Of a stretch of 64,000 bases of DNA, positions 1 to 64,000 are shown piece after piece (position 1 is the stretch's first letter; the number at the start of each line of letters is the position of its first letter). Where the stretch lies: assembly GCA_001643675.2 (NCBI GenBank), contig LSRY02000009.1:248001-312000 (forward strand), written 5' to 3'. The translations under genes were made by a program, and so were the position numbers. This DNA comes from Monocercomonoides exilis PA203. Its lineage: Eukaryota; Protista; Preaxostyla. The notes below the pieces were generated by a model. The model did not search any database. It was not told where the DNA came from and was given only the letters and a program-made list of their open reading frames with translations.

Positions 1-1003
1 TATATATCAGAAAAAGATTTTTATTTTGGATGTGTTATGTTCAGAGCTGAGATAGATCATATTTTCTTCCATTTTCTAATTGTTGATTCATCAATCTTGA
101 TATTTCCTTTGCTAACAGAAAACTGAAATAAAAGTTCATAATATTGTTGAAAGTTTCGATAATTTTCGAAGCGTACTGCACAATGGTGTTATTTATTTAT
201 TAATTTTAAATAAATGTCCAGACAAGTCAAATCAGCTGAACGTTATTTTTTTTATTGAAGAAAGTGTTAGAAAGCCAGCTACACCGAAGAAGCATCAGTT
301 GTCAAAACGGAAAAGAAGGAAAGTTTGATGTTTGCTTGCATTTTTATTTTTGTTTTTTTTTTGAGTGTTGATTAATTTTGTGATTTCAGTCAACTCAGAT
401 GAATGAAATCAACAAAAACGAAAAAATGATGAATATGCGATTATTCAGTTGAATATCGAAGGCGGACAGCGAACTCCTTTCATGAAGGCAAGGGATAAAA
501 GCATTGGGCGTTTGTGGAACTGTTCATTTTTTTGACAAAGAGTTAAAACATAATGGAGGTGAAAAGAGAATGAATGTCTCATTTTTCGCAGAAAAGTCTG
601 AGATTGATTCATTTTAAGGTGAAACGACAGACAAAAGAGCGGTTAACGAACCTGTTGGAAAAGTGATTTGAAACAAGGAAGATGGAAATGAAGAGGAAAT
701 TGGGAAGAAAATGGAAATAACTGAACATTTGACCTTTTTTGAACGGGAAAAGGAAGGCAAACAAGGAGCTTGCACAACACAATCGTTTGGGCCTTTCAAC
801 AGGGACTGCGATGCTTGTGACTTCTGCTTTGGAGAATAGAACAGCAAATCTTTATAACTGAATCACCCATCAAATTTCTCAAAGATAACAGAAATGATTT
901 TGCAATTTATCAACCAAAATGGGGTGAAAAATATGTTAATATCTTCGCTCTCAGTTTCTGAATTAGTCTTTTCACACGCATTTCATTCTCATAGTCGATT
1001 CCA

Positions 1004-1172
1004 TTTCTTCTTCTTCTCCTCCTCCTCCTTTATCTTCTTCTTCCTCTACTACTACTGCTGCTGCTGCTGCTGCTTCTTCTTCTTCTTCTTCTTCTTCTTC
1101 TTCTTCTTCTTCTTCTTCTTCTTCTTCTTCTTCTTCTTCTTCTTCTTCTTCTTCTTCTTCTTCTTCTTCTTT
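1004..1172. repeat. Compound trinucleotide microsatellite (TTC/CCT/CTA/CTG, then a long (CTT)n)
   Basis: Directly visible; explains the poly-F/poly-R pseudo-ORFs at 894-1254. Confidence 0.97.
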
Positions 1173-1865
1173 TAGTTGAAAAAACGGTATTTATTCCAAA
1201 TAGAAGCTGAAATAAAGGAGAAGAAAATAACATTGTGATAAGATGAACAATCAATCAAAAGAATAAAATTGGACAAATTGGCAGATAAGCTTAATTATCA
1301 CTCATAATAATCAGACAAAGAAAGAAACAAGAGAAATGATTATTTTTCATATGGGAGAAGATTGGGAAAAGGGGGAATATCTTTGCGTATTTCAAAATTG
1401 TGTAGTATTAAATAAAAACATTCATCGATGCATTCAAATTAAAAGCGAATCAATTTGCTTTTATTTTATGAAACATTTTAATTTTTGAACAATTGAAAAC
1501 AATAAAATAAAAAATAATTTTTCTGAATTTTCTTAATTTTTTTTTCAATTAAATTTCAAAGAATTTCATCAAAATGATTTCAAAACAAAAGGATAAGAAT
1601 GAAATGCGAAAATACTTAAACGGCATTTAACAACAATAATTTAAACAAAAAATTTAAAAATAAAAAATGAAAAAATTAAAAAATAAGATAATTATCTCAA
1701 TTATCTTATTTTCTCTTTATAATCTGCTTAACGAATCATTCAAAAAAAGACTTGCTTTCATTGAATGAATCAAAATTGCAAAGTGCATTAAAATATACAT
1801 AAGAATAGCATTTGTATTCTCTTCCAAAAAAATTAGAAGATGAAAAAGAAAAAAATAAATAAATA

Positions 1866-1914
1866 TGAAAATGAAAAGGAAAAGGAAAAGGAAAAGGAAA
1901 AGGAAAATGAAAAT

Positions 1915-2009
<95 letters not shown>

Positions 2010-2012
2010 TGA
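1866..2012. repeat. Hexanucleotide tandem repeat GAAAA(T/G/C), mostly (GAAAAC)n
   Basis: Directly visible; units shift from GAAAAG to GAAAAT to GAAAAC. Confidence 0.95.
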
Positions 2013-2233
2013 AATAACAAACCAATTAAACGAGAAAATAAATCACAACTTTCAAAAAAAAAAAATAGAAGCATTTTTAAGCTTAATAGTAAAAAATATG
2101 AAGAGAGAAGAAGAAGAAGAAGGAAAAAAATGAAGTGTCTGAAATTTAAACTTTAAAAAAAAAGAGAGAGAGAGAGAGAGAAAGAAAGAATGAAAGAGAG
2201 ATTAGTTTCATAACAAAAGCAATAAAGAGCCTC

Positions 2234-3955
2234 TCAAGAAAAGCTTTTGAGTTCGAATTGGGAAAAATCATCATTATCATCGGAAGAAGAAGAAGAAGAC
2301 AAAATATGATTGACAGCTTCTTCGATTAGCTCACTGCTTATTCCTTCCTTTTTCTCTTTTGGCTCAAATTGTTCTGTTGAATCATACATGCCATGTGTTG
2401 TACTGTACAGTTGCTGCCTTGATTTTCCCCTTTTTTCACTTTCTTCTTTGTATTCATTTTTGTATTTGTTCTTGAATTCATCTTTGATTTCTCTTCCTCC
2501 TTCATTTTCTCTCTCTTCTCTCTCTCCTCCTTCTTCTTCTCTTTCTTCTTCTTCTTCTTCTTCTTCTCCTTCAGGTCCATCGACTCCCTCCTCATCAAAA
2601 ACCCTCTTCTTCTTTTTGAATATCCTCCTCTTCCTCTTAACTGCAACAAAAACAACACAAAATACCCCAGCTGCAATCAAAGTGAATGCAACCACAACAA
2701 TAATCCACCAAGGAACACCCTTCGCTCCTTTATTTCTGTCTTTTCCTTCATCTTCCTCCTCTTCTTTAGGCCCATCTTTCTTCGGTTTATCTTTCTTCCC
2801 TTTCAAATACTTCTCATACACATCAGCTGGTTCGGATACTTCATCTGTTGCTCCCACAATCCATCCAACTGTTGAATTGTCATAATCATTCGCAAATTCA
2901 AATGCATCTTCTTGTTTGCAGAACTCATCTAAATCAGGTGCAACGATGAACAGAGAAGTTGATTTTGAACCAGCTGTATTTGAGCTATCAATATCCAAAT
3001 TGCCTGTTGAAGGAAGTTGAAGATTCGATGTTGCCTTTGGCATCTCAATGAATATTGCCCCTGCTTTCCCCTTTGGTGCTGTGCATGACTTGAATGTGCA
3101 TTTGCTTTTTCTTCCAACCGCAACTGTTGACTCTTTCGAACTCAAAGAAATCTCCATGCCAGCCACTTTTCCATTCTCTGAATTCACTCCATTCATGCTC
3201 AGCCCTTCAATGCTAACTGCTGAATGCGTGCTTCCTCCATTCTCAATGGTAATCGCTGCTCCATTTTGAACATTCGCGTTGCTGATCTCCACTCCATTCA
3301 ACGAAGCTGAACTCACACTGCTGAAAGAAAATGGCGATGAAGAAAACGAAACTGTGTTGCCGTTGTCTGTGCATGTTACAGTGCTCATTGAAACTTTCCC
3401 TCCAATAACACTTACAAGATTGCCAACAATAGAACCATCTTCATCAACATTTAAATTCACATTATCTGGTAATTGCGAACCAACTCTGACAAATAGGCAA
3501 TTGCTGATCGTGAGCGACGCCAACATTTCATTTCCGGAAATTAAAGAAGTCCATTTTATTCCTGATGTGGGAAAGTTGAATGCCAAATACTTAATATCCA
3601 CTTTTTTTTCACATGTGAATAGAGCAGACGATGCGCTAACATTGCAATCAATTGCCACTTCTGTATTTCCCTCTCCAGTTCCATTAACTCCTTCAATCGT
3701 TATTCCTTTGTTCTTGTTGAAGGTTATCGCTTCTGCAGTCAATGGGATAGTATCTTTAACAACTTTAATGGTGTACTCCATTTCATCTCTTAACAAACCG
3801 TATGCACTTTTCAATGATTTTTTTTCCTGGCCGATTGCCAAACCATTGAATGTTTCGTTCCCGCCTTGCTTCACGTAAACGGTTGAAGAAATAATTTGTT
3901 CATCTTGAGAGAAAATCGATATCACAATTTGGAAAAGAATTAATCCCCAAGACAT
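2234..3955 (-). CDS. Single-pass type I membrane surface protein (~573 aa) with a beta-helix/adhesin-like ectodomain
   Basis: Intronless ORF with first ATG at 3955 (MSWGLILFQIVISIFSQ, signal-like). It has CTFKSC..GKAGAIFI beta-helix-type motifs, a TM segment WWIIVVVAFTLIAAGVFCVVFVAV, a KRKRR stop-transfer and an acidic tail. Confidence 0.85.
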   Translation of the reverse strand: MSWGLILFQIVISIFSQDEQIISSTVYVKQGGNETFNGLAIGQEKKSLKSAYGLLRDEMEYTIKVVKDTIPLTAEAITFNKNKGITIEGVNGTGEGNTEVAIDCNVSASSALFTCEKKVDIKYLAFNFPTSGIKWTSLISGNEMLASLTISNCLFVRVGSQLPDNVNLNVDEDGSIVGNLVSVIGGKVSMSTVTCTDNGNTVSFSSSPFSFSSVSSASLNGVEISNANVQNGAAITIENGGSTHSAVSIEGLSMNGVNSENGKVAGMEISLSSKESTVAVGRKSKCTFKSCTAPKGKAGAIFIEMPKATSNLQLPSTGNLDIDSSNTAGSKSTSLFIVAPDLDEFCKQEDAFEFANDYDNSTVGWIVGATDEVSEPADVYEKYLKGKKDKPKKDGPKEEEEDEGKDRNKGAKGVPWWIIVVVAFTLIAAGVFCVVFVAVKRKRRIFKKKKRVFDEEGVDGPEGEEEEEEEEREEEGGEREERENEGGREIKDEFKNKYKNEYKEESEKRGKSRQQLYSTTHGMYDSTEQFEPKEKKEGISSELIEEAVNHILSSSSSSDDNDDFSQFELKSFS

Positions 3956-5719
3956 TCTTAATTTCACTTTTAAATCAATTTTCTGATCAATATTTATATA
4001 ACTTTAAAATTTATCACAAAAATTTTCAATTAACATCTAAACATGAGAAAATGAAAAAATAGAACACTGATCAGTTAGAAAATATAAAGATTTTTTGTAA
4101 ATTCAAATAAAAAAAAAAAAATAAATAAAAATAAAAATAATAAATAAAATAATAAATATAAAATAAATACAAAATTTTAATTTTAAAAAAGAAATAATTC
4201 CAAAAAATGTAAGAAGATGATAATGATATTTGATGTTCTTTCTAAGATTTTGATTTCGCATCATTCCTTTCTTTCACCTCTTCTTATATCTTTTCCCCTC
4301 CTAGAGGAACCATCATCTGTGAATACTTTGCATTATCTTTTGTCTCGTTTTTCGCTTCTGCTTCTTTTTCATCTCATTTCATTTTCATCTTCAACAAATC
4401 CTATTTGCTGGAGCTCCTGCTTTTCATCTCTTCCAGACCTCCGCCCATTCTGCCAATATCGAACGCACTCTCAATATACAGCAGACTTCTTACAAAGCAG
4501 TTCACTTTCTCCACTTTCTCCTCTTTCTCCTCTTTATCCACTAATTCCTGTTTCGCATGACGAATGTGCTTTACAAACTGAATTTATTCGCCCTCTTAAT
4601 ATTCCGTCTATTGTGACCAAGACATATATTGCTTCAAACAGTATCTTCTTCTTCCTCTCCGCCTTTTCCAGTTTTGCTTCAAAAATAAAAAAAAAAAAAA
4701 AAAAAAACATTCACTCTGTATTCAACCTCAAACGGAACAAACCTTCTACGTTTCTCTTCTCGTCTCTTCGTTACCTACTTTCTTTGTGATGCTGAGAGAA
4801 AACTCATTGAAGAGAACAGCAACCGTTCCATATAATGTCAAGAGCATTTGTATGAAAGCAGCAGAAGCACGAAGTTGACGAAGGGGATTATTATTGATGA
4901 ATGCGCAGCAGATACGTTTCATTCAAAAAAGAATCAGAATGAATATCATCAAATTTTGATGATGAAACGTGCAGCGAAATTGGATTGCCACAATTTACAG
5001 TTAAACGAGAAAGAAATACATTACATTATTTTATGTGATATTTTCCATTTTGGTTTGAAGAAAATTTGTGGAATGGCAATAAACGAAGTGATTTTTGAAG
5101 AAAAGAAAACAAGTTATTGAGCGCTAGCTTCACGAAATATGACATTCCAGATGAATTTTCTGTGGTTTTTCCATTCATTTCATTTTGCATTTCTGACGTC
5201 TCTGCAAATTTTCTTATGTTTTTTCTCTTTCGATTTGGAGTTCTGATATGTCATCTATCTGTAACTTTCAATTCAATTCCTTTTGAATGCAGTGCTGATC
5301 ACCTCCTTCTTCGCGTAGACTGGAAATACACGAGAAAACAGCAAAAGAAACAGCATACTTGCCAGCTCAGTCACGTCAGCCTCTGTTCCTTCACACATCA
5401 AATATCATCCGTTGTTTCTTTTCCGTGGCCAATGTGTCCTGCATCAAGAAGTTATTTTCAACGAAGTGCTAAAGATTATTCATTGAAGATAGAATGAAAC
5501 TGGAGTTGTTCAAAAGTCCGAAGCTCTTTTTGGGGAGATGGCTGTAGTTGATCATTGATCCCATCGTCAGCTTCAGACGCCCTTAGGATGAAAGATAATT
5601 TGCGTACGGCATAGATACAAAAAGAAAATCAGAAGAAAAAGATTGCTGTGTGACTAAGATTGTTGTGATGATTGTAAGCATAATGAACAAAAAGAAGAAG
5701 AAGAAGAAGAAGATAATGA

Positions 5720-6500
5720 TCAAGAATTAAAAAATACATATAATAACATTTGCTGTGGAGGTGCATATGAAAACAATGATAGCTTAGACGAAGATGAAGA
5801 AGATGAAGATGAAGATCTTATCGAGATATCATATGTTGGATATATTTTAACAGAAGATATTCCCAACATCACAACCTCGCTCTCTGCTCCAGCAAGCCAA
5901 GCTTTGACGATATAGCCCAAAGACGAGGGTAAAGTGTCTTTAATAAATTCTTTTCATCTTCAATTGCAGTGAAAATATCCAGTCCATTCTCATTGTCTTG
6001 CTCAACAAAGATAAGATTGTTAATTTCAACAACAAGTCTGATTTCTTCCGTTTGGAAAAGATACGGATAGAAATATCTTCACATTATATAGATAAATACA
6101 AAATACAAACATGCTGATATTTCCATTCAAAATTTAAATTGTTGCATTTCGTTGTTCTTCCGATTACCAAAAATAAACAGAATGAACTTCCTCGTTCGCA
6201 ATGTTTTTCCAGTGATTGATGTAAGCATGTGAAATAATACAATAAATTCTGCAGGATAGATTCTTTCGCCAATCTCTCATCTTTCCAATGGATAATCTCG
6301 TTCAAAGAAAACAATTTGATCATTCAATCCATAACAAATAAAGAATAATCGAAAAAGCGTTGTTTTTCTCCATATTCGCTTGGCCAGAATGTCAACAAAA
6401 GAAAAAACAGTGTGAGCACGCATGTTTTATTTGATTGTTTTGAGTTTTTATTTTTCAACTATTTCTTCTATTCGATCATATATGAATTCGATGTGAATGG
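5720..6500 (-). pseudogene. Decayed coding remnant lying head-to-head with the helical-repeat gene (copy 1)
   Basis: Translates as ...GYIVKAWLAGAESEVVMLGISSVKIYPTYDISIRSSS. It is homologous to 9851-11040 and 25960-26670 and is broken by stops. Confidence 0.55.
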
Positions 6501-6553
6501 CTGAAATATTAATGCTTTCTTGAACAAATTTTTTTTCAAAAAAAAAGAAAATA

Positions 6554-8017
6554 ATGCATGATATGTACATCACAAAAATATTCAACAGTTTGCAATTGTT
6601 ATGCAAGTGAATATTTGTTTATTGCATTTTTTCTTTGTTTTTTATTGAAGAATTGTTTGACGAGCTTGAAGGTTGCAATGAGGAAGATCAGAAACAGAAA
6701 ATCGAAAAAATTAACGGACTTGCGGAGGAAATGGATAAAGAAATGTTTGATTCTGTTTTCATTACAGATCTGTTCGACAAAATTCAAAAAATGATTAAAG
6801 AAAAGAAATTGTCTTTTGAAAATGCATTATTTTTGCTGAAGCGCATTGGAAGGTGCTCATTGGAGAAAGATCTGAGAAGAACTTCTTTTTTTAGTTCTCG
6901 GCTGAAATGCAACTTTGAAAAGATGATTTTTGAAGAGCAGAAAAAAAAAGAAAAGAATGAAAGGCTTCAAATCGGTCTTTGTGAATGTTATCTTTTATTA
7001 AATTACGAATATATGGACCTTCCAGAAAGAGTGACTGAAATATGTGTGCGCTGTCTTTTGAAAGTCGCATTGTCGAAGGAGGAAAGTGAAAAAACTCAAA
7101 AAGAAGTGGAAATGGCGCTGCTGGCTTTGAGTTGCATTGAGTTGTATAATGTATGAATATTTCTATTTCCTTTTTGGTATTTTTTTGATTTTTTTCTAAT
7201 TTCCAAGGGTGTGGAAAATGAGCTGTATTTGAATGAGATCAAAGAAATAATTCAATATCACCAGAAATGCGGAAATCTCACACCTTTTGCCTATCAGTCT
7301 GCTTGGCTGTTTTTGATTTATCGATCTTTTTACGATGAGGATTTGGTAGCGGCCGTTGTTAATGAACTTCATTTTGTGGAAGATGCAAGAAGAGAACTTG
7401 GAGATCTGTCAAAGCGTGTGGATAGGAAGAGAAAAGAAGAAGAAAATGAAAAAAGAAGAAAAGAAACAAAAGAAGAGCTTCTTTTGATTCGATGGCTGCG
7501 AATGTTGGTGGTTTGTTTTTTCGACTGTAATTTGTGGAATGAAGAATCTTCTGTGATTATCGAAAGCATTGCAAGAGTATATGGAGAGGCAAGGGATGAT
7601 AACAGAGAAATTGGTAAGTGGAGCATTTATTTTTTTGAACGTGCAGCAGAACATGGAAATGTGAAAGTTGATACTTTGCTGAGAGGCGGTGCTGTTGATG
7701 CTGTTTTGGAAGAAATTCATCAAACAACGTTCCAAGAAATAAATGCAACTAATTGTTTGAATTTCTTTTTGAATATTTCAAAAAGATTGAAAAAAGAGGA
7801 GGAAGAAGAGGAGGATGAAGAGAAGGATGAATCAAAAAAAGATGAAATGGAAGAAGAGAAAAGAAAAGGGTTGAAAAGAAAAGTGCTTGAAAAGATGGAA
7901 GAAGAAGGATACGAAGATGTCATAATAAGCTTTCATAAAATATTCGATTTTCTTCACAGAAAATATTGGATAAATGTTTTATCATTGAATATTTCAGATT
8001 ATTTTGTGAGTGTTTGA
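6554..8017 (+). CDS. Lineage-specific alpha-helical (ARM/HEAT-like) repeat protein, paralog 1
   Basis: Three exons 6554-6587, 6651-7150, 7208-8017 with GT-AG introns (phase 1, 0) give MHDMYITKIFNKLFDELEGC...LCECYL...KEVEMALLAL...LYLNEIKEIIQYHQ...AYQSAW...KMEEEGYED. The fold is inferred. Confidence 0.88.
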
Positions 8018-8396
8018 GGAAATGAGATTAGTTACAAATTGTGTCTAGGAAGTTCAATTTTTGATTTCTTTTTCTTTTTTCTTTCTTTCTCTTTTTTCTC
8101 GCTCTCTCTGATTTTATTTTGATTTTGATTTTATTATTTTAATAATTATTATTATTTATTTTTTCGATTCTTATTTAATAAGATGGAGTTGGAATAGATT
8201 GATTTATTCGAATGAAAATAGTTTTTGCAAATTATCAATATTTAATTGGAATAAAAAAATTTTAATTGGAATGAAGACAGTCTTTTCAGAATAATTCTTA
8301 AAAAATTTATTTTCTAATATGTTTCAAGAAAATACATTTTTTTCCAGTAAGTGCATTTGTTAATGAATCAAATATATTTGTTTATAAAAACAAAAC

Positions 8397-8399
<3 letters not shown>

Positions 8400-8456
<57 letters not shown>
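8400..8456. repeat. Poly(A) tract (~57 nt)
   Basis: Directly visible. Confidence 0.95.
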
Positions 8457-8458
<2 letters not shown>

Positions 8459-8653
8459 TTTAGATGAATATTTTTCTAAACTAATTGTTTTGTTTCTTGT
8501 AAATGAATGCTGAAAAATCATGTTATTTATTTGATTGACAACAAAAGCCATCGAAACAGAAATGCAATTAGCGATTAAACATTATTGTTCCTTTCACAAT
8601 GTTTGTTAATTCTTTTTTGTTATTTTTTCTATCCATATTTTTCACATTTTCGA

Positions 8654-11040
8654 TCAAACAGGTCGAAAAAAATTAAAACAATAACAAATCGCAAAATGAA
8701 CTTCATTTGGCTGAAATTGTTCCAGATGCCTGATTACGCATGTTATTCGCCCCTCCACATGAAATTCTATCAGTTGCAGATGTTGTTGTTCCTGTTGTTT
8801 TTGAGTCATTTCATTCACACCAAGAGAAGGGATTCGCATGATCGTCTGCCATCTGCTGTTTCCCCAACTTTTGCAGATTCCTTGCACTTCCATTGGCTGA
8901 AACGTTTCGAGAGCGATTGAGCCCAATGAATAAATTGCTTGAGGAGGAAAATAAAGGAGGAGAAGAAGAAGGCATATTCGACAAAGCAGCGGAGCTTGGG
9001 CTGAATGTGCAGAAGGACCTTCGTGTGTGAGTGAAGAGGAGTTCGCGACAAGAGATGAAGGAGTGAGGGGCTTTGGAGGAGTGCCAAAGAACAGATGAGG
9101 CAGACAATTGGGTGTGGAGCAAGAGAGAAAAAGGAGGAGAAGCAAATGTTGAGGAGGCTGTGATGTGTTGAGTGTGCAGCTGGGCAGATGAGAGTGTGCT
9201 GTCGAACAAGAAAAAATGTCTGCTGCTATTCATCTTCATCATTACCTCCTCCTTCTTCTTCTTTTCCACTTCCCCTCCTCCTCCTTTCTGTTGATGTCTG
9301 TGCAAGTCTTGTGTCGAAAGCGTCAATTTGCGATGTGTTAAACTCATCTTTCTCATTTGTTTTCATCTTTGTCTTAGGCTCTTCCTGTTGTCTTCCTTTC
9401 CTTTTCTCAGCTGTGTGCTCAATTTGCTATTAAAATCCACCTTCTTTGCCTCTTCCATTTGAACGCATCCTCCTCTTTCTTTGCTTCTTGACAGTTTCAC
9501 AAAATGAGAGCATGCGTGCGATATTGCTGGCAGCTCCTTCCTCCTTTTCATTTCCATTCACCCCATTCAGCACAGTCTGAGTGCAGAAGCCATATGAAAT
9601 GCTGAAGCAGAGTGGGATGTGCCACTGTGGAAGAGTTGAGCAGTTCAAATGCATATCCAGTGAAGCTGCAGAATGCATTGATGGTGATGACAACGAAGAA
9701 GAGAATAATGAAAAAGGAGGAGGAGAAGAAGAATTTTTATGAAGAAAAAGAAAAAGATTTAGAAGAAGAAAAATAAAAAGAAAAAGAGGAAGATGAACAT
9801 TTTTGGAAGAAGAAAAAGGCGAAGAAAATAATTGACAAGATATTGTGAATTTATAATTTTATTTGTTGAGGAGGTGCACATGAAAATAATGATGGCAAAG
9901 AAGAAGACGAAGACGATGCAAAAGGTGATGAAGAAGTTGTTATTGAAATATAAAATGTTGAATGTCTTCTAACTGAATGTATCCTCAGCATCGCAACCTC
10001 ATTTTCTGCTCGTGTGGATAACGCTTCTATGACATAAGGCTGAAGACAATGGTTAAATGACTCAAATCCATTTTGCCTGTCATTTATCTCGGCCACTTGA
10101 ATGAAGTCAAATTGATTGATTTTCTCAAATTTTTGGATTTTCAGCCAAACAATAAAAATTAGTTCCATTGCTCTTCCCAGCCCATAAAATCAACGCCTTG
10201 TCCTTCTCATCCCAAGAAAGTCGCCTTGTTCTGTTCCAACTTCTGCCAATCTCCTGTTTCGGTTATTTGTTCCAATCACTCCAATCAAAAAATTTTTTAA
10301 TGGCACCCTCTCCATATTCTAAAAAGGACTCTCTTTTCATAGAAACTGATCATTCTTTCTTTCTGTCTTTTGACGTCTTTCAATCCCGTGAATTTCCCTT
10401 CAATTAATATCCGTTTTTCATCGCATTTCCACATATTTCGCTTTGAGTCAACAATAATAGGTGAATATTTTTGAAAATAAAAAAGCAACCAGAATCAAAC
10501 GCATGATATTTATGAGGCAACATTTGACACTCTCCATTGTTATCTGCCCTGAAAAGAAAGGATTGGCCATTTCAATAATTCGTGATATTTCCGGGCTTTG
10601 AAAAGGATTCAGATGGAAATACCTTTTAAAAAGGGGGGGCAATAAAAGAATGAAAACAATAAGTTTCAAACGTTCAATAACTTTTATGTTGTGACTGCTT
10701 GGCCGCTCAAATGTGAAAAAAACTAGGAATCAATAAATCAAAACGAATATATCATCAACACGGAATGTTAATTCACAGGAAATAGTTGTTCTTATTCTAT
10801 TGGTATATTGAACGCACATATCCATTTTTAATAAAGAATATTTTCGTTCAAGGAAAACAATTCGATCAAATTATCCATTATAGCAAAGCGAATTGGAAAT
10901 AAAACGTTGTTTCTCTTCTTAATACTTTGTTGAAGATACTTGCGCATAGAATTATGGTGTGAATTCATAGATTTTTGCGATTATTTTGAGTTTTTATTTT
11001 TCATCTTTTTCATTTATCCAAACATATGCGAATTCAATAT
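8654..11040 (-). pseudogene. Decayed coding remnant head-to-head with helical-repeat paralog 2 (longer copy)
   Basis: 9851-10168 (PYVIEALSTRAENEVAMLRIHSVRRHSTFYISITTSSS...CAPPQQ) matches 5720-5920. 10850-11050 matches 6300-6505. Continuation to ~8650 rests only on coding-like composition. Confidence 0.4.
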
Positions 11041-11050
11041 AAATGGCTAA

Positions 11051-12498
11051 ATGAAATTGTTTTCTGGTTGTAATGCATTTTTGAAAAAGCAGCTGAATCA
11101 CATATCAAAAAGAGTTACAGGTCTGTTATTGTTGTTGCATTTGAATTCATGATTGTCACAATTTTTATCTTTTTTATTGAAGAATTGTTTTCTGAACTGA
11201 AATGTTGCAGAGAAGATGAACAAATGCAGAAAATAGAGGAAATGAATGAATTGATTAATGAAATGAATAGAGATGAATTCAAATCAGTTTTCACAAAAGA
11301 ACTGTTAAACAAAATGGGCAATTTGATTGAAGAAGAGAAAATGACGTGGGGAAATTCCATTTTGCTATTGAAGCATGTTGGATATTGCAAAGAGTTGAAA
11401 AATGTGAGAAGTCTTCATTTTGAAGAATCTTTATTAAACAAAAGATTTAAGATAATGATTGATGCTAAAAACGAGAAAAAAGAAGAAGAAAATGAAAATT
11501 TGCTGATTAATCTTTGCGAATGCTATCTTTTGGTTAACATGGGATTTTCATCGAAAATCATTACTATATGTGTGTCTTGTCTTGTGAAAGTTGCATCAAA
11601 CAAGGGGGAAAACAAAACAATTCAAAAAGAAGTGGAAATGGCTTTGTTAGCTTTGAACAATCTTAAATATCCTGTTTGTACATTTTCACTTTCTTTTTGA
11701 AATATATATATATATATATTTGATTAGGAAATTGAAAGAAAACTATATTTGAATGAACTCATAGAGATTATCCAACATCACCAGGAACATCACAATTTGA
11801 CACGACTAGCCTATCAGTCTGCTTTCCAGTTTTTGGTTAACAGATTACGCAAAGAAGATAAAATGGAAGACTTGATTGTGAATAAGCTGCATTTTATCAA
11901 AGAGGCAATAAATGAACTGGAATATCTGACAAACTATTTGGATGGGAAAGGAAAAGAAGAAGGGAAAGGAGAAAAAGATGAGAAAGAAAAGCTTCTTTTG
12001 ATTCGATGGCTTGTGACAGCTGACGATTATCTTTTGAACTGTCAAATGTGGAATGAAGAAACCGTCGAACTTATTGGCAACGTTGCTCAGATCTTTCAAG
12101 CAGCAAAGAATAATAACAGTGCAATTCGCAGACGGTGCATCTATTTGTTGGAAACAGCAGCGTATAATAGAAAAGTGAACATTGAAGACTTGTTTCAATG
12201 CGGAGCCATTGATCTCATGTTGGAGGAAATTCATCAACAAACATTGAAAATCAAAATATTATTTGTATGCTTGAAATTTTTTACGCATTTTGCAATTCGA
12301 TTGAAAGAAGAATGGAAAGGTCAAAAAATGAAAACGAAAAGAAAAGAGTTTAAAAGGCAAATCTTCGACAAGTTAGAAGAAGAAGGATGCGAAGACATCG
12401 TCACAAGCTTTCATGGAATTTTAATGAATTTTCTAAAATATGAACTTTATTATCAATCATTTTTGCAGAATTTTTCTGATTATTTTTTTTATGCTTGA
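11051..12498 (+). CDS. Helical-repeat protein family, paralog 2
   Basis: Exons 11051-11120, 11183-11673, 11728-12498 with the same intron positions and phases and the same motifs (ELFSELKCC, LCECYL, KEVEMALLAL, HHNLTRLAYQSA, KLEEEGCED). Confidence 0.85.
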
Positions 12499-13185
12499 GA
12501 AAATGAGAGATGTTGAATTTTGTAACTCCCAATTTTTTTTTTAATTTTTTTTTTTTTCTTTTTTCTTCATTTCACAATTCATCTAACATTTTGATTTTTT
12601 CTGATGACTTTTTTCACCTCTCAAAAAGAATCAAAACAAGAAAAAAGAAATTAATAAAATAAATAAATAAATAAATAAATTAACATCTTTTTCCTGCAAC
12701 TCCATTTTCTTCTTTTCTTCATCGATAATTCAATCATTTTCCCAGAGTTGTACTGAATAATAAAGACGAAAACAATTCTTTATTCTTTGGTTTTCCATTC
12801 AAATTTGGAACGATATTTTTTGCTTTGTGAATGCTGTTCCATTCTGAATATTCGAACCAATTTCTCATTTTTTTAATTTTTCTAAACATTTTTGAATGAG
12901 AATGTTTGACTTGTTATGATATGAAAGTGGAAAAAGTTTGGAACAAATCCTTATTTTTTTCATAAAAGCAAGAATTTTGTCCCATTTCGAATCTGGCATA
13001 ATTACTATTTTATTCTTTTGAGAAATTTCACATTTTTTTGAAATACATTCTTCTTTCAGTCCAATTTTTATAATGGAAAAGAATCCGGAGAAAAAATAAA
13101 TAAAATTGTGCAATAATGTTTTCAAAAGAAAATAAACAAACAATAAAATTTTTTCTTAAAGAGCTAATTTTTTACACAGTTGAAA

Positions 13186-13186
<1 letters not shown>

Positions 13187-13233
<47 letters not shown>
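13187..13233. repeat. Poly(A) tract
   Basis: Directly visible. Confidence 0.95.
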
Positions 13234-13234
<1 letters not shown>

Positions 13235-13340
13235 CAATTTCTTTCAAACAAAACAAAGTATAAATGAAATGAATCGTTAATGGAATCTATAAAAAGCATA
13301 TGGCCAAATTATTTGTCCAAGACATAATAATAATAAGCAA

Positions 13341-16300
13341 TCACATTAAAAGAGACTGAGAAGTTGGAGAAAGCAACTGAGACGAAGATGAAGACGAAGG
13401 GGAGGACAATGAAGAAATTCTGCGTGGTGAAGTGGGAGTTCTGTTCTTCGACAGAGGAGAAGTCGGAGAAAGCAGAATCGGCGAAAGTGCAGCCAGCGAC
13501 AGCGTCTTTGCCCTGGCGACTGTCTGAAACGTCTGCAGCCTCGCCATCGCAGACGTCAGGCGCTGCTTCATCGAATTCCTGCTCTCTGTGCAGCTGGCAA
13601 GAGCAGATGCCCATCGGGTGCAGTCATCACGGACCTGAGGAATGAGAAAGAGAAACATTTAAAAAATGAAAAAAAATAATAATAATAATAAATTAAATTA
13701 AATACAAATAAGTCAGTTTATCAATCAGAAGTCATAAATAATAATATTGATAATACACACAAATAACAAGAGAAAAAAGAAAAGAAAAGAAAATCAATAA
13801 ACAACCTTTTGAACAACCGAGTCAAGCGAATTGATGTCTGCTCCTGTGTCAGCCAGGCCGTTGATGGAGCTCGAGATCTTCGCAATCGACTTCTCCACAT
13901 CTTCCATCTGCTGCTCCGCGTTGCCCTCAGCCAATTCTCCGTCTGCCCTCATCGACGACACCTCCTCCACCAGCTTTGCAACCAACTGGCTGTTGTGCTG
14001 AATCTTCGTCTGCAGGCGGGGCAGCGCATCGGCTGTGAGAAGCAACGCCAGCTGCTCGGCAGTGCGGCTGGCAGAAGCCAACAGATCTGTCAAAGGCAGC
14101 TCAGCAGCACGGGAAGAGACAGGCGCAGTGGAGAGAAGCAGGTGGGAGGGAGGAGGAGATGAGGGAATTTGAATGGACAGAGAAGAGATTGAAGAGGAAG
14201 AGCGAGTTGGCGTTGATGGGAAAGAAGACTGGGGTTGAAGCGAAGATGAATTGGAAGATGAGTCAAAAGAAGAAGGCGATGATGATGATGAACTTTTTGA
14301 TGAGCGTTCAGCACGTTGACTAGCATCAGAAGTATCCAATAGCACTTCTTCGCCTGAAGCATTCAGTGAAATGGGTGTTGACAATTCCCGCATAGCCTCG
14401 CACAGCTCTTTGGACAGCCCGTCAATTGATTCGAGTGTTGTGTGCATTTCCTGCTGTGTTGCCTGTGCTGTCTGGAAAACAGCCTCAACTGCCTCCGCAG
14501 TTTGGCCGACTGCTTTTCTCATCCGCGTGCGGAAGGAGACGAGAGGCGCTGGGGAAGAGAGAGAAGAGTAAAGAGGCGGATGCAGCACGCTCAGCTGGCG
14601 CAGGAGGTCTAAGACAAGACCTGCCTCAGCCATCATCGACTCGCGTGCGGCAGAGCTGTGTGGCTTCAGCGGAGGAGAAGAGAAAGAGAGCGAAGTGGGG
14701 GCAGACTCAGAGGCAGCAGAGGGGAGCTGTTGCTGAGCTTCAGGGATCTGAACAAAATGAGGGAACACGAGAGAAGAATGCGCTTGCATGTTCCACTCAC
14801 TCAGCACGCTGGTCTCGTCTGAAAAGGAAAGGCTGTCCGAAAGCGGAGAGCAGAAGAGGTCGTAAAGCACATCGCCAGACGAGTTCAGCTGGGAGAGAAT
14901 GGCGTCGAAGCGTGCGCTGATTTCTTGGATCTCCTCACTGCTGAGCACAGGCGAAGGCAGATCCGCTCTTGGTGACTGCACCGCTGGGCTATTTGAAGTG
15001 TTCGAAGATGTTCCACTTCTGCTTCTTGGCGTGTCGCTCTCTTCTTTTTGGCTGCTGGAAGAAGAAGGCGATTGACTGCCAGGGGAAACTTGGCCTAAAT
15101 TTGAGAGACGACTGTTTGGTGTTGATAAGCCTTGAAATCGACTAATGTGAGATTGAAGCTTTTTGATAACTGGATCACTTTGCTGGATCTCATTCAAAAC
15201 AGAAGAAAGCGTAGGAATTTGAGGCTCTCTTATTGAAGTTCCCTTTGGTGCCTCTTTATCTATTGGTTCATTATTTATTCTGTTTCTACTCTTCTCACTA
15301 ATCAATTTGTTCTTCTGCAATTTATAGCTTTCTTGCTGCATATCCTTTCTGTTCGAAACAAGTTGAAATGGCTGCACACCACAAAGCAAAGCATTAGCGA
15401 TGGCATTTTCTTCATTCAAAATGGCTTCTGCTGCAGCGTAGCTGAGGTCCTGCTCTTTTTCGAGCATCAAATCGCGGTGGAAAGAGGCAATCCGCTTTGT
15501 TGCTGTAAACATTCTGCTGAACGTCGCCTTGCACGAAATCTCACTCAACTTTGCCACAGTCGCCTCTTTAATGGCCGAAGTTGCCTCGCGTTGGATCTGC
15601 TTTGCTTTTGCTTCACTATCGGCTGCTTTCTTAGCCAACATCTCGTTTTCTTCTAATAAAGTTTTAATCTTGTTCTCTTGATCAAGGTTAAGCTTTCTTA
15701 GTTTTTGGAGTTCATTCTTAATTTCAGGAATATCTGTTTTCATAAGATTATTTGATTTTTGGATCTCTTCACTTTGCTCTGCAACTTTATTGTTCAATTC
15801 TTCAATTTGTTTATTCTTTGAATCTAACTGTGCATCTTTTTCAGTAAGTTGCTTTGTCATTTGTTCAACACTTGTCATCATTGTGTTAATCTGAGGTATA
15901 ATAGTTTTTTCCATCTGATATTTAAACTGTCTCAACTTTTCATTTTCCTGAATAAATTTAAAAATGTTCAAAGAAAGAAAACTGTTTGTTAAAAGTAATT
16001 TCAAACAAGTTCATTTCTGAAAATTAAAGCATCTTTGTCTTCAAGACTCATTCCATGTTGATTCATTCTTTGAACTTGATGCATTATTAATTTGTGCGAC
16101 TCAAGTATTAATGATTGTATTTCCTTTTACAAATTTTAGAAAATAAAAATAAATATGAAAAAAGAATAATGACTCTGAAACCGCTTTGTTTGATGCATTT
16201 ATTTCCTCAAGTCTCACGTTGTATGATAACTTATCTTCTTGCGCCATTGATATGGCTTCTATTTCATGTTGAGCTAATGTGACTTTTGCAAAGCCTTTTG

Positions 16301-16409
16301 AATCCATTCGCATCGAAGAACGAAGGCTCATTGGAGAATCATGACCTTAATACTCGATAAAAATAGGAAATAATGTAAATAAAGAAGTACAACCTTCACT
16401 CCAGCTCAT
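13341..16409 (-). CDS. Coiled-coil protein with Ser-rich linkers (~950 aa), function unknown
   Basis: Spliced model MSWSEG|HDSPMSLRSS...NKA|SHKLIMHQVQR...RNEL|ENEKLRQFK...VVQK|VRDDCTRW...QSLLM* with GT-AG junctions; heptad-rich N- and C-terminal parts. Confidence 0.8.
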
Positions 16410-16643
16410 TGGCCTTTCAATCTTTTCGAAATAATCAAATTTGTTAGAAGAATATTTCAGCCCATAGAAAAGTTTTTTTGGATTTGAAAGTGAAATTTTC
16501 TTTATTTGAAGAAATATTGTGACATGAAATAGAAAACTATCAAGAGAAGTTTAAACTGAGATTTAAAAATAAAAAAGAAAGTTAATAAACCAGAAACAGA
16601 AATAGAGTTTGGAAAAAAAAAATAAAATAAAATTAAAAATGAT

Positions 16644-19472
16644 TTAAGTTCGAGCAGGTGCAATAGCAGCAGTGAATGATAAAGGAGTTTCTTCTGGATT
16701 CATAGCTCTGATGAAGTCCTGATACCCAATGTCCTCCGCATCTCCAAAGAAGTGCCTCTCCAACAGCTCCATCTCGGATGTCTTCTGCAGCACACCATAC
16801 TTAATCATCTGGTCTCTGAATCTTTCTCTTGACAGGCGCGGTGTCTGCTTCTGTGTGAATGCATTGAATGCCTCCGTCAGCGACGCGTGCTTCAAGTTGA
16901 TTCTTTCCACTGCCTTCATCATAATCTGCTTCTCCTTTGCCAGCCTCTTCCTGAAGTCTGCCTCTGACTCTCCTTCCAGCAGCGTCCTTTTGATTGTCCC
17001 TGTCATCACACCCGATGAATGTGGCACTGCTTTCACAAGTGAAGGCGACGGCTGTGTTGCTTTCCCCACCGGCCCAAACGCCCTCGTCGTCAGCGTCAGC
17101 TCGGAATGGTCTGTTGGCTCCAGAGACACCGACGACGTTGCCAGTGTTGCGTCTCTCACCCCCACTCCGCCTGCCCCACTCATCGACACCCCCATCCGTC
17201 CGCCTGGTCCAAAGCTCCGTGTCTTCGAGCCTGTAGCGTCAGTCACTGTGATTGTGCCTGGCGTGATGGGATGCACATGCAGCGCTGCATCTGTCTTGAA
17301 CAGCGTGCCATCCATAATTCGTGGCGCCTCTCTGATCGCTTCGCGGAAGGCAGTAATGTCCAACTCCGGCTCTTCTCCTTCTCCTCCTTCAGAATAGCCT
17401 GAAGATGAAGAGTTTCCATACACTTCAGCCAGCGCCTGCATCTCAAGCTGTGTTGGCCCCACCTGAAACGCATCCATCATCTGCTTGAACTTTGTCAGTG
17501 TGGCTGTCTTTCCTAACTTGTCAAATGCCTTGTTCGCCCTCTGCATGTTGTAGAGGTCTGACAGCCGCAGACGATATTCTGCCTCAATCCTCACTAAATC
17601 TGGCTCTGGACAGCCCATATCGCTCTGCATCTGCATCGTCTTCGAGTCGCAGTCCAGCAGCACAAAGCGCCGTGTCCGTATTTCAAGCACTGCCCCCACA
17701 AAGAAGTCGCCAGGGCCATAGTACACGTTCGAGTCTGGCTTGTACATCTTCGTCCGCTCCATAAACTTGCCCTGCACGTAGCCGATGTTCCTCTGCGGCG
17801 GCTCGTAAATCGAGAGCGTGTCGTCGCTCAGATGGAACGTCAGTACAAAGCGCCTTTCTGACTCGCCTGGAGACGCTGTCTCGATTCTGCACAGGAAATG
17901 GAAGGCGTCCTTGTCCTTCACCAGCAGCTTGAAGTAGTCTCTCGGCCACGGCCTGGGCTGTATGTGGAAGCACGTGGCGAGCGAGTCCAGCTCTTCTCCG
18001 AAGCCCAAATACGGCGGGACCTCTCTGTCTGCCGTGGACGTCTCCTCTGCCCCGAGTGGAAGAGGATCCATCGGATCAGTCACACCCATGTTCTGCTGGT
18101 ACCAGCGCCGGGTGAAGTCGTCGCAGTCGTACAAGAGAAACGTGCGCCCGAAGATGGTCACCTCCTTCCCAATCATCAGGTCCTCTGGCTGCATCGGCTC
18201 ATACGCCGTGTCGGAGTGGTGCAGATGCGCCACCCCGTCTCTCGGCACACTCTGCCTCCGCACAAACGACGGGAACGCCTCGTGCCCGCTGTTCGCCTTG
18301 CGCAGCTCGACGATCTCGATGGTGTTGTCAGAGAGGAAGTAGTGCAGTGCGAAGAAGCGCTGCTCGCCAAACATCGTCGCGTCGTTCCACACTGCGTTGA
18401 ACCTCAGCACCTGTCTGTCGTACTTCAGGAACTTCTGCGTCGTCGTGTCTGGATCGCGCACCGTCACTCGGATGTGCGACTCGATCTTCTCTCTTTCCTT
18501 TGCATGCGCGTCTGAGGGCAATGGCTCTCTTTCGCTCAGAATTTTACCGTACTCCTTTTCGAGATACTCTCGTGTCGAGCCATTGGCATCGTATATGTGG
18601 AACAGTCGCCCGTATATGCGGACATCCTTCCCAACTTCCAAATCGTCAAGCTCAATGCACCCAGAATCTGGATCGCGCTCATCACGCGGAACGCGATGGC
18701 GACGCAAAAACGTTCCTTGAACAATTCCTGAATTGTTCTGCTTGTGTTCAACAACACTTATGGTATCGTCTTCAAGATAAAATAGAATATCAACATTTCT
18801 CACTCTGTAAACTTCTTCCCGCGATTCATGTACAGCCTCTATTGTTTGTTATATATATTTTTATATTATGTTTATGTTCAATAAGAAATATCGTTCAAAA
18901 ATTTCGATTTAAAAAAGAAAAAAAGGATTGGTACCTTTGAAATATGCATAAAAACACATAACTAACTTATCATATGCAATAAAAGATGGAATTGTTTCTG
19001 CAGTTGGAGGTGCTGTTGTTCCAGTTGCTGAAACAATTGTTGTTCCCCTTGATTTGATATCAGGACCACCAACAGAGCTGTATTCCAAGCATTTTCTTGT
19101 CCATCCAAATGTAAAATCTCGTGACTTTTCCAATTCTTCAGAGCTAAATCTTTCATCAATAGTGCGCCGGAATTCATTTCCTATGGATGGATAATCCAGT
19201 TTTGCAGTTGGAATTCCATCTTTGTATCCAAGTGTGTGCGACTTTGCAAAATTGGTTTTCTTAGAAATATTAATTGTTGTTTTTTCAAAACGATTTTGTT
19301 TCCATTATGAATTTAATGGTTAAGAGAAATATTAAAAACATAATATATAATTGAGCTATTAAAAAGAAAATGCAACCTTTGGATCTGTAAATGTCGTGCC
19401 AGGAAGAAAAGGCAGCTTAACCTGAGCCTTTAAATTGTCATCAGCAGACAATTTTTCAGTTTTATAAGACAT
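16644..19472 (-). CDS. EFHC1: EF-hand domain-containing protein 1 / Rib72-like axonemal microtubule inner protein (three DM10 domains plus a C-terminal EF-hand-like region)
   Basis: Exons 19472-19377, 19259-18935, 18838-16644. N-terminal LPFLPG motif. DM10 signatures YDKLVMCFYAYFKEAVHES..FYLEDDTISVVE..NSGIVQGTFLRRHRVP, YDRQVLRF..HYFLSDNTIEI, and RRFVLTFHLSDDTLSIYEPPQRN.G..QGKF. EFHC1 versus EFHC2 is not resolved. Confidence 0.93.
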
Positions 19473-19982
19473 TAACCTTGTTTGAAGATTTCAAACAGTT
19501 TTAGCAAAAACTGAATTTAAATAATGGGAATTTTCGTTAACAGAATAACGTTTTAATAAAAGTTTAATATATATTTTTTAAAATATATTTTTAATCGATC
19601 TATATTGAATAATGAAAATATTCTGTTTTTGTTGATAGTTCACAGAATTGATAATTCGAAAGCGGACTATAATATCTATTTAGGAAAAAAAAAATAAGTT
19701 TCAATTCAGTCAATGATATCCTTGTGTTGCTTCCATATTGCAATAAATACATAAAGCCTGAGTTAATTGGAAAGATGAAGAGATTTGCGACAATAGAAAA
19801 TTAAGAAATTTTTTTATTTTTTCACATTTAATGTTCAATTATATTTTCATCTTTTGTTTTCTTTTTTCGGTTCTTTATAATTTAATTTATCTTCCTTCAA
19901 ATGAATGTTCTTCTTTAATGAACAGATTGTTTTGGAAATTATTAACTTTTAAAAAAAAAAAAAAAAAGGAAGGGGGATGTGT

Positions 19983-20323
19983 GGGTGATTACTCATGAAA
20001 TCAAATATTTTCATTCAAAAATTTCGAACCGAAAAATACACTGAAATATTCACAAATAAACACACCGATGGGAAAAGGCGAATCGATAAGATCTTCATCA
20101 TTATTTCAGATGAAACAATGGCTTTTGAAACAAATGAGAAGAATTGAGCATTTCAATTCAAAAACTCTTAACAAAAACAAACAACCTTTGAAAAGACAAC
20201 ACCCCCTAAAATTTTTAATCTAAAATACTCACTAATAGTTTATTCCAACTATTTGAAAAATCACAATGAATTTTCAAAATAATTAACATCCAAAAAAAAG
20301 TTATGAATTCATGAATAATCACC
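19983..20323. mobile_element. MITE family 'GGGTGATT', copy A
   Basis: Imperfect TIRs GGTGATTACTCATGAAATCA / TGAATTCATGAATAATCACC; internal similarity to copies B and C; no clear TSD. Confidence 0.55.
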
Positions 20324-20377
20324 AAAGTGGTCATGAACACTTTAATATTTAATGTCAAATGAAATAATATTTAACAT

Positions 20378-20633
20378 AAGTGATTATTTTTGAAAACATA
20401 TTTTTTCGTTCATATTTTTCGGTTCGAATGTTTCACTTGAACATCCAAAAAAAGAACACTGAAAAATGAAAAGACTCACAAATGACATCATCATTTTTGT
20501 TTGTGAAAAAACATATGCCAATTATACGGTTGTGAAGAATTCAGCATTCAAATACAAAATCTTATCTCAGTGACAAAAAACCTTTCAAAAATCAACAACC
20601 CGAAAAAAGTTATGATTTCAAAAATAATCACCC
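20378..20633. mobile_element. MITE family 'GGGTGATT', copy B
   Basis: TIRs (aa)GTGATTATTTTTGAAA / TTTCAAAAATAATCACCC, flanked by ACAT on both sides (20374-20377, 20634-20637); body homologous to 45107-45630. Confidence 0.7.
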
Positions 20634-21337
20634 ACATAAGGACAAGAAATCTGAATAAAAGCATGTTCCGTTGTTTATATTTCTGCATTATTTAAAAATT
20701 AGTGATGTGTGATAACTATTGGAAATAAAGGCTTTTCTTAAGTAAAAAAAAACAAGAGAAATGACAAAAAGGAATACCAAAAAATAATTCCAACAAGGAA
20801 AACACTCGTTTAAACAAACTCGCGGAAGCATGTGCAAAATAGTGATCAAAAAATAAAACTTAAAAAAATTCAAATCTTTTTTTTAAAAAAAATAGTTTAT
20901 AAAAAAATAAGGCATATAACTGAATAATAAAATATAATTTGTTAGACAATTATTGTCACTGAATACAAGTTTCAGTTCGAAACAATTTGAAAAAAAAATT
21001 TGGATCTTATAAAATACCAGGTGCTAAAAGAAAAATGATCCTTTATCTAACATAAAAAAGTGCAAGTGTTTGTTTTAAGTTAGATGCTCCTGCATTTATT
21101 GAGAAATACTTTTTGAGTCGTCTCATTGACTATGATTTTGCAAAAACGATTGATTTCCATTCAATCAAAGTGAGCGAATTGCCGAAAATAAAAAATAACC
21201 AGAATTGTTTATATCATAGAAAAAATTAGAAGTGTGTGCAAAAAATGAACTGAATCGTTTAATGAAAACAGAAAAATTCTTCAAAAGTCAGATATTCAAA
21301 AATTAAAATTATTTATTTCAAAAAATCTACAACATTT

Positions 21338-21603
21338 GGGGAAAAATTTTTTGCTTCAAGCATTTTCATTGAAAAATTATGCACTTTTCATTGAATTTTT
21401 TCAAAAAAAAATATTAAAAAAAGGGTCCATTTTTTGACATTAGAGAAATATAAAAAAACTAAATGTTTTGATTTCAACAATGCCTGTTTTCAGATATGAA
21501 AATCAAATTTATTTCCGAATTTGATTAAGTTTAATAATGTTCTGAGCGAAACTATTTTTTCATGCTTTGTGCATAAAAAGCTTGAAAGTCCGTATTTTCT
21601 CCC
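21338..21603. mobile_element. 266-bp MITE with GGG...CCC ends and 4-bp TSD ATTT
   Basis: Imperfect TIRs GGGGAAAAAT...TTCAAGC / GCTTGAAAGTCCGTATTTTCTCCC; ATTT at 21334-21337 and 21604-21607; a same-length homolog lies at 45181-45446. Confidence 0.8.
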
Positions 21604-21878
21604 ATTTCAAAAAAAAATTTGTTTTCGAATTGATGACACATGTGCTTTTAAAATACAAAGGAAATTTCTGGGAAACAATATTGTTTATTTGCTAAAATAT
21701 TTGAATTATAAATTATGTCCGGATTAAAAAAAAATCCTAAATGAAAAAACCACCCTATGTAAAATTTTTAAATCTGTACGTAAGAAATACCAAAAGGCGT
21801 AAATTATTTGAACAAATTTGTTGTTTTTTCATGAATAGAAAAGGAAAAGAAGAGAAAAAAGAAATGAAATGAGAAAAC

Positions 21879-23315
21879 TCAGCAAAAAATAAAAAAGTGT
21901 TCGAAGGTTTCAGAACCTATTAAATAACTTTTCATTCTTTTAAATCTGATAATATTTTCTTCATATCCATCTTCTTCCAACTTTTCAAACATTTCTCTTT
22001 TGAACTTCACTCTTTTCGTTTCATTGAAGTCTTCTTCCTTTCCCTCATTTTTCTTTCTGTTCAAACTTTTAACAATAATCGAAATCATACTGAAGCAACT
22101 CGATGTTGAAGTGTCATCAAATGTTGATTGGCTAAATTCTTTCAAAATGAGATCAACTGCTTCTCCATTCAACAGCTCATAAGCATTGACTCCTCCTCTA
22201 AATGCTATTTCTTTTAAAAGATCGATTCCGTTCGAAAATATTTTTTTGTCTTCATCTTCAAATTCTTTACACAACTTCACCACGCTCCCAGTCAAAGCAG
22301 CAAGTCCGTTTTCTTCATTCAATGCAGAATGATAAACAAATCGGAAAAGCGTCTTCATCCATCTTGTAATCTCCACTTTTCCACATTCTTTTGCATTCTT
22401 TTTCGTGTTTTGCAAATGTGCGCATTTTGATAGTTCTTCCAACTCTCTCGTTGCTTCTCCCACAAAATGCAGCTCACTCACAATCACTTCTTCCAAGTTT
22501 TTGTCATGTTTCAATCTGTTGATCAAAAACTTCCAAGCAGACTGATAGGCAAGACGAGTAAGGCTGCGATGTTCCTGATGATATTTGATGATTTCTTTGA
22601 TCTCTTCCAAATACATTTTTTTATCTATTCTCTTCAAAATACAAGAAAAAAAGCAAAAATATAAAAAATAAAAAACAACGACTCATACATTTTGAGCCTC
22701 AATGCAACTTAATGCTAGCAAAGCCATTTCCACTTCTTTTGGTTTTTCTTCATTTTCCATTTTCTTAGAAACAACTCTCAAAAGGAAAGGCACGCGAATA
22801 ACAACTATTTCAATTGAAAAAATGTCTTGTGACAACATCAGATAACATTCGCAAAGATCAACAAGAAGCTTTTCATTCTTTTCTTTTTTCTTCTCTTCTT
22901 CAACGATAATTTTTTCAAACCTTTTTCGCAATAAAGAAATACAAAAACTTGAGTTGAATATGCTCTTCAATGTCGCGCAACATCCAATGTTCTTCATCAA
23001 TTCAAGCACATCTTCCATCGAAAGTTTCTTTTCTTCAAACATTTTTTCCATGCTGTTGAATAATTCTTTTGCCATGATAGAATATAATTCTGCAAAATTC
23101 ATTCCAGGAATTAATCCATTCATTTCTTCTATTTTCTGTTTTTGCTCTAATGCAGAGCAATTTTTCAATTCGTCAAACAATTCTTTGAGGTTCATTTTGT
23201 TTGAACAATGCTTTTAAAAAAACAAACATATCCAAAGAAAAATGAGCAAACTGATAAATTTTTCTTTCGGATTCGTCTCCTCAATATAATCTGCAGATTT
23301 GTTGCAATCACTCAT
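21879..23315 (-). CDS. Helical-repeat protein family, paralog 3
   Basis: Exons 23315-23252, 23182-22689, 22631-21879 give MSDCNKSADYIEETNPKEKFIKLFDELKNC...LVDLCECYL...KEVEMALLALSCI...HRSLTRLAYQSAW...KLEEDGYEE. Confidence 0.87.
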
Positions 23316-24488
23316 CTTCGTTCTGCTTTTAAAAAACACTTCAAATTTATACCAACTCTTCAAGATATTGTTTTCATGAATATTTTTCAAACATCGTTGA
23401 TTTTCTTTTTTTGATTAATAACAGTTCCAAAGTCGGATTAGTTGGTAAAAAAATATAACTCAAAAGAGTAATTTCGAATTAATTACCTTCTCGGAATTAA
23501 ACAAAAAACGAAGATCTTTGACAATTTTTGATCAAACCAATTGTAGTTCACAAAAAATGTTGCTGTCAATGTTTTTGTGTCTTCTTTTGACGTGCTTTTT
23601 TTAAAAGAAAATAGGTTCTTTTGCGATTGGAATTTCAGTTTTATTTGTTAATTGTGAAAAAAAATTGTTTCACATTTTTTTTTTAAATTGATATAGATTC
23701 TGAGCTCCATTTTGTCTTGAAAATACGTTTGAAATGCAAAAATATAAAGCATTTTCATATCTTTCTAATTAAAATATAACTATTTATTTGTTTGAATCAA
23801 AATAGTGGAAGAGGTTGAAAAAGACAAAACAGATGAATATCAAAATATCGTTAGAGAATAAAGAAAAATCTTACAAACCAAAAGAATGTGTTGACAATAG
23901 AAAGTTAAAGAATCTCTGCCAGAATGCATTCTAATAATCAGACTTTCGAATGAATATGTTTCGCGAACTCAACATGCTTTTAATGGGTTTCATTTTTTTT
24001 TGGATACAGAAATGTCGAATAATGATAAAAAGGGAATAAGAAATCCTTGAATTTGTTTATTTCTCTGAACTTGCAACAGCTTTTCAATGATGTGAGCTTT
24101 TTTTGAGTATTTCAAATGTTCACTGAGTATTTCTGAGAAGCATTAAAAGCAGAAAGAACATGGAGAAACACAGGTTTTTTTGCCCATAAACCTAGAAGAG
24201 TTTGTATTGACAAAACAATCAACGGAGCGAATAATGAATTTGAAGAGAGTCATTTGTTGAAGATTGAAGAGATCAGTCGTTTTTGAAAGAACTTTGGAGA
24301 AAGAAAAAAAGCAAAAGAAGATCCACAAGTTTTTTTCTTTTTGAATAGTTTCACTTCATTTGGATGAAGTTGAAAAAAACAGACTTTTTTTGGATTTCAA
24401 AGAATCATTTTTTTTGTTTCTTTGTGAAATTACAAACAAACAAACAAAAAAAGAAAAGAAATTACACAATTTTTCAAACATCATTTTC

Positions 24489-25913
24489 TTAAACATTCAC
24501 AAAATAGTCCGATGCAATTAATGATAAGCTGGGATAACAATTTCTATTAAGGAAACCAAACTTTTTTTGAAAGCTAATGATAAAGTCTTCATGTCCTTCC
24601 TCTTCCATCTTTTCAGATATCTCCATTTTCATAACCTTTCTTTTCGTTTTTTCCATTTCATCAACCATCTTCCTTTTCAATATTTTTGAAATTGTCAAAA
24701 AGAATCTCAAACAATTGTGCGCTATGTCATGTTTCAAAGTTGCTTGCTGAATTTCCTCCAAAACAACATTCGCTGCTCCACTCTTCGTTAAATAATCCAC
24801 GCAAACTGTTTTTGTTTGTGCTGCTGTTTTAAAAACCAAAATGCACACTATTATTATTTCTTTTTCATGTTCTCTTGCTGCTCTGCACAGAGCGACAATG
24901 CAACGAATCAGCTCAATATGCTCTTCATCCAAAAACAGACGTTCACGAAAATAAGCCATTACCATTCTGAGCCATTCCATTATGACGCTCACTTCTTTCG
25001 CTTCGCTTCTCCTCGCCTCTTTCTCCTTCCCTCCTTTTCTCTTCCAATTCACACATTCCCTCAGCTCATCCAATTCTCTTGTTGCTTCTTTCACAAAATG
25101 AAACTCATTCAAAATGACGTCTTCAAATTCTCCTTCTCGTTGAAGTCTCAGTATCATAAACTTCCAAGCCGATTGATAACCAAGTCGTGTCAAATTCCGA
25201 TGTTCCTTGTGATATTCAATGATTTCTATAATCTCATTCAGGTAAATATCTGTATTCACTCTCTAAAAAAAATAAATAATTGCAACTCCAAGCAAATAAA
25301 GTGAAGGAAACTTCAAACCATTGTCGTTTCAATCAAACTCAAAGAAAAAAGAACCATTTCTACTTCATTTCGTGTTTCTTCGTTTTCCAGTTTATGAGAA
25401 GCAGCTTTCAAAAGGCAAGGCAAACAAATCGCAATCAATTTGTCTGGAATTATGCACTGGTTTGTCATTATATAGCACTCGCAAAGATCGATAAGAAGCA
25501 TTTCATTCTTTTCTCCTTTTTTCTCTTCTTCTTTAATAATCATTTCCTCGATTCTTTTAGGCAGCAAAGAATGGAAAGAGCTATAGCAACGAAAGTTTTT
25601 TAATTTCTTGCAATAACCAATGTGCTTCAACAGAAGAATTGCAGCTTTCAAATTAATTCGTTCTTCTCCAATCATTTTATCTATTTTATTGAATAGCTCA
25701 ATCGTGAAAACAGATTTGCATTCATCTTCATTCATATAGTCCACCAGACCGTTCATTTCAACAATTTTCTGTTTCTGATCTTCCTCATCGCAACCTCCAA
25801 GCTCGTCAAACAATTCTTCAATAAAAAACAAAGAAAAAATGCAATGAACAAGAATTCGCTTGCAATAACAATCGCAAACTATTGAACATTTTTGTGTTGT
25901 CTGTCTCCTGCAT
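24489..25913 (-). CDS. Helical-repeat protein family, paralog 4
   Basis: Exons 25913-25880, 25815-25319, 25262-24489 give MQETDNTKMFNKLFDELGGC...LIDLCECY...HRNLTRLGYQSAW...KMEEEGHED. Confidence 0.88.
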
Positions 25914-25959
25914 TTTTTTTTAAAAAAAAATTGTTCAAGAAAGCATTAATATTTCAGCC

Positions 25960-26670
25960 ATTCACATTTAATTCGCATATATTTGGATAAATGAAATAGA
26001 TGAAATAAAAAAACTCAAAACAATCAAATAAAACACGTGTGCTCACACTGTTTTTCCTTTTGTTGACATTCTGGCCAAGCGAATATGGAGAAAAACAACG
26101 CTTTTTCGATTTTTCTTTATTTGTTATGGATTCAATGATCAAATTGTTTTCTTTGAACGAGATTATCCATTGGAAAGGTGAGAGATCAGCGAACGAATCT
26201 GTCCTGCAGAATCGATTGTATTTTTTTTCATGCTAACGTCAATCACTGGAAAAACATTGCGAACGAGGAAATTCATTCTGTTAATTTTTGGTAATCGGAA
26301 GACAAACGAAATGCAACATTTTAAATTTTGAATGAAAATACCAGCATGTGTGTATTTTGTATTTATCAATATATTGTGAAGATATTTCTATCCGTATCCT
26401 TTCCAACGTGCAGGAATCAGACTTGTTATTGAAATTGGCAATCTTATCCTTGCAGAGCAAGACGATGAGAATGGACCCGATATTTTCACTGCGATTGGAG
26501 AGGAAAAGAATTTATAAAAAGGCACTTTTCCCTCATCTTTGGGCCATATCGTCAAAGAATTGTCTGCTGGAACAGAGAAGGAGGTTGTGATGTTGAGAAT
26601 ATCTTCTGATAGAATATATCCAACATATGACATCTCGATAAGATCTTCGTCTTCTTCTTCATCATCTTCT
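25960..26670 (+). pseudogene. Decayed partner remnant head-to-head with paralog 4
   Basis: Inverted homolog of 5790-6500; reads YPFQRAGIRLVIEIGNLILAEQDDENGPDIFTAIGEEKNL*...GHIVKELSAGTEKEVVMLRISSDRIYPTYDISIRSSS. Confidence 0.55.
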
Positions 26671-27234
26671 TTAGTGATAGCATCATTAGGCATTTGGTTC
26701 ATTTGTGTTTTTTGAAGAATGCCACATGCATCAATGTCTGAACCGCTATTGGCAACGATCACATTCTGGGCAACAATTGGAAGCCAGTCGTTGTTTGTGA
26801 CATTCTCTGCTATGTGAATGTACCACAATCTTTTTGTTGGAGTTGTCAAGCCACAATTCTTGAATGGAAACTTGGGGATAACATTGAAACAAATGAAGCT
26901 GGAGAAAACCAACTTTTTTCTTTCGGAAGAAATCAAAAATTTGCCAATTAATAGTTGTAATTGATTGTTGCACACCTTTTAAAGTTTGTTTTCTGAAAAA
27001 GCAATGTTTCATAAAATAAATCGAAATGATATAATAATTATTTGATTTTCTTTTTTAATGGGCAATGTGAGTTTTCTTTTGATCAGCAAAGTGAAGATCT
27101 TTTTGGTGCGTTTTCTTTGTTGCTCTGAATTGAGAATCCATTGCTTTCATATTGGTTTCAAAAAAGAAAGAAAAAGACATCATTCAATATTTGTGAATCG
27201 ATTTTTTGAATCACTATTTATTGGAGAAGTTGAA

Positions 27235-28005
27235 AATAATCAACTCACAGAAAAAGATGAGTGGGATCGTGATGGAAAAAAGAATGACAAATAAATGGAA
27301 GAGAGGCAAAGAAACGAATCTGAAGGACAGTCACAGTTGAATGAGTTCTTCATCCGAGAAATCTGTGTCAAAGACTTTTGGAAATATGATTGATGTGATA
27401 AAACATGTCACTTTGATTGCTTTGTTCAAATGAAATTGTTTGTGAAGAATATCCTGAATGGCTTTTCCAGTCCAATCCAAAAGGAAAAATTCATAATATT
27501 CTATGAAACCATTTTCATTTGTTAGATGAATCTTTCCATCCTTTTTTCGCAATCCTTTTACATAAGTCATCCAACAACAATATGGGCAATTTGCTTTTTG
27601 AATTACCACTTAATTCTCCTTCATTAAACGTTATTTTTTCTATGCAGGGCAAAGGCAGGAGCAACTGTGAATGAGATTTCTATTATTGAAGAGGAGAAAG
27701 GAGATGATCTTTTTTAAGAACCAATTTTCAAAAAGTGTATTTGAAGATTGTTGATGCTCAATGTTTTAAGTTGTGACGAAAGAAACTTCAAATGTGTCAG
27801 TGGGTGAAATTTTGATTCCTTTTGAAATTGGCAGAGGAATCTGAACAAGTAACAACAAATCTGTGAGTGGGTCAAAATGTTGATTGAACATCCGCACATA
27901 AGAAGTTGATCTTGTTGGTAAATGAGGATTTCTGATTTTCTGATTCAATTTCAAAGTTTTGGCTTTTGAAAAAACACTCATCAATGACAAAAGAAAATAC
28001 AATTT
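27235..28005 (-). pseudogene. Possible highly decayed DDE_1 (pogo-like) transposase remnant
   Basis: Across frameshifts it reads FVIDECFF ... TLFENWFLKKII ... SKLPILLLDD ... HDPTHLFL*VD, in the same order as the DDE_1 motifs DE, F..W, LLLDGH and THLLQPLD. Confidence 0.35.
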
Positions 28006-28636
28006 GGTGTTTTCGATTGCTTTGTTTTCTATCTTTCCAATCCAATTGTCAAGATTAATAATACAACAGATGATGAATATATAATGTGAAATGAATGAAA
28101 GATAATTAAGTCACTGGAGAAGAGGATTGATCGACTTGTAAAAAATAAATGAAGATCACTTTCTTTCAAAAGGAATCAAGATCGCTTGTAAAGAAGCATT
28201 TTCCAATGCTCCTGGCTTGTTCTTCTCGTTTCAAAGACAGAAGATGAACGAAAAACATGCTCAACCAAAAATCAAATGGGAGTTATAAAATGGAATGAAT
28301 GAATGAACAAGTGAATGAATGAAATAATAAAACAATTGATCAGCAGATGTGTGGAAGCAAAGCTCCACAAAATTCTGCTTTGATCCTTCTCCAGCAAAAA
28401 TGGTGTTGCAAAAGAACATACAATCCAAACAACGCAAATGGTACAAACAACAACAACATAAAAGTGAAATCACACAAAAAGTGAAGAAAACGGAAAATTC
28501 AGAGAAATTGACAAATTCGAAAAAAATAAACAAATACAAATGCAAAAACAGAAATATACAAATGTGAAGAACAACAAAAACAATAAAATCTCTTCTCAGC
28601 TTTACAACTCGTCTTTGCTTCTGTTCTTTTCACCCA

Positions 28637-31600
28637 TCACTTTTTCGTCTCGTCACTCATGATCGTTGAAGAAGGGCAACTGTCCCTTGTTTGCCTGCCC
28701 TTCTCCTCTGACTCCTCTGACTCTTCTGACTCCTCACAGCACATTGCGTCTGTCATCGTCATCACCATCGCCTCAGCTGGAAACTGCCCAAAAAATGTTC
28801 GTTTCAGCTCCATCAGTGCGGGTCGCCCCTCAGCCTTTGCAGAAAGACAGCTCTGCATCACCCCAAACAGACCTGATTCCTCTGCCAGCTCCAGCTTCGG
28901 CCTCTCCCCATTCACAATCTTCTCCCCTGCAATCACCGCCTCATATTCCCCAAACGGAACATGAAGCGTCAGACACTCCCACAGCATCATCCCAATCGAG
29001 AATGCCACCGACTCCTTTGTCGCTCCCATCTTCTTGTTCATCAGCAGCTCTGGAGCCTTCCACCTCAAGCACTCCTTTCTGAATCCTTCATCATCCTCAA
29101 ATGCTGATGAAGGAGGTGGCGAGTCTGTGAATCTCTCGCTCATCAACGAAATATTGGACGAAGAAGAAACAATACTCAATGAGGAGATTGAAGAGGAATC
29201 TGAACTGTCATCAGAAGAACACTCTGAGTGCATCGCAATGCAGATCACCATGTGCTCTGAGAACAGCACAATGTGAGGACTCAGATTTTCTAAAGATGAA
29301 AGTGGATTTTCCATTTCGTCAAATGAGTGCAGTGCTCCATTCACCACCCAGAACAAGATCTGCGCAGCTGTCATCTCCCTCTCTTGCAAACTCCCAATAG
29401 CCATCTCTTTCTTCTCATTCCTCCCATGAAGCAACATGAACAATGAATCTCGCAGATCCACAATCAGTTTTTCATGAGGAGACGAGCAGGCCATGGCATC
29501 CACCAGATTCGACATTGATGAGGTTGTTGGGCACAGATCTTCCCCTCGAACAAATGTTGAATCTGAATCAGTTGAACAAGTGGAAGAAATAGAAGGAGAG
29601 GGAGTTCTCTTCCTTATCTCTTCCTCATCATCAACCTTCTCCAGCATCCATTGAGGAATCTTGTCTGAGTCTCTTCCCAGAATGTATTCAGTCGATCCAC
29701 TCTCAGATAGAAGATGCTCTGATGACTCGGAATGGACCATCTCCTTTCCATTTATTCTTTTCTTTATCCTCTCTTCATTCTTCTTCTCTGCCTCCCTCTC
29801 TGCCCTTCTCCACTGCTCTTCTGGTGACATCTCCATCGTCACCATCTCAATCAGTTTCGGATCCTTTTTGATATTATCATCAACAATCTCCTTGTATTTT
29901 TTCGCTTCTTCTTTTGAGTTTCTCCATCGAATTGCCAATATTATTGATACAATGAGAACAATCAACAATAAAACAACAAGCACAATCACAATCAACAACC
30001 AATAAAATTTCCCTTCTTTCCCTCCTTCAGCAAGTCTTCCTTCCCCATCTGTTTTTGGCTCTGTTTTGTTCTTCAGAATCTGCGGAGAAGTCGAAGCCAA
30101 TTGTTTCCCAAACAATATCATCACTGACACATCCGTTTCATCTGCAATAGTTGAAATATTTTCTGATGGAACTCTTCCAATCACTTCTGTTTCTGATACA
30201 AAACCGTCTTTCTCAAAAGGATATGTCTCAACCAACTCCACATCCCCTGTTTTGAATATCAATCTGAATGACAAATCACATGGCACAAAAAGAGATCCCT
30301 TGAATTTGATAAAAATGTTGCTTCCATTTTCATTTACAGAAACTTCTTCCAGTTTTGGAATGAAGAAAGGCGATGACCTTTCTGCAGCTATCCCTCCAAG
30401 TGTGCATCCATCATTCAAAATCCAAAGAGAAGAATTGGGCATCAACCCATCTCCTCCCTTCAAGCTCGAAATGGTCAATGAAGCTAAATCCGAACAAATG
30501 ATGTTCCGACGAAGAGAAGGGTATTTTTCCATGAAAGGATTGTTGTCGAAGAATTCTCCTTTCTCAATCTTCACATTTCCAGCAGACACTGATAATCCTC
30601 CTGTTGAAGAATTCGAAATTGTTACGTATTTCATCACTAACGAAGAATTTGATGAATGAACAAGCGATCCATTCCATTGACAGATATCTTCAAAAGAATT
30701 TGTTCTTTCATTTTCACTTTCTTTCACAAGCACTCCTTCAATCTCACACATGTTTATCGAAGCATCCTTCACATCATGCACCTCAACAACACTTCCTTTG
30801 TCAGACAAGGAATTGCAATTTATGCAAGAACAGTTTGAAAACTCTAAATGGGCAAAGGCTGGTGAAGCTGAAAGAACAGAAGCGCCTTCTGAATTCCTTG
30901 AGCAGTTGTTCAATGACGAATCAACAAGAGTGATTGTTCCAGAAGTTATGTTCTTAATTGAAAAGATACAGCCATTGGATAACTTCACTCCTTCCGCAGA
31001 TACTCCATGGAATACAACTTCTTTGCATTGTTCAATCTCAAACACATTTGTTGTCGATTCAATCTGCTCCAGTTTCACATTCATCAATGAAATCTCATCT
31101 CCACCAAATAGAAATGAAGGTTTCTTAAATGAGAAGAACGACACTGAGCAGTTGTCAATGTGCAAAATTCCATTTTCGATGCTCAGCAATGTTGAGTTTA
31201 GAGTAACAGCTTCAATGTTTTCGGATTGGCCAATCGAAGAAAAATCAACAAACGAAAGAGATAATTGGCCATTTGTTTCATGGATAATAGAATTGCCTGA
31301 ATACAAAAATGACTGGCCAAAGTTGAATTTCAATCTCTCAATCCGAACTTTCTCTGAGATTGTGATAAGATTTCCCTCATTAGTTATTGCTGAGTTCAGA
31401 TGCACCAATGCTGCTGAAGGAGATTGAAGCGAGCGGATGATCACATCACGAGCATCACACTTCCCAACAATTTCTGTTTCCTCTGTTATCAACATCTGAG
31501 AGTACAGAGATGGAATAATATGCTGAACTCCCACATTCAACGATTCACAAGGCATGTTGAACTCTCCACATTGCTTGCTGTCTTTGTGATTGTCTGCAAC

Positions 31601-34600
31601 CGAAGACACAAATATAGTCTCACTTTGGTATTTCTCAACCCTCAGCAGAAGATCTTCTTCCCCCACAAAAGAGTCTGTTTCACATCCCCACATCGCCAGA
31701 TCCTTCACAAATGGCAATCTGAAATCCAGCAAGAATTGTTCATCGACTATTTGTGTTTCAATTGAATTGCATCGAATATACATATCTCTCCCTCTCAATG
31801 CAGAGTTGTCTCTGAATGTGATGTTCGATAACACAAATTTCAACGGCTGCTCAGTTGCCGAGGTGCATTCCAGAAACAGCCAGCCACCTCTTCCTGTGGT
31901 TGAGCAGAAGCACTCAGAAATCGTGCAAAATGAGCAATCAAAGCTTCCTCCCTCATTCAACACACAAAACATCCCTCCCCCCTTTCCACACCTTGTTCCC
32001 CCACACTTCTTCATCGTTGTGTTTCGTATCACCATTTTCAAAGGCTCATCAATATTCTCATTTCGAATGATGGAAATGTTCTCTGTTGTATTCTGAGTGA
32101 CTTCTTCGAATGAACTCCACTCAATAATAATATCTTGTTGAACTTCATTTTTCTCTCTTCTTGAACTCTTTGATATGCTCAATCCACTTGCCCCATTCAG
32201 CTCAATATTCTTCATCGTCAAGTTCTTAATGTTCAAAATCGTTGAAGACAACACAGAAATAACATCCTTTGAAAAAGATAACGATTGCATTTTCACAAAT
32301 TCCAATTGAACTGTTCCTCCATCTGCTTTGATCAGTCCATAATTCATAATCTCTTCCACATTGTTTTCTCCATTTTTTGAGAACGAACAATCTTTCAGAG
32401 TCAATAATCCATTTCCAGAATCAACATGCATCAAATAACTGACTCCACATGCGAATGAAGATGGAACAACAATGTCAATTAATTCAAATTTAGTAATTCC
32501 AGAAATCTTCATTGCTGCATCTTCTGATCCTTCAAGTGATGAGAGACATTCCAAAGAGCACATGTCTGTATTATTTGAGCATATTGAAATTCCACCGAGA
32601 TCAACACTTTTTTGGAGAACTCCTTTTTCAATGATGTTAATATTCTTTTCATTTCCCTCAGGCAATCGATCCAAACAATAGTCAATTGAAACACAAGGAT
32701 AATCTGAAAACCCACATGCACTCATATCTTTTCCTTTGTCTCCAATAAATATCTGTGTACCAATCGCTCGCCAAAAATACACCAATGGAATGGCATTCGT
32801 TGAATCATTTCCATCAAACCCTCTCATCGAATCCAAGGAAATATCATTCAGATTCTCAGATACAAATAAAAGAGAGGTGTTTGTGATGCTCTTTGTCAAG
32901 TTGAATGATTCCACAAAAAGATCATTTCCATATCTTGCAATGTTTGGCTTGTCTGCCTCAAAAACAGGGGACGAGATCACAAACGAAGAATCGTCATCAA
33001 TCAACTTCAGTGCCATTCCTCCACCAAAGCCTATCTTCTCTTCTCCAGCTGGTGCAGTGCATCCTATAAATGTGCATGAAATAACATTCATTTGAATATT
33101 TCCTTTTATCTGAGCATTGATAGCCCCTCCTCTGCTTTCATCAGCCTGTACAGAGCATACATCAAAAACACACTTTTCAATATTTGTTTTTGTATTTGCA
33201 TTTTCATCATTGCTGTTGCCAATGTTTACACAGCTTCCACTTCCGGCTGCCCTTTCAATTTCTGAAAAAGTGCAGTTCGTCATGTTCAACCACAGAGTGC
33301 TCATCAACTCGGTATTTGTTCCACTTCCAGACAACGAGATCAGCGGATTTTCGATCAAGGTGATTGATGAAGACGAAAACGAATCAATAGCTAATTTTCC
33401 AGACTCAATAGATAAAAATAGCAACACCAATTCTGATGATGGATTTTGAAGGGAAAGAGAACATTGAGATAAAGCCAGTTGTGAAGATGATGATATGAAA
33501 GTGGAGTGTGATGAAAGAGAAGGAGGAATAGAGAAGATAAGAGTTGACAAGACTGTTTCAACCCCAACGGTCACCATTGCCGTATTTGTTCCTGCGGAGG
33601 TATTTGAAACTGTCCAGCCACTTTGATCATCATTTCCTTTGATTTCGTGTTTCTGATCAGCAAAGGTCAATTCATCACTCATCGCAATCATTCCATTCAC
33701 AACAACTTTCTTTTCACCTGTAATACGTGTGAGGGAGTGCTTCATTGTCAAACATGGGAATTGAACAATTCCACAATGTGAATGATCAGATGCCTCTACG
33801 TTACTCACGCAAATCTCTGATGGAGGAGAAAGAAGATAGATGCACAGAGGAATGGCCACACTAGCGTTTCCATTGTCATATCCTCGGACTTCGTCAAAAG
33901 AATCCAATGAAGCTGTCACACACGTGATTTTTTGTGACTTTGCAGTTTCTTCCAGATTTGGAGAAATGACAAAGATATCATTTCCCCATTTGGCTGTGTT
34001 TGTGCCAAAGGAAGAAGAAATCAGGAAATTGGGATTTTCATTCATCAATCGAAGCAAGATTCCTCCTCCTAGTCCGTTGGATGCTGAACAAAAACATCCA
34101 TCAAAAGATCCTCCTTTCACTTTCACTTCACTTTCACTCCCAACACATAGCATCATCGATCCCCCATCACCTGATGTTGTGCTTCCACATCCTTCAAAAG
34201 TGCAAGAATCCAGATCGATATTTGCCTTGCCATTGGAAAACGACATCACAGCCGCTCCGCTCGTTGTTCTTTCAATTCCATCAAAGGTGCATTCTGAAAG
34301 CGTCAATGAAACTTCATTTGTTGAAGAAAGCGAAAACAATGAATTTGTGGAAATTGTCTTTGCCCAATTCACACGTTCCATCTGTAGCATACCATTATGT
34401 ACATTTATAAGCTCTGTGGAAATTGCTGCTTCTGAAGATTGCCCATTTCCGGCAGATATGTTCAAACCACTTATATGCATCTCTCCTGCTCCAGTGATCT
34501 CAAAAAGCCTCGAAGCTCGATTATTTGCATGTGCTGAGTTGTGCACAAGAACAAGGTCTCTGACAGACAAGATGCCTGTTGAGACTGAAAAAAGAGACAA

Positions 34601-36436
34601 ACAACCAGACTCTAGTTCTGTTTGAATTGTTGAACTCAAATCACTTTGGCCATAAACAGTAAAACTGTCTGTTCCGCAATCAAAACTATTTGTTTCGATT
34701 ATTGTTCCTGTGAGTATTTCGATATCAGTCACATATTCAGGAATAAGTTGTGTCAAACAATGGCTGATGGTGCTGCATGGATGAGACTCATTTATTCCGC
34801 ACGAATATGTATCAATGGCATTCGGCTGCGTTTGAACTGAAGAGACAAACCTAATTCTTCCAAAATCATTTCGTAGCCATCCACTTTGATCAGAAATTGA
34901 ATTGTAGAATGCGCTAACTCTGTTTGTTGTCTGTCTTGTTGAATAGCAACTTGGATCAATGTTGTTTTCTGAAGAATAATGCAGTGCAATGTCATGTCCG
35001 CCTTTCACACATGAATTATTGTTAAAAAAGCAGAAATACAGCAATGTTCCGTTATTGTAACTATCAATTAATAATCCAACAGCTCCACCTCCACACATTG
35101 AATGGCAATTGAAAAATAGACAATTTGAGACAATAACTTTGTCCGAAGGAAACCAATGTATAACTGCTCCTCCTGCACCGTTTGAAGAACTATTGCATTG
35201 ACAATTATCAAAAAAAGAATTTATTATGCATTCTTTCTGTGTATGAGTTATTACTTGACAAAGGACAATTGACCCTCCATCGTTGCCAGAAGAACAATTT
35301 TGAAAAAAACAATCATCGATAATTGGTTGGACATAGCCATTTTCAATCATTATTCCTCCTCCTCCAGAAAGTGTTGTTGATGAAGCAGCTGTACAATGAA
35401 GGAATGTTGAATAAAGAACAATGCATTTTGCCATTTTCAAAGCGTATATACCTCCGCCGTTTGCAGAAGAGGCATTGCATCTTGTAAATGTTGAATTTTC
35501 AACAGTGAGAATAGCATTTGCATTGTCATGAACATAAAGAGCACCTCCTTGTTCGGCTGTACAATCAATCCATTCACACAACGAAAAGGATTGACTATCT
35601 GTGATATTCATTTGTTCTTTTTTCTCAGGAGCATTTGTTTCTCTTTTCCCAAGGTTTATTGTCATGTTTTTGCAGACAAATTCCTGAGAAGAAAAAGATC
35701 CACTTGAAATTCCTCCTTCAAAAGCATTCACACATGAACAAATGAGGCAGTTCTCCATATAACTTCGAAAACATGAGTGTTCCATTTGACAATCAATGTC
35801 CTCACAGTATTTCATAGACATGTTCCTAAAGGCACAATTAGTGATCTGTTCGCTGTGGCTCTTCCCTGAAACAAGAAAATTGTCCGATGAAGAAATAGCC
35901 AGATCCGAAATGATGGTATTTCTCAAATCCATAGAATTCGAATCATCAGATGAAAATACGAGGCTGGAAGGGTTGAAATTCTTTTGGGGGATCAAACTCA
36001 TGTTTGTAAGGATGATTGACCCGCTTTGCAAATGAAAAGGAGATGATGATTTTTGGTGGGAAATACAGGAATCCAGCATTACCCTCGACTTTTCTGTTAG
36101 AATCATAAATTGTGAGGAAGATTGTTCAATTGCCACATTTTTCAGTTCAGCCGAAGTGTTGAATAATCTCAAAAATGTATTAATTGCTGTTGATGTAACT
36201 TGCTGCAATCCTTTGGAATTACAAAATATGTTCCCCCTTTCTACATTTTTTAGTTCTCTATTTGCCTGAAAATGTGCATCGTTTGAATTGCCTCCATTCG
36301 AATAAACAGGGTTATTATGCAATTGAGAAATAAAGCGAGTATGTTGGCTTTCGAAAAAATACACTTGTGTGGCATCATGCAACATTAATTTCCCGGCAAA
36401 GAGCAAACATGCGAAAAGAAATAGATGAATGCTCAT
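28637..36436 (-). CDS. 2599-aa receptor-like surface protein: signal peptide, Cys-rich parallel beta-helix (GGA(I/L)/FxxN, Pmp-like) ectodomain, one TM, cytoplasmic pseudokinase C-lobe
   Basis: Single ORF with signal MSIHLFLFACLLFAG, repeated GGAL/GGGI/GGAI motifs and four CG.....PC motifs. TM is YWLLIVIVLVVLLLIVLIVSIILAI. The tail has LRWKAPELL..VAFSIGMMLWECLTLHVPF..GERP. Confidence 0.92.
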   Translation of the reverse strand: MSIHLFLFACLLFAGKLMLHDATQVYFFESQHTRFISQLHNNPVYSNGGNSNDAHFQANRELKNVERGNIFCNSKGLQQVTSTAINTFLRLFNTSAELKNVAIEQSSSQFMILTEKSRVMLDSCISHQKSSSPFHLQSGSIILTNMSLIPQKNFNPSSLVFSSDDSNSMDLRNTIISDLAISSSDNFLVSGKSHSEQITNCAFRNMSMKYCEDIDCQMEHSCFRSYMENCLICSCVNAFEGGISSGSFSSQEFVCKNMTINLGKRETNAPEKKEQMNITDSQSFSLCEWIDCTAEQGGALYVHDNANAILTVENSTFTRCNASSANGGGIYALKMAKCIVLYSTFLHCTAASSTTLSGGGGIMIENGYVQPIIDDCFFQNCSSGNDGGSIVLCQVITHTQKECIINSFFDNCQCNSSSNGAGGAVIHWFPSDKVIVSNCLFFNCHSMCGGGAVGLLIDSYNNGTLLYFCFFNNNSCVKGGHDIALHYSSENNIDPSCYSTRQTTNRVSAFYNSISDQSGWLRNDFGRIRFVSSVQTQPNAIDTYSCGINESHPCSTISHCLTQLIPEYVTDIEILTGTIIETNSFDCGTDSFTVYGQSDLSSTIQTELESGCLSLFSVSTGILSVRDLVLVHNSAHANNRASRLFEITGAGEMHISGLNISAGNGQSSEAAISTELINVHNGMLQMERVNWAKTISTNSLFSLSSTNEVSLTLSECTFDGIERTTSGAAVMSFSNGKANIDLDSCTFEGCGSTTSGDGGSMMLCVGSESEVKVKGGSFDGCFCSASNGLGGGILLRLMNENPNFLISSSFGTNTAKWGNDIFVISPNLEETAKSQKITCVTASLDSFDEVRGYDNGNASVAIPLCIYLLSPPSEICVSNVEASDHSHCGIVQFPCLTMKHSLTRITGEKKVVVNGMIAMSDELTFADQKHEIKGNDDQSGWTVSNTSAGTNTAMVTVGVETVLSTLIFSIPPSLSSHSTFISSSSQLALSQCSLSLQNPSSELVLLFLSIESGKLAIDSFSSSSITLIENPLISLSGSGTNTELMSTLWLNMTNCTFSEIERAAGSGSCVNIGNSNDENANTKTNIEKCVFDVCSVQADESRGGAINAQIKGNIQMNVISCTFIGCTAPAGEEKIGFGGGMALKLIDDDSSFVISSPVFEADKPNIARYGNDLFVESFNLTKSITNTSLLFVSENLNDISLDSMRGFDGNDSTNAIPLVYFWRAIGTQIFIGDKGKDMSACGFSDYPCVSIDYCLDRLPEGNEKNINIIEKGVLQKSVDLGGISICSNNTDMCSLECLSSLEGSEDAAMKISGITKFELIDIVVPSSFACGVSYLMHVDSGNGLLTLKDCSFSKNGENNVEEIMNYGLIKADGGTVQLEFVKMQSLSFSKDVISVLSSTILNIKNLTMKNIELNGASGLSISKSSRREKNEVQQDIIIEWSSFEEVTQNTTENISIIRNENIDEPLKMVIRNTTMKKCGGTRCGKGGGMFCVLNEGGSFDCSFCTISECFCSTTGRGGWLFLECTSATEQPLKFVLSNITFRDNSALRGRDMYIRCNSIETQIVDEQFLLDFRLPFVKDLAMWGCETDSFVGEEDLLLRVEKYQSETIFVSSVADNHKDSKQCGEFNMPCESLNVGVQHIIPSLYSQMLITEETEIVGKCDARDVIIRSLQSPSAALVHLNSAITNEGNLITISEKVRIERLKFNFGQSFLYSGNSIIHETNGQLSLSFVDFSSIGQSENIEAVTLNSTLLSIENGILHIDNCSVSFFSFKKPSFLFGGDEISLMNVKLEQIESTTNVFEIEQCKEVVFHGVSAEGVKLSNGCIFSIKNITSGTITLVDSSLNNCSRNSEGASVLSASPAFAHLEFSNCSCINCNSLSDKGSVVEVHDVKDASINMCEIEGVLVKESENERTNSFEDICQWNGSLVHSSNSSLVMKYVTISNSSTGGLSVSAGNVKIEKGEFFDNNPFMEKYPSLRRNIICSDLASLTISSLKGGDGLMPNSSLWILNDGCTLGGIAAERSSPFFIPKLEEVSVNENGSNIFIKFKGSLFVPCDLSFRLIFKTGDVELVETYPFEKDGFVSETEVIGRVPSENISTIADETDVSVMILFGKQLASTSPQILKNKTEPKTDGEGRLAEGGKEGKFYWLLIVIVLVVLLLIVLIVSIILAIRWRNSKEEAKKYKEIVDDNIKKDPKLIEMVTMEMSPEEQWRRAEREAEKKNEERIKKRINGKEMVHSESSEHLLSESGSTEYILGRDSDKIPQWMLEKVDDEEEIRKRTPSPSISSTCSTDSDSTFVRGEDLCPTTSSMSNLVDAMACSSPHEKLIVDLRDSLFMLLHGRNEKKEMAIGSLQEREMTAAQILFWVVNGALHSFDEMENPLSSLENLSPHIVLFSEHMVICIAMHSECSSDDSSDSSSISSLSIVSSSSNISLMSERFTDSPPPSSAFEDDEGFRKECLRWKAPELLMNKKMGATKESVAFSIGMMLWECLTLHVPFGEYEAVIAGEKIVNGERPKLELAEESGLFGVMQSCLSAKAEGRPALMELKRTFFGQFPAEAMVMTMTDAMCCEESEESEESEEKGRQTRDSCPSSTIMSDETKK

Positions 36437-37470
36437 CGCAGGCTAATCAACTTTTCTGTTTGATAAAATTAAATAATACTTTAGATCGACATAATTCGTT
36501 TGTTTGAAAATGTTCATTTGTGAAAAATATTAGATTCATTGTGCAAAACAGTGATGTTAAATTGAAACAGCAATTCATTTTGATCATTTTTTTGGATGAT
36601 AACTGAGATTCACAACATTTTGTAATGTTTTATTTCGTTTTTGTTGAACAATTTGATTGAACATATTGATGAACTGAAATAATTATAAATAACATTTTAA
36701 ATTAGTTTTCGAAAACATGATGGTTATTTTTCAGAAAATAAAAAGAAATGAAAAAAGCTTCAAAAAAACTCAATATTTAGGGTCAGAAATTTATCGGTAC
36801 CCAAAAAATTAATCGGGACATAAATTTTCTGGCTCTCCAGAGCACTTTTAGAAAAAAGAAATAACAGAAAATTATTAATATATTATAATATACAATTTCT
36901 GAATATATTTTTTCATATTTTAATTTTTGTGAAAAGATCTGGTGTTTTTTGTTTTATTTTTCAGATCATAGACTTGCTCGTATTTTCACGTGCTTTTTGT
37001 TTTGAGATTTTTAAGTGTTGTTATTGTTTATAAACTTGATTTCTTTATAATTTTGGTTATTTTTTGTTATTAAACACTTCGTTTTTTTATTTCTTTTTCC
37101 ATTTCACTAAGTTTCGACAAATGGAATAGGGTCATCTTTTTTTTTGCACTTTTTTCTTTATTGGTTCTTTTGTTTAAAACATATTTTTTTTTCAACAAAT
37201 GATATTTTAAATAAATATTTTTAAAATAAAGACAATTATCGTGTATTCCAGTTTTCGAATTTTGAAAGAAATCCAATTTCTCATGGGGGGGAAATGGGGG
37301 GGTTCAAGTCCTTCCATTGAGCTTTCATGAGAAATTGGACTGCACAAAGGTTTGTAAATAATTCTTATTCATTCAAAAATTTTAATATTAATTAAAAATT
37401 CTTTAATGAAAATTAAAAAATAAAAAAATATATTTATGATCATTTTTATATTATTTATATGTTATTTTTA

Positions 37471-37848
37471 GTGAAAAAGAAAGCTTAAGCTGCGTAGAAG
37501 CGACTGAAGGAAGCAATGTTTTCATTTCAGAACAGAAAATATAGTTCAAGATTTGAAAGGATTGCACACATTGTTAATGACAATGTTGTCAGGCTGGTCG
37601 ACGGGGTTAAATATGGCGGAATCAGCAAAAAATCTTTGGAGCACGCAGTTAAAGCAATAAAAAACGGCAGACCGACTGCAAAAGTTGGGCACCCGCCAAT
37701 TATCAAATGCGAAAAAGAAAAGCAATTCTTGGAAGAAGTTACAATAGAACCTCGATCTGGGACAAGCCTCACATTACGAAAAGCGCGCGATCTGGTTTGT
37801 AATTGATATTTGAATTGAATATTAATTGGTATTTAGATGGAAAATATT
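37471..37848 (+). pseudogene. Pogo/Tigger-type transposase, 5' part (HTH region) with a 42-nt intron
   Basis: ORF ...GRPTAKVGHPPIIKCEKEKQF...LRKARDL, then phase-0 intron 37795-37836 (GT..AG), then MENI up to the insertion site. Confidence 0.75.
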
Positions 37849-40271
37849 GGCATAGGTCTATTTTGTACCAGTTTGGAAAGGCTTTTTAAAATATTTTTAT
37901 TAACATATTATTAATTCTCATAATTATTGCAAACAAACTGCTGATGGAAAATCGAGTAATTCTTCCATCAAAAACTTGATATTTTTTCTTTTTTTCTCAA
38001 CCCATAATTCTAACTTTTAGATCACAAAGAATAAAAAATTCAATTTCCTGGCTTTACAAAGTTCAGGACAACTTCACAATTCAATGTTCAAAGAGAGAAT
38101 AATATTTTTATTGTTTGGATAATCGAACTTTCACATCTATTGTTTATAATGATGTTATTTTTATTAAAATTATTATTTGAATTATTCAATAGTCTTAGCA
38201 AAATAATGGATGTTTCATTTAATAAATTATCGAAAGACTCTATTTATAAAGGTAAATGTTTTATTTATTGTGAAAAACAGTTTGCAATGAAATAATAATT
38301 ATTGGAACATTTATTATTTTTGTTTTTTCATTCTGTGATAAACATTGAATTTATATGAAAGATAGATATAATTGCTGCTTTTGTAAGTAGTTAATTGTTT
38401 GCAATGGGAGAGTGAGAATGGCGAAATAGGGACATTGGAAGAAAAGATGAAGAGGATGGAAGAGAGGAACACGTTGAGAGAAGATATTTAAGGAATGGAT
38501 CTATTCGACAAGATAGTGGAATAAAAGAGGAAATAAAAGAAGAAGAAGAGATGAACAGCTGGAATTCGGCTTCAAGACGTCTCGTTGGAAGAAGGAAAGC
38601 AGGAAACCAGTAAAGCAGATCTTTTCATGTATAGTTTTTCTGGGAAGAAAGAATGGCAGTGCAGAAGGAAGGAAGGAGGGACATTCAATGCATTGGGAAA
38701 ATGAGGTTATGTATTTTTGAGCTTTGTTTTTGTGTTGAATTTTGAAGGAATGTTTTGTGAAAGAAAAAATAAGAAATATAAGAGAAGAAAGAGATGTAAT
38801 ATTCAAATGATAGATGTCGTAATGTGTTTGAGTGTGAAAAATCCGTATTCTGCAGAAATGTTGGTTTAACCTTCGGCGAGCCTGTTGGCGATGGAGGAAG
38901 TGGAAGAAGCTGCTCATTTCGGAGTAGAGACAACAGAAAAAGCAGGCAGAACGAAAAGAAAAGAGAGAATGATGAGCCGGAGTTTATGGGGAGTGAAATC
39001 GATGAAAGAGAATGCACTTTTAAAGTCAGCAAACAAAGATGAGGATATTTTTTAAGAGCACAAGCCTCATGGAGCAGCAGATGGAGTCGAAGACGAAATA
39101 TACGAGAGAGCAGGGGCAATTTATTTTGGAAAAGCGAGAAATAATAATCAAAGGAGATATAAAGGATTGGAAGTGTGAAGTCTGTTGGTTCGAGAGAAAG
39201 AAGAGGAGGAAGAAAAGATGGAAAGAGAAGGAAAACGATCATTTGAAAGATGCGACGTTGGGACGGATGGCAATCAACTCAAAAATCCACAAAAATCGTC
39301 AAGTTTTTTTGTGGATGACTTTCAAAATCTGTTTTCTCTAATTTTTAATTCACTTCATTTATTTCTTTTTTCATTCCATCTTCTTTTTATGTTCTTATCC
39401 AATCAGAACTCATCTTATTCATCTCAAGTTTTTCAGATTCTGCATTTTGCTGTAAGTTTACAGAAAACTGTATTATGGCATTGTTCATGTGTTTTGTTTT
39501 GCCATTGAAAAATTTTCATTTCTAAATTTTTGAAGAATTTTTTCGTTTAAAAAAAGAGATCGGGAAAAGTTCAATGAATGACTTGCGCACATATGTTATT
39601 TGAAATAAAAAACGAAAAACATGTAGAAAAAGGATTTGCAGCCAGGAACAGACATGGTACATGGCACCATCTGAGGGATGTGACTCGATCCTTGAGGTGG
39701 TACGGGTGCTGAGCCTCTGGGCTGACTGGGAAATGGGGCAGCGATTTATCGGCCAGAGGGCTGTGCCTGTGCATGGAGCATGTTGTGATGCCTCTTTCTA
39801 CGCGCTGTGTTGCTAATATGTTGTGGTAGGGTTGCATGAGTGGGCTTGTGGGGCAGCTTGGTGTCGGTGGGTGTCACCGTTTCCTTTCAGAATGTTATCT
39901 TTTCAGCCAAACTGGTGGAGGTGTGCCATTTTGTTTGCCTCACGAGGGAGCCGTTGACGTGTTGCACCTTTTTTATTTCTATTTTTTTGGATTTTATTTC
40001 TCAGCAGGGCGCAGCTGGGGATGTTTCGCCACAGAAGAATTTTTCGATGATCCGGGCACCTGGGTGAACCAATACAGCGGGGAAGGGGATGGGAGCAATG
40101 GAAACAGCGATTGGGAGGGGTGTAAGGAGAGACGAGGGGCTGCAGCAGAATTTTGTTTTTTCATCTCAAATGCAGTTATTGGCAGCTGTGGCAGCGCAAG
40201 CACAAATACGGATGATTTTATTGGATGACCTTCTTCAGGCCTGGGATTTGCCGTTATTTCAGCCAGCATAA

Positions 40272-41990
40272 TTATTTCGACTCCAACTGCCCACTCGTCA
40301 CACTGAACAGCGTCGTTGAAATCGAAGAAAGAGAATTCGTCCCAATCACACTCGCTGCTTTCCCTCTCCCCAAAACAGAAATCTTCTTTTCCCCAACATT
40401 GATCGTCGCCCCTTCGCTCACATGCCTTCCACCCAGCACTGTGATTGTCGAGCTCAGCTGCGCCATGCTCGACTCCACCGCATGTCCCACTGTCTTGCAA
40501 GGTGCAGACTCGCTCATCCCACACAGATTGCTCGTGTCACTTCCACCCACCCCAACATACCGATCCTTCATCCCTTCCTTCAACCATCCCTTCTTTTCTG
40601 TATGTTGAAGGCTATTACCATTATAGCACACTCTCCTGTTATCACCATTCGTTGTGTACGATTCGTAGAATGGGTTGTATGACGAAAAGAGATTGTTATT
40701 GTCTTGAAAATACACATCGTGGCCATATGGAGTGGAAGCGTTGCAACTGCAGTCATGGAAGAAGAAGAAATAACAATAAATGTTGTTGCTAGGAGCTATT
40801 TGTTGGTTTGGATTGAAACACAATCCTCCGCCATATGATACAGCTGAGCACGAAATAAATTGGAGACTCCTCATTTTGAATGCAGATGGAACATTGTAAC
40901 AATACATCCCTCCACCACTTGAATATGTTAGAGAGCACGAAGTGAATGAGCACCCAAACACGCAAGCGCTCTCTCCTTTGCCGCTTTCTGTTCCAATACA
41001 CGAAGATCCAGAAACATTAAAATTTTCGAGATAAAGGCCTCCTCCGACGCTATTCGCTTTGCATTTCTGGAATTCGCATCCACTGATCCTGACACACGAA
41101 GTAATATAATAAGCATACATCCCTCCTCCGTAATCTTTTTGAGCAGTGCATGCATTGAACGAGTTGTTCTCAATCTTGACTGAATTGAATAGCAAAAAAT
41201 TCCTCCCCCAGCATAATGCGCATAGCAGTCATTGAAAGAACAAAATTTCACTGAAAGCGTTCCCGATCCCAGGTTATACATGTTAATCGCACCTCCACTC
41301 GATACCCCATCTGAATAAGAACCACTTGTTCCAGTGGTTTTTGTGCCATTCCACACACACCAAGTGAATGAATTTGCCTCATTGTCTGCTATCTGCTGTC
41401 TCGCTGGTTTCGAAGGATTATCTTCACTCCCATTGACTGCAACATTCTGTGATCGATAGCACCTGACAAACGAGGTGTTCGAGGCATCCAGGGATGATGA
41501 AGGGCTGTTCAGAGAAGGAACAATTCCACCATCATACACATCACAAACAGACAAAAAGGAGCAACTATTCATTAGATATGGTGTTTGGTGAAAGGATGTG
41601 GTCGGAGTTGAATATGCCTCATTTGCTGTTGAAATGTTGAAAAATGATAATTTGGAGAGGGACATAAGGGATATAGATGGTGAAAAGAAGAATGGGGAAG
41701 AAGATGAGAAACGCGATTCACTCACTGAAATTCTTCCTTCTCTTTTGATTTTTTGACCATACGCCTGTTTTGCATCTCCGCGCTATGTAGCAAAATATTT
41801 CCGAAAGTCAGATCCTTTTACTATCTCTCCTGCTGAAGACGATTGGCTTCCATTAAAAGCAGAAAAGCATCTTTTTTCTTCAATGCTTCTGAACGGAAGC
41901 AACATTCCAACATTCTTCATCATTTGCTTTTTTCCAAAATCACTTTTTCAACTGTAACCATCCTCTGCCTTCTTTCTATATTCCATTCAC
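40272..41990 (-). pseudogene. Captured, frameshifted and 3'-truncated fragment of a beta-helix surface-protein gene
   Basis: ORFs 40928-41725 and 40272-41195 join by a frameshift (GGGIFCYSI/NSVKIENNSF). Motifs GGAINM, FFFFHDCSC..GHDVYF and CGMSESAPCKTV are shared with the 28637-36436 family. It ends abruptly at 40272. Confidence 0.85.
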
Positions 41991-42544
41991 ATTCTTCGCT
42001 TTTGAATATTCATCCAAAAAATTCTTATTGTCATAAAATAATTATAAAAAATAAATGATAAAAAATCATTCAAAGAAAAATATGAAAAAAATATTACAGA
42101 AACATCAAAGGATTAATTTTGTACAAGAAAAACAAAACAAATTATACAGCAAACCTTTTTATTTTGAGTTTTCTTCACACACTTTTTCTTCCTCGTCGTT
42201 TCTTCTCCTCCTCCGACTAGTATTTCTTCATCCCTCCAATTTCAATCTCAAAACCCTTCTTCTCCATCTCCGCTTTCTATCTCACGGCCAATGAAATTGG
42301 TCCTCTTCTGCTTCCAAATTTTGTTTATTTCCTTTTCTCAGCATAGCTTCCAGCCAAATAATTCCAACAGCCAAAATAATAAAAATAGACGATGACGACA
42401 ATATAATAGAAGATAACAAAACAGAAATAGAAGATATAAATGAAGATGAAGAAGACGAAGAAGACGAAGAAGACGAGTCTGAAGGAGATGAAAAAAATAA
42501 AAGGAAGAGAATAAAAATACTGCAGAGCAGAGAATAAAAGCAAA

Positions 42545-43010
42545 ACAGCTCCTGTTCCAATCACGTTCTTCTCTTTGCCCATTCCAATAACTGAAATCTT
42601 CTTTGATCCAATCTCAATTGTTGTTGTCTCGCTTATGTGATTCCCATCCATCAGCGTGATTGCCAAGCTAATCTGCACCTCACACATCTCAAACGCTTTC
42701 TTCACTGTCAGACACGGAAATGTTGTATATGCCCCACACAGCTCATATGAATCATTTCCATTCATTGAAACATATATCGTCTTGTCTTTCAGCCAATCCT
42801 TTTTCATTGATTGATCATATGTCCAGGCACTTGCAATTGCATAATTGTATGCATAGCACACCCTCTGGTCGTCTGTGTTTGTTGTGTAGCATTCATAAAT
42901 TGGATTGTCTGAATTCAAAAAGACATTGTTATAATCGACATAATTCGCATCGTGGCCAAGTGGAGAATCGGCTGAGCATTTGCATCCGTGGAAGAAAGGG
43001 AAACGACAAT
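42545..43010 (-). pseudogene. Second captured internal fragment of the same surface-protein family
   Basis: FFHGCKCS..GHDANY...YECYTTNTDDQRVCY...DWLKDKTIYVS..CGAYTTFPCLTVKKAF...IGSKKISVIG, paralogous to 40330-40780; no start and no TM. Confidence 0.8.
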
Positions 43011-43732
43011 AAATCATATTGAAAAGTTGTGTAAGCTTTTTGTTAAAACACAACTTAACGATATTCGATGATGATGAATAAAAAACAAACAATTGATCCA
43101 TATTTTGCACAGAAAAAGGTAATTGCTGAAATCCTTTTATCCTCCTCTGAAAGTTGAAAAAAAAAGTGATGCTAACAAAAAGATAATATGAAAATGTCAT
43201 TCACTTAAACACACAATTGCTGAATCATCAAAAAAAAACGATAAACAAAAAAAGAATGAAAAAACATGTAAAAATTCATATATTATCAATGCAAATTAAT
43301 AAACATACTATAAATCTGATCATTAAAGGGGAACAACATATTTCTGCTTGCGTCATATCAGTAAAAAAATTTGTTAAGGTGAACAAAACATTCAAATGTG
43401 TATTTTTTCATATACTCTACATTCAAACATTCATCGGTCTGTATTACTTCAAATAAAAACAAGGAAATTGTCAATGCAACAATGTCAAATATGATCAAGT
43501 ATCATTTCATTAAAATGGCATTGTAATGAAATCTTTTTAAATAGATCATGATCAAAAAGATAAAATTATGGGTTGAGAAAAAAAGAAAAAATATCAAGTT
43601 TTTGATGGAAGAATTACTCGATTTTCCATCAGCAGTTTGTTTGCAATAATTATGAGAATTAATAATATGTTAATAAAAATATTTTAAAAAGCCTTTCCAA
43701 ACTGGTACAAAATAGACCTATGCCAAAATATT

Positions 43733-44820
43733 ATTAACGATAGTGAAGAAGAAGGAGAAAAAGAAGAAAAGAAGAAAAAGACAGTCACTCTGAAGATTGT
43801 TCACGAATTCAAAAAGCGCCATTTGGAATTGAAGTCGTCGCTTCCAAAGCAAGTTGATATTAACAGACTTGCAGCATCTTGTCAGAAAGTCCTAAAGCCG
43901 TGGTTTGCAAAATTAAAAACATTACACGACGAAAATCAATATCACGAGGAATTAATCATCAGTGTCTACGAACCTTCGCTTAGCATTCCAACTTCTTCAC
44001 GTGGCGTTGTTGTTCATCCTGCAGATGAACAAGCTGGATTCAAAAAGACTGCAGAACGGATGCCGAATGCTACTCTCGTTGCTGTATTCGCTGCTGATGG
44101 CTTCTCTCTTCCTTCTGTTGTGCTGTGTCCAAGTGAAACTCTTCTCAAAGAACTGGCGATGCAATTAACACAGTCACTTGAAATTTTCCCAAGCACAAAC
44201 CGCTGGATGGCAAGGAAGTCTTTCAAAAAATACACCTTAACAGTATAGCTGCCAGCTATCATTGACAGAAGAAAACGTATCTTGAAGGAATCTCATCGTT
44301 TCTTTCTTCTCCTGGACTCGAACTCATCACGCGCTGATCCAACTATATGGAGACAGTTCAAGGAAACCGAAATTGACGTCGTCACCTTCGTTCAACATTC
44401 TACACATATTTCGCAACCGCTGGACAGAGGAGTATTTGCAGTATTGAAGTCAGAGCTATCAAACAATTACAGCTCTCCATTATCCACCTCCTTATCAGCA
44501 AAAAGAACAGCTGTTGCAGATGTGTTGCCACAAGCCCTTCACACTGCATTCATTCTATCGGTGATCAAAAAAGCCTTCATTAACTGCGGAGTCCTCAGCA
44601 GTGGATCTGGATCGATTCAAATGAAGCTTCCTCAGTCTTCTCAATACTTCATTCCTTCTCATTCTCATTGTTTCGACTTCTTTTGAAAAGAAATAATAAA
44701 AAAAAAGCTTCTTGACGAATGAGGTGAATATAATGAAAAACACAAGATGTCAATTAAAGAAAATATGGAAAAAGAAAAAGAAATTGAAGAAGAAGAATTG
44801 CTTTTGGGAAAAAAAAGTTG
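43733..44820 (+). pseudogene. Pogo/Tigger-type (DDE_1) transposase, 3' part
   Basis: INDSEEE..VHEFKKRHLELK..VDINR (CENP-B HTH-like), AADGFSLP, RWMARKSF, in-frame TAG at 44246-44248, LLLDSNSSR, HSTHISQPLDRGVFAVLK and KKAFINCGV. Confidence 0.88.
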
Positions 44821-44930
44821 AAAGGGCATTCAAAATAATAAAGAATGATGGTGATAAAATAAGTGATGAATTTAACCCCTTTGAACGTGAAAACAGAAAA
44901 AGAAAAGCGAAAAGAGTAATTCATTTTTAT

Positions 44931-44936
<6 letters not shown>

Positions 44937-44970
<34 letters not shown>
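44937..44970. repeat. Poly(T) tract
   Basis: Directly visible. Confidence 0.9.
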
Positions 44971-44975
<5 letters not shown>

Positions 44976-45106
44976 CTTTTTTCTTTTCTAAAAATTTTGA
45001 TGCCAATAAAGAAAAAAGTGCCAATAATAATATGAACCTGGAAATGTCCTCATTTTTGAAAATTTTAATATTTGAAAATCAAATTCCAATGTCTTTTTGT
45101 TCATTT

Positions 45107-45630
45107 GTGTGATTATTTTTGAAATAATATTTATTCTTTCAAATTTTTCGGTTCGAAAATTTCTTTTGAATGAAACAAATGGGGCAAAATATTTCTATCA
45201 GGCATTTTCGTTAAAAAATTATGCATTTTTCATTGATTATTTTTATCAAAAAATACGTAGAAAATATATTCATTTTTTGACATTCGTGAAACATTGAAAA
45301 CCTTTATGTTTTGATTTCAACGATGCCTGTTTACGGATATGAATATCAAATTTATTTTAAAATCTGAGAAAGCGAAACAAAGTTATGAGTGAAGTGATTT
45401 TTCAATTCTTTGTGCAAAAAAAGCTTGAAAGTCCGTATTTTCCCCCAAATGAACACTGAAAAGTGAACGGGCATATTCAAGACCTCTTTCTTTTTATTTC
45501 ATATAGTGCATTTGTTTTTGAATCAGTTGTGATTATTTGGCATTTGAATACAAAATCTCTTCCCAAAGGTAAACAATCTTTGAAAAATCAATACCCCGAA
45601 AAAAAGATATGAATTCAAAAATAATGACCC
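45107..45630. mobile_element. MITE family 'GGGTGATT', copy C, hosting a nested MITE
   Basis: Ends GTGTGATTATTTTTGAAAT / ATTCAAAAATAATGACCC with ATTT flanks; colinear with 20378-20633 once 45181-45450 is removed. Confidence 0.75.
45181..45446. mobile_element. 266-bp MITE (same family as 21338-21603), TSD AAAT
   Basis: GGGGCAAAAT...GCTTGAAAGTCCGTATTTTCCCCC; AAAT at 45177-45180 and 45447-45450. Confidence 0.85.
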
Positions 45631-46061
45631 ATTTATAACTTTTCATATTATAATTAATCTTCAAACAGTCATAATTATTTCACTTATGAGATAGTTGTAT
45701 TCTGTATTTTGACATGCAAATAACAAAAATTGAACCATCACAGACGGTCGTGTCAAAGAAAATTGTGATTTTGATTTTTGAATTGTGTCAATGCAAGATG
45801 CAAAGAGCAATGCAATATAACAAATATATATATGTTTATATTTTTTATTTTCATTTTCCACAAAATTTCCAAAAATGTTTTATTTATTTATATACTTATT
45901 TTTGGACTGAATTAATAGCATTATTTTCAACACACCCCAAGGTTAAATCAATTTTAAAATACGGGTTTGATAAATAGACTTTTTTAATATAATCGGAACA
46001 ATTCATCGTTAACATATTGAAATAAATTTTTCTTTGATCATCAGCCATAACCCATTCATGC

Positions 46062-48391
46062 ATGAAATGTCTAATGAGTGTATCATTACATGGTTTGAGC
46101 TTTATTTTTTATTTTTTCTGGATTAATTACGAGAAATTTATTGTTTTCCTTTATTTTAAAGATCTCCCAACAGAAGTTTTAAGGCTGTTTGATTTGTGGT
46201 TTTTATTAAACATTTTTTTAACTTTTTTTTCAAAGAATCTTTTCATTTTGCAATGCAGACACATTAATTACACTTGGTGCTACGTGCAAACTATTTAGAG
46301 AAATAACTCAAGAGCAAAGGTTTGAACTCTTTTTGCATTTTGAATTTTTTTCATTTAAACAAAGAGTTTGGGAGAGATATGGTGTAATTGAATTATCAAG
46401 ACTTCTTATGCAACTTCATTATTATAGAAATAACTTTAGTTGTTATTGGGCGGGAAAAGATGTTGGAAGTCATGCACATTCTGAATGTTTAATTCGAAGA
46501 AAATTGATAAGTCCATTCGGTTGGAAACATACTTTTTTAACTTTGAAATATCTTGAACGCCAACAAAGAATTTCAACGTTAAGTGCATCTAATATTTTTA
46601 CGGAAAAAATTATATTCTCGCCTTTCGCCGGTTCAAGAACAGATAGACTATTATGTTGGAGTATTTTGATTGTAACAATTTTTCTTCTTTTCATTTCTTC
46701 ATTTATGGTTGGCCTTATTCAGCCATCAACAAATGGATTTGCATTGTCAAATTCAATGTTTGTTCGTCCATTTGTTTTTCGTTTCGCTTCGCTGGACTGC
46801 TTTGCTTTCCTGATTCATTTTTTCATCCTTCTTCTAATTCACCGAAAATCCAATCCATGTCATTTCTTCACATTTTTCATTGTTTCTGTTGGGGTTCTGG
46901 CGATTCATGTTTGCGCAGATCTTACTGCAGATAGAGCTCTCGACTCAGTTTGCGACAAACAAACGAGAATCTCTGAATCGAATTATCAGAACATTCAGAA
47001 AGGGCAAACAAATCATTTACTCCACCAAACAACAACAACAGCAACAACATTACATTACATAAGCTCCTTTTCCCCGTTGTACACTGACACAAGCACGGAC
47101 AAGGCAGAATTCGATGTGTCAGAGCAGAAGAAGGCAGCTGAGCACACATTTTGGGTGCTGGAAATGATTGGGCTGATGATTGCGTCTGCGGAGAGGTCAC
47201 TTTCGTGGATAGCAGCCTTCTCAAGGGCATCGAATGACAAGGCAAAGGCAAAAGAGAAGGCAAAAGAGAAAGCAATAGAAAAAGAGAAGGCAAAAGGGAA
47301 GGCGAAAACAAATGTGAAAGAGAAGGGAAATGAAGATGAACTTGCTCATTTGTATGGAGATGCACCAGATGCAGCAGGAGGGATTGAGCAGATTGATGTT
47401 TTAGAGCCATCTTCTGCTTCCGATTCATTTTATGCTTCTTCTTCTTCTAATTCATCCATAGCTCTTTCATCTTCTTTCTCATCTTCAGTGAATAATGCAA
47501 CAGAAGAAGAAGAAGAAGAAGAAGAAGAAGAAGACGATGATGAGATTCCTGATGATGAATTGCTTTCTACTGGAACGAATATGAGCTTCCTGGCTGAAAT
47601 GAAGGAGAACGTACGGTTTTTGCCACTTTGGATCATTTTGGCGATTTCGACGATGTGGATCATACGGATGAACCTGTCTGCGCAGCTGTATTGTGTGCAA
47701 TTCTTTTTTTATTGTTCTTATTTTTGCTCTTCTTCTGTTTGTTTATTTGTTTATTTTAATTTTATTTCATTTGTCCATTGTGTAATCTTAACTTTCTTTA
47801 TTTTTCAAATTTTCAATTTTTCATTTTCATTTTTGTTTACATCTTCTTCTTCATTTTTTTATCTTTTTTTTTATCTTTTTTTTTTGAAAACTTATTTTAT
47901 TGAATGTCTTTTATTGATATTCCACATCACTTTCTTATCCTCATTCAGTCCGCCCTGTGCTTCCCTGGACGGTCATGTTCTTCTTCTTCTTCTTCTTCTG
48001 CATATTCCTCTGCATCCCAATGCTGTTCTACAAACCCAATTTGCCTTCAAATTACAAATTTCGACTGAATTTTCTGGTTTTCCTGCGCTGTGCCTGCTGT
48101 GTCTGCATCGCTGTATTTATTCTGCTGCCTCTTCTGCTCATATCACTCACACTGGATGGCGTGTTTGGCAAGGACATCGAAGTCTCAAAAATCGGAATTC
48201 CATTTTTGATCTATTTTGTTCTATTGATTCTCTCTGTGGGCTTCTTTTTGCTGGTGCTTCCTTTCGTTTTGAGGCACAATTCTCGTTTGTATACAACTGC
48301 TTTAGTCGCAAGATGGAAATTATCGCCGGAAACCGACACTTCACTTACGGGTGCTGTCATTAATCGATATTACCATATGCGATCTCCTTAA
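46062..48391 (+). CDS. F-box domain protein with multiple transmembrane segments (~630 aa)
   Basis: Exons 46062-46092, 46162-46186, 46236-46319, 46365-47692, 47949-48391. The spliced N-terminus is SLHDLPTEVLRLIFSFCNADTLITLGATCKLFREITQEQRVWERY (F-box consensus LP.E+L..IF..L....L......C+.+). Several hydrophobic helices follow. Confidence 0.82.
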
Positions 48392-48818
48392 AAATAGTCA
48401 CATTTTTTTTTTTTACTATTTTTGTATTCATTGTTATGTTTGAATTGAGCTTTATTTCTTTTTCAGTATATATATGTGTTTGCTTCAATTATTCATCATT
48501 GCATTTTTTTGAAGATATTTTTTATTAAAGCTTTATTTCATTCTTATTTTTTGAAATTAGATTTTTGTACCCTTTATTTTTTAAGTTGATTATTCTTTTA
48601 CTTTTTTTGAGGCTATAAGAATGGAACGAACATTCTATCAAACGATATTTATGCGAACCTTAAGATTACTAAAAGTTAAAGATGGAATTTGAGCTCAAGC
48701 TTTTTGAATAGTACTGTTCACGAAAACGTGTCATTTTGTTATCCTCCCTTTTCTTCTCACAATCTCACAATAAAAGTGTGAAATAGAAAAATAGCAGATA
48801 CAATTTAGAGCATTTCAC

Positions 48819-51800
48819 ATGCTTTTATTTTTGTTAATGCAGCTTGTTCAACTGCAGTCTTCAGTATCTTTTTTTTCATTTTTTAATTTTTTTTCTAACT
48901 TCGTATACCCATTTAATCACTTTCCTCAATCAGATAAATTGCAATGTTTGATTTGGAATAAATTAATTTTATGTGATAACTTTTTTTATTGTTTAGATTT
49001 CACTTTTTCAACAATACGAGTCATGTGACAACGGTTATTTTCTTTGCACTACAAATTTCAAAGAAACAGATAACTGCATCTTTTCAAGAAGTTTGTGCTA
49101 TAAAAAAGCAGATGATATGTATAACATGTGCAATCACGAAAATTCCACTTCTTTGCAATCAAAAAAGATCCATCCTCAATTAACATGCATTCATTCATCT
49201 TTAGTGAAAGCGAAACGAGTTTTAAATCAAAGTGAAGTATGTTTGTATTTATTTCATATTCATTAACGTATTGTGATTTTTTATTCAAGTTCCAAAGCGA
49301 TATTGATTGTGATAAAGAAACAGAGGCTTGCATTAAAACATGTGATTCTTCTGAATCCAAAGAAAATTGCTATTTAAAGCGATATGAGTGCATACACACC
49401 GGTTTAAATCATCGCGAAAAGCTGTTCTCACTTTCTGATGCACAGCAGAAGTGCACCAGCAAATGTGAAGCGAATTACACATTATGTGAGGAAGAGTGCT
49501 CTGCCATGCCCAATGCAACTTCGCAGCTGTGCATCAATAAATGCAGCCACATTTTGTTTGTGTGCACTCAAATATGTACAGTGGACGACACCCCACAAAT
49601 GATCTACGGTGTGCAACTTCATATTAATTTAGAATTATTTAAGAATTATTTTTTTAAACAATTTCTTTCAATATCAAATACTTTTTTACCACAATTCTTA
49701 TGAACAAATTCATTTATTCTTTACACATATAATTTCAGAACAATCAGAATGCACAAACGACTGCTACTCGATTTTTGTGGGATGTTTGTCTTTCATCAAC
49801 AATGTGTGCGACCAAAACCAGATCGATCAATGCAAAAATCGTATGTTCTGAACATTCAACGAAATAATATTAAGTGATTCATTTTATTTATTATTAAATT
49901 GTTTGCACTATTTTTTTTTTCAAAATATCTTTTTCACTTCCATATTTTCAGATCGAAATCGCTGCATTGACAAGTGCTCGTCACAAATGAAGCAAACCCA
50001 GAAAGAGAATTACCCTTCTTTTATTGGAGATATCCCTCCTTCTTTAACTTCATCTTCTTCTGCTTCTTTATCATCATCATCATCATCATCATCATCTTCT
50101 TCTTCTTCAGCTTATTCTTTAAATTCAACTTTAACTTCATCAGATCTGCCTCCTTCTCAAACAACAACACATTCTTCTTCAGACGTCATTCAAACTTCTG
50201 ATAAGCAGCCTTCTCAGCAATTGAAGATCAGCTTCAATGAAACACACACAAATCAAACAGTTCGCAATGATTCGACACAGAAAAACAACAACTTCAATGA
50301 ACATTCCGAATTAAGCTCATTTTTGAATGCATCGAATGGAAAAGAACAAACAAAAGGAACAGGCGAAAATGCCACACAAACTCAGATTTCGTCTTTATCT
50401 TCTGAACAAAACATTTTTCAGAAAGAAAATGAAGAAACTTTTTATTCAGTCGAAAAAGAGAAGAATAATCAAAATGGAACAATAGATCAAAAGACAATTG
50501 AAGAAAACAAACATCCAAAGGAAGAATTTTCTGAAAGAGAAAAACCAAAATTTTTGAGCAACAAAACAGAAAGTGAAAATTATCAACCACAAAACACAGA
50601 TCAAAACATGAATCTTCCTCCTTCTTTTGCTGCTGTTCCAAACAAAACGATAATTCATTCACTTCAAAATGAATCTATTTCTTCTTCTTCTTCTTCTTCT
50701 TCTTCTTCTTTGCCTTCATTGACTTCTCCTTCAAACAATGTTTCTTCGTCTTTTGGCAACGAAAATGGAGAAATTCGAAGTGAAATAAGCTCAAAAATGA
50801 ATGTAACAGAGAAAGAAAGCTCCTTCACAGCAACTTCTGAGCCAAAAGAGTCACAAATTTCATCATCATCATCATCTTCTTCTTCTTCAACTTCTTCTTC
50901 AACACAAAATAGATACGAAACCAAAACGCAATCTTTGAATGAAAATTCTGAAGTTCTTGCTTCTTCTGCATCTGAAACTGAAAATAAGAATATTTCTTCT
51001 TCTTCTTCTTCGAATGCTATTTCAACAGAAACAGAAAGATATCCAGCTCAAATTAATCAGAATACACACAAAAAGACATCAGAAGAAACAATTCAAAAAG
51101 AAAACATTTTAATTACTTCAGAAAAACAAGAAGATTCAATTGCTTCAAATCGAAATGAACATTCTTCAGATGAATATCAAACCGAATCATCATCTTCATC
51201 AACATATTCACCATCTTCTTCGAAATCTTCTTCATTGTCATCATCATCATCATCATCATCATCTTCTTCTTCTTCTTTCTCTTCTTCTTCTTTTGATGAT
51301 GAATCAAATGAACAATCAACAAACAAAGAAACATTCGCTCCAGTTGAACTGTCTCGATATGAAACAAAAGCAGAAAATGCACAAAAAACAGCAAAAACTG
51401 CAAAAACCCATCAAAATGAACAAAATATTCAAAATGCCACAAAACTTCAACCAAAAGATGATAAAAGCGACGAAAAAGACGAATTTTCAAAAGTTTCTTC
51501 TTCAAAACAGCTGCAATTCGAACAAACGAATGAAAAAATGATATTTTCTGAGGCAAACACAGAAGTCAACCAAAAACAGACAGAAACTGAGAACCAAATG
51601 TTGTGCCACAAAATGCTCCTTCTTTGCAATTCGCTTTGCCGCTCAGATGAAATATGTGTTTCTGAATGCAAAACAGAAGAGAAAAGATGCCTTGCTTCAT
51701 TCGAAAGGAACCCAAAGATGGTTTGTGATATATTTTTATTTCAAATATTGTCTGAAATATTATTAAAATTATTTTTGACATATTTCTCCTTTTTATTGTC

Positions 51801-52453
51801 TATTAAAAATAAAAAATGCTAATTTTTGCTTTGTTTTTTCTGAATTTTCTTTATTTTCCAATATTTTCTTCTATTTTCCTTAATTATTCCCCCTCCCTGT
51901 GCGTTTGATAGACGATGCCTGAATGCGAAGCCAGCTGTGCGGATTCTCTTGTCAACTGCCAATTTTCCAGTGACAATCCACAGCAAAACGAACTCTGCAC
52001 AAATTTGGCTGAAATCTGCTTGACAAAATGCGAACAACAAGAACCTGAAGTGTGGATATGTCTTTTTTTTCATTGAAAGAAAAAAAGAGAAATTATATTT
52101 GAAATTTCTATTGGAAAAAATAACAAATGTTTCTCTCTTTCCCTCCTTCTCTCTCTCTCTCTCTCTTTTTTTTAATGTAATAATAATAATTATTATTAAC
52201 TTTTCTTTTTCTTTTTTTTCATATTTATTTTATTTTATTTTATATTCATTATTTATTTTCTCGAACACATAATAGCTAACACCTTCTGAAGCGTTGTGTG
52301 TTGTTGGCTACACAGAATGCACAGGAAGATGCAAAGAAACTCATCTGGCTTCGTCGGAGTCGCAAAAGAGATGCGAAAAAAGATGTTTTGAAGAAGGCGA
52401 AGAATGCTTTTACGATGCGCAACAACAGAAGAAGACAGAAAATGTGTGAATAT

Positions 52454-52509
<56 letters not shown>

Positions 52510-55470
52510 CACAGAAAAGATTGTGGAATGAAATGAATTTTTCTTCTTTGAATTGCAATAGTCATACAAATTATTTTTATTATATTGAATTCTTATTTTA
52601 TTTCATTCATAATGTTTATGTTTTCAATCAACTTTTTTCTTTTCTTTTCTTTTCTTTTCTTTTTTTTTAACTTTTCCAAAAGGCTGCAAACTGCGAAAGT
52701 GAATGCACACACATATATGAAGAATGCTATCGAAATTGTGGCGAAAGAAAAGAAAGAAAAGAAAGAAAAGAAAGAAAAGGAAGCAAAAAAGAAGAGAATG
52801 AAATTACAAAATGTCGAGAAGAATGTTACAGCAGCGGGCAGAAATGTCTTGTGGGATGCGAAAAATTGAAGGTATGCTATTTTTTTTTTGAAACCTCATT
52901 TTTTTAAATGATAATTTCAATGTTAAATTTCTTCTTTTATTTTTTTCTTTCAAATTATTATCCACTAATCATGAAACATAACGTGTTATTTCATAAATCA
53001 ATCAACTTCCAATGAACAACAAATAAATAAATAATTTTCTTCGAAATTTTTTATTTTCTTCTTTTCTCATCTGAACCAGCCATCTCAATGTGAATTCAGC
53101 TGCATTGAAGAATTTCATGTGTGCCGTGAAGAATGCATTCAAAATGGAAGAGAAGAAAATGTTTGTTCATCAGATTGCAGCAAAAGGGGAGAAAAATGTG
53201 TGAAAAGATGCGACGAAAGCGAAAGAAAAGAGGAAAGAAATGAAAATTTGGATGAAAAGAAGAAGGAAACAATAAAAGTGAAAAAAGAAAGAGAAGAAAA
53301 TGAATTATCAGATGCTTCAAACACACAAAAGCAGACACAGAAACAAACAGCGTCTCAATCTTCGCATTCTCATCCTCCGATTTCTGAGGCAAAATACACA
53401 TTTACTCCTCCACCTCCTCATCAGACTTCTTCTTCACAACAAACTTCTTCTTCTTCCTCTTCTTCTTCTTCCTCTTCATCAGAACCATCTTCATCATCTT
53501 CTCCTCCGTTTGCTGCAGACATTTCAGCTGAAACGTCTTCGCCTTTCTTCGGCAGCCGTTTTGGGCTGAAGGCAAACACACCGTTGATGGCAGAAGAAGA
53601 AGAAGAAGAAGAAATTAACAAAATAAAAAAAAGGAATAACCAAATGAAAGAGAATAATTTTGAACAGAAAAATCAATTTAAAAATGAAGAAAATGAAAAT
53701 TTTGATGAAACTTCAAATGAAAAAACAGAGTTTTCCACAAAAAGAGTGTTTGAGCCAAATGTGATTTCTTCATTTCCTCCTTCTCTTTCTCACCAGCCTC
53801 TTCTTTCTTCTTCTCATTCTTCTTATTCAGAAAAAGAAAAAGAAACAGAAGAAGAAGAAGAAGAAGATTTGCAAATTCCACCATTATCTTTGAAAAATCC
53901 TTTATCTTCCATCTCTTCTTCTTCTTCCTCCTCCTCTTCTTCTCCTCCATCATCATCATCATCGTCTTCACCATCTTCTTCTTCCTCTTCCTCTTCCTCT
54001 TCTCCTTTAATTTCTTCGCCTCATTCAAAAACGTGTGAAGAAGAGTGTGATGTTGATTATACTGTTTGTGTAGAGAACTGCCAAAATGACAGAAATTGCG
54101 AAAAAAGCTGCCGAAAGGAAAGATTTCAATGTGTTGGCAATTGTTCTGAAACATCTTCTTCTTCTTCTTCTCTTTCTTCTTCTTTTTCCTCCTCTTCTCC
54201 TTCTCCTTCCTCTTCTTCTCCTTCTTCTTCTTCTTCTTCTCTTTCTCAGCACTTATCAGAAGAATCAGCAGAATTTCCACTTTCATCAGAAGTTTTGTAT
54301 GAGAAGCAGGTTGAGTCTTGTTTGAATGTCTGCAACGAACTCAAATTTGAGTGTTTATCCACAACAGAAATAGACAAGTTGATTGGAGTGAATGGAGAAG
54401 AAGAGGAAGAAGAAGGAGAAGGAGAAGGAAGAAAAGAAGAAAGAGAAAGAGAAGGAGAAAGAGAAGGAAGAGGAAGAGAAAGAGAAAAAGGAAAAGGAAA
54501 AGGAAAAGGAAGAGAAGAAGAAGAAGAAGAGTTTGAATTAGGAATGTTTTTTCCTTCGTTGTATCAGCAGAACTTAACTCCGTCTCAAAATTCTGATCAT
54601 TTTAATCATCTTTCATCATCATCATCATCATCTTCTTCTTCTTCTCCTTCTTCTTCTTCTCCTTCTTTTCCTTCTTCATACAAACGTCTTCAAAATCAGG
54701 CTAATCGCATTAGAGCAAGAAAGCGTTTCAGAGAACAGGCAAATCAGGTTGATTATTCGCCTTCTGATGAAAAGGAGAAGAACAATCAAAAATCAAACAC
54801 ATCACCTTCTTCTTCATCGTCATCACCTTCTTCTTCTTCTCCTTCATATTCTATTTCTTCTTCTCCTCTTTCTTTTCCTTCTCCTTCAAACATTTCTTCC
54901 TCTCCTTCTTCTTCTCTTTCTTCTTCTTCTTCTTCTTCTTCTCTTTCTCTTCCATCAGATGAGACACAAATTGTCGAGTTCTGCCGCTCAAAGCACTCAA
55001 AATGTGCTGATTTGTGTCGAAATCCACCTTCTCCCCTCAAAACATGTGTGAGACAATGCGACGATAATCGCGTTCTTTGCTTGGACGGTATGAAGTGAAT
55101 ACAAATAATTGTGATATTTAATATTTATTTCTATTAATTAATTAATTAATTTTATTTATTTATTTTTATTTATTTTTATTTATTTTTATTTATTTATATT
55201 TATTTTTATTGTTTTTCTTTCTTTCTTTTATATATCACTTATTTCGCTAACTTCTCAAATTTTGTCTCATTTATTAATTTGATTTTATTTCATTTATTTC
55301 CATATTTATAAAACATAAATGACATGTGAATATCTCCTTTATGACAACAGACTGTCTTGTTCATCCTTCTGCTGATTGCGAAATGAGCTGCAGAATTAAA
55401 CGAATGGAATGCAAAACGGTTTGTTTATTCAGAATTCATTAAATTTAATCATTAAAATTCTTTCTCTCTT

Positions 55471-55523
<53 letters not shown>

Positions 55524-56460
55524 TTCTCTTTCTCTCTCTCTTTCTCTCTCTTTTTCTCATATTTTTTTTTCTTTTTTTGTTTATTTCCACCAGGAATGCG
55601 AAACCAATCTCCCCTCTTCCCATTCACCCATCACTTCACCCGCTGAAAGCCAATCATCAGACTCACTCTCCACTTCACAGCCAAATGCCCTCTCTTCTTC
55701 TCTTTCTTCTTCTTCTTCTTCTTCATTGATTTCATCATCATCATCGTCATCATCACCTTCTTCTCCTTCTTCTTCTCAATTTCTTTCTCTGTGTCAATCA
55801 CAATGCGCCAATATATTTGAGCAGTGTTCGTCTGACTGCGATGAAAAACAGCTGCGAGAAGAGGCAAAAAAGAAGGAAGAAGCCGAATTTGCATCCAGAA
55901 AGCGCTTTCGAGCAAGCAGAGAGGCATTCAAAAGAGGGGCAGACTCAAAAGAACAAGGAAAACACACAGAAAATGGAAAAGAAGGAGAAAAAACGAATGC
56001 GAATGCGAATGAAAATACGGTTAAAAAGCCGAATGGAACAGAAGTTGAGTCAAAATGTGTGTTTGGCTGCAGAACAAACAGAAAAGCTTGTCTTTTGGAT
56101 TGTCAGCTTTCGTATGGAATTGACGAGACAAAAGACGTTAATGCAGCCGATGACTCATCTTGTAGCTCAAATACTCCGCTGATGGCGAGTGAAAAGGATG
56201 AAATCACAGAAAATGACAATTCCGAGTCTCAAACTGCTTTTCCTCAAAAACATTCACATAATTCATTGTTGGATAACAAATGCCACTTGAGCTGTGATGA
56301 TAGCTATTTTGGATGCACTGAAGCTTGCGATGGATTTCTTCCTTGTGAAGACGTATGCCGTAGAGATAGGAGGATATGTTCTTCTGCCTGTAACAGGCAG
56401 TCACTCGATTTACAAAATTATAAAAGAATTATTGTTGTGAAGAATTTATCTAATGAATGA
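48819..56460 (+). CDS. Large secreted Cys-rich protein (~1900-2000 aa, ~12 exons) made of CxxxC-x(n)-CxxxC modules separated by Ser/Glu-rich spacers
   Basis: Signal-like start MLLFLLMQLVQLQSS. Modules include CEEECDVDYTVCVENCQNDRNCEKSCRKERFQCVGNC and CHLSCDDSYFGCTEACDGFLPCEDVCRRDRRICSSAC. The GT-AG junctions checked keep the frame; some junctions are approximate. Confidence 0.8.
52458..52503. repeat. (GA)n microsatellite, intronic
   Basis: Directly visible; lies inside the intron starting GTGTGA at ~52444. Confidence 0.9.
55459..55552. repeat. CT-rich 12-mer tandem repeat (TTTCTCTCTCTC)n, intronic
   Basis: Directly visible. Confidence 0.85.
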
Positions 56461-56672
56461 AACAATTTTTCTTTCTTTTTCTTTTCTTTTTGTTTTATTT
56501 TTTGTAAATCACATCTTACAAAAAGAAATTTATGCTTTTTTAATTTTTCTGTATTATTTGTTAATTAATTCATTTTGAAAAAGAACAAAAAAATTGATCC
56601 AACCCTTTGCAAAAAACTTATTCAATAAATCATCATTTTTTGCCATTTATTTAAAGTTATTCAACATATCTC

Positions 56673-58809
56673 ATGAACTTTGATGACGAAGATTATTCTT
56701 CCCCCATTCTCACCGATTTCTTTTTTTGTTGGAACTCCGGAAATCAAGTTCTGATCGCCACAACAAAAAAAGATGATAAATCATTGATGCTTTGTGATCC
56801 TCAAAAGGCTTCATCAACACAACCACTAGAAACGAAGTTATATAAAATTCATGAACAAAATAAAATTGATAAAGAGGTTCTGCTTTCAAATTTTTCGATA
56901 TTTTTGTAATAATATTTTCACTCCTTTGCGATTATTCATTTCATTTCAGTTGCTAACGGAGCAATCATCTATTTTACCTTCTATATATATGTCGAAAGAC
57001 ACTCCGTTTGCTTTGGCTACAAAAGCTGTTATTGCATATTCCTCACTTCTCACATCAGCGACCATTTCATTCGGATCTTTAAAGTTACAAGATTCTTCTC
57101 TTTGCAGAACTCCAAAAGAACTTATTGAATACATCATGTGCGTTCGTATTCTGAGTCTTTCTCGTATCTTCTTTTTTATGAGCGCGCCGAAGTTGCAGAA
57201 TTCCCAGTTGATACCATATATATTGAAGCCATTTTCACAGTGGATTAATTCGCATATACCGTTGATGCTTCCTGTTATTATTCTTCCTGATGATGCAACG
57301 ATAACTTCTCCAGAAACGACTACGAAAGAACTGTTTGAAGTAATCGCTCATTTAATATTCAGAGGTAGATTTGAAGAAGGCTGCATGTTTATTGATAAGA
57401 TCACTGAAATATCACATCACAAAGCGTGCAATTCAAAGATGAGTTATGCGATTGATGCTCTTAGCGAGTGTTTGAGTCAATTTCGAAAAGTTCTATTAGA
57501 TTATCCAACAATTGTTAATGAGGAACAGGGAATGACAATGGATGAAGATACCAACATTGAAGTAGCAGGAGCAGAATTCAAAAAGAAAAATGGAGCGAAA
57601 AATTGTTTTACTCTCAAACTCGGAACTTCAAGTCAAGAAGAAGCATTTTTGATAAGCTTTTCGAATTGGAAAAATGAAATTAATGATATTTCATGCCTTT
57701 TCAATGCCGTTTTGGAGAAACAAAATCAAAAATTGAGTCAAAATGGCAAAAGGATCAATCAAATCAATATATTTGGAGCATCTTCAACATCTTCTTCCTC
57801 GACTACAATGACATATGAAGAGTTTGAATCTTCTGTGAAACCTTTTCAGCAGCTTCTTCAGATTATCAGTGCAAAAGATGAAGGCAAAGGAGCAAATGAA
57901 ATGGAAAACAGTTTCAACAACTTCAAAGAAACGTCATCTTTTTATCAAAAAGCTCAATCTTCTGAAGAACATTCACACTTCGACTTGGAAAGTTGGCTTG
58001 CAGATGCACGTAAAGTGTGCAATAGTTGGATGGAATTGCTGCTTTTAGCTCTTCTTTTTGTTCATCCAACAACAAAAGTGCAAGTTCCATTGACCAAAAA
58101 ACAGACAAAATTGAGCTTTTTGGTGAGTGCTTGTTTGGATGCCTTCAGCAGCATTGATGAGCCATCCTCAAATTCTGCTGATCCATTTTCTGTTCAATCA
58201 ACATCTCCAACTTCATCTTTTGAAATGGCTTCTAACCCTTTTGGTTCTTTTGCGCGATCTTCTTTTTCTTCAAATTCGTCTTTTGTGCCTTCGTTTTCTT
58301 CATCTTCACCACTTTCATCATCATCATCATCATCTTCTTCTTCTTTAGCACAGCAACTACAAACAAAGGCTCCTTTCGCAAGAGATGAAGAAGAAGAGCA
58401 CTGGATGAGTATATACGACCCCATTTTCCGTGCAATTGCAGAACAAAATGCAGGAAAAGTGTTGAAACTTGTAACTTCTTCTTCATCATCTTCAAATTTT
58501 GAGGCAAATTCATCAATAGAAAAATCCTCTTTTCCTCAAAATGAACGAAATTTGATGAAACTTCCTATTTCACTTGGAGTTGTTCTTTCTGTTCTGTTTA
58601 GCAATTCTGGTTGGGTATCTTCAGATATTTTGGTGAAGCCTTCACTCACACATCCTTCTGTCTGTATGTGAATCTTAGAGATTTTATATTTTATTTTTAG
58701 AGTTAAAAATCGGAGTTAAAGAAAGAGAGAATTTTTTGATTTACGGCATTTCTAGTATTATTCATATGCTTTTTTATCCCAAAGCACATATTTTGATTAT
58801 CTTTGTAAT

Positions 58810-58840
<31 letters not shown>

Positions 58841-60813
58841 TTTTATTTCTTTCATTCTGAATAGCTCTAAAAGATCAACTTTTATTCAAATTGGCAACAA
58901 CATTCTGCAGTCATGCAACATCTGATGTTTATGTTTTGCTTTCTTCTCTTTCTCCATCTTCTCTTTGCAGCTCAACAACAAACGCTTCTTCTTCTTCTTC
59001 TTCTTCTTCTATTTCTTCTTCTTTTTCGACTTTAACCAATTCAATTTCATCTTCATCAGACGTCCTTGCAAAGCAGATACAATCCAGTCATTTTGAGTTT
59101 TCTTCTTCTCTTTTATCCTCTTTGCTTTCTGTTCATCTTTCTTCTTTTCTTCCGCTTCCTCTCTCTCCAGTTGACCAACTCCCTTTTCACTCTTCCTCCT
59201 CCTCCTCTTCTTCTCTTTCTGCAAATTCTCATTTTCTCAGTCGCATATTCACCATGCTTTGCCAACAGAACATGCTTATGGATCTTTGGAAATGGACAGA
59301 GGTTTGTTATTTTTAATAAATGTTTGATTTTCTGTTGGATTGCAAATGATTGATTGAAAATTTTACTAATGAAAAATTGCTTTTTCTTCGTTTTTTTCCC
59401 TTTGAATTTTTTTATTTTAAACATATTTTTCTGATGCTTTAATTTTTTTATTTGTTTTCACAAAACTCACTTTTTATTGCGCATTTTTTTTTTTTTTTTG
59501 TTTTTCAGTCTTCTGTTGTGTACAACATACGAAATGCACACTTCTTTGAAGCAACTTCACAATTACTCCAATTCATAAGTCTTATTTCACGTGATCTTTC
59601 AGAAATACAATCACATAACCAGAATTCTTCATCGTTTAGTTCGGAAACAGATTCTCAGGATTTGCAAATTTCTTCTTCCTCTTCATCATCTCCTTCTCCT
59701 TTGTCTAACACACACATTTTGTCTTGTTTAATCTCCAAAAGCATCCGACTGTTCATTCACACAGCCAAGTTTGCCCTGATGCTTTTTCTCCACACTTCAG
59801 CTGACAAGATTATGAACAACAATTGCTTGGATTCATTTATTCTTTCACTCGAGCCACTTCTTATCGCTTCAAATAGAACTAATTGCCCTGCTTCTTTCAC
59901 CCCTTCACTACCATTTCAACGCAATCAACAGAGCTCCATTCATTCTGTTGATCCTTTCAATATGCAAATCCGAGCTATTTCTTCACTTCTTCCTTCGCTT
60001 CTGGATATTCCAGCTGTAAAAATACTTTTTGCCTTTCGGAGACTTCAGCTTCTTTTGCATACATTTATTTGTGCTTCAAAGATGCCTCCACAAAAATCAT
60101 TCAGAAATCCTTCTTTTTCGTCTTTTTCTTCAAACTCATTGCAAACGTTTGCTTCTTCTTCTTCTTCTCCAACAATGCCACTTCATTCCACGCAGTCTTC
60201 TTCTGACTTCCTTCTTCCTCTTCCTTTCAATCAAACAGTGCTCAATCTATTACACATTCCAAATGCTGCCCAACTTCAACAGACAAATTTGCATGCTCAG
60301 AACAGTCTCAAAGCCCCATTTCATCAGTTGTATCAATCAAACATCGCTTCATGCTCCACTTCAGCTTCAATTTGTTCTCCTTCCACTTCATTCAATTCCT
60401 CATCAACTTATTCTTCTCTCCTCAGCCAGGCAAAAGAGACAGCGCTGTGGCTGATCCGCTTTCAGTGCAAATATTCTGAGATTAATTCTCAATTCATTCC
60501 TTCTGACTTTGCTTTATGTTCCCTGTCATCCTCAAAGCGAAACGATGAAATGAGAGAGTGTGCTCCTCTGTGTGTTAAAGTTGCAGTGGCTGTGTTAGTT
60601 TCGCGCTATTTGTGCAGCAGCCATGCAGCTTCTCTTTGGAAAGGCGGGAAGATGAGCAGCAGCGAAGTGAGTGAGATTTTGGGCGTTCTGATGCAGGGAA
60701 AGGGATCGTGCTTGGACGAGCAGGCTGAAGCAGAGGAACTGTTTGGTGAGGATGAAATAAGCACTGCTGTGAAGAGACTCACAAGTTATCAGGCAGCTGA
60801 GGTATTTGGGTGA
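56673..60813 (+). CDS. NUP85: Divergent nucleoporin Nup85-like protein (Y-complex)
   Basis: Exons 56673-56876, 56950-58664, 58865-59301, 59509-60813. Blocks FCWNSGNQVL, ILSLSRIFF..PFSQWINSH, IAHLIFRGRFEEG, SWMELLLLALLFVHPTTK and SLKDQLLFKLA match, in order, Nup85 blocks recalled from memory (FDWGPGEML, IWNLCEILF..LLDWVRLH, ILVLQGRLDEA, TWYHFLVTRLLYSNPTVK, MREFLLLEYA). Confidence 0.65.
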
Positions 60814-61426
60814 TTGCTCACTTTAGATAGAAAATTAAAACAAGATACAAAAAGCATCATATCTTCATTTTCAAAGGAATATTCATTGGATGGTTGATCG
60901 AATATGCTAGTACCTTGAAAAATGAAAAAATTATGCTTCATTGAACATTTAACTTTTTGCTTGAAAAATTTAAAATGCTTTTAGATAATTTTACACTCTT
61001 TCAGATGTAAATTCTCTTTTTTTATTTATTTTGAAAATAAATTGATAAATGCTTTTCAAAATCAACAATATTTACATATTTTTTGAAAATAGTACTATTA
61101 TTATAACAGTCACAGCAAACATTCTATCACAAAAATTGCAATTTGAATTTTGAGAATTGAATTCAATGTTAAATTTAATGAAATAACAAATACGAAGAAC
61201 AAAAGGTTATCTTTCACAAAAGCAGGCAAAAATAGAATAAACACAAACATAAAGAAAACTTGAGAAAGATTCAAAACATCCAAAGCAAGTTGTATTATAC
61301 AGAATATTTTTGCAACAGAATAAATATTTATAAAAAATACCTAGAACTGCGTGTTGATAGAAAGTATAAACAAGGTCAAAAAAATTAATATTTCTTTAAA
61401 ATTGTGTCATCTTTTTTCTTTCTTTT

Positions 61427-61677
61427 GGCAAGTGGAGTAGATCCTGGTACCAAGGTGATCCTACCCACTATTTATATCATTTTCATTCTGAAAATCTCTT
61501 CTAGGGTTAACCCTAACCCTAAATTTGCTCGGTAAAACCCTAAACCATCACACTATCCAATATGAAAATGTTTAATTCGTCAAAACCCTAAAACCTTATG
61601 AGCACAATGAGAATAAATAACAAAATTTATTAATTAAGGGCGTTGATCATGTGGTACCAGGATCTTCTCCATTTGCC
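61427..61677. mobile_element. 251-bp MITE with GGCA-ended TIRs and 8-bp TSD, containing telomere-like repeats
   Basis: GGCAAGTGGAGTAGATCCTGGTACCA / TGGTACCAGGATCTTCTCCATTTGCC; TTTCTTTT at 61419-61426 and 61678-61685. Confidence 0.9.
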
Positions 61678-62579
61678 TTTCTTTTTCCTTTTTTTTGGAT
61701 CTTTAACACAATATTGAATAACTGCTTGTTCATTTTTACGGATGAAAGTTTAATTGGGAAAATAATTTGAAAATCGTAATTTTCTTAAAAAACTTGAAGA
61801 ATAATAATTGCCATCGAAAATATTATGCCTTATATAGGAGTACATTTGTGTTGTTATGATGAAGATAAACATTTTTTATAATTATCTCAAGCATTACAGA
61901 ATTTGAACAGACAATGAAATTAATGCTTGTTCTCACAAAAATTCAAAAATTACTTGCCTTTCCATGAGTTTGTTATTTACATCATAATTCATAATCGCAA
62001 ATAATTACATTTTGACAATCATTTATTTTTTAAACTTCAACAACCCGTCAAATTTTCAAACAATTTTACAAAAAAGATTTTTAATTGAACATCACCTGCT
62101 GTTCCCTCCCTGAAAAAATCTCCTCTGATTGTTTAGAAAACAATGTGACTTGCTCAGCTGTTGCTTGATCGTTGATATTATTTTATCTTCTATTTTTGTA
62201 TTCATTCCTTTGAATTAAAAAAGATACAAATGCCGGACTTCACTTTTGTCAGCCTATTTATTTTTCTTTTGATAAGTTCATCTTTTTCTATGTTTATGCT
62301 TTCTTCATTATCTCTCTTTCGTTTTTTCCTTCATTATTCTTCCTCGCCACATCTTGACTTTTCTCATTTCTCATAATTTGCTTCTTTTTCTCAGAATTCA
62401 GTTGATTTCCAACAAATCGTCTCTTCTCTATATTATTTCCACCAAACACATCAACAATCAAAGTACAATATTAAAGAAGTGTTCAATATTTACTTATTTC
62501 TAGCAAATAAGTTGTCTGCTGTTTTGAATTTTTCTGGAAAATTCACAGCTAAAGATAATCGCAAACAACAATAAAAGTT

Positions 62580-63330
62580 AGAGGAGGCAAGTGAATGTCT
62601 GAGGGAAAAGGATGAAGATAAAAAACAGAAGCGAAGAGGACTGAAAAAGTGAAATCAAAGGAAAGAGAAAGAAAAAGCGAGCAGAAAGGGGAGAATGATA
62701 AAGAAGTGCGTGAGGAGTTCAGCAAATTTGTGGAAAAGAAGAAGGAGCGCATGCAAGAGGAGAGCAACAAAAACTTGGATAGAATTTTCTTGCTGTTGTT
62801 AAATCGCATCTTTCAGTTAGCAGCGCAGAATCAGATCCATTAAAGGTTCAAAATGAATCTTTTGGCATTTATGAATTGTCATCAGAGTAGTAGAAAGTAC
62901 AGAGATTTCTTGTTAGGAATCAAGAGTTGGAGGCAGAAAGGAATATGGAAGAAGATCACAAAAAAAGAAAGATGATTTTGAATGGGACGAAAAGGTGAAA
63001 GAGAGAAATATAATTGTAAGTGAGACAGAACAGGAAGAAAGCATTAAGGCAAAGGAGAAAGTGGAACAATCCCAAAGAAGTGATAGAAGAAAACGTGAAA
63101 GAAAAGAAAAAATAAGCAAATATACACCAAAGAAAATAGCTTATCTGGCAAGCACGATGTAACAACAGAAAATTATCTGCCCTGAATGAAATTTTTTTCA
63201 ACTTATTGTGAAGATAACAACAATGTATTCGTCAGGAATCTCAAAGAAAAGAATATTACGGGAAAACAGAAGCAAATGCAAAATTTTATCAATTTGAATT
63301 GTGGCTATGATGATTTTTTATGCTGAGAAG
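62580..63330 (+). pseudogene. Possible decayed retroelement (DIRS-like) remnant
   Basis: Purine-rich, coding-like sequence. ESRVGGR / IWKKIT / MILNG across frameshifts resembles the VGGRL..W..I motif preceding DIRS reverse transcriptase. Weak. Confidence 0.25.
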
Positions 63331-64000
63331 AGCTATGCTTCGTTCCTTTTGCTCCCCTTCTTTATCCTTCGTATCGAACTCAATCTTCAAAATCAGGGAT
63401 TAGCCGATTTTGTTCCAACTTAATGATTGCTATTATTTTCTTTTTTCTTTGTGATATTTCAAGTTCAATTTCTATTTCTATTTCCACAACAATTCATAGC
63501 CCAAATTCTTCAAGAAATTTAAACTTGAAATTATTTGAAATTTATTAGCTTTTTCATTCGTTTTGAGTAGCTTTTCCCCCCTCAAAATATCTCTTTAATT
63601 TCAAATAAGAAAAAGAGTCAATTGAATATTTTCTTCGTTTTTTATTATGCGTTTTGATATTTCTTTTATTGCTGACATTTTCCACTTTATCTTTTTAAAA
63701 AGATAAATCTTCCATGCCTTCAAGTCAATTTTCACAAGATTTTTCATCAAATATTGAAAACGAAGCAGGTCGAAGCAATTGAAATATTTAAATAGTTTTA
63801 TTTTATACACATTTTGATGAACATCATTGAAAATGATGTTTTCCATGTTTTGCAAGGGATCAAACGATTGACATATTTTTATTATTCAACTTTCATTTCA
63901 CTCTCTCTTTGTCAAGTGCTTAACAATTCAAAAGTTATCGTTTTCTATTTTTTGTGAGATTCATCCTTCATTTCCTTCTTGTTTTCCTTTGATAATAAAT

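Follow-up and report, generated by a model that had tools for sequence, protein, structure and literature searches.

The window analysed here, a stretch of 64,000 nucleotides from Monocercomonoides exilis PA203, contains a 5.9-kb DNA transposon (37849-43724) that is flanked by an 8-bp target-site duplication (TSD) and carries broken fragments of receptor genes (Table 1). The two arms of its terminal inverted repeat (TIR; 37849-38009 and 43564-43724) are exact copies over 161 bp starting with GGCA, and the repeat continues imperfectly beyond them. The octamer AAAATATT, at 37841-37848 and 43725-43732, is the sole exact flanking duplication among lengths of 2-14 bp tested. An earlier sequence-only reading of this DNA had described the same identical repeats and 8-bp TSD, and the exact repeat and the single flanking 8-mer bear it out.

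Table 1. Features of the transposon and of its insertion site, in window positions
Feature	Positions	Strand	Evidence
Host element: multicopy pogo/Tc1-like DDE_1 transposase element, split by the insertion	37128-45039	+	
Left 8-bp TSD, AAAATATT	37841-37848	+	32 empty homologous sites carry a single copy of the site
Left TIR, 161 bp exact (~176 bp at 98%), 5'-GG Merlin-type end	37849-38009	+	
Element backbone, no recognisable gene, small converted patches	38010-39460		
GC-rich block: degenerate extension of a truncated receptor gene, with its 3' flank	39607-40271	-	
Receptor fragment 1: ectodomain residues ~115-617 (MONOS_15597 numbering) of a ~2000-aa family member	40272-41770	-	
Spacer: intergenic DNA between a low-complexity gene tail and a degenerate gene start	41780-42543	-	
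Receptor fragment 2: residues ~441-601, different paralogue subfamily	42544-43089	-	Profile search
AT-rich subterminal backbone, ~83% to C27-type element	43090-43563		
Right TIR, 161 bp exact	43564-43724	-	
Right 8-bp TSD	43725-43732	+	

Insertion site and age

The interrupted host element has imperfect 37-bp inverted ends and a DDE_1 domain at 44282-44683 (E 1e-8). Empty homologous insertion sites number 32, against 0 in the control, and the two flanks are joined by the TSD and by a continuous host reading frame. The transposon entered a multicopy pogo-like DDE_1 transposase gene by cut-and-paste and made the 8-bp duplication in doing so, and it is confirmed that the 5.9-kb element is real and moved recently. 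It had been called young from its sequence; the mobility stands, because of backbone identity and the intact TSD, but the perfection of the TIRs fails as evidence of age. Arm-to-arm identity within an element is 98.7-100% and the nearest other copy is at 83-97%; since the two arms of an element become homogenised, perfect TIRs are unusable as a clock.

Family copies and superfamily

Ten copies with paired ends were read, a check that the earlier reading had proposed; five have an exact 8-bp TSD, all different, and the TSD of a sixth matches in 7/8 positions. Three copies of the 5.9-kb type and at least seven of a 3.4-3.8-kb type lie at unrelated sites, so they were mobilised with their cargo. 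No transposase was found by the Merlin profile in any frame of the window, the element itself lacking DDE_Tnp_IS1595, or by Pfam in the three cargo ORFs, in agreement with what had been read from the letters. Decayed Merlin transposases are kept in two members of the same TIR family, on C27 (E 2e-25) and C69 (E 2e-26), and PF12762 (DDE_Tnp_IS1595) matches a sister-end element at 38 bits, above the cut-off. The sister element matches in 17/20 end bases, and a stop-free frame of 518 aa inside paired sister ends on C40 is a candidate transposase, known, like the donor-class loci described below, from search coordinates alone.

The element is a non-autonomous Merlin (IS1595/ISXO2-type) DNA transposon and not a MULE; the two had been left as alternatives, and the transposase remnants in the TIR family decide for Merlin. 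This superfamily is defined by 5'-GG ends, an 8- or 9-bp TSD and TIRs of 24-462 bp (PMC8101967); the ends here are GGCA with 161-bp TIRs, and the TSD is 8 bp in this and four further copies. A MULE or hAT, as the long TIR and 8-bp duplication might suggest, has next to no probability: although the TIRs far exceed the 23-29 bp of most Merlin families in M. exilis (PMC8101967), ends, TSD and TIR length lie inside the Merlin definition, and native transposase traces among elements with these ends are ISXO2-type only, with no Mutator-type.

Several candidate transposase sources were rejected. A 2.3-2.45-kb sister family, one copy of which contains a receptor fragment, has only ~112 bp of TIR in common with the transposase-bearing element and no transposase match; the ten best PF12762 loci have ends that, where located, are unlike the element's TIR; and a DDE_1 ORF within the C7 copy, considered as the element's own transposase, belongs to a nested 2.56-kb TA-flanked pogo-like insertion. 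What was found of the autonomous copy that the sequence-only reading had suggested seeking is the pair of Merlin remnants and the C40 candidate, not the 2.3-2.45-kb family.

The purine-rich sequence earlier taken for debris belongs to the element backbone: of its 23 matches, most lie in TIR-bounded elements and six have no assignment, and no host gene donor was found. It was rejected as a decayed transposase, the Merlin profile, receptor profiles and Pfam giving nothing and a protein database giving no match to an antisense-type ORF of 341 aa from the C21 copy. The backbone at 38010-39460 recurs on C18 (96%), C80 (98%) and C23 (91%), and on C33 a sister-TIR element shares it at 87%. The matches revealed no host gene that carries this backbone, and Rfam gave no match for a structured RNA in the element.

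Receptor-gene cargo

The cargo derives from the single-pass beta-helix receptor kinases of M. exilis. The homologous region of MONOS_3094 was modelled as a right-handed beta-helix ectodomain (pLDDT 87.9) that aligns with a beta-helix glycoside hydrolase (Z 18.8, rmsd 4.4, 267 aligned), so the model of a full-length relative supports the fold named in the earlier reading. Most of the 120 full-length relatives listed have a C-terminal PF07714 kinase domain, and MONOS_3094 has a transmembrane-like segment at 1784-1811; both parts are missing from the cargo. This domain layout would place the receptor kinases at the cell surface.

Broken reading frames were searched in pieces. Receptor fragment 1, read from 41770 to 40272, has a frameshift near 41180 and a stop at its end and is a patchwork of host paralogue variants. 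A one-base homopolymer error does not account for the frameshift, as correcting it would leave the frame broken and no gap is present at this point in the short-read run. Fragment 2, whose subfamily is 47% identical to the proteins closest to fragment 1, is also found in the transposase-remnant copy on C27. The two fragments noted from sequence are thus upheld as paralogous pieces by profile search, but the 5' limit of 41990 given to the first takes in degenerate upstream sequence.

Four loci of host clusters on C80 and C71 contain the whole spacer (41780-42543) at 88-90%, and the offset between the two fragments, 2.23 kb, equals the unit offset at C71. The GC-rich block had been considered unknown; it continues the truncated receptor gene into its 3' flank. 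Eight loci on C42 and C80, without TIR ends of this family, have both the gene and the block at 83-85%. On the + strand, at 39758-39961, the block also shows faint similarity (E 0.2) to a receptor segment from further downstream. Tracing the cargo to donor genes, as proposed earlier, succeeded to the level of donor-class loci, located by coordinate searches at 83-90% identity and without the element family's ends, but not to a near-identical parent: among 40 candidates scored for each of two divergent tracts, the best reached 88% over 600 bp and 88% over 96 bp. A single recent donor was rejected on this count, and the tracts are therefore mosaics on a finer scale, unless their donors have changed or are missing. 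The broken cargo is most likely without function for the element.

Cargo layouts vary by subfamily (3.4-3.8 kb, 5.7 kb and 5.9 kb), as the suggested comparison of copies brought out. Nevertheless, one core piece with a near-common start at residue ~375-441 is common to all copies, and the recognisable cargo of all copies comes from a single receptor family, not from unrelated genes in different copies. Independent capture by each copy is unsupported because of this shared piece; the core cargo is inherited and ancient, and the 5.9-kb type gained one host segment. The Pack-type label given earlier holds for a non-autonomous TIR element with host receptor fragments and fails for new capture per copy. 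An active vehicle that captures pieces independently in each copy and feeds them, shuffled, back to surface-receptor genes, driving their diversity, is improbable. The differing layouts would fit it, as would the presence of the gene piece and GC-rich block in host loci on C42 and C80, the end of MONOS_14581 just past the cargo's truncation point, which could be a write-back from an element, and the two-way nature of conversion in principle. However, besides the common core, the cargo is truncated and frameshifted, the common host loci reach further 5' than most elements and end before the backbone, more as a parent would than a recipient, and the backbone was seen in no host gene.

Rewriting of the cargo by host paralogues

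Three sister copies of the 5.9-kb type diverge by ~0.3% in the backbone, whereas in their cargo identity falls to 57-90%, in sharply delimited patches, with 633 differences in 39470-42067. The cargo changes have a third-position bias despite the broken gene, a dN/dS of 0.25-0.37 and a dS of up to 0.95, and transitions about equal transversions, as in the backbone. Differing residues are present in at least two host paralogues in 180/187 cases (96%), against 19-29% expected, and the best-matching paralogue changes along the cargo. A single clade for the sisters' cargo is rejected by the AU test (p-AU 0.0008), and the cargo of the C18 copy groups inside another host subfamily (support 100/99). 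The 3.7-kb pair C21/C17 has the same conserved backbone and patchy cargo. From the patchy divergence, the dN/dS, the family variants and the rejected clade it follows that host paralogues overwrite the cargo, with segmental gene conversion as the probable mechanism; sequence flows from the paralogues into the element, which is the recipient.

Divergence in place, through targeted hypermutation or through selection on an expressed fragment and with no template, would agree with the missing exact donor and with the RNA-run contigs that cover parts of the element. Yet it is extremely unlikely, given a third-position bias and a dN/dS of ~0.3 in a broken gene, altered residues that in 96% of cases already exist as family variants, a C18 copy within another host subfamily, and a transition-transversion balance alike in cargo and backbone. 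That the mosaic is an artefact, with paralogous short reads written in by Pilon or contigs jumping between copies, is very unlikely. The assembly was polished in ten Pilon rounds (PMC8767320), at most 72% of sampled words are present in sequencing runs, and no read or contig in public sequence records was found to span the whole element. Against this, public-run contigs match window-specific cargo without differences at 40140-40262, 41489-41643 and 41750-41875, and 41007-41109 is likewise matched in an independent study. Moreover, backbone depth is ~3x single-copy depth, as three copies would give, the flanks join through the TSD and an unbroken host reading frame, and the pattern recurs in other subfamilies.

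Proposed history and significance

Taken as a whole, the likely explanation is a non-autonomous Merlin with inherited receptor cargo that host paralogues have overwritten. The lineage descends from Merlins with a receptor piece as passenger, since in copies of the TIR family a receptor gene truncated at its 5' end lies next to the remains of a Merlin transposase. The 5.9-kb type may be a recombinant of a C27-type and a C23-type end. The single ~2.2-kb unit between them (gene tail, spacer and next gene start) would be an out-of-register copy taken from an array of host receptor genes, for which the homologous cargo would have served as anchor. Movement, including the cut-and-paste entry into the pogo-like gene with its 8-bp duplication, was probably driven in trans by a sister Merlin with near-identical tips, for which C40:833747-840620 is the candidate. 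After the three 5.9-kb copies had spread, host paralogues overwrote their cargo in tracts of ~10 bp to 2.6 kb, probably through ectopic segmental gene conversion or through repair with template switching. Any stretch with a homologous template may be converted, including parts of the backbone that sister elements have in common, and the element would be mainly a sink and recorder of family-wide conversion.

The three sister copies provide an internal clock, about half of the element having been rewritten while the backbone gained ~0.3% point changes. With it one can measure how fast ectopic conversion proceeds, and over what tract lengths, in the largest gene family of the genome, which offers a testable route to the diversification of the receptor-kinase family. 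Caution is also called for, as perfect TIRs are no measure of age and gene trees of the receptor family are no guide to orthology. With this element, Pack behaviour reaches a metamonad and the Merlin superfamily; the literature searched yielded no account of Merlins with cargo, or of such an extension.

Comparison with known systems

The Merlin superfamily reportedly dates from work by Feschotte in 2004. Lopes et al. (2021) described the Monocercomonoides Merlin families F1-F7, mostly with 23-29-bp TIRs around a transposase; the words 'passenger' and 'non-autonomous' are absent from their text, and the M. exilis section is without cargo (PMC8101967). The present element resembles these families in its 5'-GG ends, 8-bp TSD, TIR length within range, DDE_Tnp_IS1595 in relatives and the genome itself, but differs in its 161-bp TIRs, host-gene cargo and lack of transposase.

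Plant Pack-TYPE elements comprise Pack-MULE, -CACTA, -hAT, -PIF and -Mariner, with Merlin unmentioned (PMC8903248). They too are multicopy non-autonomous TIR elements with a TSD and host gene fragments from more than one locus. In contrast, the cargo here comes from one gene family; it was passed down from ancestors that had a transposase, and paralogues rewrite it where it stands. For animal Pack-TIRs, gap-filling and FoSTeST models have been proposed, in a text that mentions neither Merlin nor 'gene conversion'; the captured pieces, with a median of 224 bp, are short and for the most part single-copy, and no repeated overwriting guided by homology is described (PMC8277862). As in those models, a template switch into a TIR element, with transposition afterwards, would explain the added 2.2-kb host unit.

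In surface-antigen families such as trypanosome VSG, numerous paralogues and pseudogenes contribute short tracts to mosaic sequences. The mosaic of short paralogue tracts described here would be analogous, although the recipient is silent or low-expressed transposon cargo, with no expression site or programmed switch shown. A more far-reaching parallel, in which VSG-like segmental conversion acts on receptor ectodomains and cargo Merlins serve as mobile archives that receive and donate tracts, spread templates to new chromosomes and diversify expressed receptors, is rather doubtful.

Passengers of bacterial insertion sequences (ISs) are usually intact and under selection, unlike the present one, which is a broken eukaryotic receptor fragment. 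According to PMC3129680, which cites the IS1595 family paper, transporter ISs carry a transposase and a passenger gene, and mobile insertion cassettes keep the passenger without the transposase. The IS1595 family is the bacterial sister group of Merlin. The M. exilis elements echo these passenger-carrying relatives, in that forms with both transposase and passenger occur beside derivatives that have lost the transposase.

Insertion site and element ends

The element is real and has truly inserted, duplicating 8 bp of target, into a pogo-like element present in many copies. Its TIRs start 5' GGCA and are perfectly inverted over 161 bp, in agreement with the sequence-only reading, and the 8-mer AAAATATT on both sides is the sole exact duplication among lengths of 2-14 bp. 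Excision of the element and one 8-mer in silico gives an uninterrupted reading frame into a DDE_1 domain (PF03184, E 1e-8). The empty junction, sought with up to three mismatches in the 82.3-Mb, 101-contig genome assembly (described in PMC8767320), has 32 matches, versus 0 for a control pattern. Duplication, restored frame and empty sites therefore mark a genuine insertion. The ends of the host element itself show no clean target duplication.

The empty-site form also appears as a loose end at 37847 in contigs from two DNA runs. No record spans the whole element, but contigs from DNA runs and from an independent RNA study agree with its window-specific cargo at every base they match. Backbone read depth is consistent with three copies. 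RNA coverage of the backbone is low and cannot establish transcription.

Features of the window and related genomic copies (window positions unless a contig is named)
Feature	Location	Size	Description
Element	37849-43724	5876 bp	Exact inverted ends, flanking 8-mer
Purine-rich block	38010-39460
GC block	39607-40271
Fragment 1	40272-41770 (-)		Receptor residues ~115-617; frameshift near 41180
Spacer	41780-42543
Fragment 2	42544-43089 (-)		Residues ~441-601, another receptor subfamily
Host element, pogo/Tc1-like DDE_1	37128-45039		Imperfect 37-bp ends; at least 32 relatives
GT-AG intron	37796-37837	42 bp	In host element, probably upstream of insertion site
Layout 1		3.4-3.8 kb	One receptor piece from near residue 375, GC block, variable backbone
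Layout 2, C27 copy		5.7 kb	Longer, internally deleted receptor gene from ~residue 413; transposase remnant
Layout 3		5.9 kb	C27-type end with fragment 2, spacer, longer fragment 1, C23-type half
C80 copy (L041)	G000:C80:673900-679121		Long TCT/TCC microsatellite replaces expected left 676 bp
C7 family member (L037)	G000:C7:1101942-1108081	6.1 kb	2.56-kb TA-flanked pogo-like element nested in cargo (element positions ~947-3503)
C46 family member (L034)	G000:C46:638687-642388		Likewise disrupts a DDE_1-like transposase frame
Merlins, transposase at one end	C69:1176266-1184065 (L047:5667-9901); C21:186551-194386; C10:773399-781851	7.8-8.4 kb	On C69, receptor gene on opposite strand, facing transposase
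Receptor-kinase gene, single ORF	28637-36436 (-)	2599 aa	Cargo's family; PF07714 C-terminal; 1.4 kb from element
Inverted paralogous blocks, unknown gene family	5790-7967; 24536-26669		Up to 90% over 607 bp
Pieces related to these blocks	10972-11933; 22426-22919
Three-DM10 protein	16644-18803 (-)	719 aa

TIR family and superfamily

Comparison of the TIR with the genome, followed by end pairing, recovers a family (at least 30 matches, ten both-ended members read). Exact 8-bp duplications, each different, flank five of the ten, and another copy matches at 7/8. Pogo-like genes are the target in two of these ten insertions. Cargo within the family falls into three layouts; the 5.9-kb one comprises the window element, the C18 copy and the C80 copy with one end only, whose left end is either lost or beyond the microsatellite expansion. 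The C7 copy is the 3.4-3.8-kb layout enlarged by its nested pogo-like insertion (43-bp TIRs, 513-aa DDE_1 frame).

As had been read from the sequence, no trace of a transposase was found in the window element. Between the Merlin and MULE affinities then considered, ISXO2-type remnants inside two TIR-family members (C27, E 2e-25; C69, E 2e-26) speak for Merlin. Both match a broken ISXO2-type transposase adjoining a sister end on C69 (PF12762, 38 bits). At least 150 PF12762 matches occur in the genome, and a looser end pattern finds 160 sister-family ends. A 6.9-kb element on C40 shares 17 of 20 end bases with the window element and encloses a related transposase in a 518-aa stop-free frame. An 11.4-kb C7 element combines transposase and receptor matches. 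The element is filed as a non-autonomous Merlin, and we infer that a candidate C40-type enzyme, known by its coordinates, mobilises it. Short non-autonomous elements with related ends form a larger sister family (~20 paired ends 2.3-2.45 kb apart), whose copy on C12 carries a receptor piece resembling fragment 2.

The survey PMC8101967, the one relevant paper from a literature search pairing Merlin with Monocercomonoides, defines Merlin by GG ends, an 8-bp duplication and TIRs of 24-462 bp, counts more than 100 Merlins of seven families in M. exilis with TIRs mostly of 23-29 bp, and in its section on this genome reports no cargo for them.

Origin of the cargo

The earlier claim of two different fragments of a beta-helix family, putatively surface proteins, holds, the beta-helix by model: both are ectodomain pieces, from two subfamilies, of single-pass proteins of ~2000-3400 aa. 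The homologous region is modelled as a right-handed beta-helix (pLDDT 87.9; Z 18.8), and most full-length relatives carry a C-terminal PF07714 kinase domain. All relatives of the cargo are named Monocercomonoides exilis.

Donor tracing led to candidate loci. The GC block, previously called unknown, accompanies fragment 1 at eight loci on C42 and C80 (83-85%), and four loci on C80 and C71 hold the full-length spacer (88-90%); no ends of the element's TIR family occur at any of these loci, which are known by coordinates only. For two divergent tracts, no donor above 88% was found among the 40 candidates scored for each. The window's own receptor-kinase gene was rejected as donor, since its identity over the cargo region is just ~25%. 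Most matches of the purine-rich block lie in further TIR-bounded elements, with six unassigned and no host gene donor among them; it has no protein match either, and is therefore treated as backbone rather than the debris first supposed.

Homologous points of fragments 1 and 2 are offset by 2.23 kb, which equals the unit offset at C71. In the simplest history, a Merlin would have captured a receptor truncated at its 5' end once, long ago, and then lost its transposase; later, one array unit would have been copied out of register between two homologous anchors.

Many inverted gene pairs with near-equal scores lie in the C42, C71 and C80 receptor clusters, suggesting that inverted repeats are homogenised genome-wide. 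Elsewhere in the window, ORFs of the inverted paralogous blocks have no Pfam match, and the three-DM10 protein is EFHC/Rib72-like, an ordinary axonemal protein.

Mosaic cargo on a stable backbone

The cargo is most likely rewritten by homology-driven conversion, with the element as recipient, wherever a template exists. Window and C18 backbones differ by seven isolated substitutions over ~2.4 kb (0.3%), versus 633 differences over 39470-42067 and dense clusters elsewhere (5-24 differences per 11-72 bp). C18 and C80 are 99-100% identical across 39950-40950 and 41650-43650, and just 62-78% identical in between. The 3.7-kb pair C21/C17 has a like profile (74-88% within cargo, 90-100% outside). 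Despite the broken gene, cargo differences favour third positions (dN/dS 0.25-0.37, dS up to 0.95).

At 180 of 187 positions differing between window and C18, the window residue is present in at least two host paralogues (expected 19-29%). When the divergent tracts are divided into 30-residue windows, a copy lies nearer to some host paralogue than to its sister copies in most of them, and the best-matching paralogue switches along the cargo. In a tree of a 137-residue stretch, built from the three copies plus, for each of them, its 11 closest paralogues, the C18 copy falls within a different host subfamily (100/99), and a single clade for the three 5.9-kb-type copies is rejected (p-AU 0.0008). 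Backbone patches follow a sister element, and both TIR arms are homogenised in most elements.

Comparison with known systems

The proposal of a Pack-type vehicle stands as to behaviour, which is like that of a Pack-TYPE element (PMC8903248) and a multicopy Pack-TIR (PMC8277862); neither paper mentions Merlin. The element also has a likeness in bacteria, to transporter ISs and the related cassettes that lack a transposase (PMC3129680). Unlike the cargo of classic Pack elements, however, its cargo comes from one gene family, and was inherited and then rewritten.
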